Assembly: GCA_965368975.1 (NCBI GenBank)
Contig: CBDUPA010000026.1
Location: 5,488-69,487, forward strand
Direction: 5' to 3'
Length of the DNA stretch: 64,000 nucleotides
Source of the DNA: an uncultured bacterium
Lineage (GTDB): Bacteria > Acidobacteriota > Thermoanaerobaculia > Multivoradales > JAHZIX01
Part shown: one piece after another, positions 1 through 64,000 of the stretch
How positions within the stretch are numbered: the stretch's first letter is position 1
Layout: each line of letters begins with the position of its first letter
Program-made: the position numbers and the translations under genes
Notes under the pieces: generated by a model
What the model saw: the letters and a program-made list of their open reading frames with translations, nothing else
Told to the model about the DNA's origin: nothing
Database searches by the model: none

Positions 1-582
1 CTCTTGGACCAGGGCGAGATCGACAACGTGCTGGTGTTCACTCGTACCAAGCACCGCGCCAACCGTCTGGCCAAGTTCCTCAACGGCCGCGGCCACGCCG
101 CCGATCGCATCCATGGCAACCGCACGCAGGCACAGCGCACCAAGGCGCTGGCCGCTTTCAAGAACGGCGAGACCCGCATCCTGGTTGCCACCGATATTGC
201 CGCCCGCGGCATCGACGTCGACTCCTTGTCGCACGTCATCAACTTCGACGTCCCCAATGTCCCCGAGGACTACATCCACCGCGTCGGCCGCACCGCGCGT
301 GCGCAGGCGACGGGTGAGGCGTTCACCTTCGTGTCGGACCAGGAGATGTCGGAGCTGCGGGCGATCGAACGTGCTGTTGGCAAGAAGCTGCCGCGCAAGC
401 AACTCGATGGCTTCTCCTACGACGCGCCGCCACCGCAGTCTCAGGACCACGTGTCGCAGGGGCAAGGACATCGTACTTCTCCGAACCGTCGCACCGCATC
501 CCACCGCCCCGCGGCTGGCCGCCCCGCTGGTCAGGGCTCCGGACGCCCGCGTCGGCGTCGTGCCCGGGGTGGCGGGCGCTAA
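1..582 (+). CDS. DEAD-box ATP-dependent RNA helicase, C-terminal part (5' end lies outside the window)
   Basis: Frame is open from base 1. Helicase C-domain motifs are present (VLVFTRTKHRANRLA, ILVATDIAARGIDV, IHRVGRTARA; RhlE-like pattern), followed by a basic Arg/Gly/Pro tail. An intrinsic terminator follows the gene. Confidence 0.9.
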   Translation, partial: LLDQGEIDNVLVFTRTKHRANRLAKFLNGRGHAADRIHGNRTQAQRTKALAAFKNGETRILVATDIAARGIDVDSLSHVINFDVPNVPEDYIHRVGRTARAQATGEAFTFVSDQEMSELRAIERAVGKKLPRKQLDGFSYDAPPPQSQDHVSQGQGHRTSPNRRTASHRPAAGRPAGQGSGRPRRRRARGGGR

Positions 583-605
583 GAGCGTCGCGCGTCTCGC
601 GTGAT

Positions 606-660
606 CTCCGCAACTCGACGCGCTCGGCATCTTCACAGGTGCCGAGCGTTTTTGCTGTTT
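606..660. repeat. Direct repeat copy A (contains the helicase terminator)
   Basis: Ungapped alignment with 1466-1520 gives 40/55 identical positions (counted by hand). The match covers stem, loop and T-tract. Confidence 0.6.
621..653 (+). terminator. Rho-independent terminator after the helicase gene
   Basis: 9-bp stem CGCTCGGCA/TGCCGAGCG with a 10-nt loop, followed by TTTTTGCTGTTT. Confidence 0.8.
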
Positions 661-775
661 GTGGTGGTAGGTGTCTTCGGCAGGTTGCATGACAAGTTCT
701 GAGCGGAGCCAGCATGGTAAAGTGCATTGCACTGCAACGCAGTTCGTCACTCAGGCTTCGTCGAGGATCAGCACC

Positions 776-1027
776 ATGCCAAGTCAACTGACCGTCCGAC
801 TCGCAGATGAACTCGACCGAGCGCTCACCCAAGCTGCCGCACAATCGCAGCGCAAGCGTTCGGAGATCGTCCGTCTGGCGCTACAGCAGTACCTTGGGTT
901 CCAAAGACCCGGCACGCGCCCCGCAGATCGAGTTCGTCACCTCTTCGGCTGTATCGAGTCGGGGGTTCCGGATCTGGCGGAGAATCATCGAACCCATATT
1001 CTGAAGTCGCTCGCGGATGGCGACTAA
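776..1027 (+). CDS. vapB: Ribbon-helix-helix (CopG/VapB-type) antitoxin
   Basis: MPSQLTVRLADELDRALTQAAAQSQRKRSEIVRLALQQYL is a typical RHH N-terminus. The gene overlaps the downstream PIN gene by 11 nt. I chose the ATG at 776 rather than the ORF-track start at 671. Confidence 0.8.
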   Translation: MPSQLTVRLADELDRALTQAAAQSQRKRSEIVRLALQQYLGFQRPGTRPADRVRHLFGCIESGVPDLAENHRTHILKSLADGD

Positions 1028-1436
1028 TACGCTGCTGCTCGACACAGGAGCTCTGGTCTCGCTCCTCGACCGAAGTCAGCGACTGCATGCGGCGTGTGTC
1101 GAGGTGTTTGAAGCCTGGACGGACGCGGTGGTGAGTACGGAAGCGGTGCTCACGGAAGCGACCCACTTGATGGGTCGCAAGCCTGGCGGTAGAGAAGCGT
1201 GTGCCGAGTTCTTCCTAAAGGGCGGTGCCACGCTGGTCCCCACCGTACCGGCTGCGCTGCTGCGCTGCCGCGAACTGATGGAGAAGTACGCGGACCTGCC
1301 GATGGACTATGCTGACGCGACGCTCGTGGTGCTGGCCGAGGAAGTCGAGTCGGACCTGGTCTTCACGACAGATCGTGATTTCTTGGTGTATCGGCACAAA
1401 GGCTGGCGAACGTTCCGGATCGTGCCGGAGCTCTAG
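1017..1436 (+). CDS. vapC: PIN-domain ribonuclease toxin (VapC family)
   Basis: LLLDTGALVSLLD near the N-terminus, plus DYADATLVVLAEE and VFTTDRDF acidic motifs. Length is 139 aa and the gene is coupled to the upstream RHH gene. Confidence 0.85.
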   Translation: MATNTLLLDTGALVSLLDRSQRLHAACVEVFEAWTDAVVSTEAVLTEATHLMGRKPGGREACAEFFLKGGATLVPTVPAALLRCRELMEKYADLPMDYADATLVVLAEEVESDLVFTTDRDFLVYRHKGWRTFRIVPEL

Positions 1437-1465
1437 TGGAGAGTACTGGTGGGCACATTGCGGAC

Positions 1466-1520
1466 TTCCGGAACTTGAGGTGCTCGGCACCGTCCAAGGT
1501 GTCGAGCGTTTTTCTTTCTG
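1466..1520. repeat. Direct repeat copy B (contains the vapC terminator)
   Basis: 40/55 identity with 606-660, ungapped. Confidence 0.6.
1482..1513 (+). terminator. Rho-independent terminator after vapC
   Basis: Stem GCTCGGCAC/GTGTCGAGC (one G-U pair) with an 8-nt loop, followed by GTTTTTCTTTC. Confidence 0.7.
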
Positions 1521-1569
1521 AAGTTGCCAGGTCTCAGTTCTAATCCAGAACTCTAGCCTGCGGGTGCTT

Positions 1570-2529
1570 CTAGGCGTCCTGCTGCTGCGCCTCCCATCCA
1601 TAGTCGACATACCGCCAGCTGACCTCGTCCCCGCGGAACTCCAGCATCGTATAGCCCTCCTCGAAGCCGTCCCGTACCCCCTGCCACCAGTTCCCTGACA
1701 CTGCGCCGACGTTGGCGAATTCGATACCCTTGAACTTGAAGGTCTCGACGACGTGCAGGTGACCGGCGAGCACGAGCTTGACGTTGTGCTGCAGGAGGAC
1801 CTTGGCGACTTCATGCGAGTTGGTGACGGCGTAACCAGCAGGGATGCCTTGGGTGGTGCCGGCATTCCATTCGACGTAATTGGTGAACAGCGGGATGTGA
1901 CCGACAACGACGGTGGGTTTGTTGTTGGCGGCGAGATCGTCGGCGAGCCAGGCGAGTTGTTCGGCGTCGACGTGGCCGATGTAGTGGCGCTCTTCGAGGC
2001 CGATGGTGTCGAGGATGACGAAGTGCCAACCTTCGTGGTCGAAACTGCGGTAGGTCGACTCCAGGCCTAAGCGCTGGCGGAACAGTTCCTTGCCGTACAT
2101 GGGATCGTCGGGCGAGATGCCGCTCGATTCGTAGACGCCGTAGCAGTCGTGGTTGCCGATTGTGTGATGGATCGGTACCTGGATTGGAGCCAGGGCGGTA
2201 TCGAGCAGGTCGAACTGGGCGTCGGCCGCTTCTCGATCAGTTTCCAAGACATCGAAGACCAGATCACCGCCGGTGATCACGGCTTCGGGGGCTTGTGGCT
2301 GCGCCAGCATGTGCTCGACGGCCTTGGCCGTGCCGGTGGGGGCGTCGAGTTCACCATTGATGTGCGGGTCGCTCAGAAAGCCGATGGTGAAATCCGGTGC
2401 GTCGGGTTTCGGTGCTGGCGCGTCGTTGGCGGACGGTCGGGCGCAGCCGTTCAAGGTGCCGGCAGTGATCCCGCCGAGAGCGAGACCTCCGAAAGTGAAG
2501 GTGCGAAGCAGGTCGCGTCGGTTGAGCAT
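1570..2529 (-). CDS. Metallophosphoesterase (calcineurin-like), probable Tat-exported lipoprotein
   Basis: Twin-arginine signal MLNRRDLLRTF and a lipobox-like LNGC. Motifs DPH, GGDLV, GNHD and GHxH (AGHLH) are present. GGAGAG lies 5 nt upstream of the ATG at 2529. Confidence 0.85.
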   Translation of the reverse strand: MLNRRDLLRTFTFGGLALGGITAGTLNGCARPSANDAPAPKPDAPDFTIGFLSDPHINGELDAPTGTAKAVEHMLAQPQAPEAVITGGDLVFDVLETDREAADAQFDLLDTALAPIQVPIHHTIGNHDCYGVYESSGISPDDPMYGKELFRQRLGLESTYRSFDHEGWHFVILDTIGLEERHYIGHVDAEQLAWLADDLAANNKPTVVVGHIPLFTNYVEWNAGTTQGIPAGYAVTNSHEVAKVLLQHNVKLVLAGHLHVVETFKFKGIEFANVGAVSGNWWQGVRDGFEEGYTMLEFRGDEVSWRYVDYGWEAQQQDA

Positions 2530-2648
2530 CGGTTCTCTCCGGGGGGCAGTTGGCTGGATGAACTTGCCGGAGCTTACCACTGGCCGCGAGGAGTAGGGAG
2601 GCCAGAGTCTGCTATTCTAGATTGATGTTTTGACATAGGGTTCTGCTA

Positions 2649-2681
2649 TGCACGCACAGTATTAATATGTTGTTGCGTGCA
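2649..2681 (+). promoter_or_regulatory. Inverted repeat bracketing an AT-rich -10-like element upstream of the protease gene
   Basis: TGCACGCA (2649-2656) and TGCGTGCA (2674-2681) flank CAGTATTAATATGTTGT, which contains TAATAT. TTGACA at 2630-2635 is too far upstream to pair with that -10. Confidence 0.3.
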
Positions 2682-2741
2682 CGAGTTCAGCCTGGGCGCA
2701 TCGTCGTGGCTTGGGCGTTCTACCAATCAGGAGATAGGAGA

Positions 2742-4235
2742 ATGAATATGATGAAGACAGCAGAGCGCTGCTGTACCTGGCTCGGTGCCGCACTGGCGCT
2801 GAGCCTGACGCTAACCCCGACTCTTGCCGCCGAGTCGGCCGAAGACATCTGCAGCGCCGTGCCGAAGTCCGAGGACGGCCAGGCGGTGCAGGTCGGTGAA
2901 GAGGTCATGCTGAGCCTCGACTCACCCGCGGTCACGCTTGCCGGCAAGGAAGAGCAACTGGTCTGGAGTGAGGAGATCCAGGACCCGGAAGGTGCCTACA
3001 TCGCACCGCATTTCGATGCCTTCCAGTTGCCGGAAGGTGCACGTCTCGTCGTGCGCTCTCCCGAGGGTGAACGCTCGTGGGAGTACACGGGCAGTGGACA
3101 GGGCGAAGGTGACGGATTCTGGGGTATTCATATCCATGGCGATACGGCCATCGTGGAGCTGTATTCCAGCGTCTCGCTGCTGGGTGGCGAGGTGAGCATC
3201 GACAGCTATGCTCGCGGCTACGATCTGCCGATGGACTTCGAGGCGCTGTGCGGCACGGACGATTCGGCGTGGGCCAAGTGCTACCAGACCAGCCATCCGC
3301 AGGTCTACAACAGCTCACGTGCTGTGGCCCGCTTGCTGATCGGTGGTACCAGCCTGTGCACGGGGTGGTTGGTCGGCAGCGACGGCCACCTGATGACCAA
3401 CAACCACTGCATCAGCAATGCCAGCGAGGCCAACAGCACCACGGTGGAGTTCATGGCCGAGGGGGCCACCTGCGGGACCAACTGCGCTTCCGCACTGGGC
3501 TGCCCTGGCACTGTCGTGGCCACCAGCACGACCTATGTGCAGTCGGATTTCACGCTCGACTACGCGCTGGTCAAGCTGCCGACCAACCCGACGACGACCT
3601 ACGGCTTCTTGCAGATGCGGGATCGTGGTACGGCAGCGGGTGAGCGTATCTACATCCCGCAGCATCCTGCGGGTTGGGGTAAGAAGATCGCTCTCTTCTC
3701 GACCCACTCGGACGACGAGACGGGCTTTTGCCAGGTCGAGAGTACAACGCGACCGCCCTGCAGCGGTGGTGCCGGCAACAATGACGTGGGCTACTGGTGC
3801 GACACGCAGGGCGGCAGCTCCGGTTCGCCGGTCCTCGGCTTGTGTGACCACGTCGTGCTGGCGCTGCACCACTGTGGCAGCTGCCCGAACCGCGGCGTGC
3901 CGATCGAGAAGGTGATCCGCGAGCTGCGCGATGCTGGCAACCTGCCGCCCAACAGCATCGCCAGTACCTGGGGGTGCGGCGATTGCGGTCCGGGGTATTG
4001 CGACGGCACGCAGTACTGCGACGATCTCGGCTGCTACCCGGCGGGTAGTCCGCTGTCGCGGGCCATCTGCGAGTGTGGCTGGTTGGCGCCCCAGTGTGGA
4101 ATTGGCGGCTGTGTCGGCGATAGCTACTGCGACGGGGCCAACTGCCAGTACCCGGTGTGCTGGATCGACACGTATCCCGGCTCGCAGGTGATGTGCCAGG
4201 GCCGTGAGGTCGACGCCGCCTGCAACGTGATCTGA
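2742..4235 (+). CDS. Secreted trypsin-like (S1/V8-type) serine protease with a Cys-rich C-terminal domain
   Basis: AGGAGATAGGAG lies immediately upstream of the ATG at 2742 and a signal peptide follows. Catalytic-triad contexts are GWLVGSDGHLMTNNHC, DYALVKL and GGSSGSPV. The last ~95 aa contain many Cys residues. Confidence 0.85.
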   Translation: MNMMKTAERCCTWLGAALALSLTLTPTLAAESAEDICSAVPKSEDGQAVQVGEEVMLSLDSPAVTLAGKEEQLVWSEEIQDPEGAYIAPHFDAFQLPEGARLVVRSPEGERSWEYTGSGQGEGDGFWGIHIHGDTAIVELYSSVSLLGGEVSIDSYARGYDLPMDFEALCGTDDSAWAKCYQTSHPQVYNSSRAVARLLIGGTSLCTGWLVGSDGHLMTNNHCISNASEANSTTVEFMAEGATCGTNCASALGCPGTVVATSTTYVQSDFTLDYALVKLPTNPTTTYGFLQMRDRGTAAGERIYIPQHPAGWGKKIALFSTHSDDETGFCQVESTTRPPCSGGAGNNDVGYWCDTQGGSSGSPVLGLCDHVVLALHHCGSCPNRGVPIEKVIRELRDAGNLPPNSIASTWGCGDCGPGYCDGTQYCDDLGCYPAGSPLSRAICECGWLAPQCGIGGCVGDSYCDGANCQYPVCWIDTYPGSQVMCQGREVDAACNVI

Positions 4236-4272
4236 CGTTCTGGGTCGACTCTCACAGCGTCAGCTCTAGATA

Positions 4273-4315
4273 GAGGAACCGCCGCGGTGCTCGTGCGCCG
4301 CGGCGGCTCCTCTTT
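4273..4315. terminator. Hairpin between convergent genes (possible bidirectional terminator)
   Basis: ~15-bp stem GAGGAACCGCCGCGG/CCGCGGCGGCTCCTC (one mismatch) with a 10-nt loop, followed by TTT. Confidence 0.55.
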
Positions 4316-4330
4316 GGGTGAGTCGCCGGA

Positions 4331-6145
4331 TCAGCGAGCGGATTCGCGGATCAGGCGCAGCTGGTAGGCACCCACCTCGCCGGGCAGCGCGGAGGTCATC
4401 GCGACGCCGTAGTCGCCGTTCTCGGGCAGCGTGGCTTCGATGTAGGCATTGGTGCCGGTGCCGCCATCATCGTCTTCGGCGATGCGGTCACCCTCGAAGC
4501 GGTCGAGCATCAGGTAGGTGTCGAAGTCTTCGGAGGTTGCTTCCAGTCGGATGGTTTCCCCCTTGCGGCCGTGGAAGTAGTAGACGTCCAGGTACTCGCC
4601 GTCGTCGAGGGTCTCATCTCCCGGCAGCAGGTAGGCATGGGTTGGGCGATCGTCGCTCAGGATGGCATCGAAGCGAGTGAACATCTCGTCGTCGCCGCCC
4701 TGGATGAAGTGTGGGGCACGGCGGGCAAGGGCGCACTGCATGGGGCTCAGCTGGCCGCCGAGGCTACTGGTATCCGCGTCTTCGGCCATCAGGTTCTGCG
4801 TTGTGTCGTTGTTGGGGTCGCCATCGCCTTCGGTGGGATCGGGCAGGCCGAGCATCTCACCGATCTGACGCGCTAGCTCCAGTTCCAGCTCGCGTTCGTG
4901 CAGCGCTGCATCGCTGAGAATGATGCTGACGCGGCTGGGGGCGAAGGTGGTGGACGAGAAGTGGGTGCTGTACGGACCACCGCCTTCGATGCGGGGCACG
5001 ACGAAGACAGTCAGGATACCCTCGGTCGGGCCGACGCGTTCGGGAAGCTCTTGCAGGGCGAGTTCTTCGTCCGTCCAGCCTTCGTCGGCAATCTCCAGGG
5101 CGTCTTCGACACCCGGAACCTCGACCGGAGGTCGGGGTTCGTCGCTGTCGAGCAGGATGCCGATGCCGCACTGCTTCCAGACGTCACGGCTGCGCTCGAC
5201 CACGCGCAGAACCTGATCTGTGGTCGCTTGCGATCCGCCCTTGCCGTTCTCGCCGTGCACGCGCAGCAGGCGCAGCTGCAGCGTGGCGCCATCGCGCTCA
5301 GGGCCCGGGAAGGGCGCGGCGGTGAGCTGGTACTGGCCACCGCGCAGTTCGCTGGTCGAGCTGACTTCGATCACCACCTCGCTACCCTCCGGCGTGGTCT
5401 TGGACGGCTCGAGGTACACCAGGGGGCGCAAGTCGCCGGAGGACAGGCTGATGTCATCGGCCCAGTAGACCAGCTCGCCGGAAGGTGAATTGACCCACAG
5501 CAGCAGGTCCAGCTCGCGGGAGGTGGCCAGGACCGCCACCGGGTGGGGCGGCATTTCGAGGCGCCAGACGTCTTCGTAGCTGTCAGCGGCGTTGATGGTG
5601 TCCCCTGGTGCCAGCCAAGCGTCGACGGTGTGGCCGACCTGCAGCTGTGAATGGCCTTCACGTACGCTCTGGCTCTTGACCGAGATGGTGTACATGCCGG
5701 TGCTCACCTCGACAGAGTTGGCCCAGGCCTGATAGGTGCCCCGGAGGCTGGGGAAGAACTCGATTTGGGAGGAATCGCCACGCGCAAAGTTCTCATCGTC
5801 GTTGATCTCGAGCACGAAGCCATCGGGATCGATCAGCATCAAGACCGGGTCGAAGTCGTCCGAGGCGAGCTGAATCGTGACCAGATCACCGGGCTCTCCG
5901 TCGAAGGTATAGATGTCGAAGTAGGTTTCGTCGAACAGCAGTCCGTCCCTGCTGGACAACTTGCCGGTCGTCGCTTCGCCCAGGGGCAGCGGCGTGCGGC
6001 TGTCGGGCCAGCGCTCGGCCTGGTCGGTGGCGCGCAGGCGGTCTTCGCCGCCTCCTTGAGCGTTGGCCGGGAGGCACGGCACGAGTAGCGCCGTGAGAAG
6101 TACCGCGAGCAGTACGAGGGGGAGACCGAGACGATGGGAATGCAT
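4331..6145 (-). CDS. Secreted protein with N- and C-terminal pre-peptidase C-terminal (PPC)-like domains and a central degenerate metzincin-like region
   Basis: Signal peptide MHSHRLGLPLVLLAVLLTALLVPCLPANA. PPC-like stretches are YFDIYTFDGEPGDLVTIQLASDDFDPVLMLIDPDG and YLDVYYFHGRKGETIRLEATSEDFDTYLMLD. AGGAAGG RBS upstream. Confidence 0.7.
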   Translation of the reverse strand: MHSHRLGLPLVLLAVLLTALLVPCLPANAQGGGEDRLRATDQAERWPDSRTPLPLGEATTGKLSSRDGLLFDETYFDIYTFDGEPGDLVTIQLASDDFDPVLMLIDPDGFVLEINDDENFARGDSSQIEFFPSLRGTYQAWANSVEVSTGMYTISVKSQSVREGHSQLQVGHTVDAWLAPGDTINAADSYEDVWRLEMPPHPVAVLATSRELDLLLWVNSPSGELVYWADDISLSSGDLRPLVYLEPSKTTPEGSEVVIEVSSTSELRGGQYQLTAAPFPGPERDGATLQLRLLRVHGENGKGGSQATTDQVLRVVERSRDVWKQCGIGILLDSDEPRPPVEVPGVEDALEIADEGWTDEELALQELPERVGPTEGILTVFVVPRIEGGGPYSTHFSSTTFAPSRVSIILSDAALHERELELELARQIGEMLGLPDPTEGDGDPNNDTTQNLMAEDADTSSLGGQLSPMQCALARRAPHFIQGGDDEMFTRFDAILSDDRPTHAYLLPGDETLDDGEYLDVYYFHGRKGETIRLEATSEDFDTYLMLDRFEGDRIAEDDDGGTGTNAYIEATLPENGDYGVAMTSALPGEVGAYQLRLIRESAR

Positions 6146-6220
6146 GTGGTGTCCTTCCTGAAGTCCATCCCTGAGACGCCGCGAACCGGGGGGGGAGCCA
6201 AGCCGGCCCGGGGACGCCTC

Positions 6221-6251
6221 GAAGAAACAAAGGTCCTGGGGTGCAGGACCT
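6221..6251 (-). terminator. Rho-independent terminator downstream of the small Cys-rich peptide gene
   Basis: On the minus strand: AGGTCCTG, a 5-nt loop, CAGGACCT, then TTGTTTCTTC. Confidence 0.65.
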
Positions 6252-6290
6252 GTATAGTTTATCTCTTGGTTCGACGGCCAAGTAGGGGAG

Positions 6291-6326
6291 AACCTCCGGC
6301 GGCCTCTGTGAGGCTCGCCGGAGGTT
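6291..6326 (-). other. Perfect 11-bp stem hairpin 25 nt after the peptide gene stop
   Basis: AACCTCCGGCG, a 14-nt loop, then CGCCGGAGGTT. There is no U-tract. Confidence 0.5.
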
Positions 6327-6350
6327 CAGACTCGATTCGCTCGACCTGCT

Positions 6351-6581
6351 TCAGGCGCAGCCGGCGAAGATGCAAGTGACGCAGGAGATGCAGATCGAGA
6401 TCTCGTTGGTCTGGCCCAGGCAGCGATCCGGGTTGCAGGTCTCGCAACTGCAAGTACATGGTTTCGGTTCGTCGACAGCGATGGCGACCGCGGCGCCGTT
6501 GGCGTGGCGCAGGCTGCTCTGATCCATGAACTGGATGGTCTCCCGGTTCAGTTGCAACTTGTTCGTCTTACGCTTGCGCAT
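6351..6581 (-). CDS. Small exported Cys/Ser/Thr-rich peptide precursor (RiPP/bacteriocin-like, double-glycine-type leader)
   Basis: GGAGGAGGAG lies 5 nt upstream of the ATG. The leader KLQLNRETIQFMDQSSLRHANGAA resembles KLxLxKETLxxL...GG leaders. The last 35 aa hold 9 Cys and 7 Ser/Thr. The gene has its own hairpin and terminator. Confidence 0.7.
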   Translation of the reverse strand: MRKRKTNKLQLNRETIQFMDQSSLRHANGAAVAIAVDEPKPCTCSCETCNPDRCLGQTNEISICISCVTCIFAGCA

Positions 6582-6722
6582 AGGTACTCCTCCTCCGTGT
6601 TGTGCGAGCGCGGGTTCGCGCTGCGGACCTCGCGGCTCGGCAGATTGAGATGTAGCCCTACTCTAGCGCTTGACGCCAAGGGTCGCCAGGGCTGGATTTG
6701 CTTCCTCCGCTCTCGGGGTACC

Positions 6723-8921
6723 TCACAGCCGGAACAGGTACGTCATCTTGACGATCACCTGGCGGTCGCGGGTTTCCAGGTCGGAGAAACTGGGGGAGTT
6801 CCAGTTCTCATTGTAGACCACGTAGAGGTCGGAACCGGGGCGGTAGGTCCAGCGCAGGCGCAGGTTGGCACCGAAGACTTCACTGACGCTGTTGTACTGC
6901 AGGATGCCGTTGAGCGACAGGTCCGGGGTGAACGATAGCTCCAGGCGCTGGCGCACGACATCGAAGTCGAAGTCGCCGACGGGCAGGCTGACGTCGCTGC
7001 GCACCCAGGTGGTCTCGGTACGGAAGTAGCGGGAGGCACGCACGCTGACGGAGGCTGTGAAGGCGGTGCTGGAGCCGTCGTAGAAGTCCCCGGCGGTGAG
7101 CTCGAGGAAGCCGAAAACGCGGCGGGCGTCGGAGGTGGACAGCTGGAAGCCGCCTTCCCACCAGTCGTAGTCACCGGCCGGCAGGGTGACGCCGGGGAAG
7201 ATCGGGAAGTCGTTCTGCAGGTTGTCTTCCTGGCGGCGGGCGAAGAAATGGAGCTCGTCTTCGGTATGCCAGCGCAGGCCGAAGAACTCGAGCTGGACCA
7301 GCGAGGTCTCGGTGCCGCCGCCGTCGCGCTCGTACTGTTCGGCGATCAGGCCGGAGCGGTAGTTGCGGATCCTGGGGTGGTCGACGGGGCGAGGCTCGTA
7401 GACGCCGGAGCCGCGGTAGCGGCGCACGCCGCGACGCAGCAGGAAGCCGGCATCGGGGTTGAAGTCCTTGCCGATGTCGATGGCGGAGAGCGAGAAGTCG
7501 TAGAGCGCGCTGTCGTAGTTGAAGCCGGCGCCGGCGTTCCAGGGCTCGTCTTCGTCGACCTCGGAATCGTCACTACGCGAGGCGAAGGCCCAGACGTTGG
7601 TTTCGTTGGTCGGCTTGAGATCGAGGTCGATACCGTAGACTTCGTTGAGATTGCCACCGTCGGTGTCACTGCGGGTGTAGATCATGCCGATGCTGGAGCG
7701 TTCTCCCAGGTTGCGCTTGACGCGCACGACGCCCCAGTCGTTTTCAGGGACGGGCGCGCCGTTCTGACTACCCAGACTGTCGGTGCGCACGTTCATCAGG
7801 CCGAGACTCCAGCCACCGGCGCGTCCGGTCAGGCGACCGCCGAAGTCGATCGGCACTTGACGCCCATCGTCCGAGATGCCGACACGACGCGAGAAGAAGA
7901 CCTTGAACAGCGGCACGTCGGCGAACGACGGGCCGAACTCGAAGATGCCGGCGCTCTCCAGGAAGAATTCCCGCTTCTCTTGAAAAAACAGTGGGAAGCG
8001 CGTCAGGTTCACCTGCTGGTCGTCGACTTCGGCTTCGGCGAAGTCGGTGTTGGCGGTGACGTCCAGCGTCAGGTCTTCGTTGATGCCCCATTTGAAGTCC
8101 AGGCCGGTTTCCCAATCCTCTTCCGAGCCGGTTCCGGCTTGCTTGCTGGAGGAGAAGCTGGCGTAGGGCTTGATCTCGATGTTGAGGCCGCGGCGGAGCT
8201 CGAAGGGGCCGAAGTGGCCACCCTTGGAGATGCGGAAGACGTTGTCTTCGAGCCCCAGCGGTGACCAGTACGTCTCTTCGTTCTTGCGCTTGATGATGCG
8301 CCGCACCTGCATGCCCCAGGTCTCGTTGTTGGGGTCGAAGCGCAGGGTGGAGAAGGGGATGGCGAATTCTGCCGACCAGCCCTCGTCCGAGATGTGAGTC
8401 TTGACGTCCCACACGGCACCGTCCCAGGAGACGTTGAAGTCGCGGCCTTCGTCGGTCAGCAGTGCGTCGGTACGGGCGCCGTTGGGATTGGTTTCGAAGA
8501 AGAAAGCGTTGCGGTGGTCGTGGAAGGTGTCGAGGAAGATGCCGATCGAATCGTCGCGGAAAAGGAAGGCATCGCGTTCCATCTCATTGGCGATGATCTC
8601 GGACGGCTCCGAGTCGTAGGCCATGATGCCGATGTAGAGATGGGTGTTGGTGAAGACCGCGCGGAGCACCGTGCGCTCCGTGGCCGGGGCGCCTACCTGG
8701 GGCTCGCGCTGGCGGAAGTCACCGGATGGCTCGGCCTGCTGCCAGGCGTCGTCGTCGAGGTGACCATCGACGCTGATGCTCTCGTCGATGAAGAGTGGCC
8801 GCAGCTCGGGGACGCTGGAAGCCTCGGTGTGCGCGGAGGCCGGAGCGGCCGCGCTCAGGCAGGCGGTGGCGGCCAGCAGGGTGCTGGCCAGCAGACGGTG
8901 GGAAGGTATCGGCGACAACAT
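6723..8921 (-). CDS. CBM9-like / DUF5916-family outer-membrane-associated protein
   Basis: Signal peptide, then VDGHLDDDAWQQAEP...FRQREP...HLYIGIMAYD...FFFETNPNGARTD...WSAEFAIPFSTLRF, the CBM9/DUF5916 pattern. A beta-rich C-terminal part ends in an aromatic-rich strand. The ATG at 8921 with GAGGAG RBS is preferred over the TTG at 8936. Confidence 0.75.
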   Translation of the reverse strand: MLSPIPSHRLLASTLLAATACLSAAAPASAHTEASSVPELRPLFIDESISVDGHLDDDAWQQAEPSGDFRQREPQVGAPATERTVLRAVFTNTHLYIGIMAYDSEPSEIIANEMERDAFLFRDDSIGIFLDTFHDHRNAFFFETNPNGARTDALLTDEGRDFNVSWDGAVWDVKTHISDEGWSAEFAIPFSTLRFDPNNETWGMQVRRIIKRKNEETYWSPLGLEDNVFRISKGGHFGPFELRRGLNIEIKPYASFSSSKQAGTGSEEDWETGLDFKWGINEDLTLDVTANTDFAEAEVDDQQVNLTRFPLFFQEKREFFLESAGIFEFGPSFADVPLFKVFFSRRVGISDDGRQVPIDFGGRLTGRAGGWSLGLMNVRTDSLGSQNGAPVPENDWGVVRVKRNLGERSSIGMIYTRSDTDGGNLNEVYGIDLDLKPTNETNVWAFASRSDDSEVDEDEPWNAGAGFNYDSALYDFSLSAIDIGKDFNPDAGFLLRRGVRRYRGSGVYEPRPVDHPRIRNYRSGLIAEQYERDGGGTETSLVQLEFFGLRWHTEDELHFFARRQEDNLQNDFPIFPGVTLPAGDYDWWEGGFQLSTSDARRVFGFLELTAGDFYDGSSTAFTASVSVRASRYFRTETTWVRSDVSLPVGDFDFDVVRQRLELSFTPDLSLNGILQYNSVSEVFGANLRLRWTYRPGSDLYVVYNENWNSPSFSDLETRDRQVIVKMTYLFRL

Positions 8922-8939
8922 CTTGACTCTCCTCAAGGA

Positions 8940-10349
8940 TCAGGAACGTCGGCGTAGCAAGCTCAGCAGCGCCAGTAGGGCGGCTCCGAGTCCCACGCCG
9001 CGCAGGATCTTCTCTTGTCTTTCCGCCCGGGCGACGGCATCGGCGTAGGGCATCGTGGTGTGGGCGACCAAGCCATAGAGGGGTTTCCACAGCTCTGGGA
9101 AGAGCCGATTCAACCACACGTCGGCCTTCTTGCGCAGCAGGAAGGGCAGTGAACGGAGGCGTTGGCTCAATTCCAGGAAGTTTTGCTTCGACAATTCAGC
9201 CAGCGTGTCCGTGTGGACTTTGCGGCTCAGCTGGAACTGGTGGAACAGAGCGCGCCAATCGAGATCGAATTCGGTGGCGCCGCCTCGGCACCCCAGCAGA
9301 GCTTCTTGCAGGAGGTCGTCGAGCACGACACAGTCTTCGAGCGCAGCGTTCATGCCCTGGCCGAAGAAGGGATAGACCGCGTGCACGGCGTCGCCGATCA
9401 GCACTGCCCAGTCCTCGTGATACCAGGGCGCGGTGCGCACGGTGACCAGCCGGCCGACGGGATGGCTGAAGAACTGTTCGGTCAGCTCGGGCATCAGGGG
9501 CAGCAGATCTGGGAAGTAGGCTTCGAACAGCTCGCGTACGGCCTCGGGTGTCTGAATGTCGTCGAAGCAGAAGCGGCCGTCCTCACGCGCGACGGGCATG
9601 AAGAGCGTGACGGTGTGCGAGCCGTCGCGGTTCGAGTGAGTGACGATCAGAGCGTCACCGCGCGGCCACACGTGCAGGGCGTCGAGCTGAATCTGCGAGC
9701 TGCCGTCGCGGGCCGCGGGTAGGGTCAGTTCCTTGTAGCCCCAAGGAAGGTATTCCTGGTGGAAGTTCGCGCGAATGCCGGCGTGCAGGTGCTGGCGGAC
9801 CACGGAGAAGGCGCCGTCGGCACCAATGAGCAGGTCCGCGTGCACCTTGTGCTCGGTCTCTTGATCCTGGTCGAGAAATGTCAGGGTGCGGGCGTCTTTG
9901 TCCAACTCGACGCAGCGCTGGCGGAAGTGGAAGCGGATCTGACCCGTGGCTTCGGCGGCGTCCAGCAGCACGCGGTTCAGCTCGGTGCGGTCGATCGAGT
10001 TGAGTGCTTCGCTCGGGTTCTTGCCGTAGGCATGGTAGGTGACGCTGCCGTCGAGGGCATGGACGGCGCGCCCGTGCATGACAACGGCACGGTCGAGCAT
10101 GTGCTGGTCGAGACCCGCGCGGCGCAGCGCGCGCAGGCCACGGGCGGTCAGGCCGAGGTTGATCGAGCGGCCGGCCATGCCGCCGGTCTGCCGTAGGTCG
10201 CCGCGGCGCTCGTAGACGTCGACCTGGAAGCCGGCGCGTGCCAGGTAGATCGACACCATCGAGCCGGCCAGGCCGGCTCCGACGACCACGACTGTCGGTC
10301 GTGCCGACGTGGAGGCGGCCTGTTCGTGAGGAGGCTGTGAGGTGGACAT
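8940..10349 (-). CDS. kmo: Kynurenine 3-monooxygenase (FAD-dependent)
   Basis: Matches KMO signatures recalled from the human enzyme: GAGLAGS...DVYERR, GRSINLGLTARG, GADGAFSVVR, YLPWGYKELT, LHVWPR, VTLFMP, IGDAVHAVYPFFGQGMNAALEDC. A C-terminal hydrophobic helix is present. Confidence 0.88.
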   Translation of the reverse strand: MSTSQPPHEQAASTSARPTVVVVGAGLAGSMVSIYLARAGFQVDVYERRGDLRQTGGMAGRSINLGLTARGLRALRRAGLDQHMLDRAVVMHGRAVHALDGSVTYHAYGKNPSEALNSIDRTELNRVLLDAAEATGQIRFHFRQRCVELDKDARTLTFLDQDQETEHKVHADLLIGADGAFSVVRQHLHAGIRANFHQEYLPWGYKELTLPAARDGSSQIQLDALHVWPRGDALIVTHSNRDGSHTVTLFMPVAREDGRFCFDDIQTPEAVRELFEAYFPDLLPLMPELTEQFFSHPVGRLVTVRTAPWYHEDWAVLIGDAVHAVYPFFGQGMNAALEDCVVLDDLLQEALLGCRGGATEFDLDWRALFHQFQLSRKVHTDTLAELSKQNFLELSQRLRSLPFLLRKKADVWLNRLFPELWKPLYGLVAHTTMPYADAVARAERQEKILRGVGLGAALLALLSLLRRRS

Positions 10350-10385
10350 GGGCCAGGATCTCCGAGGGAATCGCGCTCGGGCGCG

Positions 10386-11501
10386 TCAGTGTGGCCGCCG
10401 GGCCACGAGTAGGTGGTCACCGGTCGATTCGAGTACCGTGCAGGTCTCGATCTGCAGGCCGCTCTGTTCGAGCCAGCCGCGGACCTCGGCCAGGGTGTAG
10501 GTGCGCCCGCCCAGCAGATGGAAGAGGTTGAGGCGAAAGATGCGATGGAAGGCTTCGGCGACGGCGGGCAGTTCGGGCCGCTCCTCGCCCGCGAGCTGTT
10601 CGAGCACGACCAGCCGGCCTCCCGGCCGCAGCAGGGTACGCACCCGGCGTAGCAACTCCAGGTTGGTTTCCGCGGGAAAACTGTGCACGATGCTCAGTAG
10701 ATACGCGACGTCGTAGCCGTCGCTGCTGGCGGACGCGTCGTCCCTGAGGTCGTCCTCCAGGAAGTTGGCTGCCCGGAACTCGACGCGCTCGGCCAGACCC
10801 GCGGCTTCGGCGTTCTCGCGCGCGACTTCCAGCGAGCTGGGTAGATCGACGACGGTGGCAGTGGCGCCCTCAATGCGGCGGCAGAAGGCCAGGGCGTGAC
10901 GTCCGTGGCCACCACCGATATCGATCAGCCGCGGTGGCTGATTTGCCGTCGAGGTCGAGACGTCCAACTGCAGATGCTCCAGAATCTCGTCGCCGTTGAG
11001 TTCCGCCAGTTGCCCGAGCATGGTCTGGAACACACGCTGCGCCGCCGGTCGCTCGTCGAGCCAGCTGTAGAGATGCAGTCCGGGCTGGCCACTCCGGATG
11101 GTCCCTTCGAGGTCGTGCCACAGCTCGAACAGCTGCAGTGACCAGAACTCGACGACGGCGGTGAAGTCGAAGCCCTCGCCTTCTGGGGGCCGCAGCCAGC
11201 GACGGGCAGCTTCGCTCAGGGTCCAGATCGGGTCCGGTTGCTGGGCTTCCAACTGTTGGGCATACCCGAAGCTCTCCAGTGCTTCGAGCAGGAAGCCGGT
11301 GGCGGCGGGATCCGTGTCCAGGCGCGCCGCCAGCTCGGTGGCGGGGGCGTCGCCCTCGGCCAGAGCTTCGAACAGGCCCAGGCGCAGCGCTGCCGCGGCG
11401 GCACGGAAACCGGCGGTGGCGAGCAGGTCGAGCTGCGGCGCCGGGGCATCGGCACTGTCGAAGAAGGCTCGGGTTTCTTCGTCGCTGAGACGGATCGGCA
11501 T
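10386..11501 (-). CDS. Class I SAM-dependent O-methyltransferase (family 2, with N-terminal dimerisation domain)
   Basis: LIDIGGGHGRHALAF SAM motif with the overall length and layout of COMT/TcmO-like enzymes. GAGGAG RBS upstream. Confidence 0.8.
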   Translation of the reverse strand: MPIRLSDEETRAFFDSADAPAPQLDLLATAGFRAAAAALRLGLFEALAEGDAPATELAARLDTDPAATGFLLEALESFGYAQQLEAQQPDPIWTLSEAARRWLRPPEGEGFDFTAVVEFWSLQLFELWHDLEGTIRSGQPGLHLYSWLDERPAAQRVFQTMLGQLAELNGDEILEHLQLDVSTSTANQPPRLIDIGGGHGRHALAFCRRIEGATATVVDLPSSLEVARENAEAAGLAERVEFRAANFLEDDLRDDASASSDGYDVAYLLSIVHSFPAETNLELLRRVRTLLRPGGRLVVLEQLAGEERPELPAVAEAFHRIFRLNLFHLLGGRTYTLAEVRGWLEQSGLQIETCTVLESTGDHLLVARRPH

Positions 11502-11516
11502 GTCGACTCCTCGGCT

Positions 11517-12341
11517 TCAGATCTCTGCGGCGTCCGATGGGAGCGGCGGTCTTGCTGGTGGTATTTCCTGCGGAGCCAGACCTCGTAGCTCGATCTCGGC
11601 TTCCACCAGGGCGTCGATGGCACGGTCGAGACGCTGCTCAGAGACGGACTGACCGAGGCGCCGTAGGTAGGCGCGCAGGAAGCCGACTCGGGCACCCGCG
11701 GTGTCGCGGGGGCGCGAGAGGAAGGGTAGGTCGGTCTCCACCATGTGACGGATCACCAGCATGGGGATCGGACTGCGCAGCGGCCGGATCTTGTCGCTGC
11801 GCAGGCCCGGCGTCTGATTCTTGGCGTGGAACTCACCGAGCATCAGGCCGCAACGGGTGAAATCCTTTTTCAGCGTTGCCTGGACGCCGTCGATCAGTTC
11901 CGGCACGGCTGCTTCGTCGATGTCCGGGAACAGCATCAAGAGGGCCTTGTTGACTGACTCATCGCCGTAGCGTGGTTCCTGGTGCAAGAAGACGTCGCGG
12001 TACTGGCTGGCGATCTTGCCGACGTGCTCCGGCGCGGCGTCTGATTTCAGGTGGATGCACGTCAGGAACAACGAGTCGAGTTTCATCGCGATCGGCATGA
12101 AAGGACACACGGGGCCGGTGCGGCCGAGATCCGGGTGCGGCTGACACAGGAAGTCGCGCATCCAGGTGACGATGACGCACAGTGGCCCGAGATCCTCGGC
12201 GACGGGTTCTCCCGACTCGATCTGTGAGATGCGGTAGAGGGATGTCGGCGGCTGGGTAGCGTCATCTTCGCTGGGATTGCAGCCCTGGCGCAACGCGTCT
12301 TGCAGGCCCACGGCGGCGGGGGCGGTTGGTTTCTCGGTCAT
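11517..12341 (-). CDS. Conserved-looking protein of unknown function (BGC-embedded)
   Basis: 274-aa ORF whose start makes an ATGA overlap with the MFS gene stop. It contains GRTGPVCPFMP. I cannot assign a family by eye. Confidence 0.6.
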   Translation of the reverse strand: MTEKPTAPAAVGLQDALRQGCNPSEDDATQPPTSLYRISQIESGEPVAEDLGPLCVIVTWMRDFLCQPHPDLGRTGPVCPFMPIAMKLDSLFLTCIHLKSDAAPEHVGKIASQYRDVFLHQEPRYGDESVNKALLMLFPDIDEAAVPELIDGVQATLKKDFTRCGLMLGEFHAKNQTPGLRSDKIRPLRSPIPMLVIRHMVETDLPFLSRPRDTAGARVGFLRAYLRRLGQSVSEQRLDRAIDALVEAEIELRGLAPQEIPPARPPLPSDAAEI

Positions 12342-13738
12342 GGTAGGTCCTTTGCTGTCTCTGCTCCAGGGGATTCGATGTCGAGCGGCGCGTCGGCTCG
12401 CGATGGTTCGAGGGCGTCCGGGATCTCATCTTCCAAACCACGCAGGCGCGGATAGAGAAGGCCGACACCGGCGACCAGGATGACGCTGGCACCGCCGAGG
12501 ATGAACATGAAGGCGATTCCGCGGCCCGGGCCGGTGCCGATCAGTGCACCGACGCTGGTGGCCAGAGTGCCGCCGGGGGCCAGCAGGGGTTCGAAGACGT
12601 GGTCGGCCAGCGGTCCCGCCAGCACGTAGCCGAGCGGGACCGTGGCACGGGTCAGCATCTGGCGGGCGGCGAGGACCTTGCCGAGCACCCCGCTGGGCAC
12701 CTTGGTCTGCCAGATGATGTCGTTGCAGGCGAAGATGAAGGGCAGGGTGGCGAAGAAGAAGAAGGCGCAGACGCCGATCAGCAGCGACGATGGTCGCAAT
12801 CCGTGCAGCATCAGGGCGATGCCGGCCAGCGCCAGGAAGCCGAGCACGCCGTGGATGCGCCGTGCCGGTCCGCCCCAGCTGCTCATCAGCATGCCGCCCA
12901 CCAGCATGCCGACGCCACCGATCGAGGTCAGCAGGCCGAGCATGGCGGCGCTGGTGAACTCCAGGATCATCGGGGTGATCAGCGGGCCGATGATGGCCAG
13001 CATGAAGCTGAACCAGCCGATCACCGCCAGGATGCCGAGCAGCCCGGGATGGCGGAAAATGTAGGACAGGCCGAAGGTCAGCTCCTGCCGCAGGCCACCC
13101 TCACCCTCGTCACCCGCCTCGGCAAGCCGCGGCGGGCGTGGGATGCGCACCGCGAGTAGCGTTGCCAGCGCGACCAGGAAGGTGACGACGTCGATGCCGA
13201 CCACGCCGCTGAGGCCGACCTCGAGCAGCAGGTAGCCAGCCAGTGCCGGTGCCAGCACCTGGCGGATCGCCACCGCGGTCTGCGCCAAGCCGTTGGCGTG
13301 ACCCAACTGCTTGCGGGGCACCAGCAGCGGGATCGACGCCAGGTAGGCGGGCTCTTGGAAGGCGTTGCCGAGAGACGAGATCGCGACCACCAGGTAGATG
13401 TGCCACACGTCGAGCTGGCCGCTGAGGGCCAGCAGCAGGACGGCCAGGCTGCCCAGACCGGCCATCAGGTCGGCAGCGATCATCATGGTGCGGCGGTCGT
13501 GGCGGTCGACCAGCGCACCGGCCAGCGGCGCGATCAGCAGACCGGGCAGTTCCAGGAAGAGGAAGATGAGGGCAAAGCTGGTCGCCGAACCGGTCTGCTG
13601 GTAGACCCACACGCCGAGGGCAAAGGCGGTCAGGCCGGTGCCCACCTGCGATACCACCTGACCGCTCCAGATGGTGTAGAAGGGCTTCATGTTGGCACGT
13701 TGTACTGGTGCTTCTTCTTGGCTCATAGGGGGGCTCAT
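12338..13738 (-). CDS. MFS transporter (EntS/peptide-exporter-like)
   Basis: About 12 hydrophobic segments and the GALVDRHDRR loop motif typical of NRPS-associated MFS exporters. Its start makes an ATGA overlap with the NRPS-PKS stop. Confidence 0.85.
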   Translation of the reverse strand: MSPPMSQEEAPVQRANMKPFYTIWSGQVVSQVGTGLTAFALGVWVYQQTGSATSFALIFLFLELPGLLIAPLAGALVDRHDRRTMMIAADLMAGLGSLAVLLLALSGQLDVWHIYLVVAISSLGNAFQEPAYLASIPLLVPRKQLGHANGLAQTAVAIRQVLAPALAGYLLLEVGLSGVVGIDVVTFLVALATLLAVRIPRPPRLAEAGDEGEGGLRQELTFGLSYIFRHPGLLGILAVIGWFSFMLAIIGPLITPMILEFTSAAMLGLLTSIGGVGMLVGGMLMSSWGGPARRIHGVLGFLALAGIALMLHGLRPSSLLIGVCAFFFFATLPFIFACNDIIWQTKVPSGVLGKVLAARQMLTRATVPLGYVLAGPLADHVFEPLLAPGGTLATSVGALIGTGPGRGIAFMFILGGASVILVAGVGLLYPRLRGLEDEIPDALEPSRADAPLDIESPGAETAKDLP

Positions 13739-16700
13739 GCGGGAGGTACCGAGGTCTTCAGAGGTGGAAGTTTCAGCCTCGGCGTTTCGGGGCGCGTGCG
13801 GCGCAGGAAGCCGGTGCGTTCCAGGTAGTCGAAGTAGGTGGTGAGCAGGGTGTCGTCCGCGGGCGGGCAGACCAGGCCGGCAGCTTGCAGGCGGGCCTGC
13901 GAGTGGTGCTGCTCAAAAGTCGGCTGGCGGTCTTCCTCGAGCGTGTCGCCGAACAGGGCCAGGAAGGAGGCGAGGGCGTTTTCCTGCTGCGCCGCCACGG
14001 CGCTGCGCAGGGCCGTGACCCACTCGCCGTAGGGCACCAGGCGCAGCGGCTGCACATGGACGTTGACCCAGCGGGCCAGCTCGCGGAAAGGCAGCGTCCG
14101 GCGGTTGTAGAAGTGGTAGGCGCGGCCGAGTGTGCCTGTTCCGAGGTTGCCGCTATCGAGGTCCGTCGCCAGATCCGCCGCCAGGCAGACGATCGCCTTG
14201 GCCAGGTAGTCGACGGGCATCAGGTCGATGGCGTGGGCGATGTCGGGCGCCAGGCCCAGTTGCACGCAGCCCTTGATCCAGCTGTAGAAGAGATCCTGGG
14301 TGTTGGCGGCGCCGCTGGACGCCGCACCGGAGACGCGGGCGGGACGCAGGATGTTGACCGGCAGACCGCGCTCGCGCGCTTGTTCGCACAGCTGCTCGGC
14401 GACCCACTTGCTCTGCTCGTAGCCCTTGTCCAGGCCATCCGGGCTCGGCGCGTCGTCTTCGGTCACCGTCGTGCCTTCGTAGGCTGGTTGCAGGAACAGG
14501 CCGAGCGTCGAGACGAAGTGCACCGGTCGCGCGCCGTCGAGGGACGCTAGGCGCAGCACTTCCTCGGTCCCGTGGACATTGATGGCTTCGAGCGCGCTAT
14601 AGGGGCGCACGAAGTCGACCGCGGCGGCGTTGTGGTGCAGTTCGCCGAGCTGGGCTGCCAGGCGCGCGAAGGCGGCGGCGTCGAGGCCCAGGCGCGGCTG
14701 GCTGAGGTCGCCGAGTACCGGCACCAGGCGTGCTGCATCCTTGCGCCCGGCGTCGCCCCGAGACTCGATGTCGCTCCACAGGTCATAGGCTTCGAGATTG
14801 CGCTGGATGCGCTGGCGTCCGGCCTCGATGGTGTCCGCGCGCACCAGGATGTAGATGTCACCGTTGCGGGCGCGCAGCAGCTCGTCGATCAGGTAGGCGC
14901 CGAGGAAGCCGGTGCCGCCAGTGACCAGCACGCCGGTGCCGGTGGGTCGGTCCTTCTCCGGACGGGGCTGCCCGGGACGGGACTCCCTCGGCTGGATCGC
15001 CGGGTCGAGGACGGCGCGAGCGCGCAGGTCGAGGGTTTGTGTCTCGCCCGCCCGCAGCGCCTCGACGACGCGAGCGAAGGCAGCGACGGTCGTGGCCTCG
15101 AACAGCTTGGTCAGTGGGATCTCCAGGAGCAGCTCCAGCTGCATGCGGCTAGCCAGCTGCATGGCGAGCAGGGAGCTGCCACCGGCGGCGAAGAAGTCGT
15201 CCTCGACCCCCAGTTGCGGCGCGGACAGCAGCTCGCGCCAGATCTCCAACAGCTGTGCCTCTAGCGGTGTGCGCGGTGTCACCGGCTCGGCGGTACCGAC
15301 GGTCGGCGCTGGCAGAGCGCGCAGGTCGACCTTGCCGTTGGGGGTCAGCGGCAGGACTTCGAGCGGCACGATCGTCGACGGCACCATGTAGGCTGGGAGG
15401 TGGTCGGCGAGGAAGGTGCGCAGGGTGTCGAGGGCGGGTGGGGTGGTCTCTGTCGACTTCGCGACCACGTACCCCACCAACTGCGCCGCTGCTCCCTCAC
15501 CGAAAGCCACCACGACGGCCGACGCCACCTCTGGATGTCGCTGCAGCGTGGCCTCGATCTCACCCAGCTCGATGCGGAAGCCGCGGATCTTGACTTGACG
15601 GTCTCGGCGGCCGAGGAATTCGAGCACGCCTTGTGTGCTGGTGGCGTGCTCTCCGGAACGAACCGGTAGCCAGCGCGCCAGGTCGCCGGTGCGGTAGAGG
15701 CGCCCTCCGGGGTTTCCGCCGACCGGGGAACTGCCTTCGCCGCGGGCGAACGGATCGGGCACGAAGACCTCGGCGGTGCGCGCCGGCAAGCGCAGGTAGC
15801 CGAGTGCGATGCCGGCACCACCCAGGCACAGCTCTCCCGCCACGGACGCTGGCTGCGGCCGCAGATGCGTGTCCAGCACGTAGACGCGCACGTTGGGCAG
15901 CGGTGCACCGATCGGTAGGGCTGGACGCGTCACTTCCGAGCCGTCGCGCGTCGGGTAGGAGGTAGCGCAGACGGTCGCCTCGGTGGGGCCGTAGTGGTTG
16001 AACACGCGGGCCCGCGGCGATGCCAGCTGGGCCCAGGTTGCCAGCTGGTGCGTGTTCACTGCCTCGCCGCCGACCATCATGACTTCCAGGTCCGGCAACA
16101 CGAGCTGGCGGTTGCGTGCCCTCCCCTGAGAGGCCAGTTTCTGAGAGACTAGCCAGTCGTCGAGCCAGGCCTTCCACAACGCTACCGCGGTGTCGATCAC
16201 AGACACGCGGCGGCGCGTGCAGAAGCGGTCGAGCCGGTCGCCGGTCAGGCGGCCCGGTGCCGGGTGGAAGATCAGGCAGGCGCCGGCCGCCCAAGCGGGG
16301 AAGAGGTCGCCCACCGAGGCATCGAAGTGCAGTGGCGGTATGGCCAGGAAGCGGTGGGTCTCGCGCAGTCCGTGGTGCTGGACGAAGGCGTACGCCAGGT
16401 TGACCGCGCTACGGTGGCTGACGGCGACCCCCTTGGGGCGGCCGGTCGAGCCTGAGGTGGTGATGACGTAGGCCGGGTAGTCGGGGCTAAAGCCGGCGCT
16501 CGAGCTGGTGGGCAGCGGCGTGGCCGGTGCTGAGTGGCCGCGCGGCGGCACCAGACGGCCTTTGTAACCGGTCAGCCGGGCCGTGCCGATCAGCACGCGG
16601 CAGCCGTTGTCTTCGAGGATCTGGCGCTGGCGCTCGGCCGGGGCGCCCGGATCCAGGGGGAGGTAGGCGGCGCCCGCCAGGTGGATCGCGACGATGGCGA

Positions 16701-19700
16701 CCATGGCGTTGCAAGAACCCGGCAGCGCCAGCCCGACCAGGTCGCCGGGGGCGACACCGGTGCGTCGCAGGCGCGCGGCCAGGGCCCGTGCGTGGCGCAC
16801 GAGGTGACCGTAGCTCAACCGCCCGTCGGCCGCCTCCACGGCAATCGCATGGGGGCGCCGCGTGGCTTGACGCAGCACCAGGTCGTGCAAGCAGTCGTGC
16901 GGTGTCGCCTCGGGAACGGCGAGGGACTGCCGCCAGTCGACCGTCGTGGCGTTCCACTCGACCACCACGCGTGTGGCCTCCGCCGGGCTCATCACTGGCA
17001 GTGCCGCAACATCAATGCCATCGGCTTGCGACGCGACCGCCGCCAGCAGCGTCTGGAAGCCGTCGATCAAGCGCTCGATGGTGTCGGTTTCGAACAGGTC
17101 GGTGCTGAAGTCGATGAGGCCAGCCAGCTGGCCATTGCCCTCCTTGGTCCCTGCTTGCGGCGCCTGCTCCTCCAGAGAGAGGGTCAGGTCGAAGTGCGAA
17201 GTCTCAGAGTCGGGTTCCAGCATCTCGAAGGGGATGCCGGCGAAATCGTCGCCCACGGGCGGCGTGTTGTGGAACACCAGCATCACCTGGAACAGCGGGT
17301 TGACGCCCGCGTCACGCTGTGGCCGCAGCTCGCTGACCAGGCGCTCGAAGGGCAGTTCCTGGTTGGCGAAGCCGCCGGTCACCACTTCTTTGACCCGCGC
17401 TACCAGACGTGCGAAGTCGGAGTTCGGATCGATCACGGTGCGCAGCACCACGGTGTTGACGAAGAAGCCGATCAGTTCCTGCGTGCGCGGCTCTTCGCGG
17501 TTGGCCACCGGCGTGCCGACGCACACGTCCCACTGTCCGCTCCAACGCGCCAGCAGCAGCTGGAAGGCGGCGAGTACGACCGGGAACATCGTCGCTTTGG
17601 CTTGGCGGGCGAGCGTGCGCAGGCCGGCGAGGACGGAGCCCGGCACGCTGAAAGTGAGGCGGCGGCCTCGGAAGCTGTGCACGGACGGGCGGGCGTGGTC
17701 GAGCGGCAGTTCGAGGATCGGTGGCGCACCCGCCAATTGCCGGCGCCAGTACTCCAGCTGAGGCGCCAAGCCGTCCTGGCCTGGCGCGCTCGCCTTGCCG
17801 GCTTCATCCAAACGTCGACGTTGCCAGACGGCGTAGTCTGCGTACTGGATCGGCAGCTCGGGCAAGCGTGCCGCGGCGGTGTCGTCTGTCCCGGATTGCT
17901 GACTGTACAAGGCCGCCAGGTCGCGGAACAGGACGCGGCCGGACCAGCCGTCGAGGATCGAGTGGTGCATCGTCAGACCGAGGTAGCAGGCCTCTTGGCT
18001 CTTGCTCTTGCTCTCGTCATCATCCGCGGCCTCTTCCCGGACGTGCCACAGCCGAGCTCGCCACAGCGGTGCCCGCGCCAGGTCCATCGGCCGTGCCAGG
18101 TCGCGCAGCGTCTGCTGGCGCACGAAGGTCTCGGCGCCACGAATACGCCGCAGGTCGATCACCGGTAGCTCGACGGGGCCGGGCTCTTCGATTCGCTGTA
18201 CCGGCTTGCCGTCGTCGAGCACGAAGGCGGTGCGCAGCACTTCGTGGCGGCGCGCCAGCTCGGCCAGCGCGCGCCTCAGGGCGCCGGCGTCGAGCCGCCC
18301 GTGCAGGTGTAGCACTACCGGCAGGTTGTAGGCCGCCGAGCCGCCGTCTCCATCCCCGTCGGCACCCAATTGTGCGAGTAGCCACAAGCGTTCCTGGCTG
18401 TCCGACAGCGGTAGCGGTTGGCTGCGGGGTGCCGGCGCCAGCTCGCCAGTCATCGGCCGCCGGGCGTCGATCAGGGCTGCTTGTTCGGCGACCGTCGGTG
18501 CCTTGCCCAGGATCTCGGTCGCTCGAACCTCGACGCCGAAGCGGCGACGCAGAAGGTGCGCCAGCTGCGTGGCGAGCAGGGAGTGGCCACCGAGGTCGAG
18601 GAATTCGGCGTCGGGATCGACGGTCTCGAGGCCCAGTAGCTCGCGCCAGGCGTCGGCGACGGCTGCCGTCGTCCCCCCGAGGGGTACTGCGTCGGGCGTG
18701 CGAGCGGGCTCGGCTGGCCCAGGCCCGACATGCCCAGGCCCGACAGATCCAGGTGCGGCATCCTCCGCTGGAACCATCCCAGGAGTCGTGGCGCCGCGCC
18801 GCCCCGGCTCGATCCAGCAGCGCTGGCGTTCGAAGGGGTAGGTCGGCAGCACCACGCGGCGCCGTTCCTGGCCGGCCCAGAAGGTGTTTGGATCCACGTC
18901 GACACCAAGCAGCCACAGCCGGCCGACGGCTTCCAACACCTGCGCCAGGTCCGACGTCTCGTCGCGTGGATGCGGCAAGGTGCGGATGACGGGGTGATTC
19001 GTTCCTTGCGACTCGTTGCGGCGCACCAGGGTCGACAGCGTGTGCCCGGGGCCGAGCTCCAACAGCACGATGCCGCCCGGCTCGCTCTGGTGCAGCTCGA
19101 ACAGGCGTTGCAGGCTGTCGCCGAAGCGCACGGCGTGGCGCAGGTGACGCGTCCAGTAGTCGATCGACGCGGCCTCGGCGGGCTCGATCCAGCGGCCGGT
19201 GATGCAGGAGACGAACGGACGCTCGGGGGTCTTGGGAGCGGCGTGCTCGACCTCGGCGCGGTAGGCGTCGAGGATGGGTTCCATCAGCAAGGAGTGGGCG
19301 GCGGTGGTCAAGTGTAGGCGCCGGGTCTCGATCTCCTCCGCGGCCAACGTGGTCTCGAAAGCCTCGATGGCCGCGACCGTGCCGGCCACCACACAGTCGG
19401 ATGGGCTGTTGACGGTCGCCAGGGACAGCGTTTCAGCCATCCCGGTTTCGCGCAGCCGGGCCTCGACCTCGGCTGCCGGCCGGGTGACGGCGAGCATGGC
19501 GCCCGTCGGTGTCGCGGCCATCAGGCGACCGCGCGCGGCGACCAGTCGCAGTGCCGTGTCGCGCTCGAAGACACCGGCCAGCGTTGCGGCCACCAGCTCG
19601 CCCAGGCTGTGGCCGAGCATGGCTCGCGGCTCGATGCCCCAGCTTTGCCACAGCTGCGCCAGCGCGTACTCGACCAGGAACAGGGCCGGCTGCCCCAGGT

Positions 19701-22700
19701 CGAGTGTTGCCAGACGGCGCTGGGCGTCCTCGGCTGTGTGTTCGGAGGTATCACCGGTGGCCAGGATCAGCTCACGCAGGTCGAGGCCGAGCAGTGGCTC
19801 GAGCAGCGCGCAGCCTTCGTCCAGCTGGCGGCGGAAGACCTCTTCGTTGGCGTACAGCTGGCGCGCCATGCCGGCATGCTGGGTGCCCTGTCCTGCGAAG
19901 AGAAACACCACGGACGGTGGGCTCGGCGGTAGCTGGCCGAGCTGGCGCGCGCGCGGAGTGAGACCCCGCAGCTGCTGCACCGCCTGCGCCGGATCAGCCG
20001 CATCGACGATGGTCGTCAGGCGATGCTCGAAGTCCTTGCGACCGCGGTGCAGGGTGAAGGCGATGTCGGCGAAGTCGAGGCCTGCTGGTGATGCCGGCTG
20101 TTCCTCGAGGTGCTGGGCCAGACTGGCAGCATTGGCTTCCAAGGCTGCGGCCGTGCGGGCCGACAGGCGCAGCAGTTGCATGGGGTGACCCGGCCTGTCT
20201 GCGGCGCTCTCGGAAGCTGCCTCTTCCAGGATCACATGCGCGTTGGTGCCGCCGATGCCGAAGGCCGAGACCGCGGCGCGGCGCGGCGTCTCGCCCGCCG
20301 GCCAGGGTCGCGCCTCGGCTGGCACGTAGAAGGGCGAATCTTCGAGGTCGAGTTCCGGGTTGGGTGTCTGGAAGTGCAGGTTGGGTGGGATCTGCCGGTG
20401 CTGCAACGACAGCGCGGCCCGGATCAGGCCACCGACGCCGGCCGCGGTGTCCATGTGGCCGACCTGCGTCTTGAACGACGACAGCGCGATCGACTGCTCC
20501 TCCACGTGGGTTTGCTGTGTGTACGCGCGACGCAGCGCGTCGACCTCGATCGGGTCGCCGAGCACGGTGCCGGTGCCGTGACACTCGACGTAGCCCAGGC
20601 TGGCCGGTGCCACGCCGGCCCGCTGCAACGCCTTGACGATCACCCGCGTCTGCCCCTCGATGCTGGGCGCCGTGTAGCCAACCTTGGCGTCGCCGTCGTT
20701 GTTGATCGCCGTGCCCTTGATCACGGCCACGATCGGGTCGCCGTCGGCGCGCGCGTCGGCCAGGCGCTTGAGCACCACCATGCCGGCGCCGCTCGACTCG
20801 ACGGTGCCGCCGGCACGGGCGTCGAAGGCGCGGCAGTGACCGTCCGGCGAGGCGATGCTGTCGGCCACGTGCAGGTAGCCGACGCCGTGCGGGATCTGCA
20901 GCGTGCAACCGCCCGCCAGCGCCATGTCGCAGTCGCCGGAGAGCAGGCTCTGGCACGCCAGGTGGACCGCCACCAGTGAGGTCGAGCAGGCGGTCTGCAC
21001 CGATACCGCCGGGCCGCGCAGGCCGAGCTTGTAGGCGACGCGCGTGGCGGTGAAGTCCGGGCCGGTGGCGATCATCGATTGCACTTCGCCCTGCTGGTGC
21101 AGGATCTCTGGCCGCGTCAGCAGGTGCTTGACCAGATAGCCCGGCCCGCCTATCCCGGCGAAGACGCCGACTTCGCCGGGATAGGTGTCGCCAGCCCAGC
21201 CGGCCCGTTCGAGCGCTTCCCAGGCGCACTCGAGCAGCAGGCGCTGCTGCGGGTCGGTGAGCGCGGCTTCGCGAGCCCCGAAGTCGAAGAAGGCTGCGTC
21301 GAAATCGCGGATGTGGTCGACCTTGGTCCCGGCCGGCACGTAGTCCGGGTCGTCCACCCGCGCCGGATCTTCGCCCGCTTGCAGCAACTGCTCGCGGTCG
21401 AAGCGCTCGATCGCCTCGACGCCGTCGGTGATGCACCGCCACAGCGCGTCGATGTCCGGGGCGTGCGGGAAGCGGCCGGCCACCGCGACGATGGCGATGT
21501 CACGCCCGCTCGCGCTACCTGCTGCCGCCGTCGGGTGCCGTTCTGGTAGGAGCTGTTCTGGTGAGTGGACGGGGCGAGCGGATGCCGACTTGTCTCCCCC
21601 CGGCGCGCCGAGGAACCCCGCCAGCCGTCGTACGGTCGTGTGTTGGAGCAAGTCCAGGATGCGCACGCGCGGCCAGCGCTGCTTGAGGCGCAAGTGCAGG
21701 CGCGGCAGCAGCAGCGAATGGCCGCCGAGGTCGAAGAAGTTCTTGTCCGCCGGCACCGCGTCGAGGCCGAGTACCTGCCGCCAGAGTTCGGCGACGAACG
21801 CCTCCGCCTCGTCGGCCGGTGGCGCTCCCGCGGCCGTCTCGTGCTGCTCGTCTGGCAGCGGTCGCAGTGCCAGCGCCTTGCGGTCGATCTTGCCATTGGG
21901 GGTCAGCGGTAGTTCGTCGAGGCGGTCGAAGACCGCCGGCATCATGTAGCCGGGCAGGCGGGCGGCGGCGAAATCGCGCAGATCGGCGTCGGAGACGGTG
22001 GTCCCCGCTCCCGCGATGACATAGGCCACCAACCGCTGTCCGCGCACCAGCACTGCCGCCCCCGTCACCGATGGATGACGGCGCAGCGCGGCTTCGACTT
22101 CCCCCAGCTCGATGCGATACCCGTGCAGCTTGACTTGGTGGTCCAGTCGGCCGAGGAGCTCCAGCTCGCCATCGGCCCGCCAGCGAGCGCGGTCACCGGT
22201 GCGATAGAGCCGCTGACCGGCCTTGCCGAAGGGATCGGGCAAGTAACGCTCGGCGGTCAGGCCGGGCCGGCCGAGGTAGGCGCGTGTCACGCCCTCGCCC
22301 GCCAGCATCAGCTCGCCGAGGACGCCGATGGGCACCGCCTCGCCGCGCGCGTCGAGCACGTGGACCTGGGTGTTGTCGATTGGACCACCGATCGTCGGCT
22401 CGGCGTCACGGCCGCGCGATAGCAGCTTGCCCGATAGCAGCTTGCCCGGCACCAGCGAATACGTCGAGTAGGTGGTGTCCTCGGAAGGACCATAGAGGTT
22501 GTAGACCTTCACCGCCTTCGATGCCGCGTACACCTGGTCGACCAGCGCCCGCCGCAGGGGTTCGCCGGCCAGGTTGATCACCCGTGCGGAGTCTGGGATG
22601 CCTTCGGCGGCGGCGAGCTCGGCGATGGCCGAGGGCACGGTGTTGAGCAGCGTGACGCGCTCGCGGGCGGGGTGTTCGAGCAGATGCAGCGCGTCGCGAG

Positions 22701-25700
22701 CCAGGATCACCGTGCCGCCTTGGGTCAGCGGCAGGAACAGCTCGTAGATCGACAGGTCGAAGCACACCGAGGTCACTGCCGCCACGCCCGCCAGCTCGTC
22801 CGGCGGGAAGATACGCGCCGCCCAAGTCAGCATGGCGACGGCGTTGCGGTGGCTGATCTCGACACCTTTGGGGCGGCCGGTCGAGCCGGAGGTATAGATG
22901 AAGTAGGCGCGCTGCCGCGGGTCGACGCGGGACGCTGCCGGGGCTGCCGCTGCGTCTGCTGTCGGCGCCGCGAGGTCCAGCTCGTCGAGGAACAGCAGTT
23001 CTGGCCCCTTGGCCGTTTCGTCGGAGGGCTTGTCGACCAGCTCATCGAACAAATGGGCCAGCGCGCGGTCGGTGAGCACGCGTCGAGCACGCGTGTCCTG
23101 CACCATGAAGGCGAGGCGCTGCGGTGGGTAGGTGGGGTCGAGGGGCAGGTAGCTGCCACCCGCTTCCAGCACCGCCAGCAGGGCGACGACCAGTTCGGGC
23201 GTGCGCGGCAGGCAGACCGCCACCGCCTCCTCGGGCGCCACGCCGCGCCGACGCAGTAGCGCGGCCAGTCGGTGTACCCGCTGCCACAGCTGGGCGTAGG
23301 CCAGGGTCTCGACCGCCTCGGAGGTTCCTCCGGAGGTCCCCTCGGCGACTCCTTCGGCGATCAGCGCCGTCTGCGCTGGCGTCTGTGCCGCCTGCTGGGC
23401 CACCAGAGCGTGCAGCGTCACATCGGGCGGCAGCGGGCGCTCGGTGCGGTTGACCAGGTCGATCAGCTGGCGGTCGGCGGCCGGTACCAGCGGTAGTCGC
23501 CAAAGCGGCAGTTCGGGGTGGTCGAGCACGCCCTGGAGCAGCAGTCGATAGGCCTCGAACAGGCGTTCGATGGTGGTGGCGTCGAACAGTGCGGTGGCGT
23601 ACTCGACGGACACGCGCAATCCCTCGGCGCGGTCGAAGATGGTCACTTCGACGTCGAACTTGGCCGTGCCGCTGTGGCCGTGGAGCGGGCGCTGGTCGAG
23701 CCCGGGAAGCGACGGGGCCAGTTCCATCGCCAGCACCTGGAACAGCACCTGGAAGAACGGCGTGCGTGCGGCATCGCGCGTCGGTTCGAGCTCCTGCACC
23801 AGCCGCTCGAAGGGCAGCGCCTGGTGGATCTGCGCTCCCACCACCGTCTGGCGCGTGTTGGCCAGCAGATCGGCGAAAGTGCGGTTGCCATGCTCTGCAG
23901 CGGCCAGGTCGAGGCGCAGTACCAGGGTGTTGGCGAACAGGCCCACCAGGTTCTCGAACTCGGTGCGGTAGCGGCCGGCCGACGGCGTGCCTACAGCCAG
24001 GTCGTGGTGGCCGCTGAAGCGTGCGAAGAGGACGTAGAAGGCAGCGAGAAGTGCCGTGAACAGCGTCTCACCGTGCTGGCGGGCGAGGCCACGCAGGCCC
24101 TCGGACAGCTCGCCGGGCAGGGTCACTACATGCAGTGCGCCGTCCGCCTGCTGCACCCTCGGCCGTGGTCGGTCCGCGGGCAGGTCGGCCGGCTCCAGAC
24201 CATCGAGCTGACGGCGCCAGTAGGTCACCAGTCGCTGCTGCTCGGCTTCCTCCAGCCAGCTCGCCTGCCAGGCGGCGAAGTCGGCGTACTGCAGCTCGGG
24301 CTCGGGTAGCGGTGACGCTTGCCCCTGGTGGAAGACGTTGTAGAGCTGCGACATCTCCTTGGCGATCAGGTCCTGCGACCAGCCGTCCGTGGCGATGTGG
24401 TGGATGTTGAGGATCAAGACGTGCAGCTCGGCACCTGCCCTCAGCAGACGCGTGCGCCATACCGCGTCGTGCTCCAGGTCGAAGGGCGCGCCGGCTTCTC
24501 GCGCCACCAAGTCCCTGGACTTGCGCTGGCGGTCGGCGTCCTGGAGGCCGCTCAGGTCGACGATCTCGAGGTGCCAGGGCCGTGGCGGATCGACCAGCGC
24601 CACCGGCTCGCCGTCGCGACTGCCGTAGCGCGTGCGCAGCACGGCATGGCGGCGGGCGACATCGGCCAGGGCGCGGTCGAGGGCCTGGATGTCGAGGGCA
24701 CCGTGTAGCTCGAAGGCGGAAGGGATGTTGTAGAGCGCCGAACTCAGCTCCAGCTGGTGTAGGAACCACAGTCGCCGCTGGCCGAAGGAGAGCGGTGCTG
24801 GCCGCGTCGGGTCGAGGCGCGGAATCGGTGGCAGCGCCGCCGCCGTCGAGGTGCCGGCCGCCTGGACCTCTTGGATGCGCCGCGCCAGCGCGGCGACGGT
24901 GGGGTGCTCGAAGATCTCGTGCAGCGACAGTTCCAGGCCCAGGATGTCGCGCACGCGAGCCAGCAGCTGGGTAGCCAGCAGCGAGTGACCACCGAGGGCG
25001 AAGAAGCTGGTCTCGACGCCCACCCGCTCGGCGCCCAGCACCTCGCACCATAGCGCCGCGATTTGTCGCTCGAGATCGTTGCGCGGCTCGACCAACTCAG
25101 CCTCGCTGACGCCAGCGTGTTCGAAGTCGAAGGCCGGCAGGGCTCGCCGATCGACCTTGCCATTGGCGTTCAATGGCAGTTCATGAAGGAACTGGAAGCC
25201 GGTGGGGACCAGGTACTCCGGCATGCTCTGCCCGAGGAACGACCGCAGCTCTTCGACGCTCGGTGCCGCGACCTCGGCTCCAATCACGACGAAGGCCACC
25301 AGCCGCTTGGAGCCTCGGCCGTCGTCCTGCATCACCACCGCCCGCTCCTTGATCGCCGGGTGCTGACCCAGCTGCGCCTCGATCTCACCCAGCTCGACGC
25401 GGAAGCCGCGCACCTTCACCTGGTGGTCGATGCGGCCGATGTAGTCCAGCACCCCGCTGGGTAGCCAGCGCACCAGGTCGCCGGTGCGGTAGACGCGCGC
25501 GCCAGGCTGCTCGTGACCCACGCGTGCCGAGCAGGGATGGGGGATGAAGACGCCCGCGGTCAGCGCCGGTCGCCGGTGGTAGCCCTGCGCCAGACCGGGG
25601 CCACCGACCACCAGCTCGCCCGCTGCACCAATTGGTGCCGGCCGTTGCCAGCGGTCGAGCACCAGTACCTCGGTGTTGCCGACCGGCTCGCCGATCGGTA

Positions 25701-27486
25701 CCGACGTCGCGCCCGGCGGCACCTCCGGTACCCGGTAGCAAGTGGTGAAGGTGGTCGCTTCGGTCGGGCCGTAGCCGTTGATGTGCACCGTCGGACCTTG
25801 GGCCATCGACGCGCGCACGGCGTCCGGATCGCAGCGCTCGCCGCCGAACATGAGCGTGCCGACGTGGGCCAGCAGGTCCGGCACCTGGCGCGCATACTGG
25901 TGGAACAGCGACGCCGTCAGCCACAGCACGGTCGGTCGCAGGCGCTCGAGGGCCGTGCGCAAGCGCTCGGCGGACAGCAGCGTCTCGCGCTCGATACCCA
26001 GGAGGTGGCCGCCGTGCAGCAGTGAGCCCCAGAGTTCCAGTGTGGCGACGTCGAACGAGGTGTTGGACGCCTGTACGATGCGCTCCTCGGGGCCAAACTC
26101 GTAGTAACGGCCGCCGAACACCAGGCGCACGACGGCTCGTTGCGGAATTACCACACCCTTCGGCCGGCCGGTCGAGCCCGAGGTGTAGATCACATACGCT
26201 GGGTACTCCGGGCCGACGCGCGGTAGTGGTGGTTCTTCCTGAGAGGCTAGTTCGCCCTCAGCAACTGGCGCCGTGAACAATTCTTCGTCGACATACAGCA
26301 CGCGGCAGCCCTGCGCCGCCAGCTCGTCGAGCGGCAAGCGTGCCGCCTGCACCTTGTCGGTGATCAACACCGGCGTCGCGGTGTCTTCGGCCATCCACAC
26401 CAGTCGCTCGGCTGGATAGGCGGGGTCCAGCGGTGCGTACGCCGCGCCCGCCAAGATGATCGCCACGAAGCTGGTGATCAGCTCTGGCGAGCGTTCCAGG
26501 CAGACCGCCACCAGGTCGCCCGGTCGCACGCCGTGCGCGCGCAGATGGTGCGCCAGGCAGCGCGCTCGCTCGTCCAGTTGCCGGTAGTTCAGACACACTT
26601 CGCCGTAGCTCACCGCCGGCCGTTCCGGGTACGTCTCGACGGCGTGCTGGAACAGCTCCGTGAGACCGCGGTCGAGCGGTGCCTGCGTGCGCGCCGCACC
26701 GTTCCAGGCGTCGAGCAACTGCCACTGGCCGTCGCTCACCATCTCGAGCTCCGTCAGTCGCGACGACGGCGTCGCCGCCACGGCCGCGAGCAAGCGGGCA
26801 AAGCTCGCCAGCAGGTTCTCGATCGTCGCGGGATCGAAGAGCTCGCTCTCGTAGACGGCGCTCAGATAAGGCTCGGTGTCCGAGACCGTCACCAGCGTTA
26901 CCGCCAGATCGTGCGCAACCGGCACCGTGGTTTCACGATCGACGCCGCGGTGCTCGAACAAGACCTCGGTGAACGGATTTCTTGTCCCAGCGTGGGCCTC
27001 TGGTCGCAACGCGGAGACCAGGTCTGACCACGGAACCGCCTGCTCACGAGTCTTCCGTGCGAGGGTCCGAACGTGTGTGAGCAACTGGGCGAAGCTTGGC
27101 TGCCCGCCGACTTCGGCCGGGACCTCGACCGGGACCTCGACCGGGACCTCGACCGGGGCTGCCGTCAGCTGCACACGCACGACGGTCAGGTCGTCGTGCA
27201 TCCACCCTACCGCCAGGTCCGTATGCCCTGTCAAGCGGCTGAGCCAAGCCGAGAACGCGGCGAGGCCCGCGACTGACAGATCTGGGTCCAGGTCTCGTAG
27301 CCGCTCGATCAGCGCCGCCGACAACGCACGAACTTGCCGTCCCGGTTTGCCTAGGGACGTCTTCGTTCGCGTCCGGTCGATCGGCAACTCCAAGCGTCCC
27401 GGCTCGGCGCCCGCTAGGCGGTCACGCCAAGCTTCGATCAGTTCCGCCTCGGGTTCACTGCGGCCGCTTGGTTGACTCGGTGGCAT
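13735..27486 (-). CDS. Hybrid NRPS-PKS megasynthase: (truncated C)-A-T-C-A-T-KS-AT-T-C-A-T-R
   Basis: Core motifs in order: A (YVIYTSGSTGRPKGV), T (FFALGGHSLLA), C (HHIATDGWS), A (YFIYTSGSTGRPKGV), T (FFDLGGHSLL), KS (TACSTSLVAVH/ECHGTGT), AT (GHSLGE), T (FLDLGGHSLLA), C (HHSILDGWS), A (YVITTSGSTGRPKGV), T (FFAAGGSSLLA), R (VTGGTGFLG, YEQSK). The ATG at 27486 is preceded by AAGGAA. The ORF-track start is 27525. Confidence 0.95.
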   Translation of the reverse strand: MPPSQPSGRSEPEAELIEAWRDRLAGAEPGRLELPIDRTRTKTSLGKPGRQVRALSAALIERLRDLDPDLSVAGLAAFSAWLSRLTGHTDLAVGWMHDDLTVVRVQLTAAPVEVPVEVPVEVPAEVGGQPSFAQLLTHVRTLARKTREQAVPWSDLVSALRPEAHAGTRNPFTEVLFEHRGVDRETTVPVAHDLAVTLVTVSDTEPYLSAVYESELFDPATIENLLASFARLLAAVAATPSSRLTELEMVSDGQWQLLDAWNGAARTQAPLDRGLTELFQHAVETYPERPAVSYGEVCLNYRQLDERARCLAHHLRAHGVRPGDLVAVCLERSPELITSFVAIILAGAAYAPLDPAYPAERLVWMAEDTATPVLITDKVQAARLPLDELAAQGCRVLYVDEELFTAPVAEGELASQEEPPLPRVGPEYPAYVIYTSGSTGRPKGVVIPQRAVVRLVFGGRYYEFGPEERIVQASNTSFDVATLELWGSLLHGGHLLGIERETLLSAERLRTALERLRPTVLWLTASLFHQYARQVPDLLAHVGTLMFGGERCDPDAVRASMAQGPTVHINGYGPTEATTFTTCYRVPEVPPGATSVPIGEPVGNTEVLVLDRWQRPAPIGAAGELVVGGPGLAQGYHRRPALTAGVFIPHPCSARVGHEQPGARVYRTGDLVRWLPSGVLDYIGRIDHQVKVRGFRVELGEIEAQLGQHPAIKERAVVMQDDGRGSKRLVAFVVIGAEVAAPSVEELRSFLGQSMPEYLVPTGFQFLHELPLNANGKVDRRALPAFDFEHAGVSEAELVEPRNDLERQIAALWCEVLGAERVGVETSFFALGGHSLLATQLLARVRDILGLELSLHEIFEHPTVAALARRIQEVQAAGTSTAAALPPIPRLDPTRPAPLSFGQRRLWFLHQLELSSALYNIPSAFELHGALDIQALDRALADVARRHAVLRTRYGSRDGEPVALVDPPRPWHLEIVDLSGLQDADRQRKSRDLVAREAGAPFDLEHDAVWRTRLLRAGAELHVLILNIHHIATDGWSQDLIAKEMSQLYNVFHQGQASPLPEPELQYADFAAWQASWLEEAEQQRLVTYWRRQLDGLEPADLPADRPRPRVQQADGALHVVTLPGELSEGLRGLARQHGETLFTALLAAFYVLFARFSGHHDLAVGTPSAGRYRTEFENLVGLFANTLVLRLDLAAAEHGNRTFADLLANTRQTVVGAQIHQALPFERLVQELEPTRDAARTPFFQVLFQVLAMELAPSLPGLDQRPLHGHSGTAKFDVEVTIFDRAEGLRVSVEYATALFDATTIERLFEAYRLLLQGVLDHPELPLWRLPLVPAADRQLIDLVNRTERPLPPDVTLHALVAQQAAQTPAQTALIAEGVAEGTSGGTSEAVETLAYAQLWQRVHRLAALLRRRGVAPEEAVAVCLPRTPELVVALLAVLEAGGSYLPLDPTYPPQRLAFMVQDTRARRVLTDRALAHLFDELVDKPSDETAKGPELLFLDELDLAAPTADAAAAPAASRVDPRQRAYFIYTSGSTGRPKGVEISHRNAVAMLTWAARIFPPDELAGVAAVTSVCFDLSIYELFLPLTQGGTVILARDALHLLEHPARERVTLLNTVPSAIAELAAAEGIPDSARVINLAGEPLRRALVDQVYAASKAVKVYNLYGPSEDTTYSTYSLVPGKLLSGKLLSRGRDAEPTIGGPIDNTQVHVLDARGEAVPIGVLGELMLAGEGVTRAYLGRPGLTAERYLPDPFGKAGQRLYRTGDRARWRADGELELLGRLDHQVKLHGYRIELGEVEAALRRHPSVTGAAVLVRGQRLVAYVIAGAGTTVSDADLRDFAAARLPGYMMPAVFDRLDELPLTPNGKIDRKALALRPLPDEQHETAAGAPPADEAEAFVAELWRQVLGLDAVPADKNFFDLGGHSLLLPRLHLRLKQRWPRVRILDLLQHTTVRRLAGFLGAPGGDKSASARPVHSPEQLLPERHPTAAAGSASGRDIAIVAVAGRFPHAPDIDALWRCITDGVEAIERFDREQLLQAGEDPARVDDPDYVPAGTKVDHIRDFDAAFFDFGAREAALTDPQQRLLLECAWEALERAGWAGDTYPGEVGVFAGIGGPGYLVKHLLTRPEILHQQGEVQSMIATGPDFTATRVAYKLGLRGPAVSVQTACSTSLVAVHLACQSLLSGDCDMALAGGCTLQIPHGVGYLHVADSIASPDGHCRAFDARAGGTVESSGAGMVVLKRLADARADGDPIVAVIKGTAINNDGDAKVGYTAPSIEGQTRVIVKALQRAGVAPASLGYVECHGTGTVLGDPIEVDALRRAYTQQTHVEEQSIALSSFKTQVGHMDTAAGVGGLIRAALSLQHRQIPPNLHFQTPNPELDLEDSPFYVPAEARPWPAGETPRRAAVSAFGIGGTNAHVILEEAASESAADRPGHPMQLLRLSARTAAALEANAASLAQHLEEQPASPAGLDFADIAFTLHRGRKDFEHRLTTIVDAADPAQAVQQLRGLTPRARQLGQLPPSPPSVVFLFAGQGTQHAGMARQLYANEEVFRRQLDEGCALLEPLLGLDLRELILATGDTSEHTAEDAQRRLATLDLGQPALFLVEYALAQLWQSWGIEPRAMLGHSLGELVAATLAGVFERDTALRLVAARGRLMAATPTGAMLAVTRPAAEVEARLRETGMAETLSLATVNSPSDCVVAGTVAAIEAFETTLAAEEIETRRLHLTTAAHSLLMEPILDAYRAEVEHAAPKTPERPFVSCITGRWIEPAEAASIDYWTRHLRHAVRFGDSLQRLFELHQSEPGGIVLLELGPGHTLSTLVRRNESQGTNHPVIRTLPHPRDETSDLAQVLEAVGRLWLLGVDVDPNTFWAGQERRRVVLPTYPFERQRCWIEPGRRGATTPGMVPAEDAAPGSVGPGHVGPGPAEPARTPDAVPLGGTTAAVADAWRELLGLETVDPDAEFLDLGGHSLLATQLAHLLRRRFGVEVRATEILGKAPTVAEQAALIDARRPMTGELAPAPRSQPLPLSDSQERLWLLAQLGADGDGDGGSAAYNLPVVLHLHGRLDAGALRRALAELARRHEVLRTAFVLDDGKPVQRIEEPGPVELPVIDLRRIRGAETFVRQQTLRDLARPMDLARAPLWRARLWHVREEAADDDESKSKSQEACYLGLTMHHSILDGWSGRVLFRDLAALYSQQSGTDDTAAARLPELPIQYADYAVWQRRRLDEAGKASAPGQDGLAPQLEYWRRQLAGAPPILELPLDHARPSVHSFRGRRLTFSVPGSVLAGLRTLARQAKATMFPVVLAAFQLLLARWSGQWDVCVGTPVANREEPRTQELIGFFVNTVVLRTVIDPNSDFARLVARVKEVVTGGFANQELPFERLVSELRPQRDAGVNPLFQVMLVFHNTPPVGDDFAGIPFEMLEPDSETSHFDLTLSLEEQAPQAGTKEGNGQLAGLIDFSTDLFETDTIERLIDGFQTLLAAVASQADGIDVAALPVMSPAEATRVVVEWNATTVDWRQSLAVPEATPHDCLHDLVLRQATRRPHAIAVEAADGRLSYGHLVRHARALAARLRRTGVAPGDLVGLALPGSCNAMVAIVAIHLAGAAYLPLDPGAPAERQRQILEDNGCRVLIGTARLTGYKGRLVPPRGHSAPATPLPTSSSAGFSPDYPAYVITTSGSTGRPKGVAVSHRSAVNLAYAFVQHHGLRETHRFLAIPPLHFDASVGDLFPAWAAGACLIFHPAPGRLTGDRLDRFCTRRRVSVIDTAVALWKAWLDDWLVSQKLASQGRARNRQLVLPDLEVMMVGGEAVNTHQLATWAQLASPRARVFNHYGPTEATVCATSYPTRDGSEVTRPALPIGAPLPNVRVYVLDTHLRPQPASVAGELCLGGAGIALGYLRLPARTAEVFVPDPFARGEGSSPVGGNPGGRLYRTGDLARWLPVRSGEHATSTQGVLEFLGRRDRQVKIRGFRIELGEIEATLQRHPEVASAVVVAFGEGAAAQLVGYVVAKSTETTPPALDTLRTFLADHLPAYMVPSTIVPLEVLPLTPNGKVDLRALPAPTVGTAEPVTPRTPLEAQLLEIWRELLSAPQLGVEDDFFAAGGSSLLAMQLASRMQLELLLEIPLTKLFEATTVAAFARVVEALRAGETQTLDLRARAVLDPAIQPRESRPGQPRPEKDRPTGTGVLVTGGTGFLGAYLIDELLRARNGDIYILVRADTIEAGRQRIQRNLEAYDLWSDIESRGDAGRKDAARLVPVLGDLSQPRLGLDAAAFARLAAQLGELHHNAAAVDFVRPYSALEAINVHGTEEVLRLASLDGARPVHFVSTLGLFLQPAYEGTTVTEDDAPSPDGLDKGYEQSKWVAEQLCEQARERGLPVNILRPARVSGAASSGAANTQDLFYSWIKGCVQLGLAPDIAHAIDLMPVDYLAKAIVCLAADLATDLDSGNLGTGTLGRAYHFYNRRTLPFRELARWVNVHVQPLRLVPYGEWVTALRSAVAAQQENALASFLALFGDTLEEDRQPTFEQHHSQARLQAAGLVCPPADDTLLTTYFDYLERTGFLRRTRPETPRLKLPPLKTSVPPA
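22417..22446. repeat. In-frame 15-bp tandem duplication inside NRPS adenylation domain 2
   Basis: CGATAGCAGCTTGCC occurs twice in tandem and encodes GKLLSGKLLS. Confidence 0.9.
27121..27156. repeat. 12-bp x3 in-frame tandem repeat in the NRPS N-terminal region
   Basis: GACCTCGACCGG occurs three times and encodes the PVEVPVEVPVEV part of PVEVPVEVPVEVPAEV. Confidence 0.9.
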
Positions 27487-27816
27487 CGGGTTCCTTTTCA
27501 AGGCAACAGCACAAATCAACCGCAAGGCAGCGCTTAGGCTGCCACGGTACTCGTTGCCCTGTGACCTGGCGACTGTGTTCAGTCTTTAGTGAAGAGGAAC
27601 CCGGATGTCCTGTGATCAGAGCATGCAGACGCTCGGGAGACGACCTTCGCCGAGCCCAAGCTGAGAGGTCCAGTATAGACCAGCTTCGATTTCGAGTGGT
27701 TGGGTTAGTACTGAGGTGCTCACGGTAAAGGTCTTCGCGCGGACTCTGTCTGGTTGTCGCGTCGGTGGCCGGCGCGTGATCGCGGATCTCGCTGAAGTAG
27801 TCGGCGGTCCGAGTGA

Positions 27817-27886
27817 CTCAGGACTTGGTACTCAGGACTTGGTACTCAGGACTTGGTACTCAGGGCTTGATACTCAGGGCTTGATA
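27817..27886. repeat. 14-bp x5 non-coding tandem repeat
   Basis: CTCAGGACTTGGTA x3 is followed by CTCAGGGCTTGATA x2 and a partial copy. Confidence 0.95.
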
Positions 27887-27894
27887 CTGGCACC

Positions 27895-28119
27895 CTACCT
27901 GTTCGGCGTGCCTGCGGGAGAACGAACGAGGATGAACCCTTCCCGCCGCGCCGCTTCCGTCAAGCGTTGGTCGAGCGCGAGAAACTGATGCCCGTCCGGT
28001 TGGTTTTCCGCCCAACGCAGTGCGGCGCCGAGCTGGAAGGCGTCCGCCGTGCGAAGAGGATGCCGCAAGAGCAAGCGCTCCGCATTCTGTCGGACTTGCT
28101 CGGAAGGAAGGATTTCCAC
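27895..28119 (-). pseudogene. Probable remnant of a PIN-domain (VapC-like) toxin gene, C-terminal part only
   Basis: LRTADAFQLGAALRWA...FLALDQRLTEAARREGFILV matches the C-terminal half of PIN toxins. The N-terminal catalytic Asp region and a partner antitoxin are absent, and the ORF abuts the upstream gene. Confidence 0.45.
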
Positions 28120-28129
28120 CGATGTGGCC

Positions 28130-28813
28130 TTACCCGGTTCCTGTCAATCCCATGAACAAAGTGTGCCGGTCCCCCTTGCCTCCCGCGCGTGCCCGCACGC
28201 GGTAGGTCTTGGTCTGGAAGCCAGCACGTTGCAGGCGATCGCTGAAGCGGGGGTCGTCGCTGGCGGACCAGACGGCGAGCACGCCTCCTGGTTTCAGTGC
28301 TCGCTGCAGGCGCTGCAAGCCGGACTGGATATACAGCCGTTCGTTGCCGTTCAGCGTCAGCGCGGCGGGGCCATTGTCGACATCGAGGAGGATGACGTCG
28401 TAGCGTGCCTCGACACCTAAGAGATCCTGGACGTCGGTGACTTGTAGGTCGGTGCGCGGGTCGTCGAGAGGATGGTCGGCGAGGTGACCGAAGTAACGCT
28501 GGTTCCAGTCGACGACGGCGGGGAAGACCTCGGCGACGGTGACAGTAGCGCTCTCGAAGGCGTCGAGGCTGTCGAGGGCTGCGCGCAAGGTGAAGCCCAT
28601 ACCGAGACCGCCGATCAGGACGTGAGGAGACGGGATTGAGGTTCCCAGGGCTGAGAGCGCCAACCGTGCTAGCTCTTCTTCGGAGCCATGGGCTCGACTG
28701 GACATCAGGTCGTAGGTGTCGATCTCGATCTGGAAGCTGTCGCCGTGCTGGTAGAGCACTAACTCGGAGCCGTCGCGGGTGACCACGCTGTCGAGGATGC
28801 GGCGCGGTTTCAT
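28130..28813 (-). CDS. Spermidine-synthase-like class I methyltransferase-fold protein
   Basis: VLIGGLGMGFTLRAAL, DVILLDVDNGP and LKPGGVLAVW are present. The 227-aa size fits short SpeE-like proteins. Confidence 0.7.
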   Translation of the reverse strand: MKPRRILDSVVTRDGSELVLYQHGDSFQIEIDTYDLMSSRAHGSEEELARLALSALGTSIPSPHVLIGGLGMGFTLRAALDSLDAFESATVTVAEVFPAVVDWNQRYFGHLADHPLDDPRTDLQVTDVQDLLGVEARYDVILLDVDNGPAALTLNGNERLYIQSGLQRLQRALKPGGVLAVWSASDDPRFSDRLQRAGFQTKTYRVRARAGGKGDRHTLFMGLTGTG

Positions 28814-28816
28814 GTG

Positions 28817-30784
28817 TTACGAACTCGCCTCGGCGATGGCTTCGAGCTCTGTCCAACGCTCGTAGGCTGTCGCTAGCTCGCACGCGGCAGCTTCCAGCCG
28901 CGCCTTGACCTCGACCACCTTGCCGCCATCGCCATCACGGTACAGCGTAGGGTCAGCGAGCGTCGCGTGCAGTTCTTCTTGCTCGGCTTCCAGCGCCTCG
29001 ATGTGTGCCGGTAGGGCTTCGAGTTCCTGCTTCTCGCGGTAGCTGAGATTCCGTGGTCTACTGCCGTTCGCGGTCTCTGGCCGCGATGGGTCCTGCTTGG
29101 ATGCTCTCTTGCCCTTCGCGGGCGTACCCTTCGTCGTGGTGCCGGCTTCGGGCTTTGGACGCTGGGCCAGCCAATCCTCGTAGCCACCGGCGTAGTCCCC
29201 GACCTTGCCGTTCCCTTCCATCACCAAAGTGCTGGTGACCACGTTGTCGAGGAAGTCACGGTCGTGGCTGACCAGCAGGAGGGTGCCTTGGAACTCGACC
29301 AGCAAGGACTCGAGCAACTCCAGCGTCTCGACGTCGAGATCGTTGGTCGGCTCGTCCATCACCAGCAGGTTGCACGGACGGGTAAACAGGCGCGCCAGTA
29401 GCAGGCGGTTGCGCTCGCCGCCGGACAGCGACTTGACGGGACTGCGTGTTTGCGCCGGCGGGAACAGGAAGTCGCTCAGGTAGCTGATGACGTGGCGCGT
29501 CTTGCCGCCGACCGTCACCTTGTCGTTGCCGCCCGCGACGTTGTCCGCCACCGTCGCCTCTTCGTCCAGTTGTTCGCGATGCTGGTCGAAGACGGCGATT
29601 TCGAGCTTGGTGCCGTGCTTGACGTGGCCGGCGGTCGGCGTGAGCTTGCCGAGCAGCAGCTTGAGCAGCGTGCTCTTGCCCGAACCGTTGGGCCCCAGGA
29701 TGCCGACTTTGTCGCCGCGGGCGATGGTCGTGGTCAGGTCTCGAATCAGGAAGTCGGGTGCTGTGGCTTTGGCGTTGGCGTCGGTGTCGTAAGCGAAGCT
29801 CAGCCCTTCGACTTCGATCACCTTCTTGCCCGAGCGCTCCTGGTCGTCCAGCCGCAGGCGCGCCGACCCGGCCAGCTCGCGACGCTGCCGGCGTTGCTCG
29901 CGCAGCCGTTCGAGCGCCCGCACCCGACCCTCGTTGCGCGTGCGCCGGGCCTTGATGCCCTGGCGGATCCACGTTTCTTCCTGCGCCAGCTTCTTGTCGA
30001 AGCGCGCATTCTGCTCCGCCTCGACCTCCAGCTCATGCGCCTTGCGCTCCAGGTAGCGCGTGTAGTCGCCGGGCCAGTCCCGGAGGTGCCCGCGGTCGAG
30101 TTCCAGGATGCGCGTTGCCAGGCGGCGCAGGAAGGCGCGGTCGTGGGTGACGAAGATCAGGGTGCCCGGGTAGCCGAGCAGCAGTTCTTCGAGCCACTCG
30201 ATAGCTGGGATGTCGAAGTGGTTGGTCGGTTCGTCGAGCAGCAGCAGGTCCGGCTCGGCGACCAGCGCGCGCGCCAGCAGGGCTCGACGCTTGAGGCCGC
30301 CGGACAGCGTCTCGAACCGTGCGTCACTGCCGTGCGGTGGTGCGTCGAGCTGGAGCTTGGAGATCGCCGTCTCGACGCGCTGCTCGTGCTGCCAGGCACC
30401 GGCCGCGTCCATCCGCTCTTGTAACGTCGCCAGTCGTGCCAGGTCGGCGTCGCCGTGCAGGTTGTGGCTCAGGTGATGGTAGTCACTGAGTAGCGCACCC
30501 AGGTCAGCCAGACCGGAGGCGACGATGTCGAACACCTCACCCTCGATGTCCTGCGGTACCTCCTGCACCAGGCGCGTGATGCGCGTGCCGGGCGAGGTGA
30601 TCACCTCGCCGCCATCCGGCTGCAACTCGCCCGCCAAGATCTTCATCAGCGTCGACTTGCCGCAGCCGTTGCGTCCCACCAACGCGACGCGCTCGCCGGG
30701 GTCGACGTGGAAGCTGATGCCGTCCAGAATCGGTGCATCCGCGCCATAGCCGAGGGTCAGATCACGCGCACCGAGCAGGGCCAT
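28817..30784 (-). CDS. ABC-F family ATPase (Uup/YheS-like), two ABC cassettes plus a C-terminal coiled coil
   Basis: Two Walker A motifs (GRNGCGKST, GPNGSGKST) and two signature motifs (LSGGLKRR, LSGGERNR). There are no TM segments. Confidence 0.9.
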   Translation of the reverse strand: MALLGARDLTLGYGADAPILDGISFHVDPGERVALVGRNGCGKSTLMKILAGELQPDGGEVITSPGTRITRLVQEVPQDIEGEVFDIVASGLADLGALLSDYHHLSHNLHGDADLARLATLQERMDAAGAWQHEQRVETAISKLQLDAPPHGSDARFETLSGGLKRRALLARALVAEPDLLLLDEPTNHFDIPAIEWLEELLLGYPGTLIFVTHDRAFLRRLATRILELDRGHLRDWPGDYTRYLERKAHELEVEAEQNARFDKKLAQEETWIRQGIKARRTRNEGRVRALERLREQRRQRRELAGSARLRLDDQERSGKKVIEVEGLSFAYDTDANAKATAPDFLIRDLTTTIARGDKVGILGPNGSGKSTLLKLLLGKLTPTAGHVKHGTKLEIAVFDQHREQLDEEATVADNVAGGNDKVTVGGKTRHVISYLSDFLFPPAQTRSPVKSLSGGERNRLLLARLFTRPCNLLVMDEPTNDLDVETLELLESLLVEFQGTLLLVSHDRDFLDNVVTSTLVMEGNGKVGDYAGGYEDWLAQRPKPEAGTTTKGTPAKGKRASKQDPSRPETANGSRPRNLSYREKQELEALPAHIEALEAEQEELHATLADPTLYRDGDGGKVVEVKARLEAAACELATAYERWTELEAIAEASS

Positions 30785-30803
30785 TCTGTTCTCGACTGCT
30801 GCG

Positions 30804-33197
<2,394 letters not shown>

Positions 33198-33299
33198 GGT
33201 GTTCTCCGGTTCGAGTTGGATGGTGCTCCGACGGGGCGGAGGAGTGAGCGTATAGGAAAGCGTCGGTGAGGGGCAAAGGTTCTGCGGTAGGGTGATGGT

Positions 33300-33833
33300 A
33301 TGAAGCCTTCTAAGCGTCCCATCGTCGGCGTCATGGGCTCCGGTAGCTCGACGCATCCAGACCGTACTGTGCCCTTGGGCCAGCTCCTGGCTCGACTCGG
33401 AGTCCACCTGCTCACCGGCGGTGGCTCAGGCGTGATGGAGAGCGTCAGCGCGGCGTTTGCACGGGAAGATCGCCAAGGAAGTGTGATCGGTATCCTGCCG
33501 TGCCGGGTGGACGATCCGTTGCTTCGCCCCAAGTCCGGCTACCCCAATCGCTATGTCGAAATCCCGATCCGCACGCATCTTCCTCTCAGTGGCCTCGACG
33601 GTGCCGACCCGCTGTCGCGCAACCACATCAACGTTCTCACTGCGGATGCTGTCGTGGTGCTACCGGGAAGTTCGGGAACCTCGAGCGAGGCGCGGTTGGC
33701 GGTGCAATACCAGCGTCCGGTGATCGCGTATCTCGGGGCACGGGACGAGGTGCCGGATCTGGATGAAGCGATCGAGGTGGTCAACGAGCTGGCGGAGGTC
33801 GAGACTTTCTTGCGGCGGGCGCTGAGGATGTAG
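33300..33833 (+). CDS. LOG/TIGR00725-family (Rossmann, lysine-decarboxylase-like) protein
   Basis: IVGVMGSGS...[13 protein letters not shown]...[13 protein letters not shown] follows the LOG/TIGR00725 pattern. Confidence 0.7.
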
Positions 33834-33834
33834 A

Positions 33835-36399
33835 TCAGATTTCGCGGCGCCGTAGGCGGCTGGCCAGGAAGACCAGGCTCAGAACACCCAGAAGGCTGGC
33901 CAGCAACGCCTGGTGGAGCGGCCGCCGGTCGGTTTCGATGCGCACCACATGACGACCGGGCGGCGTCTCGACGGCGATCCGGTGCAGGTTGGCGACGCGC
34001 ACACGGACGTCCTCGCCGTCGATGGTGGCGCGGTAGATCGGCAGGTGGACGCGTTGCCAGACCAGGGCTCCGGAGCCGACCGCGTCGACTTCGGCTTCCA
34101 GGTGTTCGGGGCCCTGGCTGAGGATACGCACGCGACCGGCGTTACTGCGTGCCGGGGAGCCAAGGGTCGGCGATCCGCCAGGTGGCCCATCTCCGGGTAG
34201 GACGACGGCGGAGCGCGGATCGAAGTCAGCGCGCAGTAGATGCTCGACGGCGGCGTTCAGATGTGGCGCGTGGTGGACGGTACTCGCATAGAAGACGTCT
34301 GGTGTCGTTCTGGGCAACTGGTACACGAAGACGTCAAGCTCGAAACGGTGCTCGTGTGCCAATTGCCGGGCGTTGGGCGCGGCGATGGGGCCGAGGGCAG
34401 CGGTGTCGAGCGGGCGGTTGAGGATGATGTGCGTGACGCCCCAGGACTCGAGCAGGCGCAGACGCTGGGTGTCGTCGAGTTGTGGCATCAGGTCGTGCGC
34501 GGCGCGGGTGAGGAAGGACGAAAGGCCCTCGGGGGACATGTTCAGCTCGTAGCGCCGGCCGTGGAAGACGCCGCTGACGCTGTACAACTCGTAGAACGCC
34601 CGCCGCTGTTGCCAGGCAGCGGTGGGTTCAGGGTAGACGCCCGGATAGTTGCGCCGGCCGAAGGTTCCGTCTTCGGTGCCGTGGACGACGCGCGCATTCG
34701 TCGGCACGTAGCGCAGCAAGGGCGGCGGCGTGCGGTAGGCGTCGGCGTCGTCGGTGGGCATGGCCGGCCGTAGCAGGGTGAGCTGCGCACCGGCGTGCAC
34801 CAGCAGCAGCAGTGCCGCGCCCAGCCGAGGACGCTTGCCCAGCACGGCGACGGCGGCCAGCAGCAGCGCCAGCACGCCCAGATTGAGCAGCGCCAGGCCA
34901 GCCCAGCGCAGGCGCTCGTGGCTCACGAAGTCGTCGGGAAAGTTGGTCGGCACCCAGCCGCGCAGCAGGCCGAAGGCGGCGTCGGGGGCGAAGGTGAGCC
35001 ACGCCCAGGCGAGTAGGTAGCCGAGCGTCAGCAGCAGCAAGAGCAAGCGCAGACGCTGCCGGACGTCGTCGCTGGCCGCTAGCACGCGCTCGAACCCCAG
35101 CCCGGCGAGCAGCGCGGCGCCGATGGCTACCGGCAGCATCAGCTTGACGGGATAGCGCAGCATGTCGAGGCCCGGCAGCCCGAGCAGGAAGTCGGCGATC
35201 GGGTTGTGGCGCCCCATCGAGAAGAACAGGCCGCCGGCCACCAGCAGCCAGGCCCACAGCCGTGAGGCCCACAGGGTGCGCTGTGCGGAGCGGCGCCAGC
35301 CCGAGACAGTGATCAGGGCGAGGGTCAGTAATCCGGGGTAGAGGCTGAGGAAGAAGGGCGGTAGCTCACTATAGAAACGGCCACCCCAGAAGCTGCCGTA
35401 GCGCAGCAGGTCGAAGCGGCCGAAGCACATCGGCAGGAACCAGTCCAGCGTTTGGGCGGGGTGGAAGCTCGACAGCGTGCGCGTGTCGGCCGAGTAGCCC
35501 TGGTGACCACGGTAGGAGATGGGCAAGATGCGCAACGTCTCGACGATCTGTGGCAGCGCGATCAGCGAGCCGCACAGCACGACCAGCACCAGTGGTGCCC
35601 AGCCCGAGGTCCAGGCACCGGAGAGCCAGGTGCTGGTCTCACTCTCGCTCAGTCCTAGACGCTGGCGCCAATGACGCAGCGTCCAGGCTCCGCGTCCTTC
35701 GCGCACCAGCACGCCGGTCGACGCCAGCGCCAGCGCCAGCACCGCCAGCACGGGTTCTCCGCCGAGCAGTAGCAGCGCCCACAGCACGCCGAGCACGGCG
35801 GCGTAACGGGCCCGGCGAGGGGCCCGTCTAGGTGCCGGCGTGTTGCTGTCGGCGGGCTCGGTCAGGCGCAGCGCAGCGGCGCACAGGGCGGGCGTCAAGG
35901 TGGCGACGGCGATCAGGTTGGTGAAGTTGAGGTGTGATACCAGGAAGCCGCTGAAGCCGTACGTGACCCCCGCCGCCCAGGCTGCTTCGCGTCGCAAGCC
36001 CCAGGCTCGGCCCAGCCAGAAGAAGGCCCAGGGGGCCAGAAGCCAGTGCAGCCAAAGGTGAGTGTTGAGCGCCCACAGCACCGGGGCGAAGAGGTAGAGC
36101 AGCTGCGTCGGGTAGAGCGGCACGCTGTTGGGATTGCCCAGCAACGGTTGCCCGCCGGCCAGGCCAGGTGCGATCAACGGCAAGGCCGGCCCCTGCGCGC
36201 CGTCCTCGGCACTCTGGAGTGCACGTGCCTGTTCAGCCTTCATCGCCAGGTGGACGTTGAACAGGTCGCGCAAGAAGAGCGTGCGCTGTCCCAGGGCCAG
36301 CGGCAGGACGGTCAGCGCCAGCAGGACCAGCACCGGCACTGTGAGCGGTAGCATCTCGCGAGCCGGTCGCTTCACGCGATCCTCCCGACGGATGGCCAT
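33835..36399 (-). CDS. Polytopic membrane protein, GT-C/YfhO-like putative glycosyltransferase (paralog 3)
   Basis: Many TM segments, a conserved TLFLRDLF first-loop motif, a large C-terminal extracytoplasmic domain and a final TM helix. It is a close paralog of 36372-38963. The start is uncertain (36399 or 36354). The ORF-track N-terminal extension is an out-of-frame overlap with the upstream paralog and is an artefact. Confidence 0.7.
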   Translation of the reverse strand: MAIRREDRVKRPAREMLPLTVPVLVLLALTVLPLALGQRTLFLRDLFNVHLAMKAEQARALQSAEDGAQGPALPLIAPGLAGGQPLLGNPNSVPLYPTQLLYLFAPVLWALNTHLWLHWLLAPWAFFWLGRAWGLRREAAWAAGVTYGFSGFLVSHLNFTNLIAVATLTPALCAAALRLTEPADSNTPAPRRAPRRARYAAVLGVLWALLLLGGEPVLAVLALALASTGVLVREGRGAWTLRHWRQRLGLSESETSTWLSGAWTSGWAPLVLVVLCGSLIALPQIVETLRILPISYRGHQGYSADTRTLSSFHPAQTLDWFLPMCFGRFDLLRYGSFWGGRFYSELPPFFLSLYPGLLTLALITVSGWRRSAQRTLWASRLWAWLLVAGGLFFSMGRHNPIADFLLGLPGLDMLRYPVKLMLPVAIGAALLAGLGFERVLAASDDVRQRLRLLLLLLTLGYLLAWAWLTFAPDAAFGLLRGWVPTNFPDDFVSHERLRWAGLALLNLGVLALLLAAVAVLGKRPRLGAALLLLVHAGAQLTLLRPAMPTDDADAYRTPPPLLRYVPTNARVVHGTEDGTFGRRNYPGVYPEPTAAWQQRRAFYELYSVSGVFHGRRYELNMSPEGLSSFLTRAAHDLMPQLDDTQRLRLLESWGVTHIILNRPLDTAALGPIAAPNARQLAHEHRFELDVFVYQLPRTTPDVFYASTVHHAPHLNAAVEHLLRADFDPRSAVVLPGDGPPGGSPTLGSPARSNAGRVRILSQGPEHLEAEVDAVGSGALVWQRVHLPIYRATIDGEDVRVRVANLHRIAVETPPGRHVVRIETDRRPLHQALLASLLGVLSLVFLASRLRRREI

Positions 36400-38963
36400 C
36401 GCCACAGCAGGAGCAGGCTGAGCAGACCGAACAGTGAACCGATCAGCGACAGCTGCAGCGGTCGACGGTCGGTCTCGATGCGCACGATGTGCCGCCCCGG
36501 CGGTGTCTCGACCGCGATGCGGTACAGATTGGCGACGCGCACCGTGGCCGGCTCTCCATCGACGGTGGCGTGGTAGAGCGGCAGGTGGGCTCGCTGCCAG
36601 ACCAGGGCGCCGCCGTCGCCGGTCCCGCCTGGACTCTCGGGGACCACCACCTCGACCTCCAGGTGCTCGCGTCCCTGGCTCAGGATGCGTACGTTGCCGG
36701 ACATCCCCGTGGCTGCCGGGCTCGACACGAGGCCGCCAGGTACCACGACGGCGGTGCGCGGATCGAAGTCGGCGCTCAGCAGGTGCTCGACGGCGGCGTT
36801 GAGGTGGGGTGCGGGCAGGATGGTGCCGGCGTGGAAGACTTGCGGCGTGGTGGCGGGCAGGGAGTAGACGAAGACGTCGACGTCGAAGCGTCGCTGGTGG
36901 CTGATCAGCTCGACGCGCTCGGCCGCGGTTACGTCCAGCGGACGGTTGAGGATCAGTCGCTCGACTCCCCAAGCCTCGAGTAGCCGCAGTCGCTGGGTGT
37001 CGTCGAGCTGCGGCATCAGGTCGTGGGCGGCGCGCGCCAGGAACGAGGACAGACCTTCTGGCGACAGGTTCAGCTCGTAACGCCGGTCGTTCAGGATGCC
37101 AGCGGCGCTGTACAGCTCATGAAAGACGCGTCGCTGCTGCCAAGCGGCGGTCGACTCAGGATAGACGCCCGGCACGTGTTCTTGGTCGAAGGCACCGTCT
37201 TCGCTACCGTGCAACACACGGGCACCAGGTGGCACGACTCCCAGCAGCGGCACCGCCTCGGTGTAGGCGGCCACTTCGTCGGTCGGCATGGCCGGCTGCA
37301 GGAAGAAGAGCTGCGAGCCAGCGTGGAGGCCGAGCAACAGCGTGGCGCTGAGCAGGACTACCCGCGGTTGCTGACGCATTCGGGCGGCCAGGAGGGTGAG
37401 GGCGAAGTAGAGCACCAGCAGACCGAGGCTGAGCACGCATAGCGCTTGCCAGCGTTCCACCTCGTTGAGCACGAAGTCGTCCGGAAAGCCGGCCGGTACC
37501 CAGCCGCGCAGCAGTGCGAAGGCTCTGTGCGGTAGTAGGTCGAGCAGCAGCCAGGCGCCGACGAAGACGGCGAGCAGGACTCCCAAGGCTCGGCGCAGTG
37601 CTGGCATTCCTGGGGACGGCATCCCGAGGGACGCTCCGGAAGCTTCCACGGACAGCCAGCAGCGCTGGAAGCCGAGGCCGGCGAGCAGCGACGCGCCGAG
37701 CACCACCGGCAGCATCAGCTTGATCGGGTAGCGCAACACCTGCAGGCCGGGTAGGCCGAGCAGGAAATCGGCGACCGGGTTGTGACGGCCGAGCGCGAAG
37801 AACAGCCCGACGGCGATCAGCGTCCAGGCCCACAGACGCAGGCGTCCGTATCCGTCACCGTATCCCTCGCTGAGTGCGCCTTTGGACCGCCGCCCCCCGC
37901 TGGCGCCAACCAGGGCGAAGATCAGCAGCCCCGGGTAGAGACTGAAGTAGAAGGGCGGCATCTCGTTGAAGAAACGGCCGCCCCAGAAGCTGCCGTAGCG
38001 TAGGAGATCCATGCGCCCGAACGCCGACGGCAGCAGCCATTCGAGCATCTGCGCGGGGTGCAGGCTGGTGGCCGTGCGCGTGGTTTCCGAGTAGCCTTGG
38101 TGCCCGCGGTACGAGATCGGCAAGATGCGCAGCGTTTCGACGATTTGCGGCAGGGCTACCAGGCTGCCGGCGGCCAGCGCCAGCACCAGTGGCAAGCTGC
38201 GCGAGCGCCAGTCGCCGCCCCGCAGGTGCTCGCGCCAGAAGTCGGGCCTCACCACCGTGTGTCCTTCGCGCGCCAGCACCGCCGTGACCGCCAGGCCGAG
38301 CGCCAGCACCGCCAGCAGCGGTTCGCCGCCCAGCAGCAGGAGCGCCCACAGCAATCCACTGAGAAGCGCGTAGCGGCCCCGTGGTTGAGTCGGCGGTTCA
38401 GGGGCTGCCGACGCGGACGCTGTGGACGATACCGGTTCGGTGACGCGCAGCACCGCCGCGATCAACGCCGGAGTGAGCGATGCGACGGCGACCAGGTTGG
38501 TGAAGTTGAGCTGCGAGATCAGGTAACCGGAAAAGCCGTAGGCGACGCCGGCCGCCCAGGCTGCTTCCCGGCGCAGGCCCCAGACGCGCGCCAGCCAGTA
38601 GAAGCTCCAGGGCGCGAGCAGCACGTGTAGCCACAGGTGGGCGTTGAGCGCCCAGAACAGCGGCGTGAACAGGTACAGCACGTTGGTGGGGTAGAGCGGC
38701 ACGCTGTTCGGGTTGCCGAGCAGCGGCTGGCCACCCGCCATGCCCGGCCCGACCAGCGCCAGCGCCGAGTCACCGCCGTCTGTGCCCAGCAGCGCTCGTG
38801 CCTGTTCGGCTTTCATCGCCAGGTGAACGTTGAACAAGTCGCGCAGAAAGAGGGTGCGTTCGCCACTGATCAGCGGCCAGAGAGCCAGCAGCAGGAGTAG
38901 CAACGCCGGTGCGGCGAGCAGCAGCAGCTTGCGCTGCTCGGCCGTGAGTCGAAGTCGAATCAT
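36372..38963 (-). CDS. Polytopic membrane protein, GT-C/YfhO-like putative glycosyltransferase (paralog 2)
   Basis: The start MIRLRLTAEQRK at 38963 forms an ATGA overlap with the stop of paralog 1. The architecture matches paralog 3. Confidence 0.72.
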   Translation of the reverse strand: MIRLRLTAEQRKLLLLAAPALLLLLLALWPLISGERTLFLRDLFNVHLAMKAEQARALLGTDGGDSALALVGPGMAGGQPLLGNPNSVPLYPTNVLYLFTPLFWALNAHLWLHVLLAPWSFYWLARVWGLRREAAWAAGVAYGFSGYLISQLNFTNLVAVASLTPALIAAVLRVTEPVSSTASASAAPEPPTQPRGRYALLSGLLWALLLLGGEPLLAVLALGLAVTAVLAREGHTVVRPDFWREHLRGGDWRSRSLPLVLALAAGSLVALPQIVETLRILPISYRGHQGYSETTRTATSLHPAQMLEWLLPSAFGRMDLLRYGSFWGGRFFNEMPPFYFSLYPGLLIFALVGASGGRRSKGALSEGYGDGYGRLRLWAWTLIAVGLFFALGRHNPVADFLLGLPGLQVLRYPIKLMLPVVLGASLLAGLGFQRCWLSVEASGASLGMPSPGMPALRRALGVLLAVFVGAWLLLDLLPHRAFALLRGWVPAGFPDDFVLNEVERWQALCVLSLGLLVLYFALTLLAARMRQQPRVVLLSATLLLGLHAGSQLFFLQPAMPTDEVAAYTEAVPLLGVVPPGARVLHGSEDGAFDQEHVPGVYPESTAAWQQRRVFHELYSAAGILNDRRYELNLSPEGLSSFLARAAHDLMPQLDDTQRLRLLEAWGVERLILNRPLDVTAAERVELISHQRRFDVDVFVYSLPATTPQVFHAGTILPAPHLNAAVEHLLSADFDPRTAVVVPGGLVSSPAATGMSGNVRILSQGREHLEVEVVVPESPGGTGDGGALVWQRAHLPLYHATVDGEPATVRVANLYRIAVETPPGRHIVRIETDRRPLQLSLIGSLFGLLSLLLLWRWPSVGRIA

Positions 38964-41578
38964 GTCTCTTCGTTCTCCCCAGAGCGCTGTGTCTTCTCCC
39001 CAGAGCGACCGCGGAGCAGCAGCAGCAAGCAGAGGAGCGCCGCGCTCAGGGCGACACCCGCCGCCGCCTTCTCCGGTGTCGCCGACGCCTCGACCACCAC
39101 GCGATGCCGTCCCGGAGGCACTTCGACGCCGAGCAGCAGCAGGTGGACGGGAAGGGTCCGCAAGCGTCGGCTGGCTCCGGGATCGGCGGCTGAATCCGAC
39201 GCGACTGCGGGCTCTGACGAGACTGCTGGCTCTGACGAGACAACCCGGGCTTCGAACAGAGGATGGTGCGCACGCCGCAGTACCGCGACGCCGCCTTCGC
39301 TGTCGACCTCGAACTCCAGTCGATCCGGCTCGGCGCGCAGGAGGCGCACACGTCCGGCGCCCTGATACCCACGACCTCGAGGCTCGTCCGCCTCGGCGAG
39401 CGGCGGTACCTGCACCTCGGCCAAGGGATCTGGACTGCTGTAGAGGCCCTTCAGAGCGGCGACCGGGTTGGACGCCACGTGCACCCGCTCGGGCCACCAG
39501 GCCGGCGGGGCACTGCCGTGGATACGCAGCAGATGACTCTCGACGCTCAGCCGGCGCGCCTGCGCGATCGGTTCGAAGCCGGGGAGCAGCGTCAACTCCG
39601 AGGGCAGCGCTCCATAGAGCACCAACGCTTCGACGCCGAGCACGCGCAGTTGATTCAGCCGAGCCGCCCACGACGCGCGTGCCAGGTTGACGTCCGCGAA
39701 CACCGTCAAGGCTGGCGCCATGCCTTCCAGGTTCGGTGCCAGTGGGTAGTGCAGGCCGTGCAGCTGACCGGGCGTCGGGTAGAGATCGCGCGCGCGCGCT
39801 CGCTGCTGCTCGCCCTGCGTCGCATCGGCGTAGTACGCCTGCGGCTTCCACAGCTCCAACAGTGTGTCCTGGTTGAGCACACCGGGACCGAGACCCAGTT
39901 GCTCGGCCGTTGGATCGCTTGTGTCCGACGCGTGCTGTGCCAGCACTTGCCGTGTCCAGGGCGGCACCTCGCGGTACGGCTCGATCTTCTCGGTCAGTAG
40001 CAGCGGCGCCAGCGGCAGCAGCGCGACCACCTGGAGTGCCACCACTGCGACCTTGCGCAGGTGTGCCGACCCGACCTTGGTGTCCGGCAGCCAGCGTTGA
40101 CTGCACAGTCCCGCGATCACCGCCAGGATCAGCGTACTGAAGGCCAGGTAGAAGCACGGCATCAGCCAGCGGAGACTGAGCGCTGTCTGCAAGGCTTCGT
40201 CCTCGGCCAGCCGCCACGGCCGCAGCGTCAGGACGGCCAGCACTGGTAGGAAGAGCACCGCCGCCGCGCCCAGGCAGCGACGTACCCAGGCCGCCGGCGC
40301 CGCGCACAGACGATCGAGCCCGAAGCCGGCGAGCAGTGGCAGCGCCAGCGCGAACCACACCAGGAAGCGCTCCGGGAAGCGGAAGACGCCGAAGCTCAGC
40401 TGGCCTAGAAGGCCACTCAACCAGCCACCGGTCATCGCCAGTAGCAGCGACGTCAAGGCCAGTCCGGCCCACAGTTTGACGGCTTGCTTCTGTCTTCGAA
40501 TGCCGACCAGAGTCACGAGGGCGAGCAGCAGAGCGACGATGCCGAAGTGCAGTGAGAAGAAGTACGGCATCAGCCGCTGGAGCTCGAGCACCCAGGTGCC
40601 CAGCAGGTCGTCGCGGAACGGCCAGCCGAAGGGAAAGGCCACGATCAGCTCCAACAAGCGCCACGGCTGGAGCGCGTAGCTGCTCACCACCGACTCCGGA
40701 TTGCCGTGCGCCCCACGGTAGCTGACCCCCAGAACACGCGCCGTCGCCACCACCTGCGGCAGCGCGATCAGCACGCCCGTCAGGCCGATGCCGAAGGTCA
40801 CGCCAAGTCCGTGGCGCCAGCGCCGCCACCAGCTCAGCTGTGCACCTGTGCTCGTCGAGGGAGGGGCGCTCAGTGGTACGGCCAGTAGCAACAGCGGCAC
40901 CACGCCGAGCAGTGCCGTCAAGGGCTCTCCGCCCAGAAGCGCCAGCCCGCACGCCAGGCCTCCCACTGCAATTCCGGACATGACCGCGTGCCGCCCGCTC
41001 GCGCGGGCCTTCACCGCTCCCACCAGTACCAGCGGCCACCAGGCCGCCACGGTGATCGTGTTGTAGAAGGTGAACAGGGTCAAGAACCAGCCGCTGCCCG
41101 CGTACGTCACTCCCGCCAACAACGACGCCGGCCGGCTCTGTCCGAGTGAGCGTGCCAGCCAGGTGAAGGTCAGCAGCGCCAGCAGCCAGTGCAGCACGAA
41201 GTGCAGGTTGAAGGCGTTCCAGAACGGCAACAGCAAGTAGAGCAGGTTGTCCGGATAGAACGCTTGGTAGGCCGGGTTGCCACGGTAGGGGTGACCCAGA
41301 CCCCAGGTCGGATCGAAGGCCGGAATCTTGCCCTGCCGCAGTTGCTCGGCACCGAAGGCTTTATGCGGCAGCAGATTCGAGAACACGTCGCGCAGGAAGA
41401 CCGTCTCCTGCCCGAGCGCCAGCGGCAAGCTGACGATCAACCAGACCAGCAGCACCCCCACCCATAGCCAGCGCAGTGGCGACCAGCCCTGCAACGGCCA
41501 GCCCAGCAGCCGAGGCTGTTGCCGGTCCAGAGTGGAGGACTCCGCGTCGAGATTCAGATCGGGATTTGCTGGCTCCAT
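38960..41578 (-). CDS. Polytopic membrane protein, GT-C/YfhO-like putative glycosyltransferase (paralog 1, more divergent)
   Basis: 872 aa with ETVFLRDVF in the first loop, multiple TM segments, a C-terminal soluble domain and a terminal TM helix. Confidence 0.7.
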   Translation of the reverse strand: MEPANPDLNLDAESSTLDRQQPRLLGWPLQGWSPLRWLWVGVLLVWLIVSLPLALGQETVFLRDVFSNLLPHKAFGAEQLRQGKIPAFDPTWGLGHPYRGNPAYQAFYPDNLLYLLLPFWNAFNLHFVLHWLLALLTFTWLARSLGQSRPASLLAGVTYAGSGWFLTLFTFYNTITVAAWWPLVLVGAVKARASGRHAVMSGIAVGGLACGLALLGGEPLTALLGVVPLLLLAVPLSAPPSTSTGAQLSWWRRWRHGLGVTFGIGLTGVLIALPQVVATARVLGVSYRGAHGNPESVVSSYALQPWRLLELIVAFPFGWPFRDDLLGTWVLELQRLMPYFFSLHFGIVALLLALVTLVGIRRQKQAVKLWAGLALTSLLLAMTGGWLSGLLGQLSFGVFRFPERFLVWFALALPLLAGFGLDRLCAAPAAWVRRCLGAAAVLFLPVLAVLTLRPWRLAEDEALQTALSLRWLMPCFYLAFSTLILAVIAGLCSQRWLPDTKVGSAHLRKVAVVALQVVALLPLAPLLLTEKIEPYREVPPWTRQVLAQHASDTSDPTAEQLGLGPGVLNQDTLLELWKPQAYYADATQGEQQRARARDLYPTPGQLHGLHYPLAPNLEGMAPALTVFADVNLARASWAARLNQLRVLGVEALVLYGALPSELTLLPGFEPIAQARRLSVESHLLRIHGSAPPAWWPERVHVASNPVAALKGLYSSPDPLAEVQVPPLAEADEPRGRGYQGAGRVRLLRAEPDRLEFEVDSEGGVAVLRRAHHPLFEARVVSSEPAVSSEPAVASDSAADPGASRRLRTLPVHLLLLGVEVPPGRHRVVVEASATPEKAAAGVALSAALLCLLLLLRGRSGEKTQRSGENEET

Positions 41579-41608
41579 GCCGGTGCAACTCTACACCGGC
41601 CCTGGGTC

Positions 41609-42730
41609 CTAGAAGTAGGACTCCAGCTCGCCACTGCGGCGCACGTCGAGGGTAGCGCAGTGGAAGGAGCCGCCGAAGTCGTTGAAGTTGAGGAAGGGCA
41701 GGGTGAGGACTTCGAAGCCCCAGTCTTCCAACATCTCGATGAGCGGCGTCTCATTCTCCTCGACCACCACGCGCTCGGCATCCAGCGACACCAGGTTGAT
41801 GCTCACCCAGCGGCTGCAGAACTTGAACGACCCGCGGTCGCACAGCGCGGGGGGCGGGGCTGGACGCACGTCCCAATCCTTGAACATCTCCGGCACCTCT
41901 GGCACGCGCTCCGGGTTGATCAGGAGCTTGCCCGGTGCCAGCGGCGTGAGGGAGGCGTCGATGTGCATGGGGTGCTCGTCGTAAAGGTCGACCTCGTGCA
42001 CGCGCAGGCCTTGCGTCTCCAGGTGCCGGCGTAGCCATTCGAAGCCGAGACGGTTGGTGACGTGGCTGAGTTGGCCGAAGATGTCGCGACCGCAGCGGAT
42101 GAAGTCGGCGGCGTCGAAGACGGGTTCGTGCTCGGTGACGACCGAGGCGAAGGGACGACCGTCGGTGGGCTCGGGCACCTGGGCGTGGAAGGCGGCGTCG
42201 GTGAGCAGCGGCGACGGGGCGGCGGTCCAGCGGGCGCCGGCACGGAAGTACTCGGTGAGCAGTGGCCGGTAAGCCTCGATCTCAAAATATCGGCTGCGCC
42301 AGGCCATCGGTACCTCGATCAACTCGTCACCGATCACCAGCAGCAGGTCGCGCGGCATGGCGGCGTACAGGCCGCCCGGGCTGGACCAGGCGGGCGTGGC
42401 GAAGGGACGGCTGAAGTCGACGCGCTCGGGGCGGCGCACCGTGATGCCCTCGCGTTCCAGCAGGGCGACGAAGCCATCGAGTTCGCGCTTGGCGGCGTCG
42501 ACCATCTCCTGCGGGAATGGCTGGCCGGCGTAGCGGTCGAAGAAGGCTTTCTGCTCGGGGCCGATGGTGGCTTCCAGGGCCACATCCCACTGGGGGACGG
42601 CTGAACCTTCGACGATGCCGACGATCACTTCTTCGAGCGGATCCCACTCGGTCCAGGCGCTGACAGTCGGGTCCGAGTTCGGGGCCGAGTTCGAGTTTCG
42701 GGGCTGCGGGGCCTTGGCTTGAAGGGTCAT
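41609..42730 (-). CDS. Amidinotransferase (glycine/inosamine-phosphate amidinotransferase family)
   Basis: HPMHIDASL and the C-terminal GGSFHCATLDVRRSG closely match the AGAT/StrB1 active-site His and Cys contexts. Confidence 0.85.
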   Translation of the reverse strand: MTLQAKAPQPRNSNSAPNSDPTVSAWTEWDPLEEVIVGIVEGSAVPQWDVALEATIGPEQKAFFDRYAGQPFPQEMVDAAKRELDGFVALLEREGITVRRPERVDFSRPFATPAWSSPGGLYAAMPRDLLLVIGDELIEVPMAWRSRYFEIEAYRPLLTEYFRAGARWTAAPSPLLTDAAFHAQVPEPTDGRPFASVVTEHEPVFDAADFIRCGRDIFGQLSHVTNRLGFEWLRRHLETQGLRVHEVDLYDEHPMHIDASLTPLAPGKLLINPERVPEVPEMFKDWDVRPAPPPALCDRGSFKFCSRWVSINLVSLDAERVVVEENETPLIEMLEDWGFEVLTLPFLNFNDFGGSFHCATLDVRRSGELESYF

Positions 42731-42836
42731 ATCTGCTTCTCCAAACGAGTTCGACAGAGAAAAGTTGCAGGCTGATCAGCTTTCGCGCGTCAACTGGCCT
42801 GGGTCGGTGGCCGCGAGCGAGTACAATACCCGTCCC

Positions 42837-43706
42837 ATGCATCCCCTGCTACGAGCTCTCCGTCCCGCCCAGTGGACCAAGAACCTCTTTGTCCTGGCAC
42901 CTTTGGTGTTTGCGCGCGGCCTGCTGGACGGCGACTTGATCGCCCGCTCCCTGATGGCCTTTGCCGCCTTCTGCGCCGCGGCAAGCGCGGTGTACCTGCT
43001 CAACGACCTGCGCGATCGCGACGCCGACCGCCAGCACCCGCTGAAAAAGAACCGGCCGATCGCCTCCGGGGCCCTGTCCACTGGCACGGCAGCTGTCGCG
43101 GCCGCTGTCTTGGCCGTAGCGGCGATGGCCTCCGGGGCGGTCTTGGGCTGGCACTTCGTGCTGGTCGTCGCGGTGTATCTGCTGCTCAACATCGGCTATT
43201 CCCTGGGGCTCAAACGCGTGGTGATCCTGGACGTTATGATCGTCGGCATGGGTTTTGTGCTGCGCGTGCTGGCGGGCGGCGTGGCGGTGGATGTCGCACT
43301 GTCGCGCTGGTTGCTGCTGTGCACCATCTTTGTCTCGCTCTTCCTGGTGCTCTCCAAGAGGCGCCACGAGCTGGTGCTGTTGGCGGACGAAGCGGCGCGC
43401 CAGCGGCTGGTGCTGGAGCACTACAGCGCCACCTTCCTTGATCAGATGATCAACGTCGTCACCGCTTCGACGGTCGTCTGCTACGCACTCTATGCGGTGG
43501 CGCCGGAGACCGATCAGAAGTACGACACCAACTACCTGGTCTACACCATTCCGCTGGTGCTCTTCGGCATCTTCCGCTACCTGTACCTGACCTACCAGAG
43601 CCGCAATCCACGCAATCCCACCGAGGCGATGCTGCGCGACGTGCCGTTCCTGGTCAACTTGGCGCTGTGGGGGCTGGCGGTGACGGGGATCGTGTATGCG
43701 ACCTGA
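42837..43706 (+). CDS. UbiA-family polyprenyl-phosphate 5-phosphoribosyltransferase (DPPR-synthase-like)
   Basis: RPAQWTKNLFV...YLLNDLRDRDADRQHPLKKNRPIASG is the signature I associate with Rv3806c-type enzymes. About 8-9 TM segments. The ATG at 42837 is preferred over 42765. Confidence 0.8.
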   Translation: MHPLLRALRPAQWTKNLFVLAPLVFARGLLDGDLIARSLMAFAAFCAAASAVYLLNDLRDRDADRQHPLKKNRPIASGALSTGTAAVAAAVLAVAAMASGAVLGWHFVLVVAVYLLLNIGYSLGLKRVVILDVMIVGMGFVLRVLAGGVAVDVALSRWLLLCTIFVSLFLVLSKRRHELVLLADEAARQRLVLEHYSATFLDQMINVVTASTVVCYALYAVAPETDQKYDTNYLVYTIPLVLFGIFRYLYLTYQSRNPRNPTEAMLRDVPFLVNLALWGLAVTGIVYAT

Positions 43707-46422
43707 ACGGGCACCCGACACACCGGTGCGTCAGCGCTTGCCGGTGCGTTCGCTCGCGGTCTTGGCGCTGTTTGTCCTCTCGGGTGCCGGCTCGTTGATG
43801 GACCAGGTAGTGTGGCTGCGGTACCTGAGCCTGAGCTTCGGCAACACGACCTACGCTGCCGCGACGCTGCTCGCCGTCTTCATGGGCGGGCTCGGGCTCG
43901 GTGCGCTGCTCTTCGGTCGCTTGGCTGATCGGCTGCGGCGGCCCCTGGCGGTCTTCGCCGCGGTACAGGTCGGCGTGGCGCTGTTCGCCATGGCGTCGCC
44001 CTGGCTGTTCGACGGTATCGACGCCGGCTACGTCTGGCTGTACCGCACCTGGGGCGCGCAGCCGCTGCTGTTCGCCGTGGGGCGCGCCGTCCTGGCCGCG
44101 TTCTTCCTGCTGCCGCCAACGTTGTTGATGGGCGGCACCTTGCCGTTGATCCTACGCGCAGTCACAGCGGCACCGGCGAGCGACAATGGAGTGGCGGGTA
44201 CAACCGGAACCGTGCGCCACGATGTGGGGCGCGTGACGGCGCTGGCCTACGCCCTCAACACGCTGGGCGCCGTGTGTGGAGTCGCGCTTGCGGGTTTTCT
44301 CACCATTCGGCTGCTCGGCCTCTACGCGACCTTGCTGCTGGCCGCTGGCTTCGACCTGACGGCGGGCCTCGGCTGCTTGTTGCTGTCGCGGACGGTCGGA
44401 CGTGAGGAGGAGCCGGCTCCAACCGACGCTGCATCGATCTCTAGCGGCCCTCCGGAGTCCGGCAACAAGCCTGCTCCGCCATCTCGACGCCTACGCTGGG
44501 CACTGCTCGGCCTGTTCTTTTTCATGGGTGCATCGAGTCTGGCGCTGGAAGTGCTGTGGACGCGCATTCTGGTCTTCTTCCTCGGCTCGAGCGTCTATGC
44601 CTACAGCCTGATGCTGCTGCTCTTCCTGCTCGGCGTCGGTGCCGGCAGCCTGCTCTTGACGCCGTGGGTCGACCGGCTACGCTCGCCTCTCGTCGCCCTG
44701 GCGGTACTGGAGGCGGCGCTGGGCGCCTGGGCGCTGGCGCAGGTCGGCTTGTTCCAGCACCTCAACGACCTGCTGGCCTGGACCGCTGAGCGCTCGCCCT
44801 GGCAGGAGGGCTTCTCCGCTCTGGTTCTGACCCAACTCGTTGCGCTGCTACCCGTGTTGTTGCCGCCGACGCTGCTGATGGGCGCCTCCTTCCCGCTGGC
44901 GGTGCGCGCCCTGCATCAGACGGACCCGGAGCGCGTCGGCTGGGACGTTGGCAGGGTGTATGGCGCCAACACCCTCGGTTCCGTCGTCGGCTCGCTGACC
45001 GCCGGCTTCCTGTGCATCCCGCTGCTCGGTACGCAGAACAGCCTGGTCGTCGTCGGTGCCGTCAATGCGCTGCTGGCGGCGGTGGTGCTGTGGATGCTGG
45101 TGCCCCGATCCCTCTCGAGCACGTGGCTACCTCGCGGCGCGCGCTGGGCTGCCGTGGCGCTGCCGGTCTTGATCGTCGCCTCGATTCTCTGGCTGCCACC
45201 CGATCGCGTGATCCTGAGCGCTGGCCTGTTCGCTGCCGACCGTCCGGGCGACCTGCTCTACTTTCACGAGGACGCCTCGGCAACCGTCACGATTCGCCGT
45301 CAAGGCACCGACCAGAACCCGTACGAGGTGCTGGAATTGAACGGTGTCAACGTCGCCGGCACCAGCTCCGATCTCTACGCGGTGCAGAAGATGCAGGGAC
45401 ACCTGCCACTGATCCTGGCCGACGCGCCGAAGCGCGTGGCACACATCGGCTTCGGCAGCGGCGGCACCGCCTGGGCCGTGTCGCGCCACCCGGTGGAGGA
45501 GATCCGCATCATCGAGATCAGCCAGGCGGTGCTCGATGCGTCGGGCAGCTGGTTCGGGCACATCAACCACGACGTGCTCAGGGATCCGCGCGTGGTGCGC
45601 GAGATCAACGACGGTCGCAACTACCTGCTGGCCAGCGAGCGTACCTTCGACGCGGTGCTCTCTGACTCGATCCACCCGCGCTACTCGGGCAACGGCTCGC
45701 TCTACAGCCTCGAATACTTCCGCCTGCTGCGCGCGCGCCTGGAACCGGGTGGCGTCGCGTCCATGTGGTTGCCCACCTACGCCCTGACGCCGCGCAACTT
45801 TCAGATGGTGGTCAAGGCCTTCGCCGAGGTCTTCGCCGAGCCGACCGTATGGTACGAACCGTCGGCGCTCAACTCCTTTACCATCGTCACCGGCCGCGTC
45901 GAAGACACGGACGGCCGCGTGCGTCCCTGGAACCCTCGGCAGCTGCAGCGGGTCTTCCACGACCCACGGGTGAGCGGCGAACTGGCCGACCTGGGTGTAC
46001 ACGGTCCGGCGGAAGTGCTGGGGTGTTACGTCTTGGGTGGCGATCGGCTGCGTGCCTGGCTGGCCGACGTGCCGCCGCACACGGACGACCTACCGGCGGT
46101 GGAGTACGAGAGTGGCACCCTGGTGCTGCGCGACTTCACCTGGCTCGTCACCTTCACCAAATTGCTCGAACAGCGACCGGCGTCAGTACCGGCGCGCTAC
46201 TTGGAGGGTCTGGACATCGCTGAGCAAGCCCGCGCCCAAGAGGTCTACGATGCCTACGGTCGACGCATGCAGGAACACCGCGAGCTGCTGCTGAGTGGCA
46301 TGGCCCGCGCTCTTGGGCTGCGTCGTGACCAACTACCGGTCGAGCTGTTCGGAGAACCTGCTCTCTTGGATTCCGGACAGCCGGGGCTCTTGGGTGAAGC
46401 CGGGCCGAGTGTGAGAAACTAG
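43696..46422 (+). CDS. Fused multi-TM (MFS-like) / spermidine-synthase-like protein
   Basis: The N-terminal ~500 aa are polytopic (FVLSGAGSLMDQVVWLRYLSLSFGNTTYA). The C-terminal part is a class I SpeE-like fold (HIGFGSGGTA, IIEIS, INDGRNYL, LSDSIHP). Confidence 0.85.
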   Translation: MRPERAPDTPVRQRLPVRSLAVLALFVLSGAGSLMDQVVWLRYLSLSFGNTTYAAATLLAVFMGGLGLGALLFGRLADRLRRPLAVFAAVQVGVALFAMASPWLFDGIDAGYVWLYRTWGAQPLLFAVGRAVLAAFFLLPPTLLMGGTLPLILRAVTAAPASDNGVAGTTGTVRHDVGRVTALAYALNTLGAVCGVALAGFLTIRLLGLYATLLLAAGFDLTAGLGCLLLSRTVGREEEPAPTDAASISSGPPESGNKPAPPSRRLRWALLGLFFFMGASSLALEVLWTRILVFFLGSSVYAYSLMLLLFLLGVGAGSLLLTPWVDRLRSPLVALAVLEAALGAWALAQVGLFQHLNDLLAWTAERSPWQEGFSALVLTQLVALLPVLLPPTLLMGASFPLAVRALHQTDPERVGWDVGRVYGANTLGSVVGSLTAGFLCIPLLGTQNSLVVVGAVNALLAAVVLWMLVPRSLSSTWLPRGARWAAVALPVLIVASILWLPPDRVILSAGLFAADRPGDLLYFHEDASATVTIRRQGTDQNPYEVLELNGVNVAGTSSDLYAVQKMQGHLPLILADAPKRVAHIGFGSGGTAWAVSRHPVEEIRIIEISQAVLDASGSWFGHINHDVLRDPRVVREINDGRNYLLASERTFDAVLSDSIHPRYSGNGSLYSLEYFRLLRARLEPGGVASMWLPTYALTPRNFQMVVKAFAEVFAEPTVWYEPSALNSFTIVTGRVEDTDGRVRPWNPRQLQRVFHDPRVSGELADLGVHGPAEVLGCYVLGGDRLRAWLADVPPHTDDLPAVEYESGTLVLRDFTWLVTFTKLLEQRPASVPARYLEGLDIAEQARAQEVYDAYGRRMQEHRELLLSGMARALGLRRDQLPVELFGEPALLDSGQPGLLGEAGPSVRN

Positions 46423-46428
46423 CCGACG

Positions 46429-48273
46429 ATGCCGAACCGTTTCCCCGGAACCTTGGGCGGAGGTGGCGATACCTCCACTGGACTGGTCGCGCCCCCCGCT
46501 GGTGGCGCGCTGCCGGAACGCTATGGCCTGCGCGAGCAGGAAGAGGCACGTTTCCTGTACTGCAAGGAGACGCCGAACCTGAGCGTTGGCATCGACCGTA
46601 GCTACAGCGTCTCCGAGGCCGACGCGCGCAAGCTGGGCAGCCACGTCATCCTGCTCGACGGCGCCGGCCGCTTTCAACCGCTGCTCGACGACAACCAGCA
46701 TCTCTACAACCTGGACCACCACAAAGGCTGCCTGCGCGCCTTCACCCTGGCGACCTGCGAGCAGGCGCTGGTACTGGTGCTCAAGGGGCTGGAACTCGAA
46801 TCCGGTGACTGGAAGCTGTGGGCCAACGAGCCGGACCTGGACACGGTCTTCTCGATCTGGGTGCTGCTCAACCACCGACGTCTGCGCACGCTGCGGCCGG
46901 AAGCCTTCGACGTCATCGCGCCGCTACTGCGCCTGGAAGGCGCGATCGACGCCAACGGCTACGAAGTGGCCGAGTTCTGCGGCTTGCCGCGGCGCGTCTA
47001 TGAGGACACCAAGGTGCTGCTCGACTCGCTTTTTCGGCGCGAGCAGGAGGTCAAGAACGCCGGCGAGTGGGAGAGCCAGGACCTGATGGCCTACACCGTC
47101 GACATGCTCGATCGCATCGATCACCTGGTCTACGAGCGCGCCGACTTCGAAGATTTTGTCAGCGTCGAGAAGGAATACGGGCACGTCGAGATCGGTGGCG
47201 GTAAGGTGGCGGTCGTGTGCCGCGACGAGGGCGGTATCTACGACGTCGAGAAGCGACTCAAGAAGGTGTGGGGCGACCGTCTGGGCGTGGTGGCGCTGGA
47301 GAAGAACAGCGGTCACTACACGCTGCGTCGTACCGCTTCGCTGTCCGGCATCGACCTGGAGCAGGCGTACGAGAAACTCAACTTGCTCGACCCGGCGGTC
47401 GACGGGCGGCCGGCGGAGAAGCGCTGGGGCGGCTCGGACGATATCGGCGGCTCGCCGCGACCCAGCGGCTCCAAACTGAGCCCCAACCAACTCGGCCGCA
47501 TCCTGCGTCTGGCCTACAGCACGCCCGGAGCCTGGGCCGAGCTGAAGCACATCGCCATGACCACCCTGGTGACCGCCGTCTTGCTGCTGGCGCCGGGTCT
47601 GGTGCTCTACCTGTGGAACCGTTTCGATGGCGCCGCCGAGATTCCGATGGGATTGGCCGGTCGCTGCGCTGTCACCGCGCTGCTGATGCTCGCCGGAACC
47701 GTGCTACTCAGCCGCGAGTTCTCCAACCGGCGGCTGTGGCTGTTTGGCTGGCGCCACTTTGCCGGTCGTGACTGGCTGGTACTGGTGCCACCGTTGCTGC
47801 TCAGCGTGCTGGCCGGCGGTGCCTGGTGGCCGGGCCGTCTGCAGATCGGGGCCGAGGGGGGCGCTGTCGGTGTGGGTGGCAATGGCGTCGTGGCTTCGAT
47901 CTTCGGCGTGCTACTGCTCTTCGCCCTGGTGCAGGAGCTGGCTTTCCGTGGCCTGGTGCACGGCATGCTGCTGCTCGACGCGCGCGTGCAGCGAGTGGGC
48001 GGTGGCTGGTTCGTCTCCGGTCCCGTGTGGTTCGCCGCGCTGCTGTTCGCCATCGCCACCCTGGGCCTGAGCTTCTTCGACTTCGCCGGCGCGGCGCCGA
48101 GCGTCGCCGCCGTTCTCGACCTGGAATCGCTCGGCAGCGCGGTTGTCGCCGCTCTGGCGGCGCTGCTCACTGGCCTGCTGGCGGGGCTGATCCGCGAGCG
48201 TAGCCTGAGCTTGTGGCCCGCTCTGCTGACCGTTCTGACCGGCTACCTGCTGCGCTGGTGGCTTACGGGCTGA
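46429..48273 (+). CDS. Two-part protein: unknown N-terminal soluble domain plus C-terminal CPBP (CAAX/Abi-type) intramembrane protease domain
   Basis: The C-terminal third is polytopic and has VQELAFRGLVHG, which resembles CPBP motif 1 (EExxxR). The N-terminal domain contains NLDHHKGC but I cannot place it in a family. Confidence 0.65.
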   Translation: MPNRFPGTLGGGGDTSTGLVAPPAGGALPERYGLREQEEARFLYCKETPNLSVGIDRSYSVSEADARKLGSHVILLDGAGRFQPLLDDNQHLYNLDHHKGCLRAFTLATCEQALVLVLKGLELESGDWKLWANEPDLDTVFSIWVLLNHRRLRTLRPEAFDVIAPLLRLEGAIDANGYEVAEFCGLPRRVYEDTKVLLDSLFRREQEVKNAGEWESQDLMAYTVDMLDRIDHLVYERADFEDFVSVEKEYGHVEIGGGKVAVVCRDEGGIYDVEKRLKKVWGDRLGVVALEKNSGHYTLRRTASLSGIDLEQAYEKLNLLDPAVDGRPAEKRWGGSDDIGGSPRPSGSKLSPNQLGRILRLAYSTPGAWAELKHIAMTTLVTAVLLLAPGLVLYLWNRFDGAAEIPMGLAGRCAVTALLMLAGTVLLSREFSNRRLWLFGWRHFAGRDWLVLVPPLLLSVLAGGAWWPGRLQIGAEGGAVGVGGNGVVASIFGVLLLFALVQELAFRGLVHGMLLLDARVQRVGGGWFVSGPVWFAALLFAIATLGLSFFDFAGAAPSVAAVLDLESLGSAVVAALAALLTGLLAGLIRERSLSLWPALLTVLTGYLLRWWLTG

Positions 48274-48280
48274 TACCGTG

Positions 48281-51200
48281 ATGTTCCGATCTCCTGCTGT
48301 CTGGTCCCTTCGCCGATCATCTCTATCGGCGGCACGTGCTGTACTGATAGCTGTATTGGTGGGCATCGTTCACCTGCCAACCAGCCCGGCCGCCGCCCAG
48401 GCATGGGATGAGTTTCCCGTGCCCGCCGATGGTCAGCGCCTGGCCGTGCCGTCGAGCCTGGACGGCCCGCAGTACAACTTCTTGCGCACCTGCCTGCGCG
48501 ACAAGAACTCGATCTCCGGCGCCAGCTACTGGGGCGCGGTGGTCAACAACAGTTCGCGCCGCGGTGATCCCGACGACGGCGAGGCGACGCCCTATGTCGA
48601 CGCCCTGTACCAGGATTGGCGCCGTCGTGGCGTTGGTATCGAGCCACAGCGCCACATCCTGATCTTGATCGCGCTCGAGAATCGTGCTGTCGCCATCCAC
48701 CCGGGAAGCTCTTGGGCTGATCAAAACTTCGATCCGAACCGCGTCGACATGGGCAAGTTCGGTGACTACATGCGCGACGGCAACACCGATCTGGCGGTGT
48801 GCAACCTGGTCGAGGCGATCGACACCTACCTGACCACCCTGGACACCGCCGGTCAGCCGCCGCTCAGTGTGCCGCAGCGCGGCGAGCGCCGACCCGCTCA
48901 GCCGGTCGGCGCTTTGCCCGCTACGGCCGCGGCTCCGGCCGAGTTGCCTGGTGGCTGTGTTTGGGGGCTGTTCTTCCTGGTGCTGCTCTTCGGCCTGCTG
49001 CTGGTGCGCGGTCGGCGTAAGGCGACAGCCAGGGAACGGGCCGAGATGGAGGCCGAGCTGGCACGCTGGCAAGAGCAGATCAACGCCGCCGGTCAGCGTC
49101 TGCTAGAGCTGGAGAACCAGCATCCTCTCTACCTACAGTCGGGCTCACAGCGTTGGGAGGGCGAAAGCGCCGAGCTAGACCAGGAATGCGCCGACGCCGT
49201 CAACCACCTCTTCCTGCTCTACTCAAAGGCTTTCGAGTTGTTGCAGGATGCTCAGAATCAGGCCCAACGTGCCAAGGGGGGCTGGTCCGCCAAGCCCTAC
49301 AAGGACGTGTTGAAGACCCTGCGCGAGACCGTCGTGCGTTTCGAGACCGGCGAGGCCGAGCCGAACCGGCGTATCTTCCTGCCGCTCACGCGGGACTACG
49401 AGAACACCGCGCCTGGGTTGCTGCAGGATCTGGACAGCGCTTACGCCGAAGCGCTCGAACACCTGGAGTTCGTCGCCGAGGTTCAGCTACAGGCTGGCGC
49501 CGCCGCCGATGCTTGCAGCCGTGCTGCCGAAGCGGCCATGGCGGCGGCCGAAGCCCGCGGTGCACTCGAGTTGCCGGTCGAGCCGCTGATGCAGGAGCTG
49601 GAGCCGCTGCTGGCCCGGCGCGACGAGTTGCGTGCCCGCCTGGGTCGCGACCCGCTCGGCATCGGCGATGCCTTCGCCGAGGTCACCATGCAGCTGGACG
49701 CCGTGCGCGTGCGCGGCGAGCAGGGCAACGCGACGGTCGAGCAGCTGCGCGGTCCGGTCAGCGAGCTGGGCAGCCGGCTTCGCGCGCGCGTCGAGCACCT
49801 GCGCGGCCAGGGCGTGGCGCTGCGCGAGCCCGGCTTCGAGCCCGAAGTGCGACTCGACCACGGTAGTGCCGAGGCTGCACGGGCGATCGAAGAGGTGGCG
49901 GCTGGCCAGGAAGCCTCCGCCGTCGAACGCTTGCAACGCTTGCAGGAAGGGCTGCAGGAGCTCGAAGGGGAGATCGAAGCCTGGCACCAGGCACCCGAGA
50001 CGCTGCCGCGGCTGCGTGCTGACCTGCAGCGCGACCGGGCGCAGGTGGAGCAGCGCGTCCCGAACGGTCGCCGCATCCTCGACGAACTTGCCGAAGAGCA
50101 CGCCGCTGACGCCTTCCGTCGCGAGGCTGACAACCTGGACGAGCTCAGCCAGCTACTGACGCGGTTCGACGATTGGCAGGCGCAGATTCTGAAAGCCGAG
50201 GGAGCCCATCACTACCTCGCGGCGTTGGCGGACGCCGAGGGGTGCCGCGGCTTGCTGGCGCAAGGCAGCGTCCTGCTCGACGAGATCGACAGCATTCACC
50301 AGCGACTCGAAGATGCCCGCTCGCTGGCACTCGGCGATCTCGATACCCTGCGGCGTCAGCGTGGCGATGTGACGAACGCGAGCGGTCCAGGCGTCGACAG
50401 CGAGCTGCGTCGGCAGCTAGAGCAGCGGGCGTCCGAGGTCGCCGGTCTGCTCGACGCGGCCGACGAGGATCGCCCCAACTGGCTGCAGGTCGCTGCCGCT
50501 GCCGCTGCCACCCGCCAGGACCTGGAAGAGCTGCTCCAGCAGGCCGCCGAGCAGCGCGCGCTGCACGCGCAAGCGCGTGAACAGGCAGCGCAACTCGAGA
50601 ACCGTTTGCGAACCCTCGACCAGCAAGTCGAGAGCGAGCGGCGCGATCGCCCGCACGTGGCGCGCGCCGTCGTCGACGTACATCAGCGCTTCGATGATCT
50701 CGACCGTCAGCTCGACAGTCCAGAGGTTGCCGGCGACGAGCAGCTGCACGCCGTGCGCGATGCCGCCTCGGCCCTGGAGTGGGCCGAAGGGGTGCTGCGC
50801 AGCGAACTGCAGGCGATTCGCCTGGCCGAAGCCGAGCTGGACTCCGCGCGCGATGCCGTGCGGGCTCTCGGGTATCAGCACTTTGGCCACGGCGTCGCGG
50901 CCAACACCTCGGGACCGAGTTCCGAGCTGCGGCGTGCCGAGAGTTCGGCGGCGTCCAACGATTGGGACGAGGTCCTGAGCGCGTCGCGGCGCGCCAAGGC
51001 CGAGGCCGAGGCCGAGTCACGACGGGCGCAGAGCGAAGCGCGCCGGCGCGAACAGGAACAACGCCGCCGGCTGCGCCAGCAGCGGCTGCAGCAAGCTGCC
51101 ACCGCGGCTGCAGCGGTGGCGGCCATCGCCAGTTCCCAGCGCGCCTCCGCGGCGCCGTCGTTCACCATCAGCAACCCGTTCGGTGGTTCGTCGGGGGGGG

Positions 51201-51322
51201 CGTCGCGGCGTTCCAGCGGCTCCAGTCTGTCCACGTCGCGTTCCAGTTTCGGAGGCGGTGCGTCGAGCAAGGGTGGCTGGACACAGAGCAAGACGTCGCG
51301 CTCGTGGAACGCTCGCTGGTAG
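48281..51322 (+). CDS. TPM-domain protein with one TM helix, a ~650-aa coiled-coil region and a Gly/Ser-rich tail
   Basis: Signal peptide ending AAAQA. TPM-like core YVDALYQDW...HILILIALENRAVAIHPGSSW. TM helix GLFFLVLLFGLLLV. A long Glu/Arg/Leu/Ala heptad-like region follows, then the tail GGSSGGASRRSSGSSLSTSRSSFGGGASSKGG. The ORF-track start at 48278 is a GTG one codon upstream. Confidence 0.7.
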   Translation: MFRSPAVWSLRRSSLSAARAVLIAVLVGIVHLPTSPAAAQAWDEFPVPADGQRLAVPSSLDGPQYNFLRTCLRDKNSISGASYWGAVVNNSSRRGDPDDGEATPYVDALYQDWRRRGVGIEPQRHILILIALENRAVAIHPGSSWADQNFDPNRVDMGKFGDYMRDGNTDLAVCNLVEAIDTYLTTLDTAGQPPLSVPQRGERRPAQPVGALPATAAAPAELPGGCVWGLFFLVLLFGLLLVRGRRKATARERAEMEAELARWQEQINAAGQRLLELENQHPLYLQSGSQRWEGESAELDQECADAVNHLFLLYSKAFELLQDAQNQAQRAKGGWSAKPYKDVLKTLRETVVRFETGEAEPNRRIFLPLTRDYENTAPGLLQDLDSAYAEALEHLEFVAEVQLQAGAAADACSRAAEAAMAAAEARGALELPVEPLMQELEPLLARRDELRARLGRDPLGIGDAFAEVTMQLDAVRVRGEQGNATVEQLRGPVSELGSRLRARVEHLRGQGVALREPGFEPEVRLDHGSAEAARAIEEVAAGQEASAVERLQRLQEGLQELEGEIEAWHQAPETLPRLRADLQRDRAQVEQRVPNGRRILDELAEEHAADAFRREADNLDELSQLLTRFDDWQAQILKAEGAHHYLAALADAEGCRGLLAQGSVLLDEIDSIHQRLEDARSLALGDLDTLRRQRGDVTNASGPGVDSELRRQLEQRASEVAGLLDAADEDRPNWLQVAAAAAATRQDLEELLQQAAEQRALHAQAREQAAQLENRLRTLDQQVESERRDRPHVARAVVDVHQRFDDLDRQLDSPEVAGDEQLHAVRDAASALEWAEGVLRSELQAIRLAEAELDSARDAVRALGYQHFGHGVAANTSGPSSELRRAESSAASNDWDEVLSASRRAKAEAEAESRRAQSEARRREQEQRRRLRQQRLQQAATAAAAVAAIASSQRASAAPSFTISNPFGGSSGGASRRSSGSSLSTSRSSFGGGASSKGGWTQSKTSRSWNARW

Positions 51323-51372
51323 CTACTGTGTCCCTGGTCGCCAGCTAGGCCACTAGGCATGGGACTAGCAAA

Positions 51373-53400
51373 TCAGAGCGCCTGGACAACGCCCAGGCGC
51401 CGGGCCAGCCAATAGACCAGCACGAAGTCGACTCCTGGTGGTCGGATGCCGATGTCCCGCGGTACCGCCAGGTCGCCGACGAGCTTGAACGGTGACCGCT
51501 GCCACAGGAAGTCCGTGCTCGGTCGCGCATCGACGGGCAGGGGCTGGCGGCTGATCCGCTCCTTGCCGCCGCCGGACAAGCCTGGATACCGTACCGTCTC
51601 CAGGCTGGTGTCGCCGCGGTGATCGAACGGTTGGAAGATCCTCGAGCGCTGCAGCCACAACGCCAGCTGCCCGCGGACCTCGTGCTCCAGCTCGGAGCGG
51701 GGCCGGCTGAGCAGTGCGGGTGTCTCGCCGAACAAAGCCAGTTCCACCAGGTTGAACCAGGCGTTGTCGTGGTAGCGCAGTGCCCGCCGCAGGACGCGCA
51801 GGGGTAGGGCCATCTGCGCCCTCTGTTCTGGGTTGTCTTCGGCCAGCAGCAGGAGGGCGAGACCGTGCTCCAGATTGAACTTGTAGTACCTGTTGTGCGG
51901 GTCGAGCGTCTGCAGCCACGAGAACCACCACAAACACGGCGCCGCGTCCGCGATCCGCCCGTACGCGTCGGCGAAGGAGTCAGGGTCGAGGCGCTGGGCC
52001 AGGTGCAGAATGTAGAGGACCTGGGTCGGAGAGAAGCCGTAGGTGACGCTACTGCTCGGTGGTTCGTCGGCGTCCAGGCGCACCTCGGCCGGGGACCAGC
52101 CGTTGTTCAGTAGATAGCCGGCCATCGCCAGTACCAGCTGCCTCGCTCGCTCGCGCAGCTGCGTGATGTGGTCGTCGGGTTCTCCTGGCTCGAGCAGCAA
52201 AGCTGCCAGGCCGGCGCCGAGGAAGGCGCCAGCGTACTGATCGCGAGTGATGTGCCCGAGGGCGCGAACGGAGTCCCCGGGGTCGACGATCGAGCTGGTC
52301 GCCAGCGAGCCCCCGCCGGTCACGGGTTCGCGGCTGTTGAACAACCATTCCGCCTTGCCGCGCCGTTCGATGTCCAGCTCCAAGGCTTCCAGTACCGGTG
52401 AGGCCAGCGGCACACGGACACGGCAGAGCTGGCCGGGGTCGACGGTCAGTCGGGTCAAAGTCTCCAGGCCGTCGAGCGCCCGCTCCACCGCACTGGCGGC
52501 CTCGTCCTCGCGCGTCACCACGAAATGCAGCACCTCCGCGGCCAGATAGTGTCCGGTCCAGATGGCACTGTCCTGAAACTGTACGAACGATGCCGGCGCT
52601 GCCTTCACCCTGGGAGCACTGAGGCGCAGTCCCAGCACGGTATTCCACGGCATGTGCTCGGCCAGGATGTGGGCCGACAGCGTGCGGGCGGTTCCCTCCA
52701 GGTCCACGGGCAAAGCGGGGTCGGCCACTGCCGGTGCTGCGGGTGCCAGGCCGAGTTGCCGGATCTCCTCGGCTTCCGGGTGTGGCAAGAGTTCCTGCAA
52801 CGCCGCTTCGGCCTGTCCGCGCGCTACGTGCCGCGCCACCAGTTCCGCCGTTTCCAGCAGAAGCTGGAGCAGGGGAGTCTTGCTGCCGGAGTCGGGTGTC
52901 TCCAACTCGACCTCGAAGTCGACATGCAGCCGACTGTGCCGCAGCAGCTCGGCTTCTGTTCGCCGCGTCCGTCGTGCCTGCAGGGCCGCGTGGATGCGCA
53001 GGTCGCGCAACTGGATCGCCAGGGTGTGATGGTTTCCGAGCAACGGCAGCGAGCGCTCCACCTCGACCTGCACCGCCAGGCTCCAGGTTCCCTCGAGTGG
53101 CAGGCAGATTTCCAGCTCCTCTTGCGCGGCCGCTGGCAGATTGGTGCACCGGAGTCCGGGGGGCGGTTGTAGCTCCAATCGCAGTTCTCGGAAGCCCCGG
53201 ATCCACTCCGTTTGCCGGCGCAGTTCGTCCAGGGCCAGGCTGGCTCGCTCGACCAGCTCACGCTGGCGCGCCGCCCAGACGCCTGCCAGAAAGTGGTTCA
53301 GCGCCGCGCTGGCTGCGGCCTGTTCGCTGTCGTTCACCGAGTGTTGGAGAAACGAAGAGGTTACTTGCTGCTCTCTGTGAAACAGGTCTCCGTCAGGCAT
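51373..53400 (-). CDS. Hypothetical cytoplasmic protein (675 aa), helical-repeat-looking C-terminal half
   Basis: Long uninterrupted ORF with non-repetitive, coding-like composition. No signal peptide and no motif I recognise. Confidence 0.6.
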   Translation of the reverse strand: MPDGDLFHREQQVTSSFLQHSVNDSEQAAASAALNHFLAGVWAARQRELVERASLALDELRRQTEWIRGFRELRLELQPPPGLRCTNLPAAAQEELEICLPLEGTWSLAVQVEVERSLPLLGNHHTLAIQLRDLRIHAALQARRTRRTEAELLRHSRLHVDFEVELETPDSGSKTPLLQLLLETAELVARHVARGQAEAALQELLPHPEAEEIRQLGLAPAAPAVADPALPVDLEGTARTLSAHILAEHMPWNTVLGLRLSAPRVKAAPASFVQFQDSAIWTGHYLAAEVLHFVVTREDEAASAVERALDGLETLTRLTVDPGQLCRVRVPLASPVLEALELDIERRGKAEWLFNSREPVTGGGSLATSSIVDPGDSVRALGHITRDQYAGAFLGAGLAALLLEPGEPDDHITQLRERARQLVLAMAGYLLNNGWSPAEVRLDADEPPSSSVTYGFSPTQVLYILHLAQRLDPDSFADAYGRIADAAPCLWWFSWLQTLDPHNRYYKFNLEHGLALLLLAEDNPEQRAQMALPLRVLRRALRYHDNAWFNLVELALFGETPALLSRPRSELEHEVRGQLALWLQRSRIFQPFDHRGDTSLETVRYPGLSGGGKERISRQPLPVDARPSTDFLWQRSPFKLVGDLAVPRDIGIRPPGVDFVLVYWLARRLGVVQAL

Positions 53401-53517
53401 GGTGAGCGTCTCCTGAAAAAAATCAGAGATCGGAGTTGCTGTGCCAAGGGTTGTCTTCAGCCTAGCATGGTGTGCTGAAATCTGAGGTGGAGGGATGCGG
53501 GAGGACGCTGGATCTCC

Positions 53518-55761
53518 TCAGGGCCTCGACTCTCGCCAGCGCCGCGCTCCCTCGGCATCTCCCAAGCGCTCTGCTGTCGCTGCCGCCAGTTCAACGACAT
53601 CCGGCTCCGGCCGCGCCCGGACCATCGCTTCGAGCAACGGCTCAATGGCGGCAAACCGTTGCTGCGACGCATAGAGCACTGCTAGGTTCGCATAGGCCTG
53701 GCTGTTGCCGGGGAAGCGCTGGATCTCTTCCTGGAACGCGGCTTCCGCTTCCCGCGGCCGTGCTAGTCGCGCCAGGGTGTCGGCGCGCAGGAAGCAGAGC
53801 GTAGGCACCGGTTCCAGGCTGCCGCTACGGACCCGTGCTTGCAGTGCGTCCAAGTGCTGCAGTGCCTCCGGCAGGCGCTGAGCCTCGATCAGTAGTCGGG
53901 CCAGTAGCAGCACCGCCTCGGGACGTGCCACGGCGTCGGCGTCGACAGCGGCACGGGCGGCGGCGAGAGCATCGGAGGTATCGCCGGCTCGCTCGGCGAT
54001 GCGCGCCAGCAGGGCTTGTGCGGGGCCGGGCGTGGGCCCGACGGCGGCTTCAGCGTGCTCGCGAGCTTCCTCGAGGCGGTCGAGGGCGAGCAGGCTGTGG
54101 CCCATGTCGACAAGCAAGCTGCCAGCGGCGGCGGGACTGAGCTCCAGGGCCTGGCGGTAGCTGGCCAGGGCCTCTTCGTGACGGTCGAGTCGTTGCAGGC
54201 AGCCGGCACGCTGGACGTGGGCGTCGAACATGGCGGGGAACCGAGCGAGGACGCGGTCGAGAGCTTCGACGGAACCGGAACAGTCGCCTTCGGCGGCGCG
54301 AGCGTAAGCAGCCTGGACATCCTCGAGCACGGGGAGGGCGTCCTTGGGGTCGGGCAGGTCACCATCCGTCGCGGCGGAGGGCGTGGAGAGGTAGCCCAGG
54401 GCGGCGAAGCGGGCGGCTTCTTCGTCGCTGACGGCGGCGGGACCGGCGAAAGTGTCGGGGTGTTGCTCGGCGAGCTCGTCGCGCAGGGTGAAGTAGGCTC
54501 GGCGCGGGGCACCGGAGGGGGCGTCGGTCAGTAGGTTGTGCCGCTGGGCCGGGTCTGCGGCGAGATCGTAGAGTTCGGGGCGCGGGGCCTCGATGTACTG
54601 GTAAGGCAAGCCGACCAGGGAGCGTAGCGGGCTCCAGCCGAGATGGAGACGAGCGTAGTAGCTCTCGGCGTAGAGTGGGCGCGCCTGGCCGCTCGCGGGC
54701 GCGGGTGCGAGCAGGGAGCGGCCAGCCAGGGTATCCGTACCGGGGCCAGGAGGGGGTGTCGCGGAAAGTGGCAGGTCGAGGACGTCCAGCACGGTGGGCA
54801 GGATATCGATCAGCCCGACCGGCTGCTGGAGTATGGTGCCGGCGCGCAGGTTGGCGCGTTGCTCGGTGGGTAGGTTGACGGGTAGCTTGAGGAGGAGTGG
54901 CACGCGTAGCGTTTCGCGGTAGAGGAAGATGCCGTGCTCGGCTTCGCCATGGTCGCCGAGACCTTCGCCGTGGTCGGAGAGGAAGATAATCAAGGCGTCA
55001 TCGTAGAGGTCGAGGGTGCGCAGGTGGTCGAGCAGTTGACCGATTGCCGCGTCGGCGGCGGCGATCTCGCCGTCATAGGCGTCTGGGTAGCGACTCCGAA
55101 AAGGTTCGGGTGGCGTGTAGGGTGTGTGCGGCTCGAACAGGTGGACGAAGAGGAAGAAGGGCTGATCCGGCCGGTTTCGGTGCTGCGTGTCGAGCCAGGC
55201 GCGGGCTGCAGCGACGGTCTGGAGCCCCGCGCGCTGCAGATCCCCCATGCCACGGTTGGCGCCATAGTCGACGCCGTCATCGTAGTGCTCGAAGGCCTCG
55301 CCGAGGCCGCTGTCGGCGCGCAAGACGTAGGCCGAGACGGCGGCGGCGGTGGCGTAGCCGGCACTGCGCAACCGCTGTGGCAGCAGGGGGTGCCCTTCGG
55401 CGGCCAGACGCTGCGCGTCCAGGCGGTAGCCGACGTTGTCGCGCACGCCGTGCTGGTAGGGATGCAGGCCGGTGAACAGGCTGCTGTGAGCGGGCAGGGT
55501 CAGAGGAGCCGAGGTGAAGGCGTTGTCGTAACGCACGGCGTCGGCGGCCAGGCGGTCCACATGCGGGGTGTCGACGCCGTCGTAGCCGTAGACCGGCAGG
55601 CGGTCGGCACGCAGAGTGTCGACAGAGATCAAGATCACCGGTGGCGTGCTCGTGGGCGTGGTGTCGGCTGGCGAAGTAGCTGACGGTGCGTCCGGTGATG
55701 GGCTACAGGCGTGCAGCCAGAGCGGCAGGAGCAGGGCAAGGAGAAGATGGCGGTGCTGCAT
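53518..55761 (-). CDS. Sulfatase-like (alkaline-phosphatase superfamily) lipoprotein with C-terminal TPR repeats
   Basis: Lipobox LHAC. ILISVDTLRADRL...TPHVDRLA...SAPLTLPAHSSLFTG places TLPAH where sulfatases have C/S-x-P-x-R. The C-terminal ~300 aa are TPR-like. Confidence 0.8.
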   Translation of the reverse strand: MQHRHLLLALLLPLWLHACSPSPDAPSATSPADTTPTSTPPVILISVDTLRADRLPVYGYDGVDTPHVDRLAADAVRYDNAFTSAPLTLPAHSSLFTGLHPYQHGVRDNVGYRLDAQRLAAEGHPLLPQRLRSAGYATAAAVSAYVLRADSGLGEAFEHYDDGVDYGANRGMGDLQRAGLQTVAAARAWLDTQHRNRPDQPFFLFVHLFEPHTPYTPPEPFRSRYPDAYDGEIAAADAAIGQLLDHLRTLDLYDDALIIFLSDHGEGLGDHGEAEHGIFLYRETLRVPLLLKLPVNLPTEQRANLRAGTILQQPVGLIDILPTVLDVLDLPLSATPPPGPGTDTLAGRSLLAPAPASGQARPLYAESYYARLHLGWSPLRSLVGLPYQYIEAPRPELYDLAADPAQRHNLLTDAPSGAPRRAYFTLRDELAEQHPDTFAGPAAVSDEEAARFAALGYLSTPSAATDGDLPDPKDALPVLEDVQAAYARAAEGDCSGSVEALDRVLARFPAMFDAHVQRAGCLQRLDRHEEALASYRQALELSPAAAGSLLVDMGHSLLALDRLEEAREHAEAAVGPTPGPAQALLARIAERAGDTSDALAAARAAVDADAVARPEAVLLLARLLIEAQRLPEALQHLDALQARVRSGSLEPVPTLCFLRADTLARLARPREAEAAFQEEIQRFPGNSQAYANLAVLYASQQRFAAIEPLLEAMVRARPEPDVVELAAATAERLGDAEGARRWRESRP

Positions 55762-55814
55762 GAGGCCTTCTGTGTGTGGTGGCGAGAAGGGGGCTGGGTA
55801 TCGAGGGTGGGGTT

Positions 55815-57461
55815 TCAGGCGGCGTGCGCCTCGAAGTCGTCACGCAGGTCCTCGACCGCCTTCGGGTTGCCGCAGACGAAGACGCTGTCCCCCTTCTCGA
55901 AGACGAAGTCGGTGCCGAGGTTGGTCTTGGCCTCGGCGCCACGCTCGACCGCGACCACGGAGCAGCCACTGCGCGCGCGCAGGCGCAAGTCGCCCAGCCG
56001 ACGGCCAGCGAGGTTGCCGACCGGCAGGCGCAGCACCTTCAGCTGCGGGTACAGCGACACCGCGTCTTCACCCAGCAGGCGGCGGCCGAGGATCTGTCCC
56101 GAAACCTGGCTCATCGACAGGGCGAACTCGGCGCCGGCGGTGTGGATGCGCAGCACGTTCTGAGCCTTGTTGACGCGCGCGATGATGGGCAGATGGGGGC
56201 ACATATCCTTGAGGATGACAGTGGCGAAGAGGGTCGCGCTGTCGGAGTCGAGCGCGAGGATGAAGCTCTGCGCCTCTTCAAAGCCGGCCTGGTGCAGGAT
56301 ATCCGGGTCGAGCACGTCACCGACCAGATCGACTTCGCGGCCGGGATTACGGTCGATCAGCAGGACGTCTTCGCCGGCGTCGCGCAGCAGGTGCGCTACC
56401 TTGCGACCCACCTCGCCGCCGCCGCCGACGATGAAGCGCCCTTTCTGACGCAGCGCGAACGCGGTACCGGCAGCCAGCTCGATCAGCCGGTCGACGTGCT
56501 GCTCGGTGCCGACGACCACCAGGAGGCCGTCGGCTACCAAGAGGGTGTCGGGTCCGGGTTGACTATCCAGCCGTCCGCGGTGCCACTGGCCGATGACATT
56601 GACGCCAGTTCGCCGGCCGATATCGGCATCGGCCAGGGATTGGCCAGCGAGGGGGCTCTCCGGGCGGATGCGGACCTCGGTGACCCGCAGGTGTTCTCCT
56701 AGCGCTTCGACGCCCGCCACCGGCGAGGCCAGGCGCCGACTGGCACGTGCGGCGAGAGCGGCGCCGAGCATGTGGCGGGGAGTGTAGACAGCGTCGGCGC
56801 CGGCCAGGTGCAGCGGCTTGCGGTGTTGCGGCTCCTCGACCAAGGCCAGGATATCGTGCTCGAATCCGGCCTGCCGTGCCGCCAGGATGACGTTGGCATT
56901 GCGGTCATCAGCGGCGTTGGCCACCAGGGCGCTGGCGCGCTCCAGGCCGGCGGCGGGTAGGGCGTCGTCGTCGAGGTCGCGGAACACGACCGTCACTCCT
57001 TGGTCGATCAGGCGGCGCGCACGGCTTTCCTCCTCTTCGATCACCACGACCTGGCGGCCAGCAGCCTGCAGCTGCTCGATCAAGGTGGTCACCGAGGTGC
57101 CGTAGCCGAAGATCAGCACGTGGTTGTGCACTTTGGGGGGAAGGTTCCGCGGCAGGCGGCTCTCGAAGCGCTCTTCGAGAAAGGGGATCAGATAGATCGG
57201 GATGATCAGGAAGACCAGGAAGACCCCGAGGAACTGGACAGCGGCGACGTAGACCGACATCAAGGGGTGGGTCCAGACGGCATCCTTGCCGTACCCGGTG
57301 GTCGTCAGAGTCTCGACGGACCACTCGAAGGCTTGCCAGAAGGTGCGCGTCTCGTTCTCGAGTGTGGCCATGCCCCACTGGTAGACAACGGCCAGCAGTA
57401 TGACCAGCAAGGGGAAGGACAGCAACAGTAGAAACAGTCGGCGGCGGGCTCGCGAGACCAT
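55815..57461 (-). CDS. Potassium channel with tandem RCK (TrkA-N/TrkA-C) domains
   Basis: Two TM segments plus a pore with selectivity filter TTTGYGK. Two Rossmann-type RCK domains (IFGYGTSV, IVGGGGEVG) are present. Confidence 0.88.
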   Translation of the reverse strand: MVSRARRRLFLLLLSFPLLVILLAVVYQWGMATLENETRTFWQAFEWSVETLTTTGYGKDAVWTHPLMSVYVAAVQFLGVFLVFLIIPIYLIPFLEERFESRLPRNLPPKVHNHVLIFGYGTSVTTLIEQLQAAGRQVVVIEEEESRARRLIDQGVTVVFRDLDDDALPAAGLERASALVANAADDRNANVILAARQAGFEHDILALVEEPQHRKPLHLAGADAVYTPRHMLGAALAARASRRLASPVAGVEALGEHLRVTEVRIRPESPLAGQSLADADIGRRTGVNVIGQWHRGRLDSQPGPDTLLVADGLLVVVGTEQHVDRLIELAAGTAFALRQKGRFIVGGGGEVGRKVAHLLRDAGEDVLLIDRNPGREVDLVGDVLDPDILHQAGFEEAQSFILALDSDSATLFATVILKDMCPHLPIIARVNKAQNVLRIHTAGAEFALSMSQVSGQILGRRLLGEDAVSLYPQLKVLRLPVGNLAGRRLGDLRLRARSGCSVVAVERGAEAKTNLGTDFVFEKGDSVFVCGNPKAVEDLRDDFEAHAA

Positions 57462-57547
57462 GGAGCTATTCTAGCGTGCTGGCATGGGGCTGTGCCGGCC
57501 CAGAGGCAAGGCGGGGCGGTGCTAAGCTGAGGCCGGAGGGAGTCTCG

Positions 57548-57940
57548 ATGAGCAGCGGTGCGGACAAGGAAGTACGGATCGACAAGTGGCTGCAGATCGC
57601 CCGGGTTTTCAAGTCGCGCAGTCAGGCGACTCGAGCGTGCGAGTTGGGCCGCGTCAAGGTCAACGGCTACGTTACCAAGGCGCACCGTCGCCTGCAGCTA
57701 GAGGATCGCATTGCGGTGGAGAAGGGGGAGTGGACGCAGGTCGTGGTGGTGAAGGAATTGCGTGACAAGCCGCTTCCCAAGGCCGAAGCTGCGCGTCTGT
57801 ACGAGGATGAGAGCCCACCGAAGCCGGCACCGGATCCGCTGCGCAGGCTGATGCGGATGCCCGCTGCCAAGCGCGAGCGCGGCGCTGGCCGGCCGACCAA
57901 GAAGCAGCGGCGCGAGATGGACCGTCTCCGCGGAGACTGA
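57548..57940 (+). CDS. S4-domain RNA-binding protein (Hsp15/HslR-like)
   Basis: VRIDKWLQIARVFKSRSQATRACELGRVKVNG is an S4 motif, followed by a basic tail. GGAGGG lies 7 nt upstream of the ATG at 57548. Confidence 0.8.
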   Translation: MSSGADKEVRIDKWLQIARVFKSRSQATRACELGRVKVNGYVTKAHRRLQLEDRIAVEKGEWTQVVVVKELRDKPLPKAEAARLYEDESPPKPAPDPLRRLMRMPAAKRERGAGRPTKKQRREMDRLRGD

Positions 57941-57963
57941 TTTCCGCGGAGACTGATCTCCGC
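57927..57963. repeat. 16-bp x2.3 tandem repeat spanning the S4-gene stop codon
   Basis: TCCGCGGAGACTGATT, TCCGCGGAGACTGATC, then TCCGC. Confidence 0.9.
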
Positions 57964-58053
57964 TGAAATGGAGCTGGCGACCGGTTGGGCGATGGGGCTG
58001 CCTGGTGAAACGGGGCTGTCGAGGAGATCCCGCGGACATGCTTGCGCTCTTGG

Positions 58054-58088
58054 CAAAAAAATGCGTCGGGAGCTGCTAGCTCCCGACG
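58054..58088 (-). terminator. Strong rho-independent terminator on the minus strand
   Basis: Perfect 11-bp stem (58064-58088, 3-nt loop). On the minus strand it is followed by CA and then seven T residues. Confidence 0.8.
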
Positions 58089-58277
58089 GCAGAGGACAGC
58101 CGGTTACGGCTTCTGTTTCGAGTTGTCACCGAGTCGCTGGCGCTCTAGGGCCAGCTCAGCCATGGGGGCCAGCGGGTATGGAGGCCCATTCAGTGGTGCG
58201 AGGTCCGCATCTCAGTGGTAGAGGAGGAACTGTGAGATGACCCACTGAGATTGTGCGTGCGGTGCGGTTTCCTCACG
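58054..58277 (-). ncRNA. Candidate ~220-nt small RNA (promoter-to-terminator unit, no convincing ORF)
   Basis: The unit runs from a near-consensus promoter (TTGACA-17 nt-TAGACT) to the terminator above. An internal 10-bp stem (58209-58218 with 58242-58251) presents a CCUCCUC-containing loop. Confidence 0.5.
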
Positions 58278-58283
58278 ACCCGG

Positions 58284-58312
58284 AGTCTAGGCACTAGATC
58301 TTGAGTTGTCAA
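58284..58312 (-). promoter_or_regulatory. Sigma70-type promoter (minus strand)
   Basis: The -35 TTGACA is at 58312-58307 and the -10 TAGACT at 58289-58284, with a 17-nt spacer. Confidence 0.55.
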
Positions 58313-58338
58313 GGTGATGTCCATGTTCTGTTGACCAA
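58306..58338. promoter_or_regulatory. Three phased 11-bp direct repeats (CarH-operator-like)
   Basis: The units TTGTCAAGGTG, ATGTCCATGTT and CTGTTGACCAA fit nTGTnnAnnTn at 6/6, 6/6 and 5/6 specified positions. Confidence 0.5.
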
Positions 58339-58359
58339 ATCTGGACAGGCTGGTACAGT
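58331..58359 (+). promoter_or_regulatory. Sigma70-type promoter for the carH-like gene (predicts a leaderless mRNA)
   Basis: The -35 TTGACC, a 17-nt spacer and an extended -10 TGGTACAGT. Only 6 nt separate the -10 from the ATG at 58366. Confidence 0.55.
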
Positions 58360-58365
58360 CCCGCA

Positions 58366-59376
58366 ATGTCCAGTAAGCTGATTCACATGCCACTCCCTCG
58401 CTCGCTAGAGTCCGCGGTCCAGCAAGACGACGTTGCGCGCCATCCCATTGGGATTGTTGCACGCCGTACGGCGCTTAAGCCTGACCTGATCCGGGCCTGG
58501 GAGCGACGCTACCAGGCGGTGCAGCCACGGAGGACTGCAGGTCGACATCGCTTTTACAGCGATCTGGACATCGAGCGATTGACGCTGCTGCGTTTGGCGA
58601 CCGAGAATGGTCGCAGTATTGGGCAGATCGCAAGGCTGTCGCACCAGGAACTGCTGCAACTGGTGCGCGAGGATCAGCAGGCGGTGGGCAGCGTGCCCCT
58701 GCGGGGCGAGCCGGTTCTCAGTGATGGCCTCAGGGGCGCCGAGCAGTACCGCACCGCGTGCATGTCAGCGGTGGAAGGGCTGGAGGCGCGCGAGTTGGAG
58801 TTGTTGCTGGAGCAGGCCGCGGTCGACTTGAGTCGGCCGGTCCTGATCGAGGAAATGCTGGTTCCGCTTCTGCAGCAGATCGGTGACCGCTGGCGCGAGG
58901 GAAGCCTCCGGCCGATGCACGAGCATCTGAGCACGGCGGTGGTGCGCTCGTTCATCGGCACGATCCACGCCAACTCGCTGGTCGACGCGCACGCACCGCA
59001 GCTAGTGGCGACCACGCCGTCAGGGCAACGGCACGAGTTGGGAGCCTTGATGGTCGCCGGTATTGCAGCTTCGGAAGGCTGGCGGACGACCTATCTCGGG
59101 CCGGACCTGCCAGCGGAGGAAATTGTCGCGGCTTGCCGCCTGAAGGGGGCACGGGCACTGGCGCTGAGCCTGGTCTACCCGGCGGACGATCCGCTGCTGG
59201 GCGACAATCTTCTACTTCTAAGCAGACACCTGCCGGAGACCTGTTCGATTCTGATCGGAGGGGCCGCGGCACCCGCCTACCGTGAGTACTTGGACGCAAT
59301 CGGAGCCGTGGTCGTGGGGGACTTGACGTCATTCCGCGACGAACTGGGTAAGCTACGACTCCAGTCTAAAGTCTGA
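58366..59376 (+). CDS. carH: MerR-family, B12-binding photoreceptor-type transcriptional repressor (CarH/LitR family)
   Basis: MerR HTH (IGIVARRTALKPDLIRAWERRY). Wx9EH motif (WREGSLRPMHEH). B12-binding motifs RHELG...SL...GG. Confidence 0.8.
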   Translation: MSSKLIHMPLPRSLESAVQQDDVARHPIGIVARRTALKPDLIRAWERRYQAVQPRRTAGRHRFYSDLDIERLTLLRLATENGRSIGQIARLSHQELLQLVREDQQAVGSVPLRGEPVLSDGLRGAEQYRTACMSAVEGLEARELELLLEQAAVDLSRPVLIEEMLVPLLQQIGDRWREGSLRPMHEHLSTAVVRSFIGTIHANSLVDAHAPQLVATTPSGQRHELGALMVAGIAASEGWRTTYLGPDLPAEEIVAACRLKGARALALSLVYPADDPLLGDNLLLLSRHLPETCSILIGGAAAPAYREYLDAIGAVVVGDLTSFRDELGKLRLQSKV

Positions 59377-59383
59377 AGCTTCA

Positions 59384-59413
59384 GCCCCCTTCGACTTGGC
59401 CCCCTTCGACTGG
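59384..59413. repeat. 15-bp x2 tandem duplication in the convergent intergenic region
   Basis: GCCCCCTTCGACTTG followed by GCCCCCTTCGACTGG. Confidence 0.9.
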
Positions 59414-59419
59414 CGCGCT

Positions 59420-59455
59420 TCAGATCGGCTGTGTCTCTCAGATCGGCTGTGTCTC
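59420..59455. repeat. 18-bp x2 tandem duplication that includes the stop and last five codons of the 59438-60775 gene
   Basis: TCAGATCGGCTGTGTCTC occurs twice in perfect tandem. Confidence 0.95.
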
Positions 59456-60775
59456 GGAGCGTTGCTGGGCGCGCTCCAGGTAGGCGGCGATCTCGCGCAA
59501 CAGGCCCAAGGTCACCAGTTGCTTCTCGGCGGCGTTGACGAACAGGATCAGGGCCGCCATGACCTCGCGTCCGAGCTGCTGGCCCTGGAAGATGGGCAGC
59601 ATTTCCTGCGCTAGCTGCTGAATGCGCACCACCTCGCCGCGCCGAGCGTAGACCATCGCCAGGTCGAGCGACACGCGGGCGGCTTCGTAGCTCATGTTCA
59701 GCTCGAGGTAGCGTTGCTGTAGCTCCAGGTACTTCTCTTCGGCCTGGTCCAGGCGATCGGCAGCGGCGTCGAGGTCAGCGCCGGCCCAACGCAGCCGCAG
59801 CAGGTTGAGGCGGTCTCCGAGGCGCTCGCACACCTGGATGGCACCGGCGAGTTCACGCTGGGCGTCGGTGTCTCGTCCTTGGGCCATGAAGCAGAGGGAG
59901 AGGTTCTGGCGGGCGCAGACCACGAGCGAGCCCTCGCGCCAGGTGTCGATCTGGTCCAGACCTTGGTAGAGCAGGTCGACGACCGTGTCGAGGTCATCTG
60001 GGTCGCCGTCCACTGCCCGCCAAGCCAGATGTCGTACGACGCCTTGCTGGATGCGCGCGCGGCCGAGCTGGTGGTTATCGGAGGCGGCATCGTAGATGTC
60101 ACTCATAGCGTCGAGCAGCAAGTCGGCTTCTGCGTAGCGTGCCAGGTCGCACAGCAGGGAGACGCGCAAGGACAGCACTTCGGCGCGCAGGTAGGGATCG
60201 AGGCGCTCCTCGGCCGGCGTCGCGGAGTCGAGCAATCTGCGCGCTTCTTCCATCGCCTGCTCGGCGCCCGGCAAGTCGGAGCCGACGCGGCGGGAGTTGG
60301 CCAGGTAGGCCCAGGCGCGTGCCAGCAACCCGGAGCGTAGCCGGCGGTCGTAGTCAGTGGCGTCGAGGCGGCGCGCCACGGTCAAGCCGAGGGTCGCCAT
60401 GTCGACAGCTTGACGGCTGTCGTCGAACCAAGACTGGCGGCACTTCTCGAGCAGCATCTCGGCCAGCAGGTAGCTGCTGAAGCGTTCGTCGGCTCGAGCT
60501 AGCTGCAGCCGTACCTCGGACGGGCAGGCGAGTAGTTCAGCGTAGAGGACCGGCGCCAGAGAGCGGTCGCGGGCGGCAAGATCCTTGCCGTTGTGCAGGC
60601 GTTCCGTGACGTGCTCGATCGCCTGCCGGTAGTCTTCGTTGTCCCAGGCCGAGGCAGTCCGGTTCGACAGCTCGACCAGGTCGTCTTCGGAGTCTGTTTC
60701 CTGCTGTACCCAGGGGAAGGCCAGAACGCGTGCTTGGCCGGAATTAGAGTCGGACATGTCGGGTCTCCGCGTCAA
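59438..60775 (-). CDS. Helical-repeat (TPR-like) protein of unknown function
   Basis: 445-aa ORF rich in Leu/Ala/Arg helix-pair-like repeats. No TM segment or signal peptide. Confidence 0.6.
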   Translation of the reverse strand: MTRRPDMSDSNSGQARVLAFPWVQQETDSEDDLVELSNRTASAWDNEDYRQAIEHVTERLHNGKDLAARDRSLAPVLYAELLACPSEVRLQLARADERFSSYLLAEMLLEKCRQSWFDDSRQAVDMATLGLTVARRLDATDYDRRLRSGLLARAWAYLANSRRVGSDLPGAEQAMEEARRLLDSATPAEERLDPYLRAEVLSLRVSLLCDLARYAEADLLLDAMSDIYDAASDNHQLGRARIQQGVVRHLAWRAVDGDPDDLDTVVDLLYQGLDQIDTWREGSLVVCARQNLSLCFMAQGRDTDAQRELAGAIQVCERLGDRLNLLRLRWAGADLDAAADRLDQAEEKYLELQQRYLELNMSYEAARVSLDLAMVYARRGEVVRIQQLAQEMLPIFQGQQLGREVMAALILFVNAAEKQLVTLGLLREIAAYLERAQQRSETQPI

Positions 60776-60914
60776 TCCCTACGATTCGACTGGAACGTGC
60801 ATCAAATGTCAAACGGGCGGCCAAGATGTCGAGGGCCCGCGGTTTAGGATCGAGCCCAGCGCCGGGCAGCCAAGGTCACCGTGGAGGCCTCGGGGCGCGG
60901 CAGCTCCAGTGCCT

Positions 60915-61328
60915 TCATGGCGGCACCGCCCCGTTGGGATCGATCACCGAACCTCTCTCGTCCACCGGTTCGCCGGGAGGATCCGGCTCTGGATTCAGTG
61001 GGTCGGAGCCGATTGTTGCTGCGTCGCCGCTTTCTGGGTCGATACCATCCGGATCGGAACTCCCTGACGCGAGGCTGCTGCTGGAGACGTTCTCTGTTGT
61101 TGGTTGGCTGTCGTCGGCACCGTTCCACCAGTAGTGCCAGAGTCTCTGCAATAGGTCGGCCCAGGTGTCCTGCGCAACCGTCTGTATCTCGATGCCCGCC
61201 TGTGTCGGCGCCGGGTTGCGGGCGCTTGCCGCCGCTGGCCAGACCAGCGTTAGCAGCAGCAGGCAGGCGAGCCAGCCGGAGCGGTGACGTGGGGACGGAT
61301 GGTGTTCGGATGTCGGTTTCTCGGGCAT
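60915..61328 (-). CDS. Small secreted acidic, Pro/Asp/Ser-rich protein (hypothetical)
   Basis: Signal-peptide-like WLACLLLLTLVWPAAASA and a purine-rich stretch before the ATG. Composition is low-complexity, so the call is tentative. Confidence 0.4.
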   Translation of the reverse strand: MPEKPTSEHHPSPRHRSGWLACLLLLTLVWPAAASARNPAPTQAGIEIQTVAQDTWADLLQRLWHYWWNGADDSQPTTENVSSSSLASGSSDPDGIDPESGDAATIGSDPLNPEPDPPGEPVDERGSVIDPNGAVPP

Positions 61329-61555
61329 GCTGGCTCTTCTTGAATGTCGTTGTCTCAGTGCATGCTACTGTTTGCAGGATTGAGTTTAGTCTCTTCGGAG
61401 TCGTTTGTGAAGTGGATGAGAGACTCAGACTCGCAACTGGGCGGAGCTTGTGGGCAAAGCCATCGCGGCAAGAGCCCAAGGGCGCAAGAGCCCTGAGGGG
61501 GGAAGAGCGAGGGTGGAAGTGCCGGCGAGTTGGGAGAGGAAGGGTAGGGCGGGCG

Positions 61556-62395
61556 TCAGGACACCAACTCACGTGCCCGTCGCGTGGCTTCGACGACCGC
61601 CTTGATCAGCGTCACGCGCAAGCCCCCTTCTTCGAGGGTCAGGAGCCCGTCGATCGTGCAGCCGGCCGGGGTCGTGACGGCGTCTTTGAGCACCGCGGGA
61701 TGGTGCCCGGTTTCGAGCACCATGCGCGCGGCCCCGAGACAGGTCTGGGCCGCCAGCTCGGTCGCGACGCCGCGTGGCAAGCCGACCTTGACGCCGCCTT
61801 CCGCCAGCGCCTCGATCATCACGTAGATGAACGCCGGGCCGCTGCCGGACAGGCCGGTGACGGCGTCGAAGTACTTCTCGTCGAGGGCCACCGTGCGGCC
61901 GAGTTGCTCGAACACGTGGGCCACCGTCGCGAGGTCGTCGTCGTCCGCTGCGCGTCCCTTGCACACGGCGGTCATGCCGGCACCCAACAAGCTCGGCGTG
62001 TTGGGCATGGCGCGCACCACCGGCACGCGCTCGGACAAGCGCTCCTCGAGGTAGGCGCAAGAGACGCCGGCCAGGATCGACACCAGCACCTGGTTTGGTC
62101 CGAGCGTCGGGCTCAACTCGGCACAGACGGCGTCGGCGGTCTGCGGTTTGGTACACAGGAGGATGAGGTCCGCCCCTTGCACCGCAGCGTGGTTGTCCGG
62201 CGCGATCTCGATGCCGAGCTCGTCGGCCAGTTTGCCCAGTCGCTGTGCACGTCGCGCGGTGGCGACGACGCGCTCCGGTGTCACGACACCTTCGCGCAGG
62301 AGCACGCGGATCAGCGTCTCGCCCATGCGTCCGGTGCCGATCACCGCCAGGCGTTGAATGTCACGGGCCTTGCCGGTCGAAGCCTCCTGGGTCAT
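61556..62395 (-). CDS. proC: Pyrroline-5-carboxylate reductase
   Basis: LAVIGTGRMGETL Rossmann motif, plus GSGPAFIYVMIEALAEGGVKVGLPR and VTTPAGCTIDGL. Its start makes an ATGA overlap with the upstream gene stop. The ORF-track N-terminal extension is rejected. Confidence 0.9.
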   Translation of the reverse strand: MTQEASTGKARDIQRLAVIGTGRMGETLIRVLLREGVVTPERVVATARRAQRLGKLADELGIEIAPDNHAAVQGADLILLCTKPQTADAVCAELSPTLGPNQVLVSILAGVSCAYLEERLSERVPVVRAMPNTPSLLGAGMTAVCKGRAADDDDLATVAHVFEQLGRTVALDEKYFDAVTGLSGSGPAFIYVMIEALAEGGVKVGLPRGVATELAAQTCLGAARMVLETGHHPAVLKDAVTTPAGCTIDGLLTLEEGGLRVTLIKAVVEATRRARELVS

Positions 62396-63315
62396 GGCGT
62401 TCTCCGTGGCAGCATGGCCCGGAAGACATGCCCGGCGATCTCGGGGTTCTCGCGTAGCCGGCGCATCGAGTAGGGGTGCCAGTCGATGCCATACGGCACG
62501 TAGACTCGCAGTCGGTGGCCGCCGGCGATGAGGATGCGGCGCAGCTGGACGTCGACGCCGTAGAGCATCTGGAACTCGTAGCGATCCTTGGGCAGGCCGA
62601 GTTCGTCGACCAGGGCGCAGGCGGCACAGGCGAGGTATTCGTCGTGCGTCGCGATGCCGACGTAGATGCCGCAGCGGAAGAGCTTCTTCAGCGCTTCGAC
62701 GAAGTTGAGGCGTACCGTCTCGTAGCCCTTCCAGGCGACGTCCCGGGGCTCGATGTAGATGCCTTTGCACAGGCGGACGTTGGCGTCCTCGGGCAGGCTG
62801 GCGATGTCGTCGAGGGTGCGTCGCATGTAGGCTTGCAACACAACGCCGACGTTGTCGAAGCCTTCGGCGCGCAACTGGTGGTAGATGCGCAGCGTCGCAT
62901 CGGTGGTCGTGCGATCCTCCATGTCGATGCGCACGAAGTTGCCGTGCCCGGCCGCGACTTCGACGATGCGCCGCAGGTTGTCGCGGCAGAAGTTCTCGTC
63001 GAGGTTGAGGCCGAGCATGGTCGGCTTGACGGACACGTTGCCGTCGAGCGAGGTCTTGCCCGCGTCGAGCCCCTTTTCGAGCGCCTCCAGCACCTCGACA
63101 TAGGCGTCGACGGCGGCGCGTGCCTTGCCGCGCTCGTGAACCTCCTCCCCGAGGACGTCGACGGTGGTCATCGCCCCTTCGGCGTTGAGGGCCTGCACAG
63201 CCCGCATGGCGTCGTCGAGGGTCTCTCCGGCGACATAGCGGGCGGCGAAGCGACCGACGATGAATTTGGGGACCAGCGGCAGCGTGGTGACCAGGACGCG
63301 ATTGAACAAAGACAT
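62392..63315 (-). CDS. Proline dehydrogenase (monofunctional PRODH family)
   Basis: FIVGRFAARYVAGETLDDAM...TTVDVLGEEV...VSVKPTMLGL...FVRIDMED...LCKGIY follows the PRODH TIM-barrel pattern. Confidence 0.85.
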   Translation of the reverse strand: MSLFNRVLVTTLPLVPKFIVGRFAARYVAGETLDDAMRAVQALNAEGAMTTVDVLGEEVHERGKARAAVDAYVEVLEALEKGLDAGKTSLDGNVSVKPTMLGLNLDENFCRDNLRRIVEVAAGHGNFVRIDMEDRTTTDATLRIYHQLRAEGFDNVGVVLQAYMRRTLDDIASLPEDANVRLCKGIYIEPRDVAWKGYETVRLNFVEALKKLFRCGIYVGIATHDEYLACAACALVDELGLPKDRYEFQMLYGVDVQLRRILIAGGHRLRVYVPYGIDWHPYSMRRLRENPEIAGHVFRAMLPRRTP

Positions 63316-63420
63316 GGATGTTTCGTGGTTCCGACCTGCAGCTGCGGCTGGTCAGGTTCCTTGCCTCGGCCTCATGGAGCGGTTGTCAGGACGTTCGAGT
63401 CTGAGAAGAGAGAGCGTACG

Positions 63421-64000
63421 TCAGCCGCCGGCCACCGGCAAGTTCTCGTCGGCGCTGTCGTCGATGTCGACCACCCAGCGCACCGACTTGGCGCACGGGC
63501 AGGAACCAGCGACACGGCGCAGGGCCGGGACGCGGTGCGATGCCTCTTCCGGTGTCAGCTCGCCGGCGTCGACCTGACTCAGCAGGCGCAGGTAGGTCTG
63601 GAAGTCGCTGCTCGCCAGGTACGACTCGGGCAGCTGCGCGGCCATGTATTCGCGGTAGCTGTCGAGATCGTCGAAGCGCTCTCCGTCGAGGCCGACCATG
63701 GTGAAAGCCGGCACACCGCGGCGGCGGTAGAAATTCTTGTGCGGCAGCTGCAGCAGGTCTTCCGGCTTGACGCCCTCGACCACCTCGCCGTTTTCCAGCC
63801 GCTCCATGGCCGTGTGCGCCTCGTTGAGGCCGAGCTTCGGCAGGCGTGCGCGCAGGTACCGCATGTTCAAGTCGTGCAGGACCTTGGCGCACTCTTCATA
63901 GTACTGGTCCTGAGCCTCGGCGTTCTTCATCGGCTTGAGGCCCAGGCGTACGTTTGAGCTGCCGCCCCGCTCGTCACCGAACATCTCGAGGCCGCGCGGC
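63421..64000 (-). CDS. Hypothetical protein, possibly 5'-truncated by the window edge
   Basis: The frame stays open from the stop at 63421 to base 64000. An ATG exists at 63984 but the true start may lie outside the window. No motif recognised. Confidence 0.5.
   Translation of the reverse strand, partial: PRGLEMFGDERGGSSNVRLGLKPMKNAEAQDQYYEECAKVLHDLNMRYLRARLPKLGLNEAHTAMERLENGEVVEGVKPEDLLQLPHKNFYRRRGVPAFTMVGLDGERFDDLDSYREYMAAQLPESYLASSDFQTYLRLLSQVDAGELTPEEASHRVPALRRVAGSCPCAKSVRWVVDIDDSADENLPVAGG

What the first reader, a model, noticed from the sequence alone, without database searches (positions are those of the whole stretch)
58284..58368. Back-to-back promoters sharing three phased 11-bp repeats that fit the CarH operator consensus; carH itself appears leaderless
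Seen: three contiguous 11-bp units start at 58306, 58317 and 58328, with TGT at exactly 11-bp phasing. They read TTGTCAAGGTG, ATGTCCATGTT and CTGTTGACCAA. They fit nTGTnnAnnTn, the reverse complement of nAnnTnnACAn, at 6/6, 6/6 and 5/6 specified positions. Unit 1 overlaps the -35 of the minus-strand promoter. Unit 3 overlaps the -35 (TTGACC, 58331-58336) of a plus-strand promoter with an extended -10 (TGGTACAGT). That -10 ends 6 nt before the ATG at 58366, and there is no Shine-Dalgarno sequence. Established (from my recollection of the structural and biochemical CarH work, to be verified): CarH tetramers bind three tandem 11-bp direct repeats of roughly this consensus overlapping the promoter -35. 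Inference: the repressor would autoregulate a leaderless carH mRNA and simultaneously gate the divergent sRNA candidate.
Basis: partly seen in the sequence, partly recalled or inferred. Interest (0 to 1): 0.65.

Follow-up and report, generated by a model that had tools for sequence, protein, structure and literature searches.

The report
Shared CarH operator, leaderless carH, divergent sRNA
A vitamin-B12 light-sensor repressor gene (carH) of an uncultured Acidobacteriota-like bacterium sits back-to-back with a small non-coding RNA gene, and both promoters are covered by one cluster of 11-bp CarH-type repeats, so light probably switches on the repressor's own leaderless mRNA and the small RNA together.

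Summary
Three phased TGTnnA units lie at 58307, 58318 and 58329. The pattern is unique in the 64 kb window, with 0 expected by chance. They fit the published CarH repeat nAnnTnnACAn on the minus strand.

The ORF at 58366-59376 is a CarH by domains, motifs and fold, except for one invariant E-to-Q change in the B12 motif.

Comparison with 76 independent carH loci refines the anatomy. What is conserved is two minus-oriented repeats (the first holds the -35 of the divergent promoter) plus two plus-oriented repeats (TTGACC, the carH -35, then TGGACA 11 bp on). It is not conserved as a minus-oriented unit in the two closest relatives.

A -10 box 6-10 nt before the start codon, with no Shine-Dalgarno sequence, is family-wide, so a leaderless carH is well supported.

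The divergent promoter drives a terminated 44-223 nt transcript in 21 lineages. It has no conserved ORF or Rfam match and carries a CU-rich (CCUCC-like) tract.

Autoregulation, and one operator serving divergent promoters, are already known for CarH. The mixed-orientation repeat layout and an RNA target appear new. No transcript or binding data exist.

The parts
58306..58316 (-). Repeat L1. The minus strand reads CACCTTGACAA (nAnnTnnACAn, full fit). Its TTGACA core (58312-58307) is the -35 of the divergent (sRNA) promoter.
   Evidence: The TGTCAA core is conserved in A1. The left pair occurs in 34 of 76 independent loci against 0.007 expected.
58317..58327 (-). Repeat L2. The minus strand reads AACATGGACAT (full fit). 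It lies upstream of the sRNA -35 and is not a promoter element.
   Evidence: The TGTCCA core is invariant in the three nearest lineages and conserved family-wide.
58328..58338 (-). The minus strand reads TTGGTCAACAG, a full fit to nnnnTnnACAn. It covers the same DNA as R1, read in the opposite direction. It is not conserved as a minus-oriented unit.
   Evidence: in phase here. CGT in L001, and 12 bp rather than 11 bp from L2 in L002. Absent in distant loci.
58327..58337 (+). Repeat R1, TCTGTTGACCA. Its core TTGACC (58331-58336) is the carH -35. It is a pseudo-repeat (TnnACC).
   Evidence: The pair TTGAC-n6-TnGAC occurs in 41 of 76 independent loci against 0.002 expected.
58338..58348 (+). Repeat R2, AATCTGGACAG. 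Its core TGGACA (58342-58347) is a full fit. It lies in the spacer of the carH promoter, exactly 11 bp after R1.
   Evidence: T(A/G)GAC(G/A) at +11 from the -35 is present in every locus that has the architecture, although promoter spacers are normally unconstrained.
58351..58359 (+). Extended -10 of the carH promoter, TGGTACAGT. The first T of TACAGT is 12 nt before the ATG.
   Evidence: TGnTAnnCT is conserved at the same place in relatives. TANNNT lies at -11 to -16 in 51 of 76 loci against a 2.1% background.
58366..59376 (+). carH coding sequence (336 aa). The predicted transcription start coincides with A58366 of the ATG, making the mRNA leaderless.
   Evidence: The conserved ATG lies 6 nt after the -10 in the window, L001 and L002.
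58284..58289 (-). -10 box (TAGACT) of the divergent promoter.
   Evidence: Conserved as TAGACT or TATACT in L001 and L002. The unconstrained columns -23, -19 and -18 show the TAnnnT signal in 18-21 of 29 loci.
58056..58277 (-). Candidate small RNA, about 220 nt. Hairpin 1 has arms at 58242-50 and 58210-18 and a 23-nt loop carrying UUCCUCCUCU (58220-29). A small invariant hairpin lies at 58098-58111, followed by a CU-rich linker GUCCUCUGCC (58088-97). The ends are predicted, not mapped.
   Evidence: (z = -4.2). No Rfam family and no conserved ORF.
58055..58088 (-). Intrinsic terminator of the small RNA: an 11-bp GC stem (58064-58088) followed by U7 (58055-58061).
   Evidence: Two stem pairs show compensatory changes across the window, L001 and L002.

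Best explanation
The segment from about 58303 to 58350 is a CarH operator shared by two back-to-back sigma-70-type promoters.

In the dark, the AdoCbl-bound oligomer of the CarH encoded at 58366-59376 binds 11-bp repeat units that tile this segment. Two units are in minus orientation: L1, which contains the -35 of the divergent promoter, and L2. Two are in plus orientation: R1, which is the carH -35, and R2, which lies in the carH promoter spacer. Occupancy hides both -35 hexamers from RNA polymerase.

Light photolyses AdoCbl, the oligomer falls apart, and both promoters fire. One makes a leaderless carH mRNA that starts at the A of the ATG (negative autoregulation that restocks the sensor). 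The other makes a terminated non-coding RNA of about 220 nt. This RNA exposes CU-rich, anti-Shine-Dalgarno-like tracts and most likely pairs with the ribosome-binding sites of unknown target mRNAs.

Shown here (in silico):
- the repeats, their statistics and their conservation;
- the CarH identity of the protein;
- the conserved promoter-to-ATG geometry;
- the conserved terminated divergent transcript.

Inferred:
- binding, light response, stoichiometry and the orientation of each DNA-binding domain;
- the two transcription start sites;
- the function of the RNA.
For: Repeats and operator:
- The three-unit pattern is unique in the window, with 0 expected.
- The published consensus matches.
- In 76 independent carH loci, the left pair occurs upstream of carH in 34, the right pair in 41 and both in 24. 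Expectation is 0.007 and 0.002 per locus.
- L2 and R2 are conserved although they are not promoter elements.
- The distance from the inner left core to the inner right core falls into classes of 13-15, 24-27 and 36 bp. These are steps of one 11-bp unit, so all units keep one register and one face of the DNA.

Protein:
- MerR_1 + B12-binding_2 + B12-binding domains.
- Wx9EH motif and QxHxxG-x41-SxV-x27-GG motif.
- The best PDB sequence hit is TtCarH at E = 2e-24, with an identical RxWERRY recognition helix and PRRTxGxHRxYS wing.
- The AlphaFold model has pLDDT 88, and its top 50 fold hits are all TtCarH.

Leaderless carH:
- The ATG lies 6 nt after the -10 in all three close lineages.
- TANNNT lies at -11 to -16 in 51 of 76 loci, and only 4 of 76 have a Shine-Dalgarno-like core.
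- This is the modal geometry of leaderless genes (PMC3160421).

Small RNA:
- A promoter plus terminator is predicted in 21 lineages.
- A YCCYCY tract is present in 20 of 21, against 16.5% of random windows.
- Folding z-scores run from -3.3 to -5.

Precedent: one CarH operator represses two divergent promoters in S. cellulosum, and litR/carH is autoregulated in Thermus and Streptomyces.
Against: - There is no transcript, start-site or binding data for this organism or its relatives.
- All characterised CarH operators use repeats of a single orientation. How a CarH oligomer would contact oppositely oriented units is unknown.
- R1 is imperfect (TnnACC).
- The B12 motif has Q where characterised CarH proteins have E (alignment A2).
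- The body of the small RNA is poorly conserved beyond the closest relative, and no target was found in the window.
- The promoter and terminator calls are consensus matches only.
Confidence: 0.7

Rival explanations
1. Thermus-type operator. The functional site is just the three same-orientation repeats L1-L2-L3 (58306-58338). They are bound by three DNA-binding domains of one tetramer. TGGACA at 58342 is not contacted.
For: All three units fit nnnnTnnACAn perfectly in 11-bp phase. This is the exact design of the T. thermophilus operator and of the S. cellulosum PcrtSc2 operator, with the -35 inside the promoter-proximal repeat. Three-in-phase clusters ending in TGTTGA recur in Ignavibacteriales loci L065 and L078.
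Against: The third unit is CGT in L001 and shifted by 1 nt in L002, and it is absent in distant relatives. In contrast, TTGACN plus TnGAC at +11 is conserved in all of them. The conserved R2 core inside a promoter spacer is left unexplained.
Confidence: 0.2
2. Two independent operators that merely abut. One CarH oligomer on L1-L2 controls the sRNA promoter and another on R1-R2 controls carH, with no single bridging complex.
For: In some phyla the minus-oriented and plus-oriented clusters are 86-130 bp apart, each at its own promoter. Each pair is in the sense orientation for the promoter it overlaps.
Against: In 32 of 36 loci the two pairs are 36 bp or less apart, and the distances come in 11-bp steps. 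That is unexpected for unlinked sites. Characterised CarH proteins need three to four units for stable binding, and each pair alone has only two.
Confidence: 0.2
3. The repeats are only promoter hexamers plus chance, or they are bound by a regulator other than CarH.
For: TTGACA and TTGACC are ordinary -35 boxes. No binding data exist.
Against: L2 and R2 are not promoter elements, yet they are conserved at exact 11-bp spacing in front of carH genes of several phyla. Enrichment over background is more than 60-fold. The protein's DNA-reading residues match those of TtCarH, which reads TnnACA.
Confidence: 0.05
4. carH is not leaderless. It is transcribed from further upstream, or translated from ATG 58387.
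For: The start site is unmapped. An in-frame ATG exists at codon 8 in the window and in L001.
Against: No other plus-strand promoter lies upstream. The first ATG and its 6-nt distance from the -10 are conserved even in L002, which lacks the second ATG. In many relatives this ATG is the only start codon before the helix-turn-helix. There is no Shine-Dalgarno sequence before either ATG.
Confidence: 0.1
5. The minus-strand transcript is not a trans-acting sRNA. It is a small-protein mRNA, a cis-antisense RNA against the convergent S4-domain gene, or transcriptional noise stopped by a terminator.
For: Short ORFs exist: a 28-aa ORF with a GTG at the predicted start, a 19-aa ORF in the window, and a leaderless 39-aa ORF in L002. 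In L032 the transcript would run straight into the S4 gene. No target was found.
Against: None of the ORFs is conserved, even between the window and L001. The -10 box, the terminator and the CU-rich tract are conserved across lineages whose sequence is otherwise unalignable. The terminator lies before the S4 gene in nearly all loci.
Confidence: 0.2

Closest known systems
Thermus thermophilus CarH (LitR/TTHB100) and its operator (PDB 5C8D, 5C8E)
   Same: - Same domain order, Wx9EH motif, lower-axial His motif and fold.
- 11-bp repeats nAnnTnnACAn, with one repeat containing the -35.
- The gene is autoregulated and sits at a divergent promoter region.
   Different: - About 26% identity.
- The linker is longer, with an extra helix (93-108) and a disordered stretch at 110-119. 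There is also a disordered 25-aa N-terminal tail.
- Q replaces E in ExHxxG.
- The conserved units here are of mixed orientation (2+2), not three in one direction.
- The partner promoter drives a small RNA, not crtB.
Sorangium cellulosum CarH operators PcrtSc1 (crtI-carH) and PcrtSc2 (crtE-crtD), PMC9304148
   Same: One operator of three 11-bp units lies in a divergent intergenic region, overlaps the promoter elements of both genes (one of them carH) and represses both in a B12- and dark-dependent way.
   Different: The targets there are carotenoid genes and the repeats are described in a single orientation. Leaders were not reported as absent.
Bacillus megaterium CarH and Cystobacter CarH four-unit operators
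   Same: Four contiguous 11-bp units are bound on one face of the DNA by four DNA-binding domains, and pseudo-repeats are tolerated. The window's L1-L2-R1-R2 also tile about 43 bp contiguously.
   Different: All four units are direct repeats in those systems. Here the right two are inverted.
Leaderless ('TA-led') bacterial genes, PMC3160421
   Same: TANNNT with its first T about 12 nt before the start codon and no Shine-Dalgarno sequence. The window has exactly -12.
   Different: That class was described mainly for Actinobacteria and Deinococcus-Thermus. Here it is a trait of one gene family in Acidobacteriota-like lineages, inferred and not mapped.
Light- or photooxidative-stress-induced sRNAs such as cyanobacterial PsrR1 and Rhodobacter PcrZ/SorY (from my own knowledge, not checked here)
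   Same: A small terminated RNA whose synthesis would rise in light, with a C/U-rich single-stranded tract suited to pairing with ribosome-binding sites.
   Different: There is no sequence or Rfam relationship. The proposed control is by a B12 photoreceptor repressor. The held literature gave no report of an RNA gene in a CarH/LitR regulon.

Membership tests
CarH/LitR class I (AdoCbl photoreceptor repressor), protein | N-terminal MerR-type winged-helix DNA-binding domain | tested here: met
   PF13411 MerR_1 at E = 8e-13, residues 28-92. The recognition helix and wing align with TtCarH.
CarH/LitR class I (AdoCbl photoreceptor repressor), protein | C-terminal four-helix bundle plus Rossmann B12-binding domain | tested here: met
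   PF02607 and PF02310. The model has pLDDT 88. The B12-binding domain superposes on TtCarH at TM 0.8 and about 3 Å rmsd, and the top 50 PDB fold hits are all TtCarH.
CarH/LitR class I (AdoCbl photoreceptor repressor), protein | Wx9EH motif capping the adenosyl group (PMC8156234) | tested here: met
   W176-REGSLRPMH-E186-H187. W176, E186 and H187 are invariant in alignment A2.
CarH/LitR class I (AdoCbl photoreceptor repressor), protein | ExHx2G-x41-SxV/T-x22-27-GG B12-binding motif | tested here: inconclusive
   Q221-R-H223-E-L-G226, then x41, S268-L-V270, x27, G298-G299. All spacings and the His, Gly, Ser and GG residues are met. However, the first residue is Q, not E, and it is invariant in 30 relatives.
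CarH/LitR class I (AdoCbl photoreceptor repressor), protein | AdoCbl-dependent oligomerisation and light-reversible DNA binding | not testable with these tools
   This needs purified protein.
CarH operator (DNA) | Tandem 11-bp repeats nnnnTnnACAn, two to four units including pseudo-repeats | tested here: met
   Three perfect units on the minus strand, unique in the window with 0 expected. In addition, TGGACA on the plus strand lies 11 bp after TTGACC.
CarH operator (DNA) | Overlap with the -35 and/or -10 of the regulated promoter | tested here: met
   L1 contains the TTGACA -35 of the minus promoter. L3/R1 contain the TTGACC -35 of the carH promoter. The promoters are predicted, not mapped.
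CarH operator (DNA) | All units in the same orientation (true of every characterised operator) | tested here: inconclusive
   This is met by L1-L3 in this window. However, the units conserved across relatives are two minus-oriented plus two plus-oriented.
Leaderless mRNA | Transcription start at, or within a few nt of, the start codon | not testable with these tools
   No RNA runs hold this sequence. Indirect evidence: the -10 ends 6 nt before the ATG here, in L001 and in L002, and TANNNT lies at -11 to -16 in 51 of 76 relatives.
Leaderless mRNA | No Shine-Dalgarno sequence, and an AUG start | tested here: met
   The sequence before the ATG is CCCGCA. A Shine-Dalgarno-like core is present in only 4 of 76 relatives.
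Any described RNA family (Rfam 15) | Covariance-model match | tested here: not met
   No hit at gathering score in the window or in 14 related loci, and only noise at E up to 10.

The most novel reading that the evidence does not exclude
In this branch of the CarH family the operator is a dyad-like array: two repeats in one orientation and two in the other. The units are kept in a single 11-bp register, with 0, 1 or 2 units skipped. One AdoCbl-CarH oligomer uses all four DNA-binding domains on it, a binding mode not seen in the Thermus, Bacillus or myxobacterial systems. Its conserved second output is a light-induced small RNA with an anti-Shine-Dalgarno tract. That would be the first riboregulator in a B12-photoreceptor regulon, conserved across Acidobacteriota next to an Hsp15-like S4-domain gene.
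Probability: 0.4. Interest if true: 0.7.

Novelty: new variant of a known kind. Interest (0 to 1): 0.55.

Why it matters
CarH is the model B12-based photoreceptor and a widely used optogenetic part. Its known outputs are carotenoid genes, photolyase genes and sigma-factor or activator genes. Its known operators are same-direction repeats.

If the reading here holds, three things follow.
- CarH can read oppositely oriented repeat pairs held in one helical register. This constrains models of how its flexibly tethered DNA-binding domains are deployed and offers new operator designs.
- Light control in a large, uncultured group (Acidobacteriota and neighbouring phyla) would pass through a small RNA, adding a post-transcriptional arm to a B12-photoreceptor regulon.
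- The sensor is made from a leaderless mRNA throughout this group. If the co-induced RNA acts on Shine-Dalgarno sites, a leaderless carH message would escape it. That is a speculation suggested by the pairing of the two features.

All of this can be tested with a 60-bp probe, one purified protein and two reporter fusions.

Tried and rejected
- **Rfam.** The window at gathering score, 57900-58450 at E up to 10, and 14 related loci all gave nothing beyond noise.
- **Public reads.** Only two DNA metagenome runs hold the sequence, and no RNA run does. The start sites could therefore not be mapped.
- **Exact 20-mer search.** I searched the invariant sRNA block in metagenome contigs. The 12 hits were not sRNA or carH loci. 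Eleven lie at the rplU-prp junction of other bacteria and one lies inside a hydantoinase-like gene. I treat these as chance or compositional matches. No further sRNA homologues were gained.
- **Small-ORF hypothesis for the minus transcript.** ORFs of 28, 19 and 39 aa exist, but none is conserved between the window, L001 and L002. Rejected.
- **Target search.** I ran RNAduplex with the two CU tracts against all start regions in the window. Only GC-rich noise on spurious ORFs came out. This is uninformative and needs the whole genome.
- **Other CarH sites in the window.** None was found. The only other near-match (58531-58558, 2 mismatches) is inside carH and fits chance.
- **Consensus structure of the short sRNAs.** RNAalifold on a MAFFT alignment recovered only part of the terminator stem. 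The alignment is not structure-aware, so I did not build a covariance model.
- **Primary papers not held in the library.** Jost 2015, Fernandez-Zapata 2018, Ortiz-Guerrero 2011 and Takano 2015 were unavailable. I relied on the 2021 review and the 2022 paper from the same group.
- **Circularity.** The information-content profile is circular at the columns my regular expression fixed. Only the unconstrained columns are used as evidence. One search repeats the test without that circularity.
Full report
**1. The observation**

- The three units are TTGTCAAGGTG (58306-16), ATGTCCATGTT (58317-27) and CTGTTGACCAA (58328-38).
- The plus promoter is TTGACC (58331-36), a 17-bp spacer, then TGGTACAGT (58351-59), CCCGCA and ATG at 58366.
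- The minus promoter is TTGACA (58312-07), a 17-bp spacer, then TAGACT (58289-84).

An independent consensus scan finds both promoters: 4 sites in 2.2 kb against 0.2 expected. It also finds a strong minus-strand terminator at 58088-58064 followed by a T-run. The phased pattern TGTnnA-n5-TGTnnA-n5-TGTnnA occurs once in the 64 kb window on both strands. Dinucleotide shuffles give 0.00 expected, and none of 100 shuffles had a hit. 58366 is the first possible start codon of the ORF.

**2. The protein is a CarH**

- The 336-aa product has MerR_1, B12-binding_2 and B12-binding domains.
- Its best match among solved structures is Thermus thermophilus CarH (5C8D, 3WHP) at E = 2e-24. The RxWERRY end of the recognition helix and the PRRTxGxHRxYS wing are identical.
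- It carries the Wx9EH motif at 176-187.
- It carries the B12 motif with correct spacings: QxHxxG, x41, SxV, x27, GG from residue 221. The 2021 review states that these two motifs define CarH homologues (PMC8156234).
- The one deviation is Q221 in place of E. It is invariant in 30 relatives.
- An AlphaFold model (pLDDT 88) has TtCarH chains as its 50 best PDB fold matches. The B12-binding domain superposes at TM about 0.8 and about 3 Å.
- The first 25 residues and residues 110-119 of the linker are predicted to be disordered.
- Relatives at 45-57% identity are almost all from Acidobacteriota or Thermoanaerobaculia MAGs. Further members come from Latescibacterota, Gemmatimonadota, Ignavibacteriales and others. 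Only two closer lineages exist: P0002 at 82% and P0003 at 62%.

**3. The published consensus**

CarH binds tandem 11-bp direct repeats nAnnTnnACAn, later written nnnnTnnACAn. Thermus has three, Bacillus four, and myxobacteria up to five repeats or pseudo-repeats, with the -35 inside one of them.

On the MINUS strand the three window units read TTGGTCAACAG, AACATGGACAT and CACCTTGACAA. All match T5 and A8-C9-A10. The last one carries the TTGACA -35 of the minus-strand promoter. The canonical sense-oriented three-repeat operator thus belongs to the divergent promoter, and its distal repeat overlaps the carH -35.

In Sorangium cellulosum a single CarH site in a divergent intergenic region was footprinted and represses both promoters, including crtI-carH. 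litR/carH autoregulation is known in Thermus and Streptomyces.

**4. What relatives show about the operator**

The two closest lineages (L001; L002-L004) keep the same gene order: TrkA-like gene, S4-domain gene, a gap of about 300-370 bp, then carH. They also keep both promoters. TGTCAA, TGTCCA, TTGAC and CTGGAC are invariant in that alignment. The third TGT, however, is CGT in L001, and in L002 it sits 12 bp rather than 11 bp from the second.

I then looked at the carH upstream regions of 79 GTDB loci. One architecture recurs: [TGTCAA n5 TGTCCA], a spacer, [TTGACA n5 T(A/G)GAC(G/A)], TGnTAnnCT, 6-10 nt, then ATG. In other words:
- two repeats in minus orientation, the outer one being the -35 of a divergent promoter;
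- two repeats in plus orientation, the first being the carH -35 and the second lying in the promoter spacer.

In the window the plus-oriented pair is TTGACC (58331) and TGGACA (58342).

A test that does not depend on my regular expression used 76 loci outside the window's clade and looked within 200 nt upstream of carH. The left pair occurs in 34 loci, the right pair in 41 and both in 24. Background expectation is 0.007 and 0.002 per 200 nt. L2 and R2 are not promoter elements, so their conservation at exact 11-bp spacing argues for protein contacts.

The start-to-start distance from the inner left core to the inner right core falls into three classes:
- 13-15 bp: the window, L001, L002 and three lineages of other phyla;
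- 24-27 bp: 24 loci;
- 36 bp: 2 loci.

These are steps of one 11-bp unit. Written as full 11-mers, the centre-to-centre distances are about 11, 22 and 33 bp. All units therefore keep one register, and roughly one face of the helix, with 0, 1 or 2 units skipped.

In the window the four units tile 58306-58348 contiguously. The octamer TGTTGACC approximates the overlap of both cores, TGTnnACA. The two readings therefore predict contact over the same DNA. They differ in the orientation of one DNA-binding domain and in whether 58338-48 is bound.

A few lineages have the two clusters 86-130 bp apart, so the clusters can also work separately.

**5. Leaderless carH**

- In the window, L001 and L002 the -10 hexamer ends exactly 6 nt before a conserved ATG, although the surrounding sequence has diverged.
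- In many relatives this ATG is the only start codon between the upstream stop and the helix-turn-helix.
- Across 76 independent loci, TANNNT with its first T at -11 to -16 is present in 51 (background 2.1%).
- In 40 of those loci a -35 matching at least 5 of 6 positions lies at 16-18 bp (background 0.075%).
- Only 4 loci have a Shine-Dalgarno-like core.
- This is the signature used to call leaderless genes, with a mode near -12 (PMC3160421). The window sits at exactly -12.

The start site itself could not be checked, because no RNA run holds the sequence.

**6. The divergent transcript**

From the minus promoter to the terminator the window would make an RNA of about 220 nt (58277-58056). No Rfam family matches it. 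It folds better than all 200 shuffles, with z = -4.2. Its layout is:
- a hairpin whose 23-nt loop carries UUCCUCCUCU (58220-29);
- a small hairpin (58098-111);
- a CU-rich linker GUCCUCUGCC (58088-97);
- the terminator.

L001 folds the same way, with z = -4.15 and the loop CAGUCCCUCCUCUUC on a stem of different sequence. Two terminator pairs show compensatory changes. Short ORFs exist, but none is conserved even between the window and L001.

In distant loci the gap between the S4-domain gene and the operator is only about 85-250 nt. On the minus strand it contains a -10 box 17 bp from the TTGACA. The unconstrained alignment columns show the TAnnnT signal in 18-21 of 29 loci. Then comes a tiny transcript of 44-67 nt, or 130-165 nt in some loci. 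The short forms fold as a 13-15 nt single-stranded tail such as UUCCCUCCGAUG, followed by a terminator hairpin, with z from -3.3 to -5. A YCCYCY tract is present in 20 of 21 predicted transcripts, against 16.5% of random 75-nt windows. The window's 3' module aligns with these short forms. None matches Rfam.

A CarH-operator-controlled, terminated, CU-rich small RNA is therefore a conserved partner of carH in this group. Its sequence suggests pairing with GGAGG-type ribosome-binding sites. That function is inferred. No target was found within the window.

**7. Mechanism proposed**

In the dark, AdoCbl-CarH occupies about 58303-58350 and hides both -35 boxes. In light, it is released. The leaderless carH mRNA is then made, which gives negative autoregulation and resupplies the sensor, and the small RNA is made alongside it.

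My confidence in each part:

| Claim | Confidence |
|---|---|
| CarH binds this site | about 0.8 |
| carH is leaderless, or has a leader of 4 nt or less | about 0.75 |
| The minus-strand RNA is a real, regulated transcript | about 0.7 |
| The RNA acts by anti-Shine-Dalgarno pairing | about 0.35 |
| A single oligomer contacts all four mixed-orientation units | about 0.4 |

**8. Comparison and novelty**

Already known for CarH:
- 11-bp repeats overlapping the -35;
- autoregulation;
- one operator serving two divergent promoters.

New relative to the literature I could search:
- the conserved mixed-orientation 2+2 layout in a fixed 11-bp register;
- the family-wide leaderless carH;
- an RNA gene as the conserved second target.

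I therefore file it as a new variant of a known kind.

**9. Limits**

- All promoter, terminator, start-site and binding statements are predictions from sequence and conservation.
- The relatives are MAG contigs, and related sequences are not independent samples.
- The primary structural and biochemical papers were not available to me. I used statements from the same laboratory's 2021 review and 2022 paper.

Noticed in passing
window 13735-27525 (-): A single 4596-aa ORF encodes a hybrid NRPS-PKS. It has 3 AMP-binding, 3 condensation and 4 PP-binding domains, a KS-AT module and a terminal NAD_binding_4 reductase. The large neighbouring ORFs at 33835-36972 and 36372-41039 have no Pfam match.
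   Followed up: partly
window 58366-59376, residue Q221: The B12-binding motif reads QxHxxG, where characterised CarH proteins have ExHxxG. The Q is invariant in 30 relatives of this branch. It may alter the His-acid-Ser triad that tunes the lower axial ligand.
   Followed up: partly
window 58092-58111; loci L084-L095: The invariant 20-mer of the sRNA 3' module (AGCCGUAACCGGCUGUCCUC on the RNA strand) is identical, in the same sense, to a hairpin-plus-U-run at the rplU-prp junction of other soil bacteria (11 contigs). There it also encodes the Prp N-terminus RDSRNRLSS. This is probably chance. If it is not, the sRNA carries only the 3' arm of that hairpin and could pair with its 5' arm.
   Followed up: partly
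window 57926-57957: A 16-bp tandem duplication, (C/T)TCCGCGGAGACTGAT twice, spans the stop codon of the S4-domain gene (stop at 57938-40). Only weak sub-threshold Rfam noise maps there.
   Followed up: no
L039 3184-4939 (also L054, L057, L068, L073): In Latescibacterota the same 2+2 repeat array and a near-leaderless promoter sit in front of a 190-aa secreted fasciclin (FAS1)-like gene, which is followed by carH. The regulon partner therefore differs between phyla (the fasciclin assignment is from reading the sequence, not from a Pfam run).
   Followed up: partly
L014, L035 (and two HTH anchors in L007, L010, L019, L020, L044): Some loci carry a second, divergently oriented MerR-B12 paralogue between the S4-domain gene and the operator, beyond the tiny terminated RNA. 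This may be a CarH/CarA-like pair.
   Followed up: no
L032 about 3870-3890: Only 16 nt separate the S4-domain gene's stop codon from the left repeat, and no terminator is found. The divergent transcript would therefore run antisense into the S4 gene. This hints at a possible cis-antisense relation between the RNA and the conserved Hsp15-like neighbour.
   Followed up: no
window 59438-60775 (-): The conserved 445-aa gene that converges on carH (also present in L001 and L002) has no Pfam domain.
   Followed up: no
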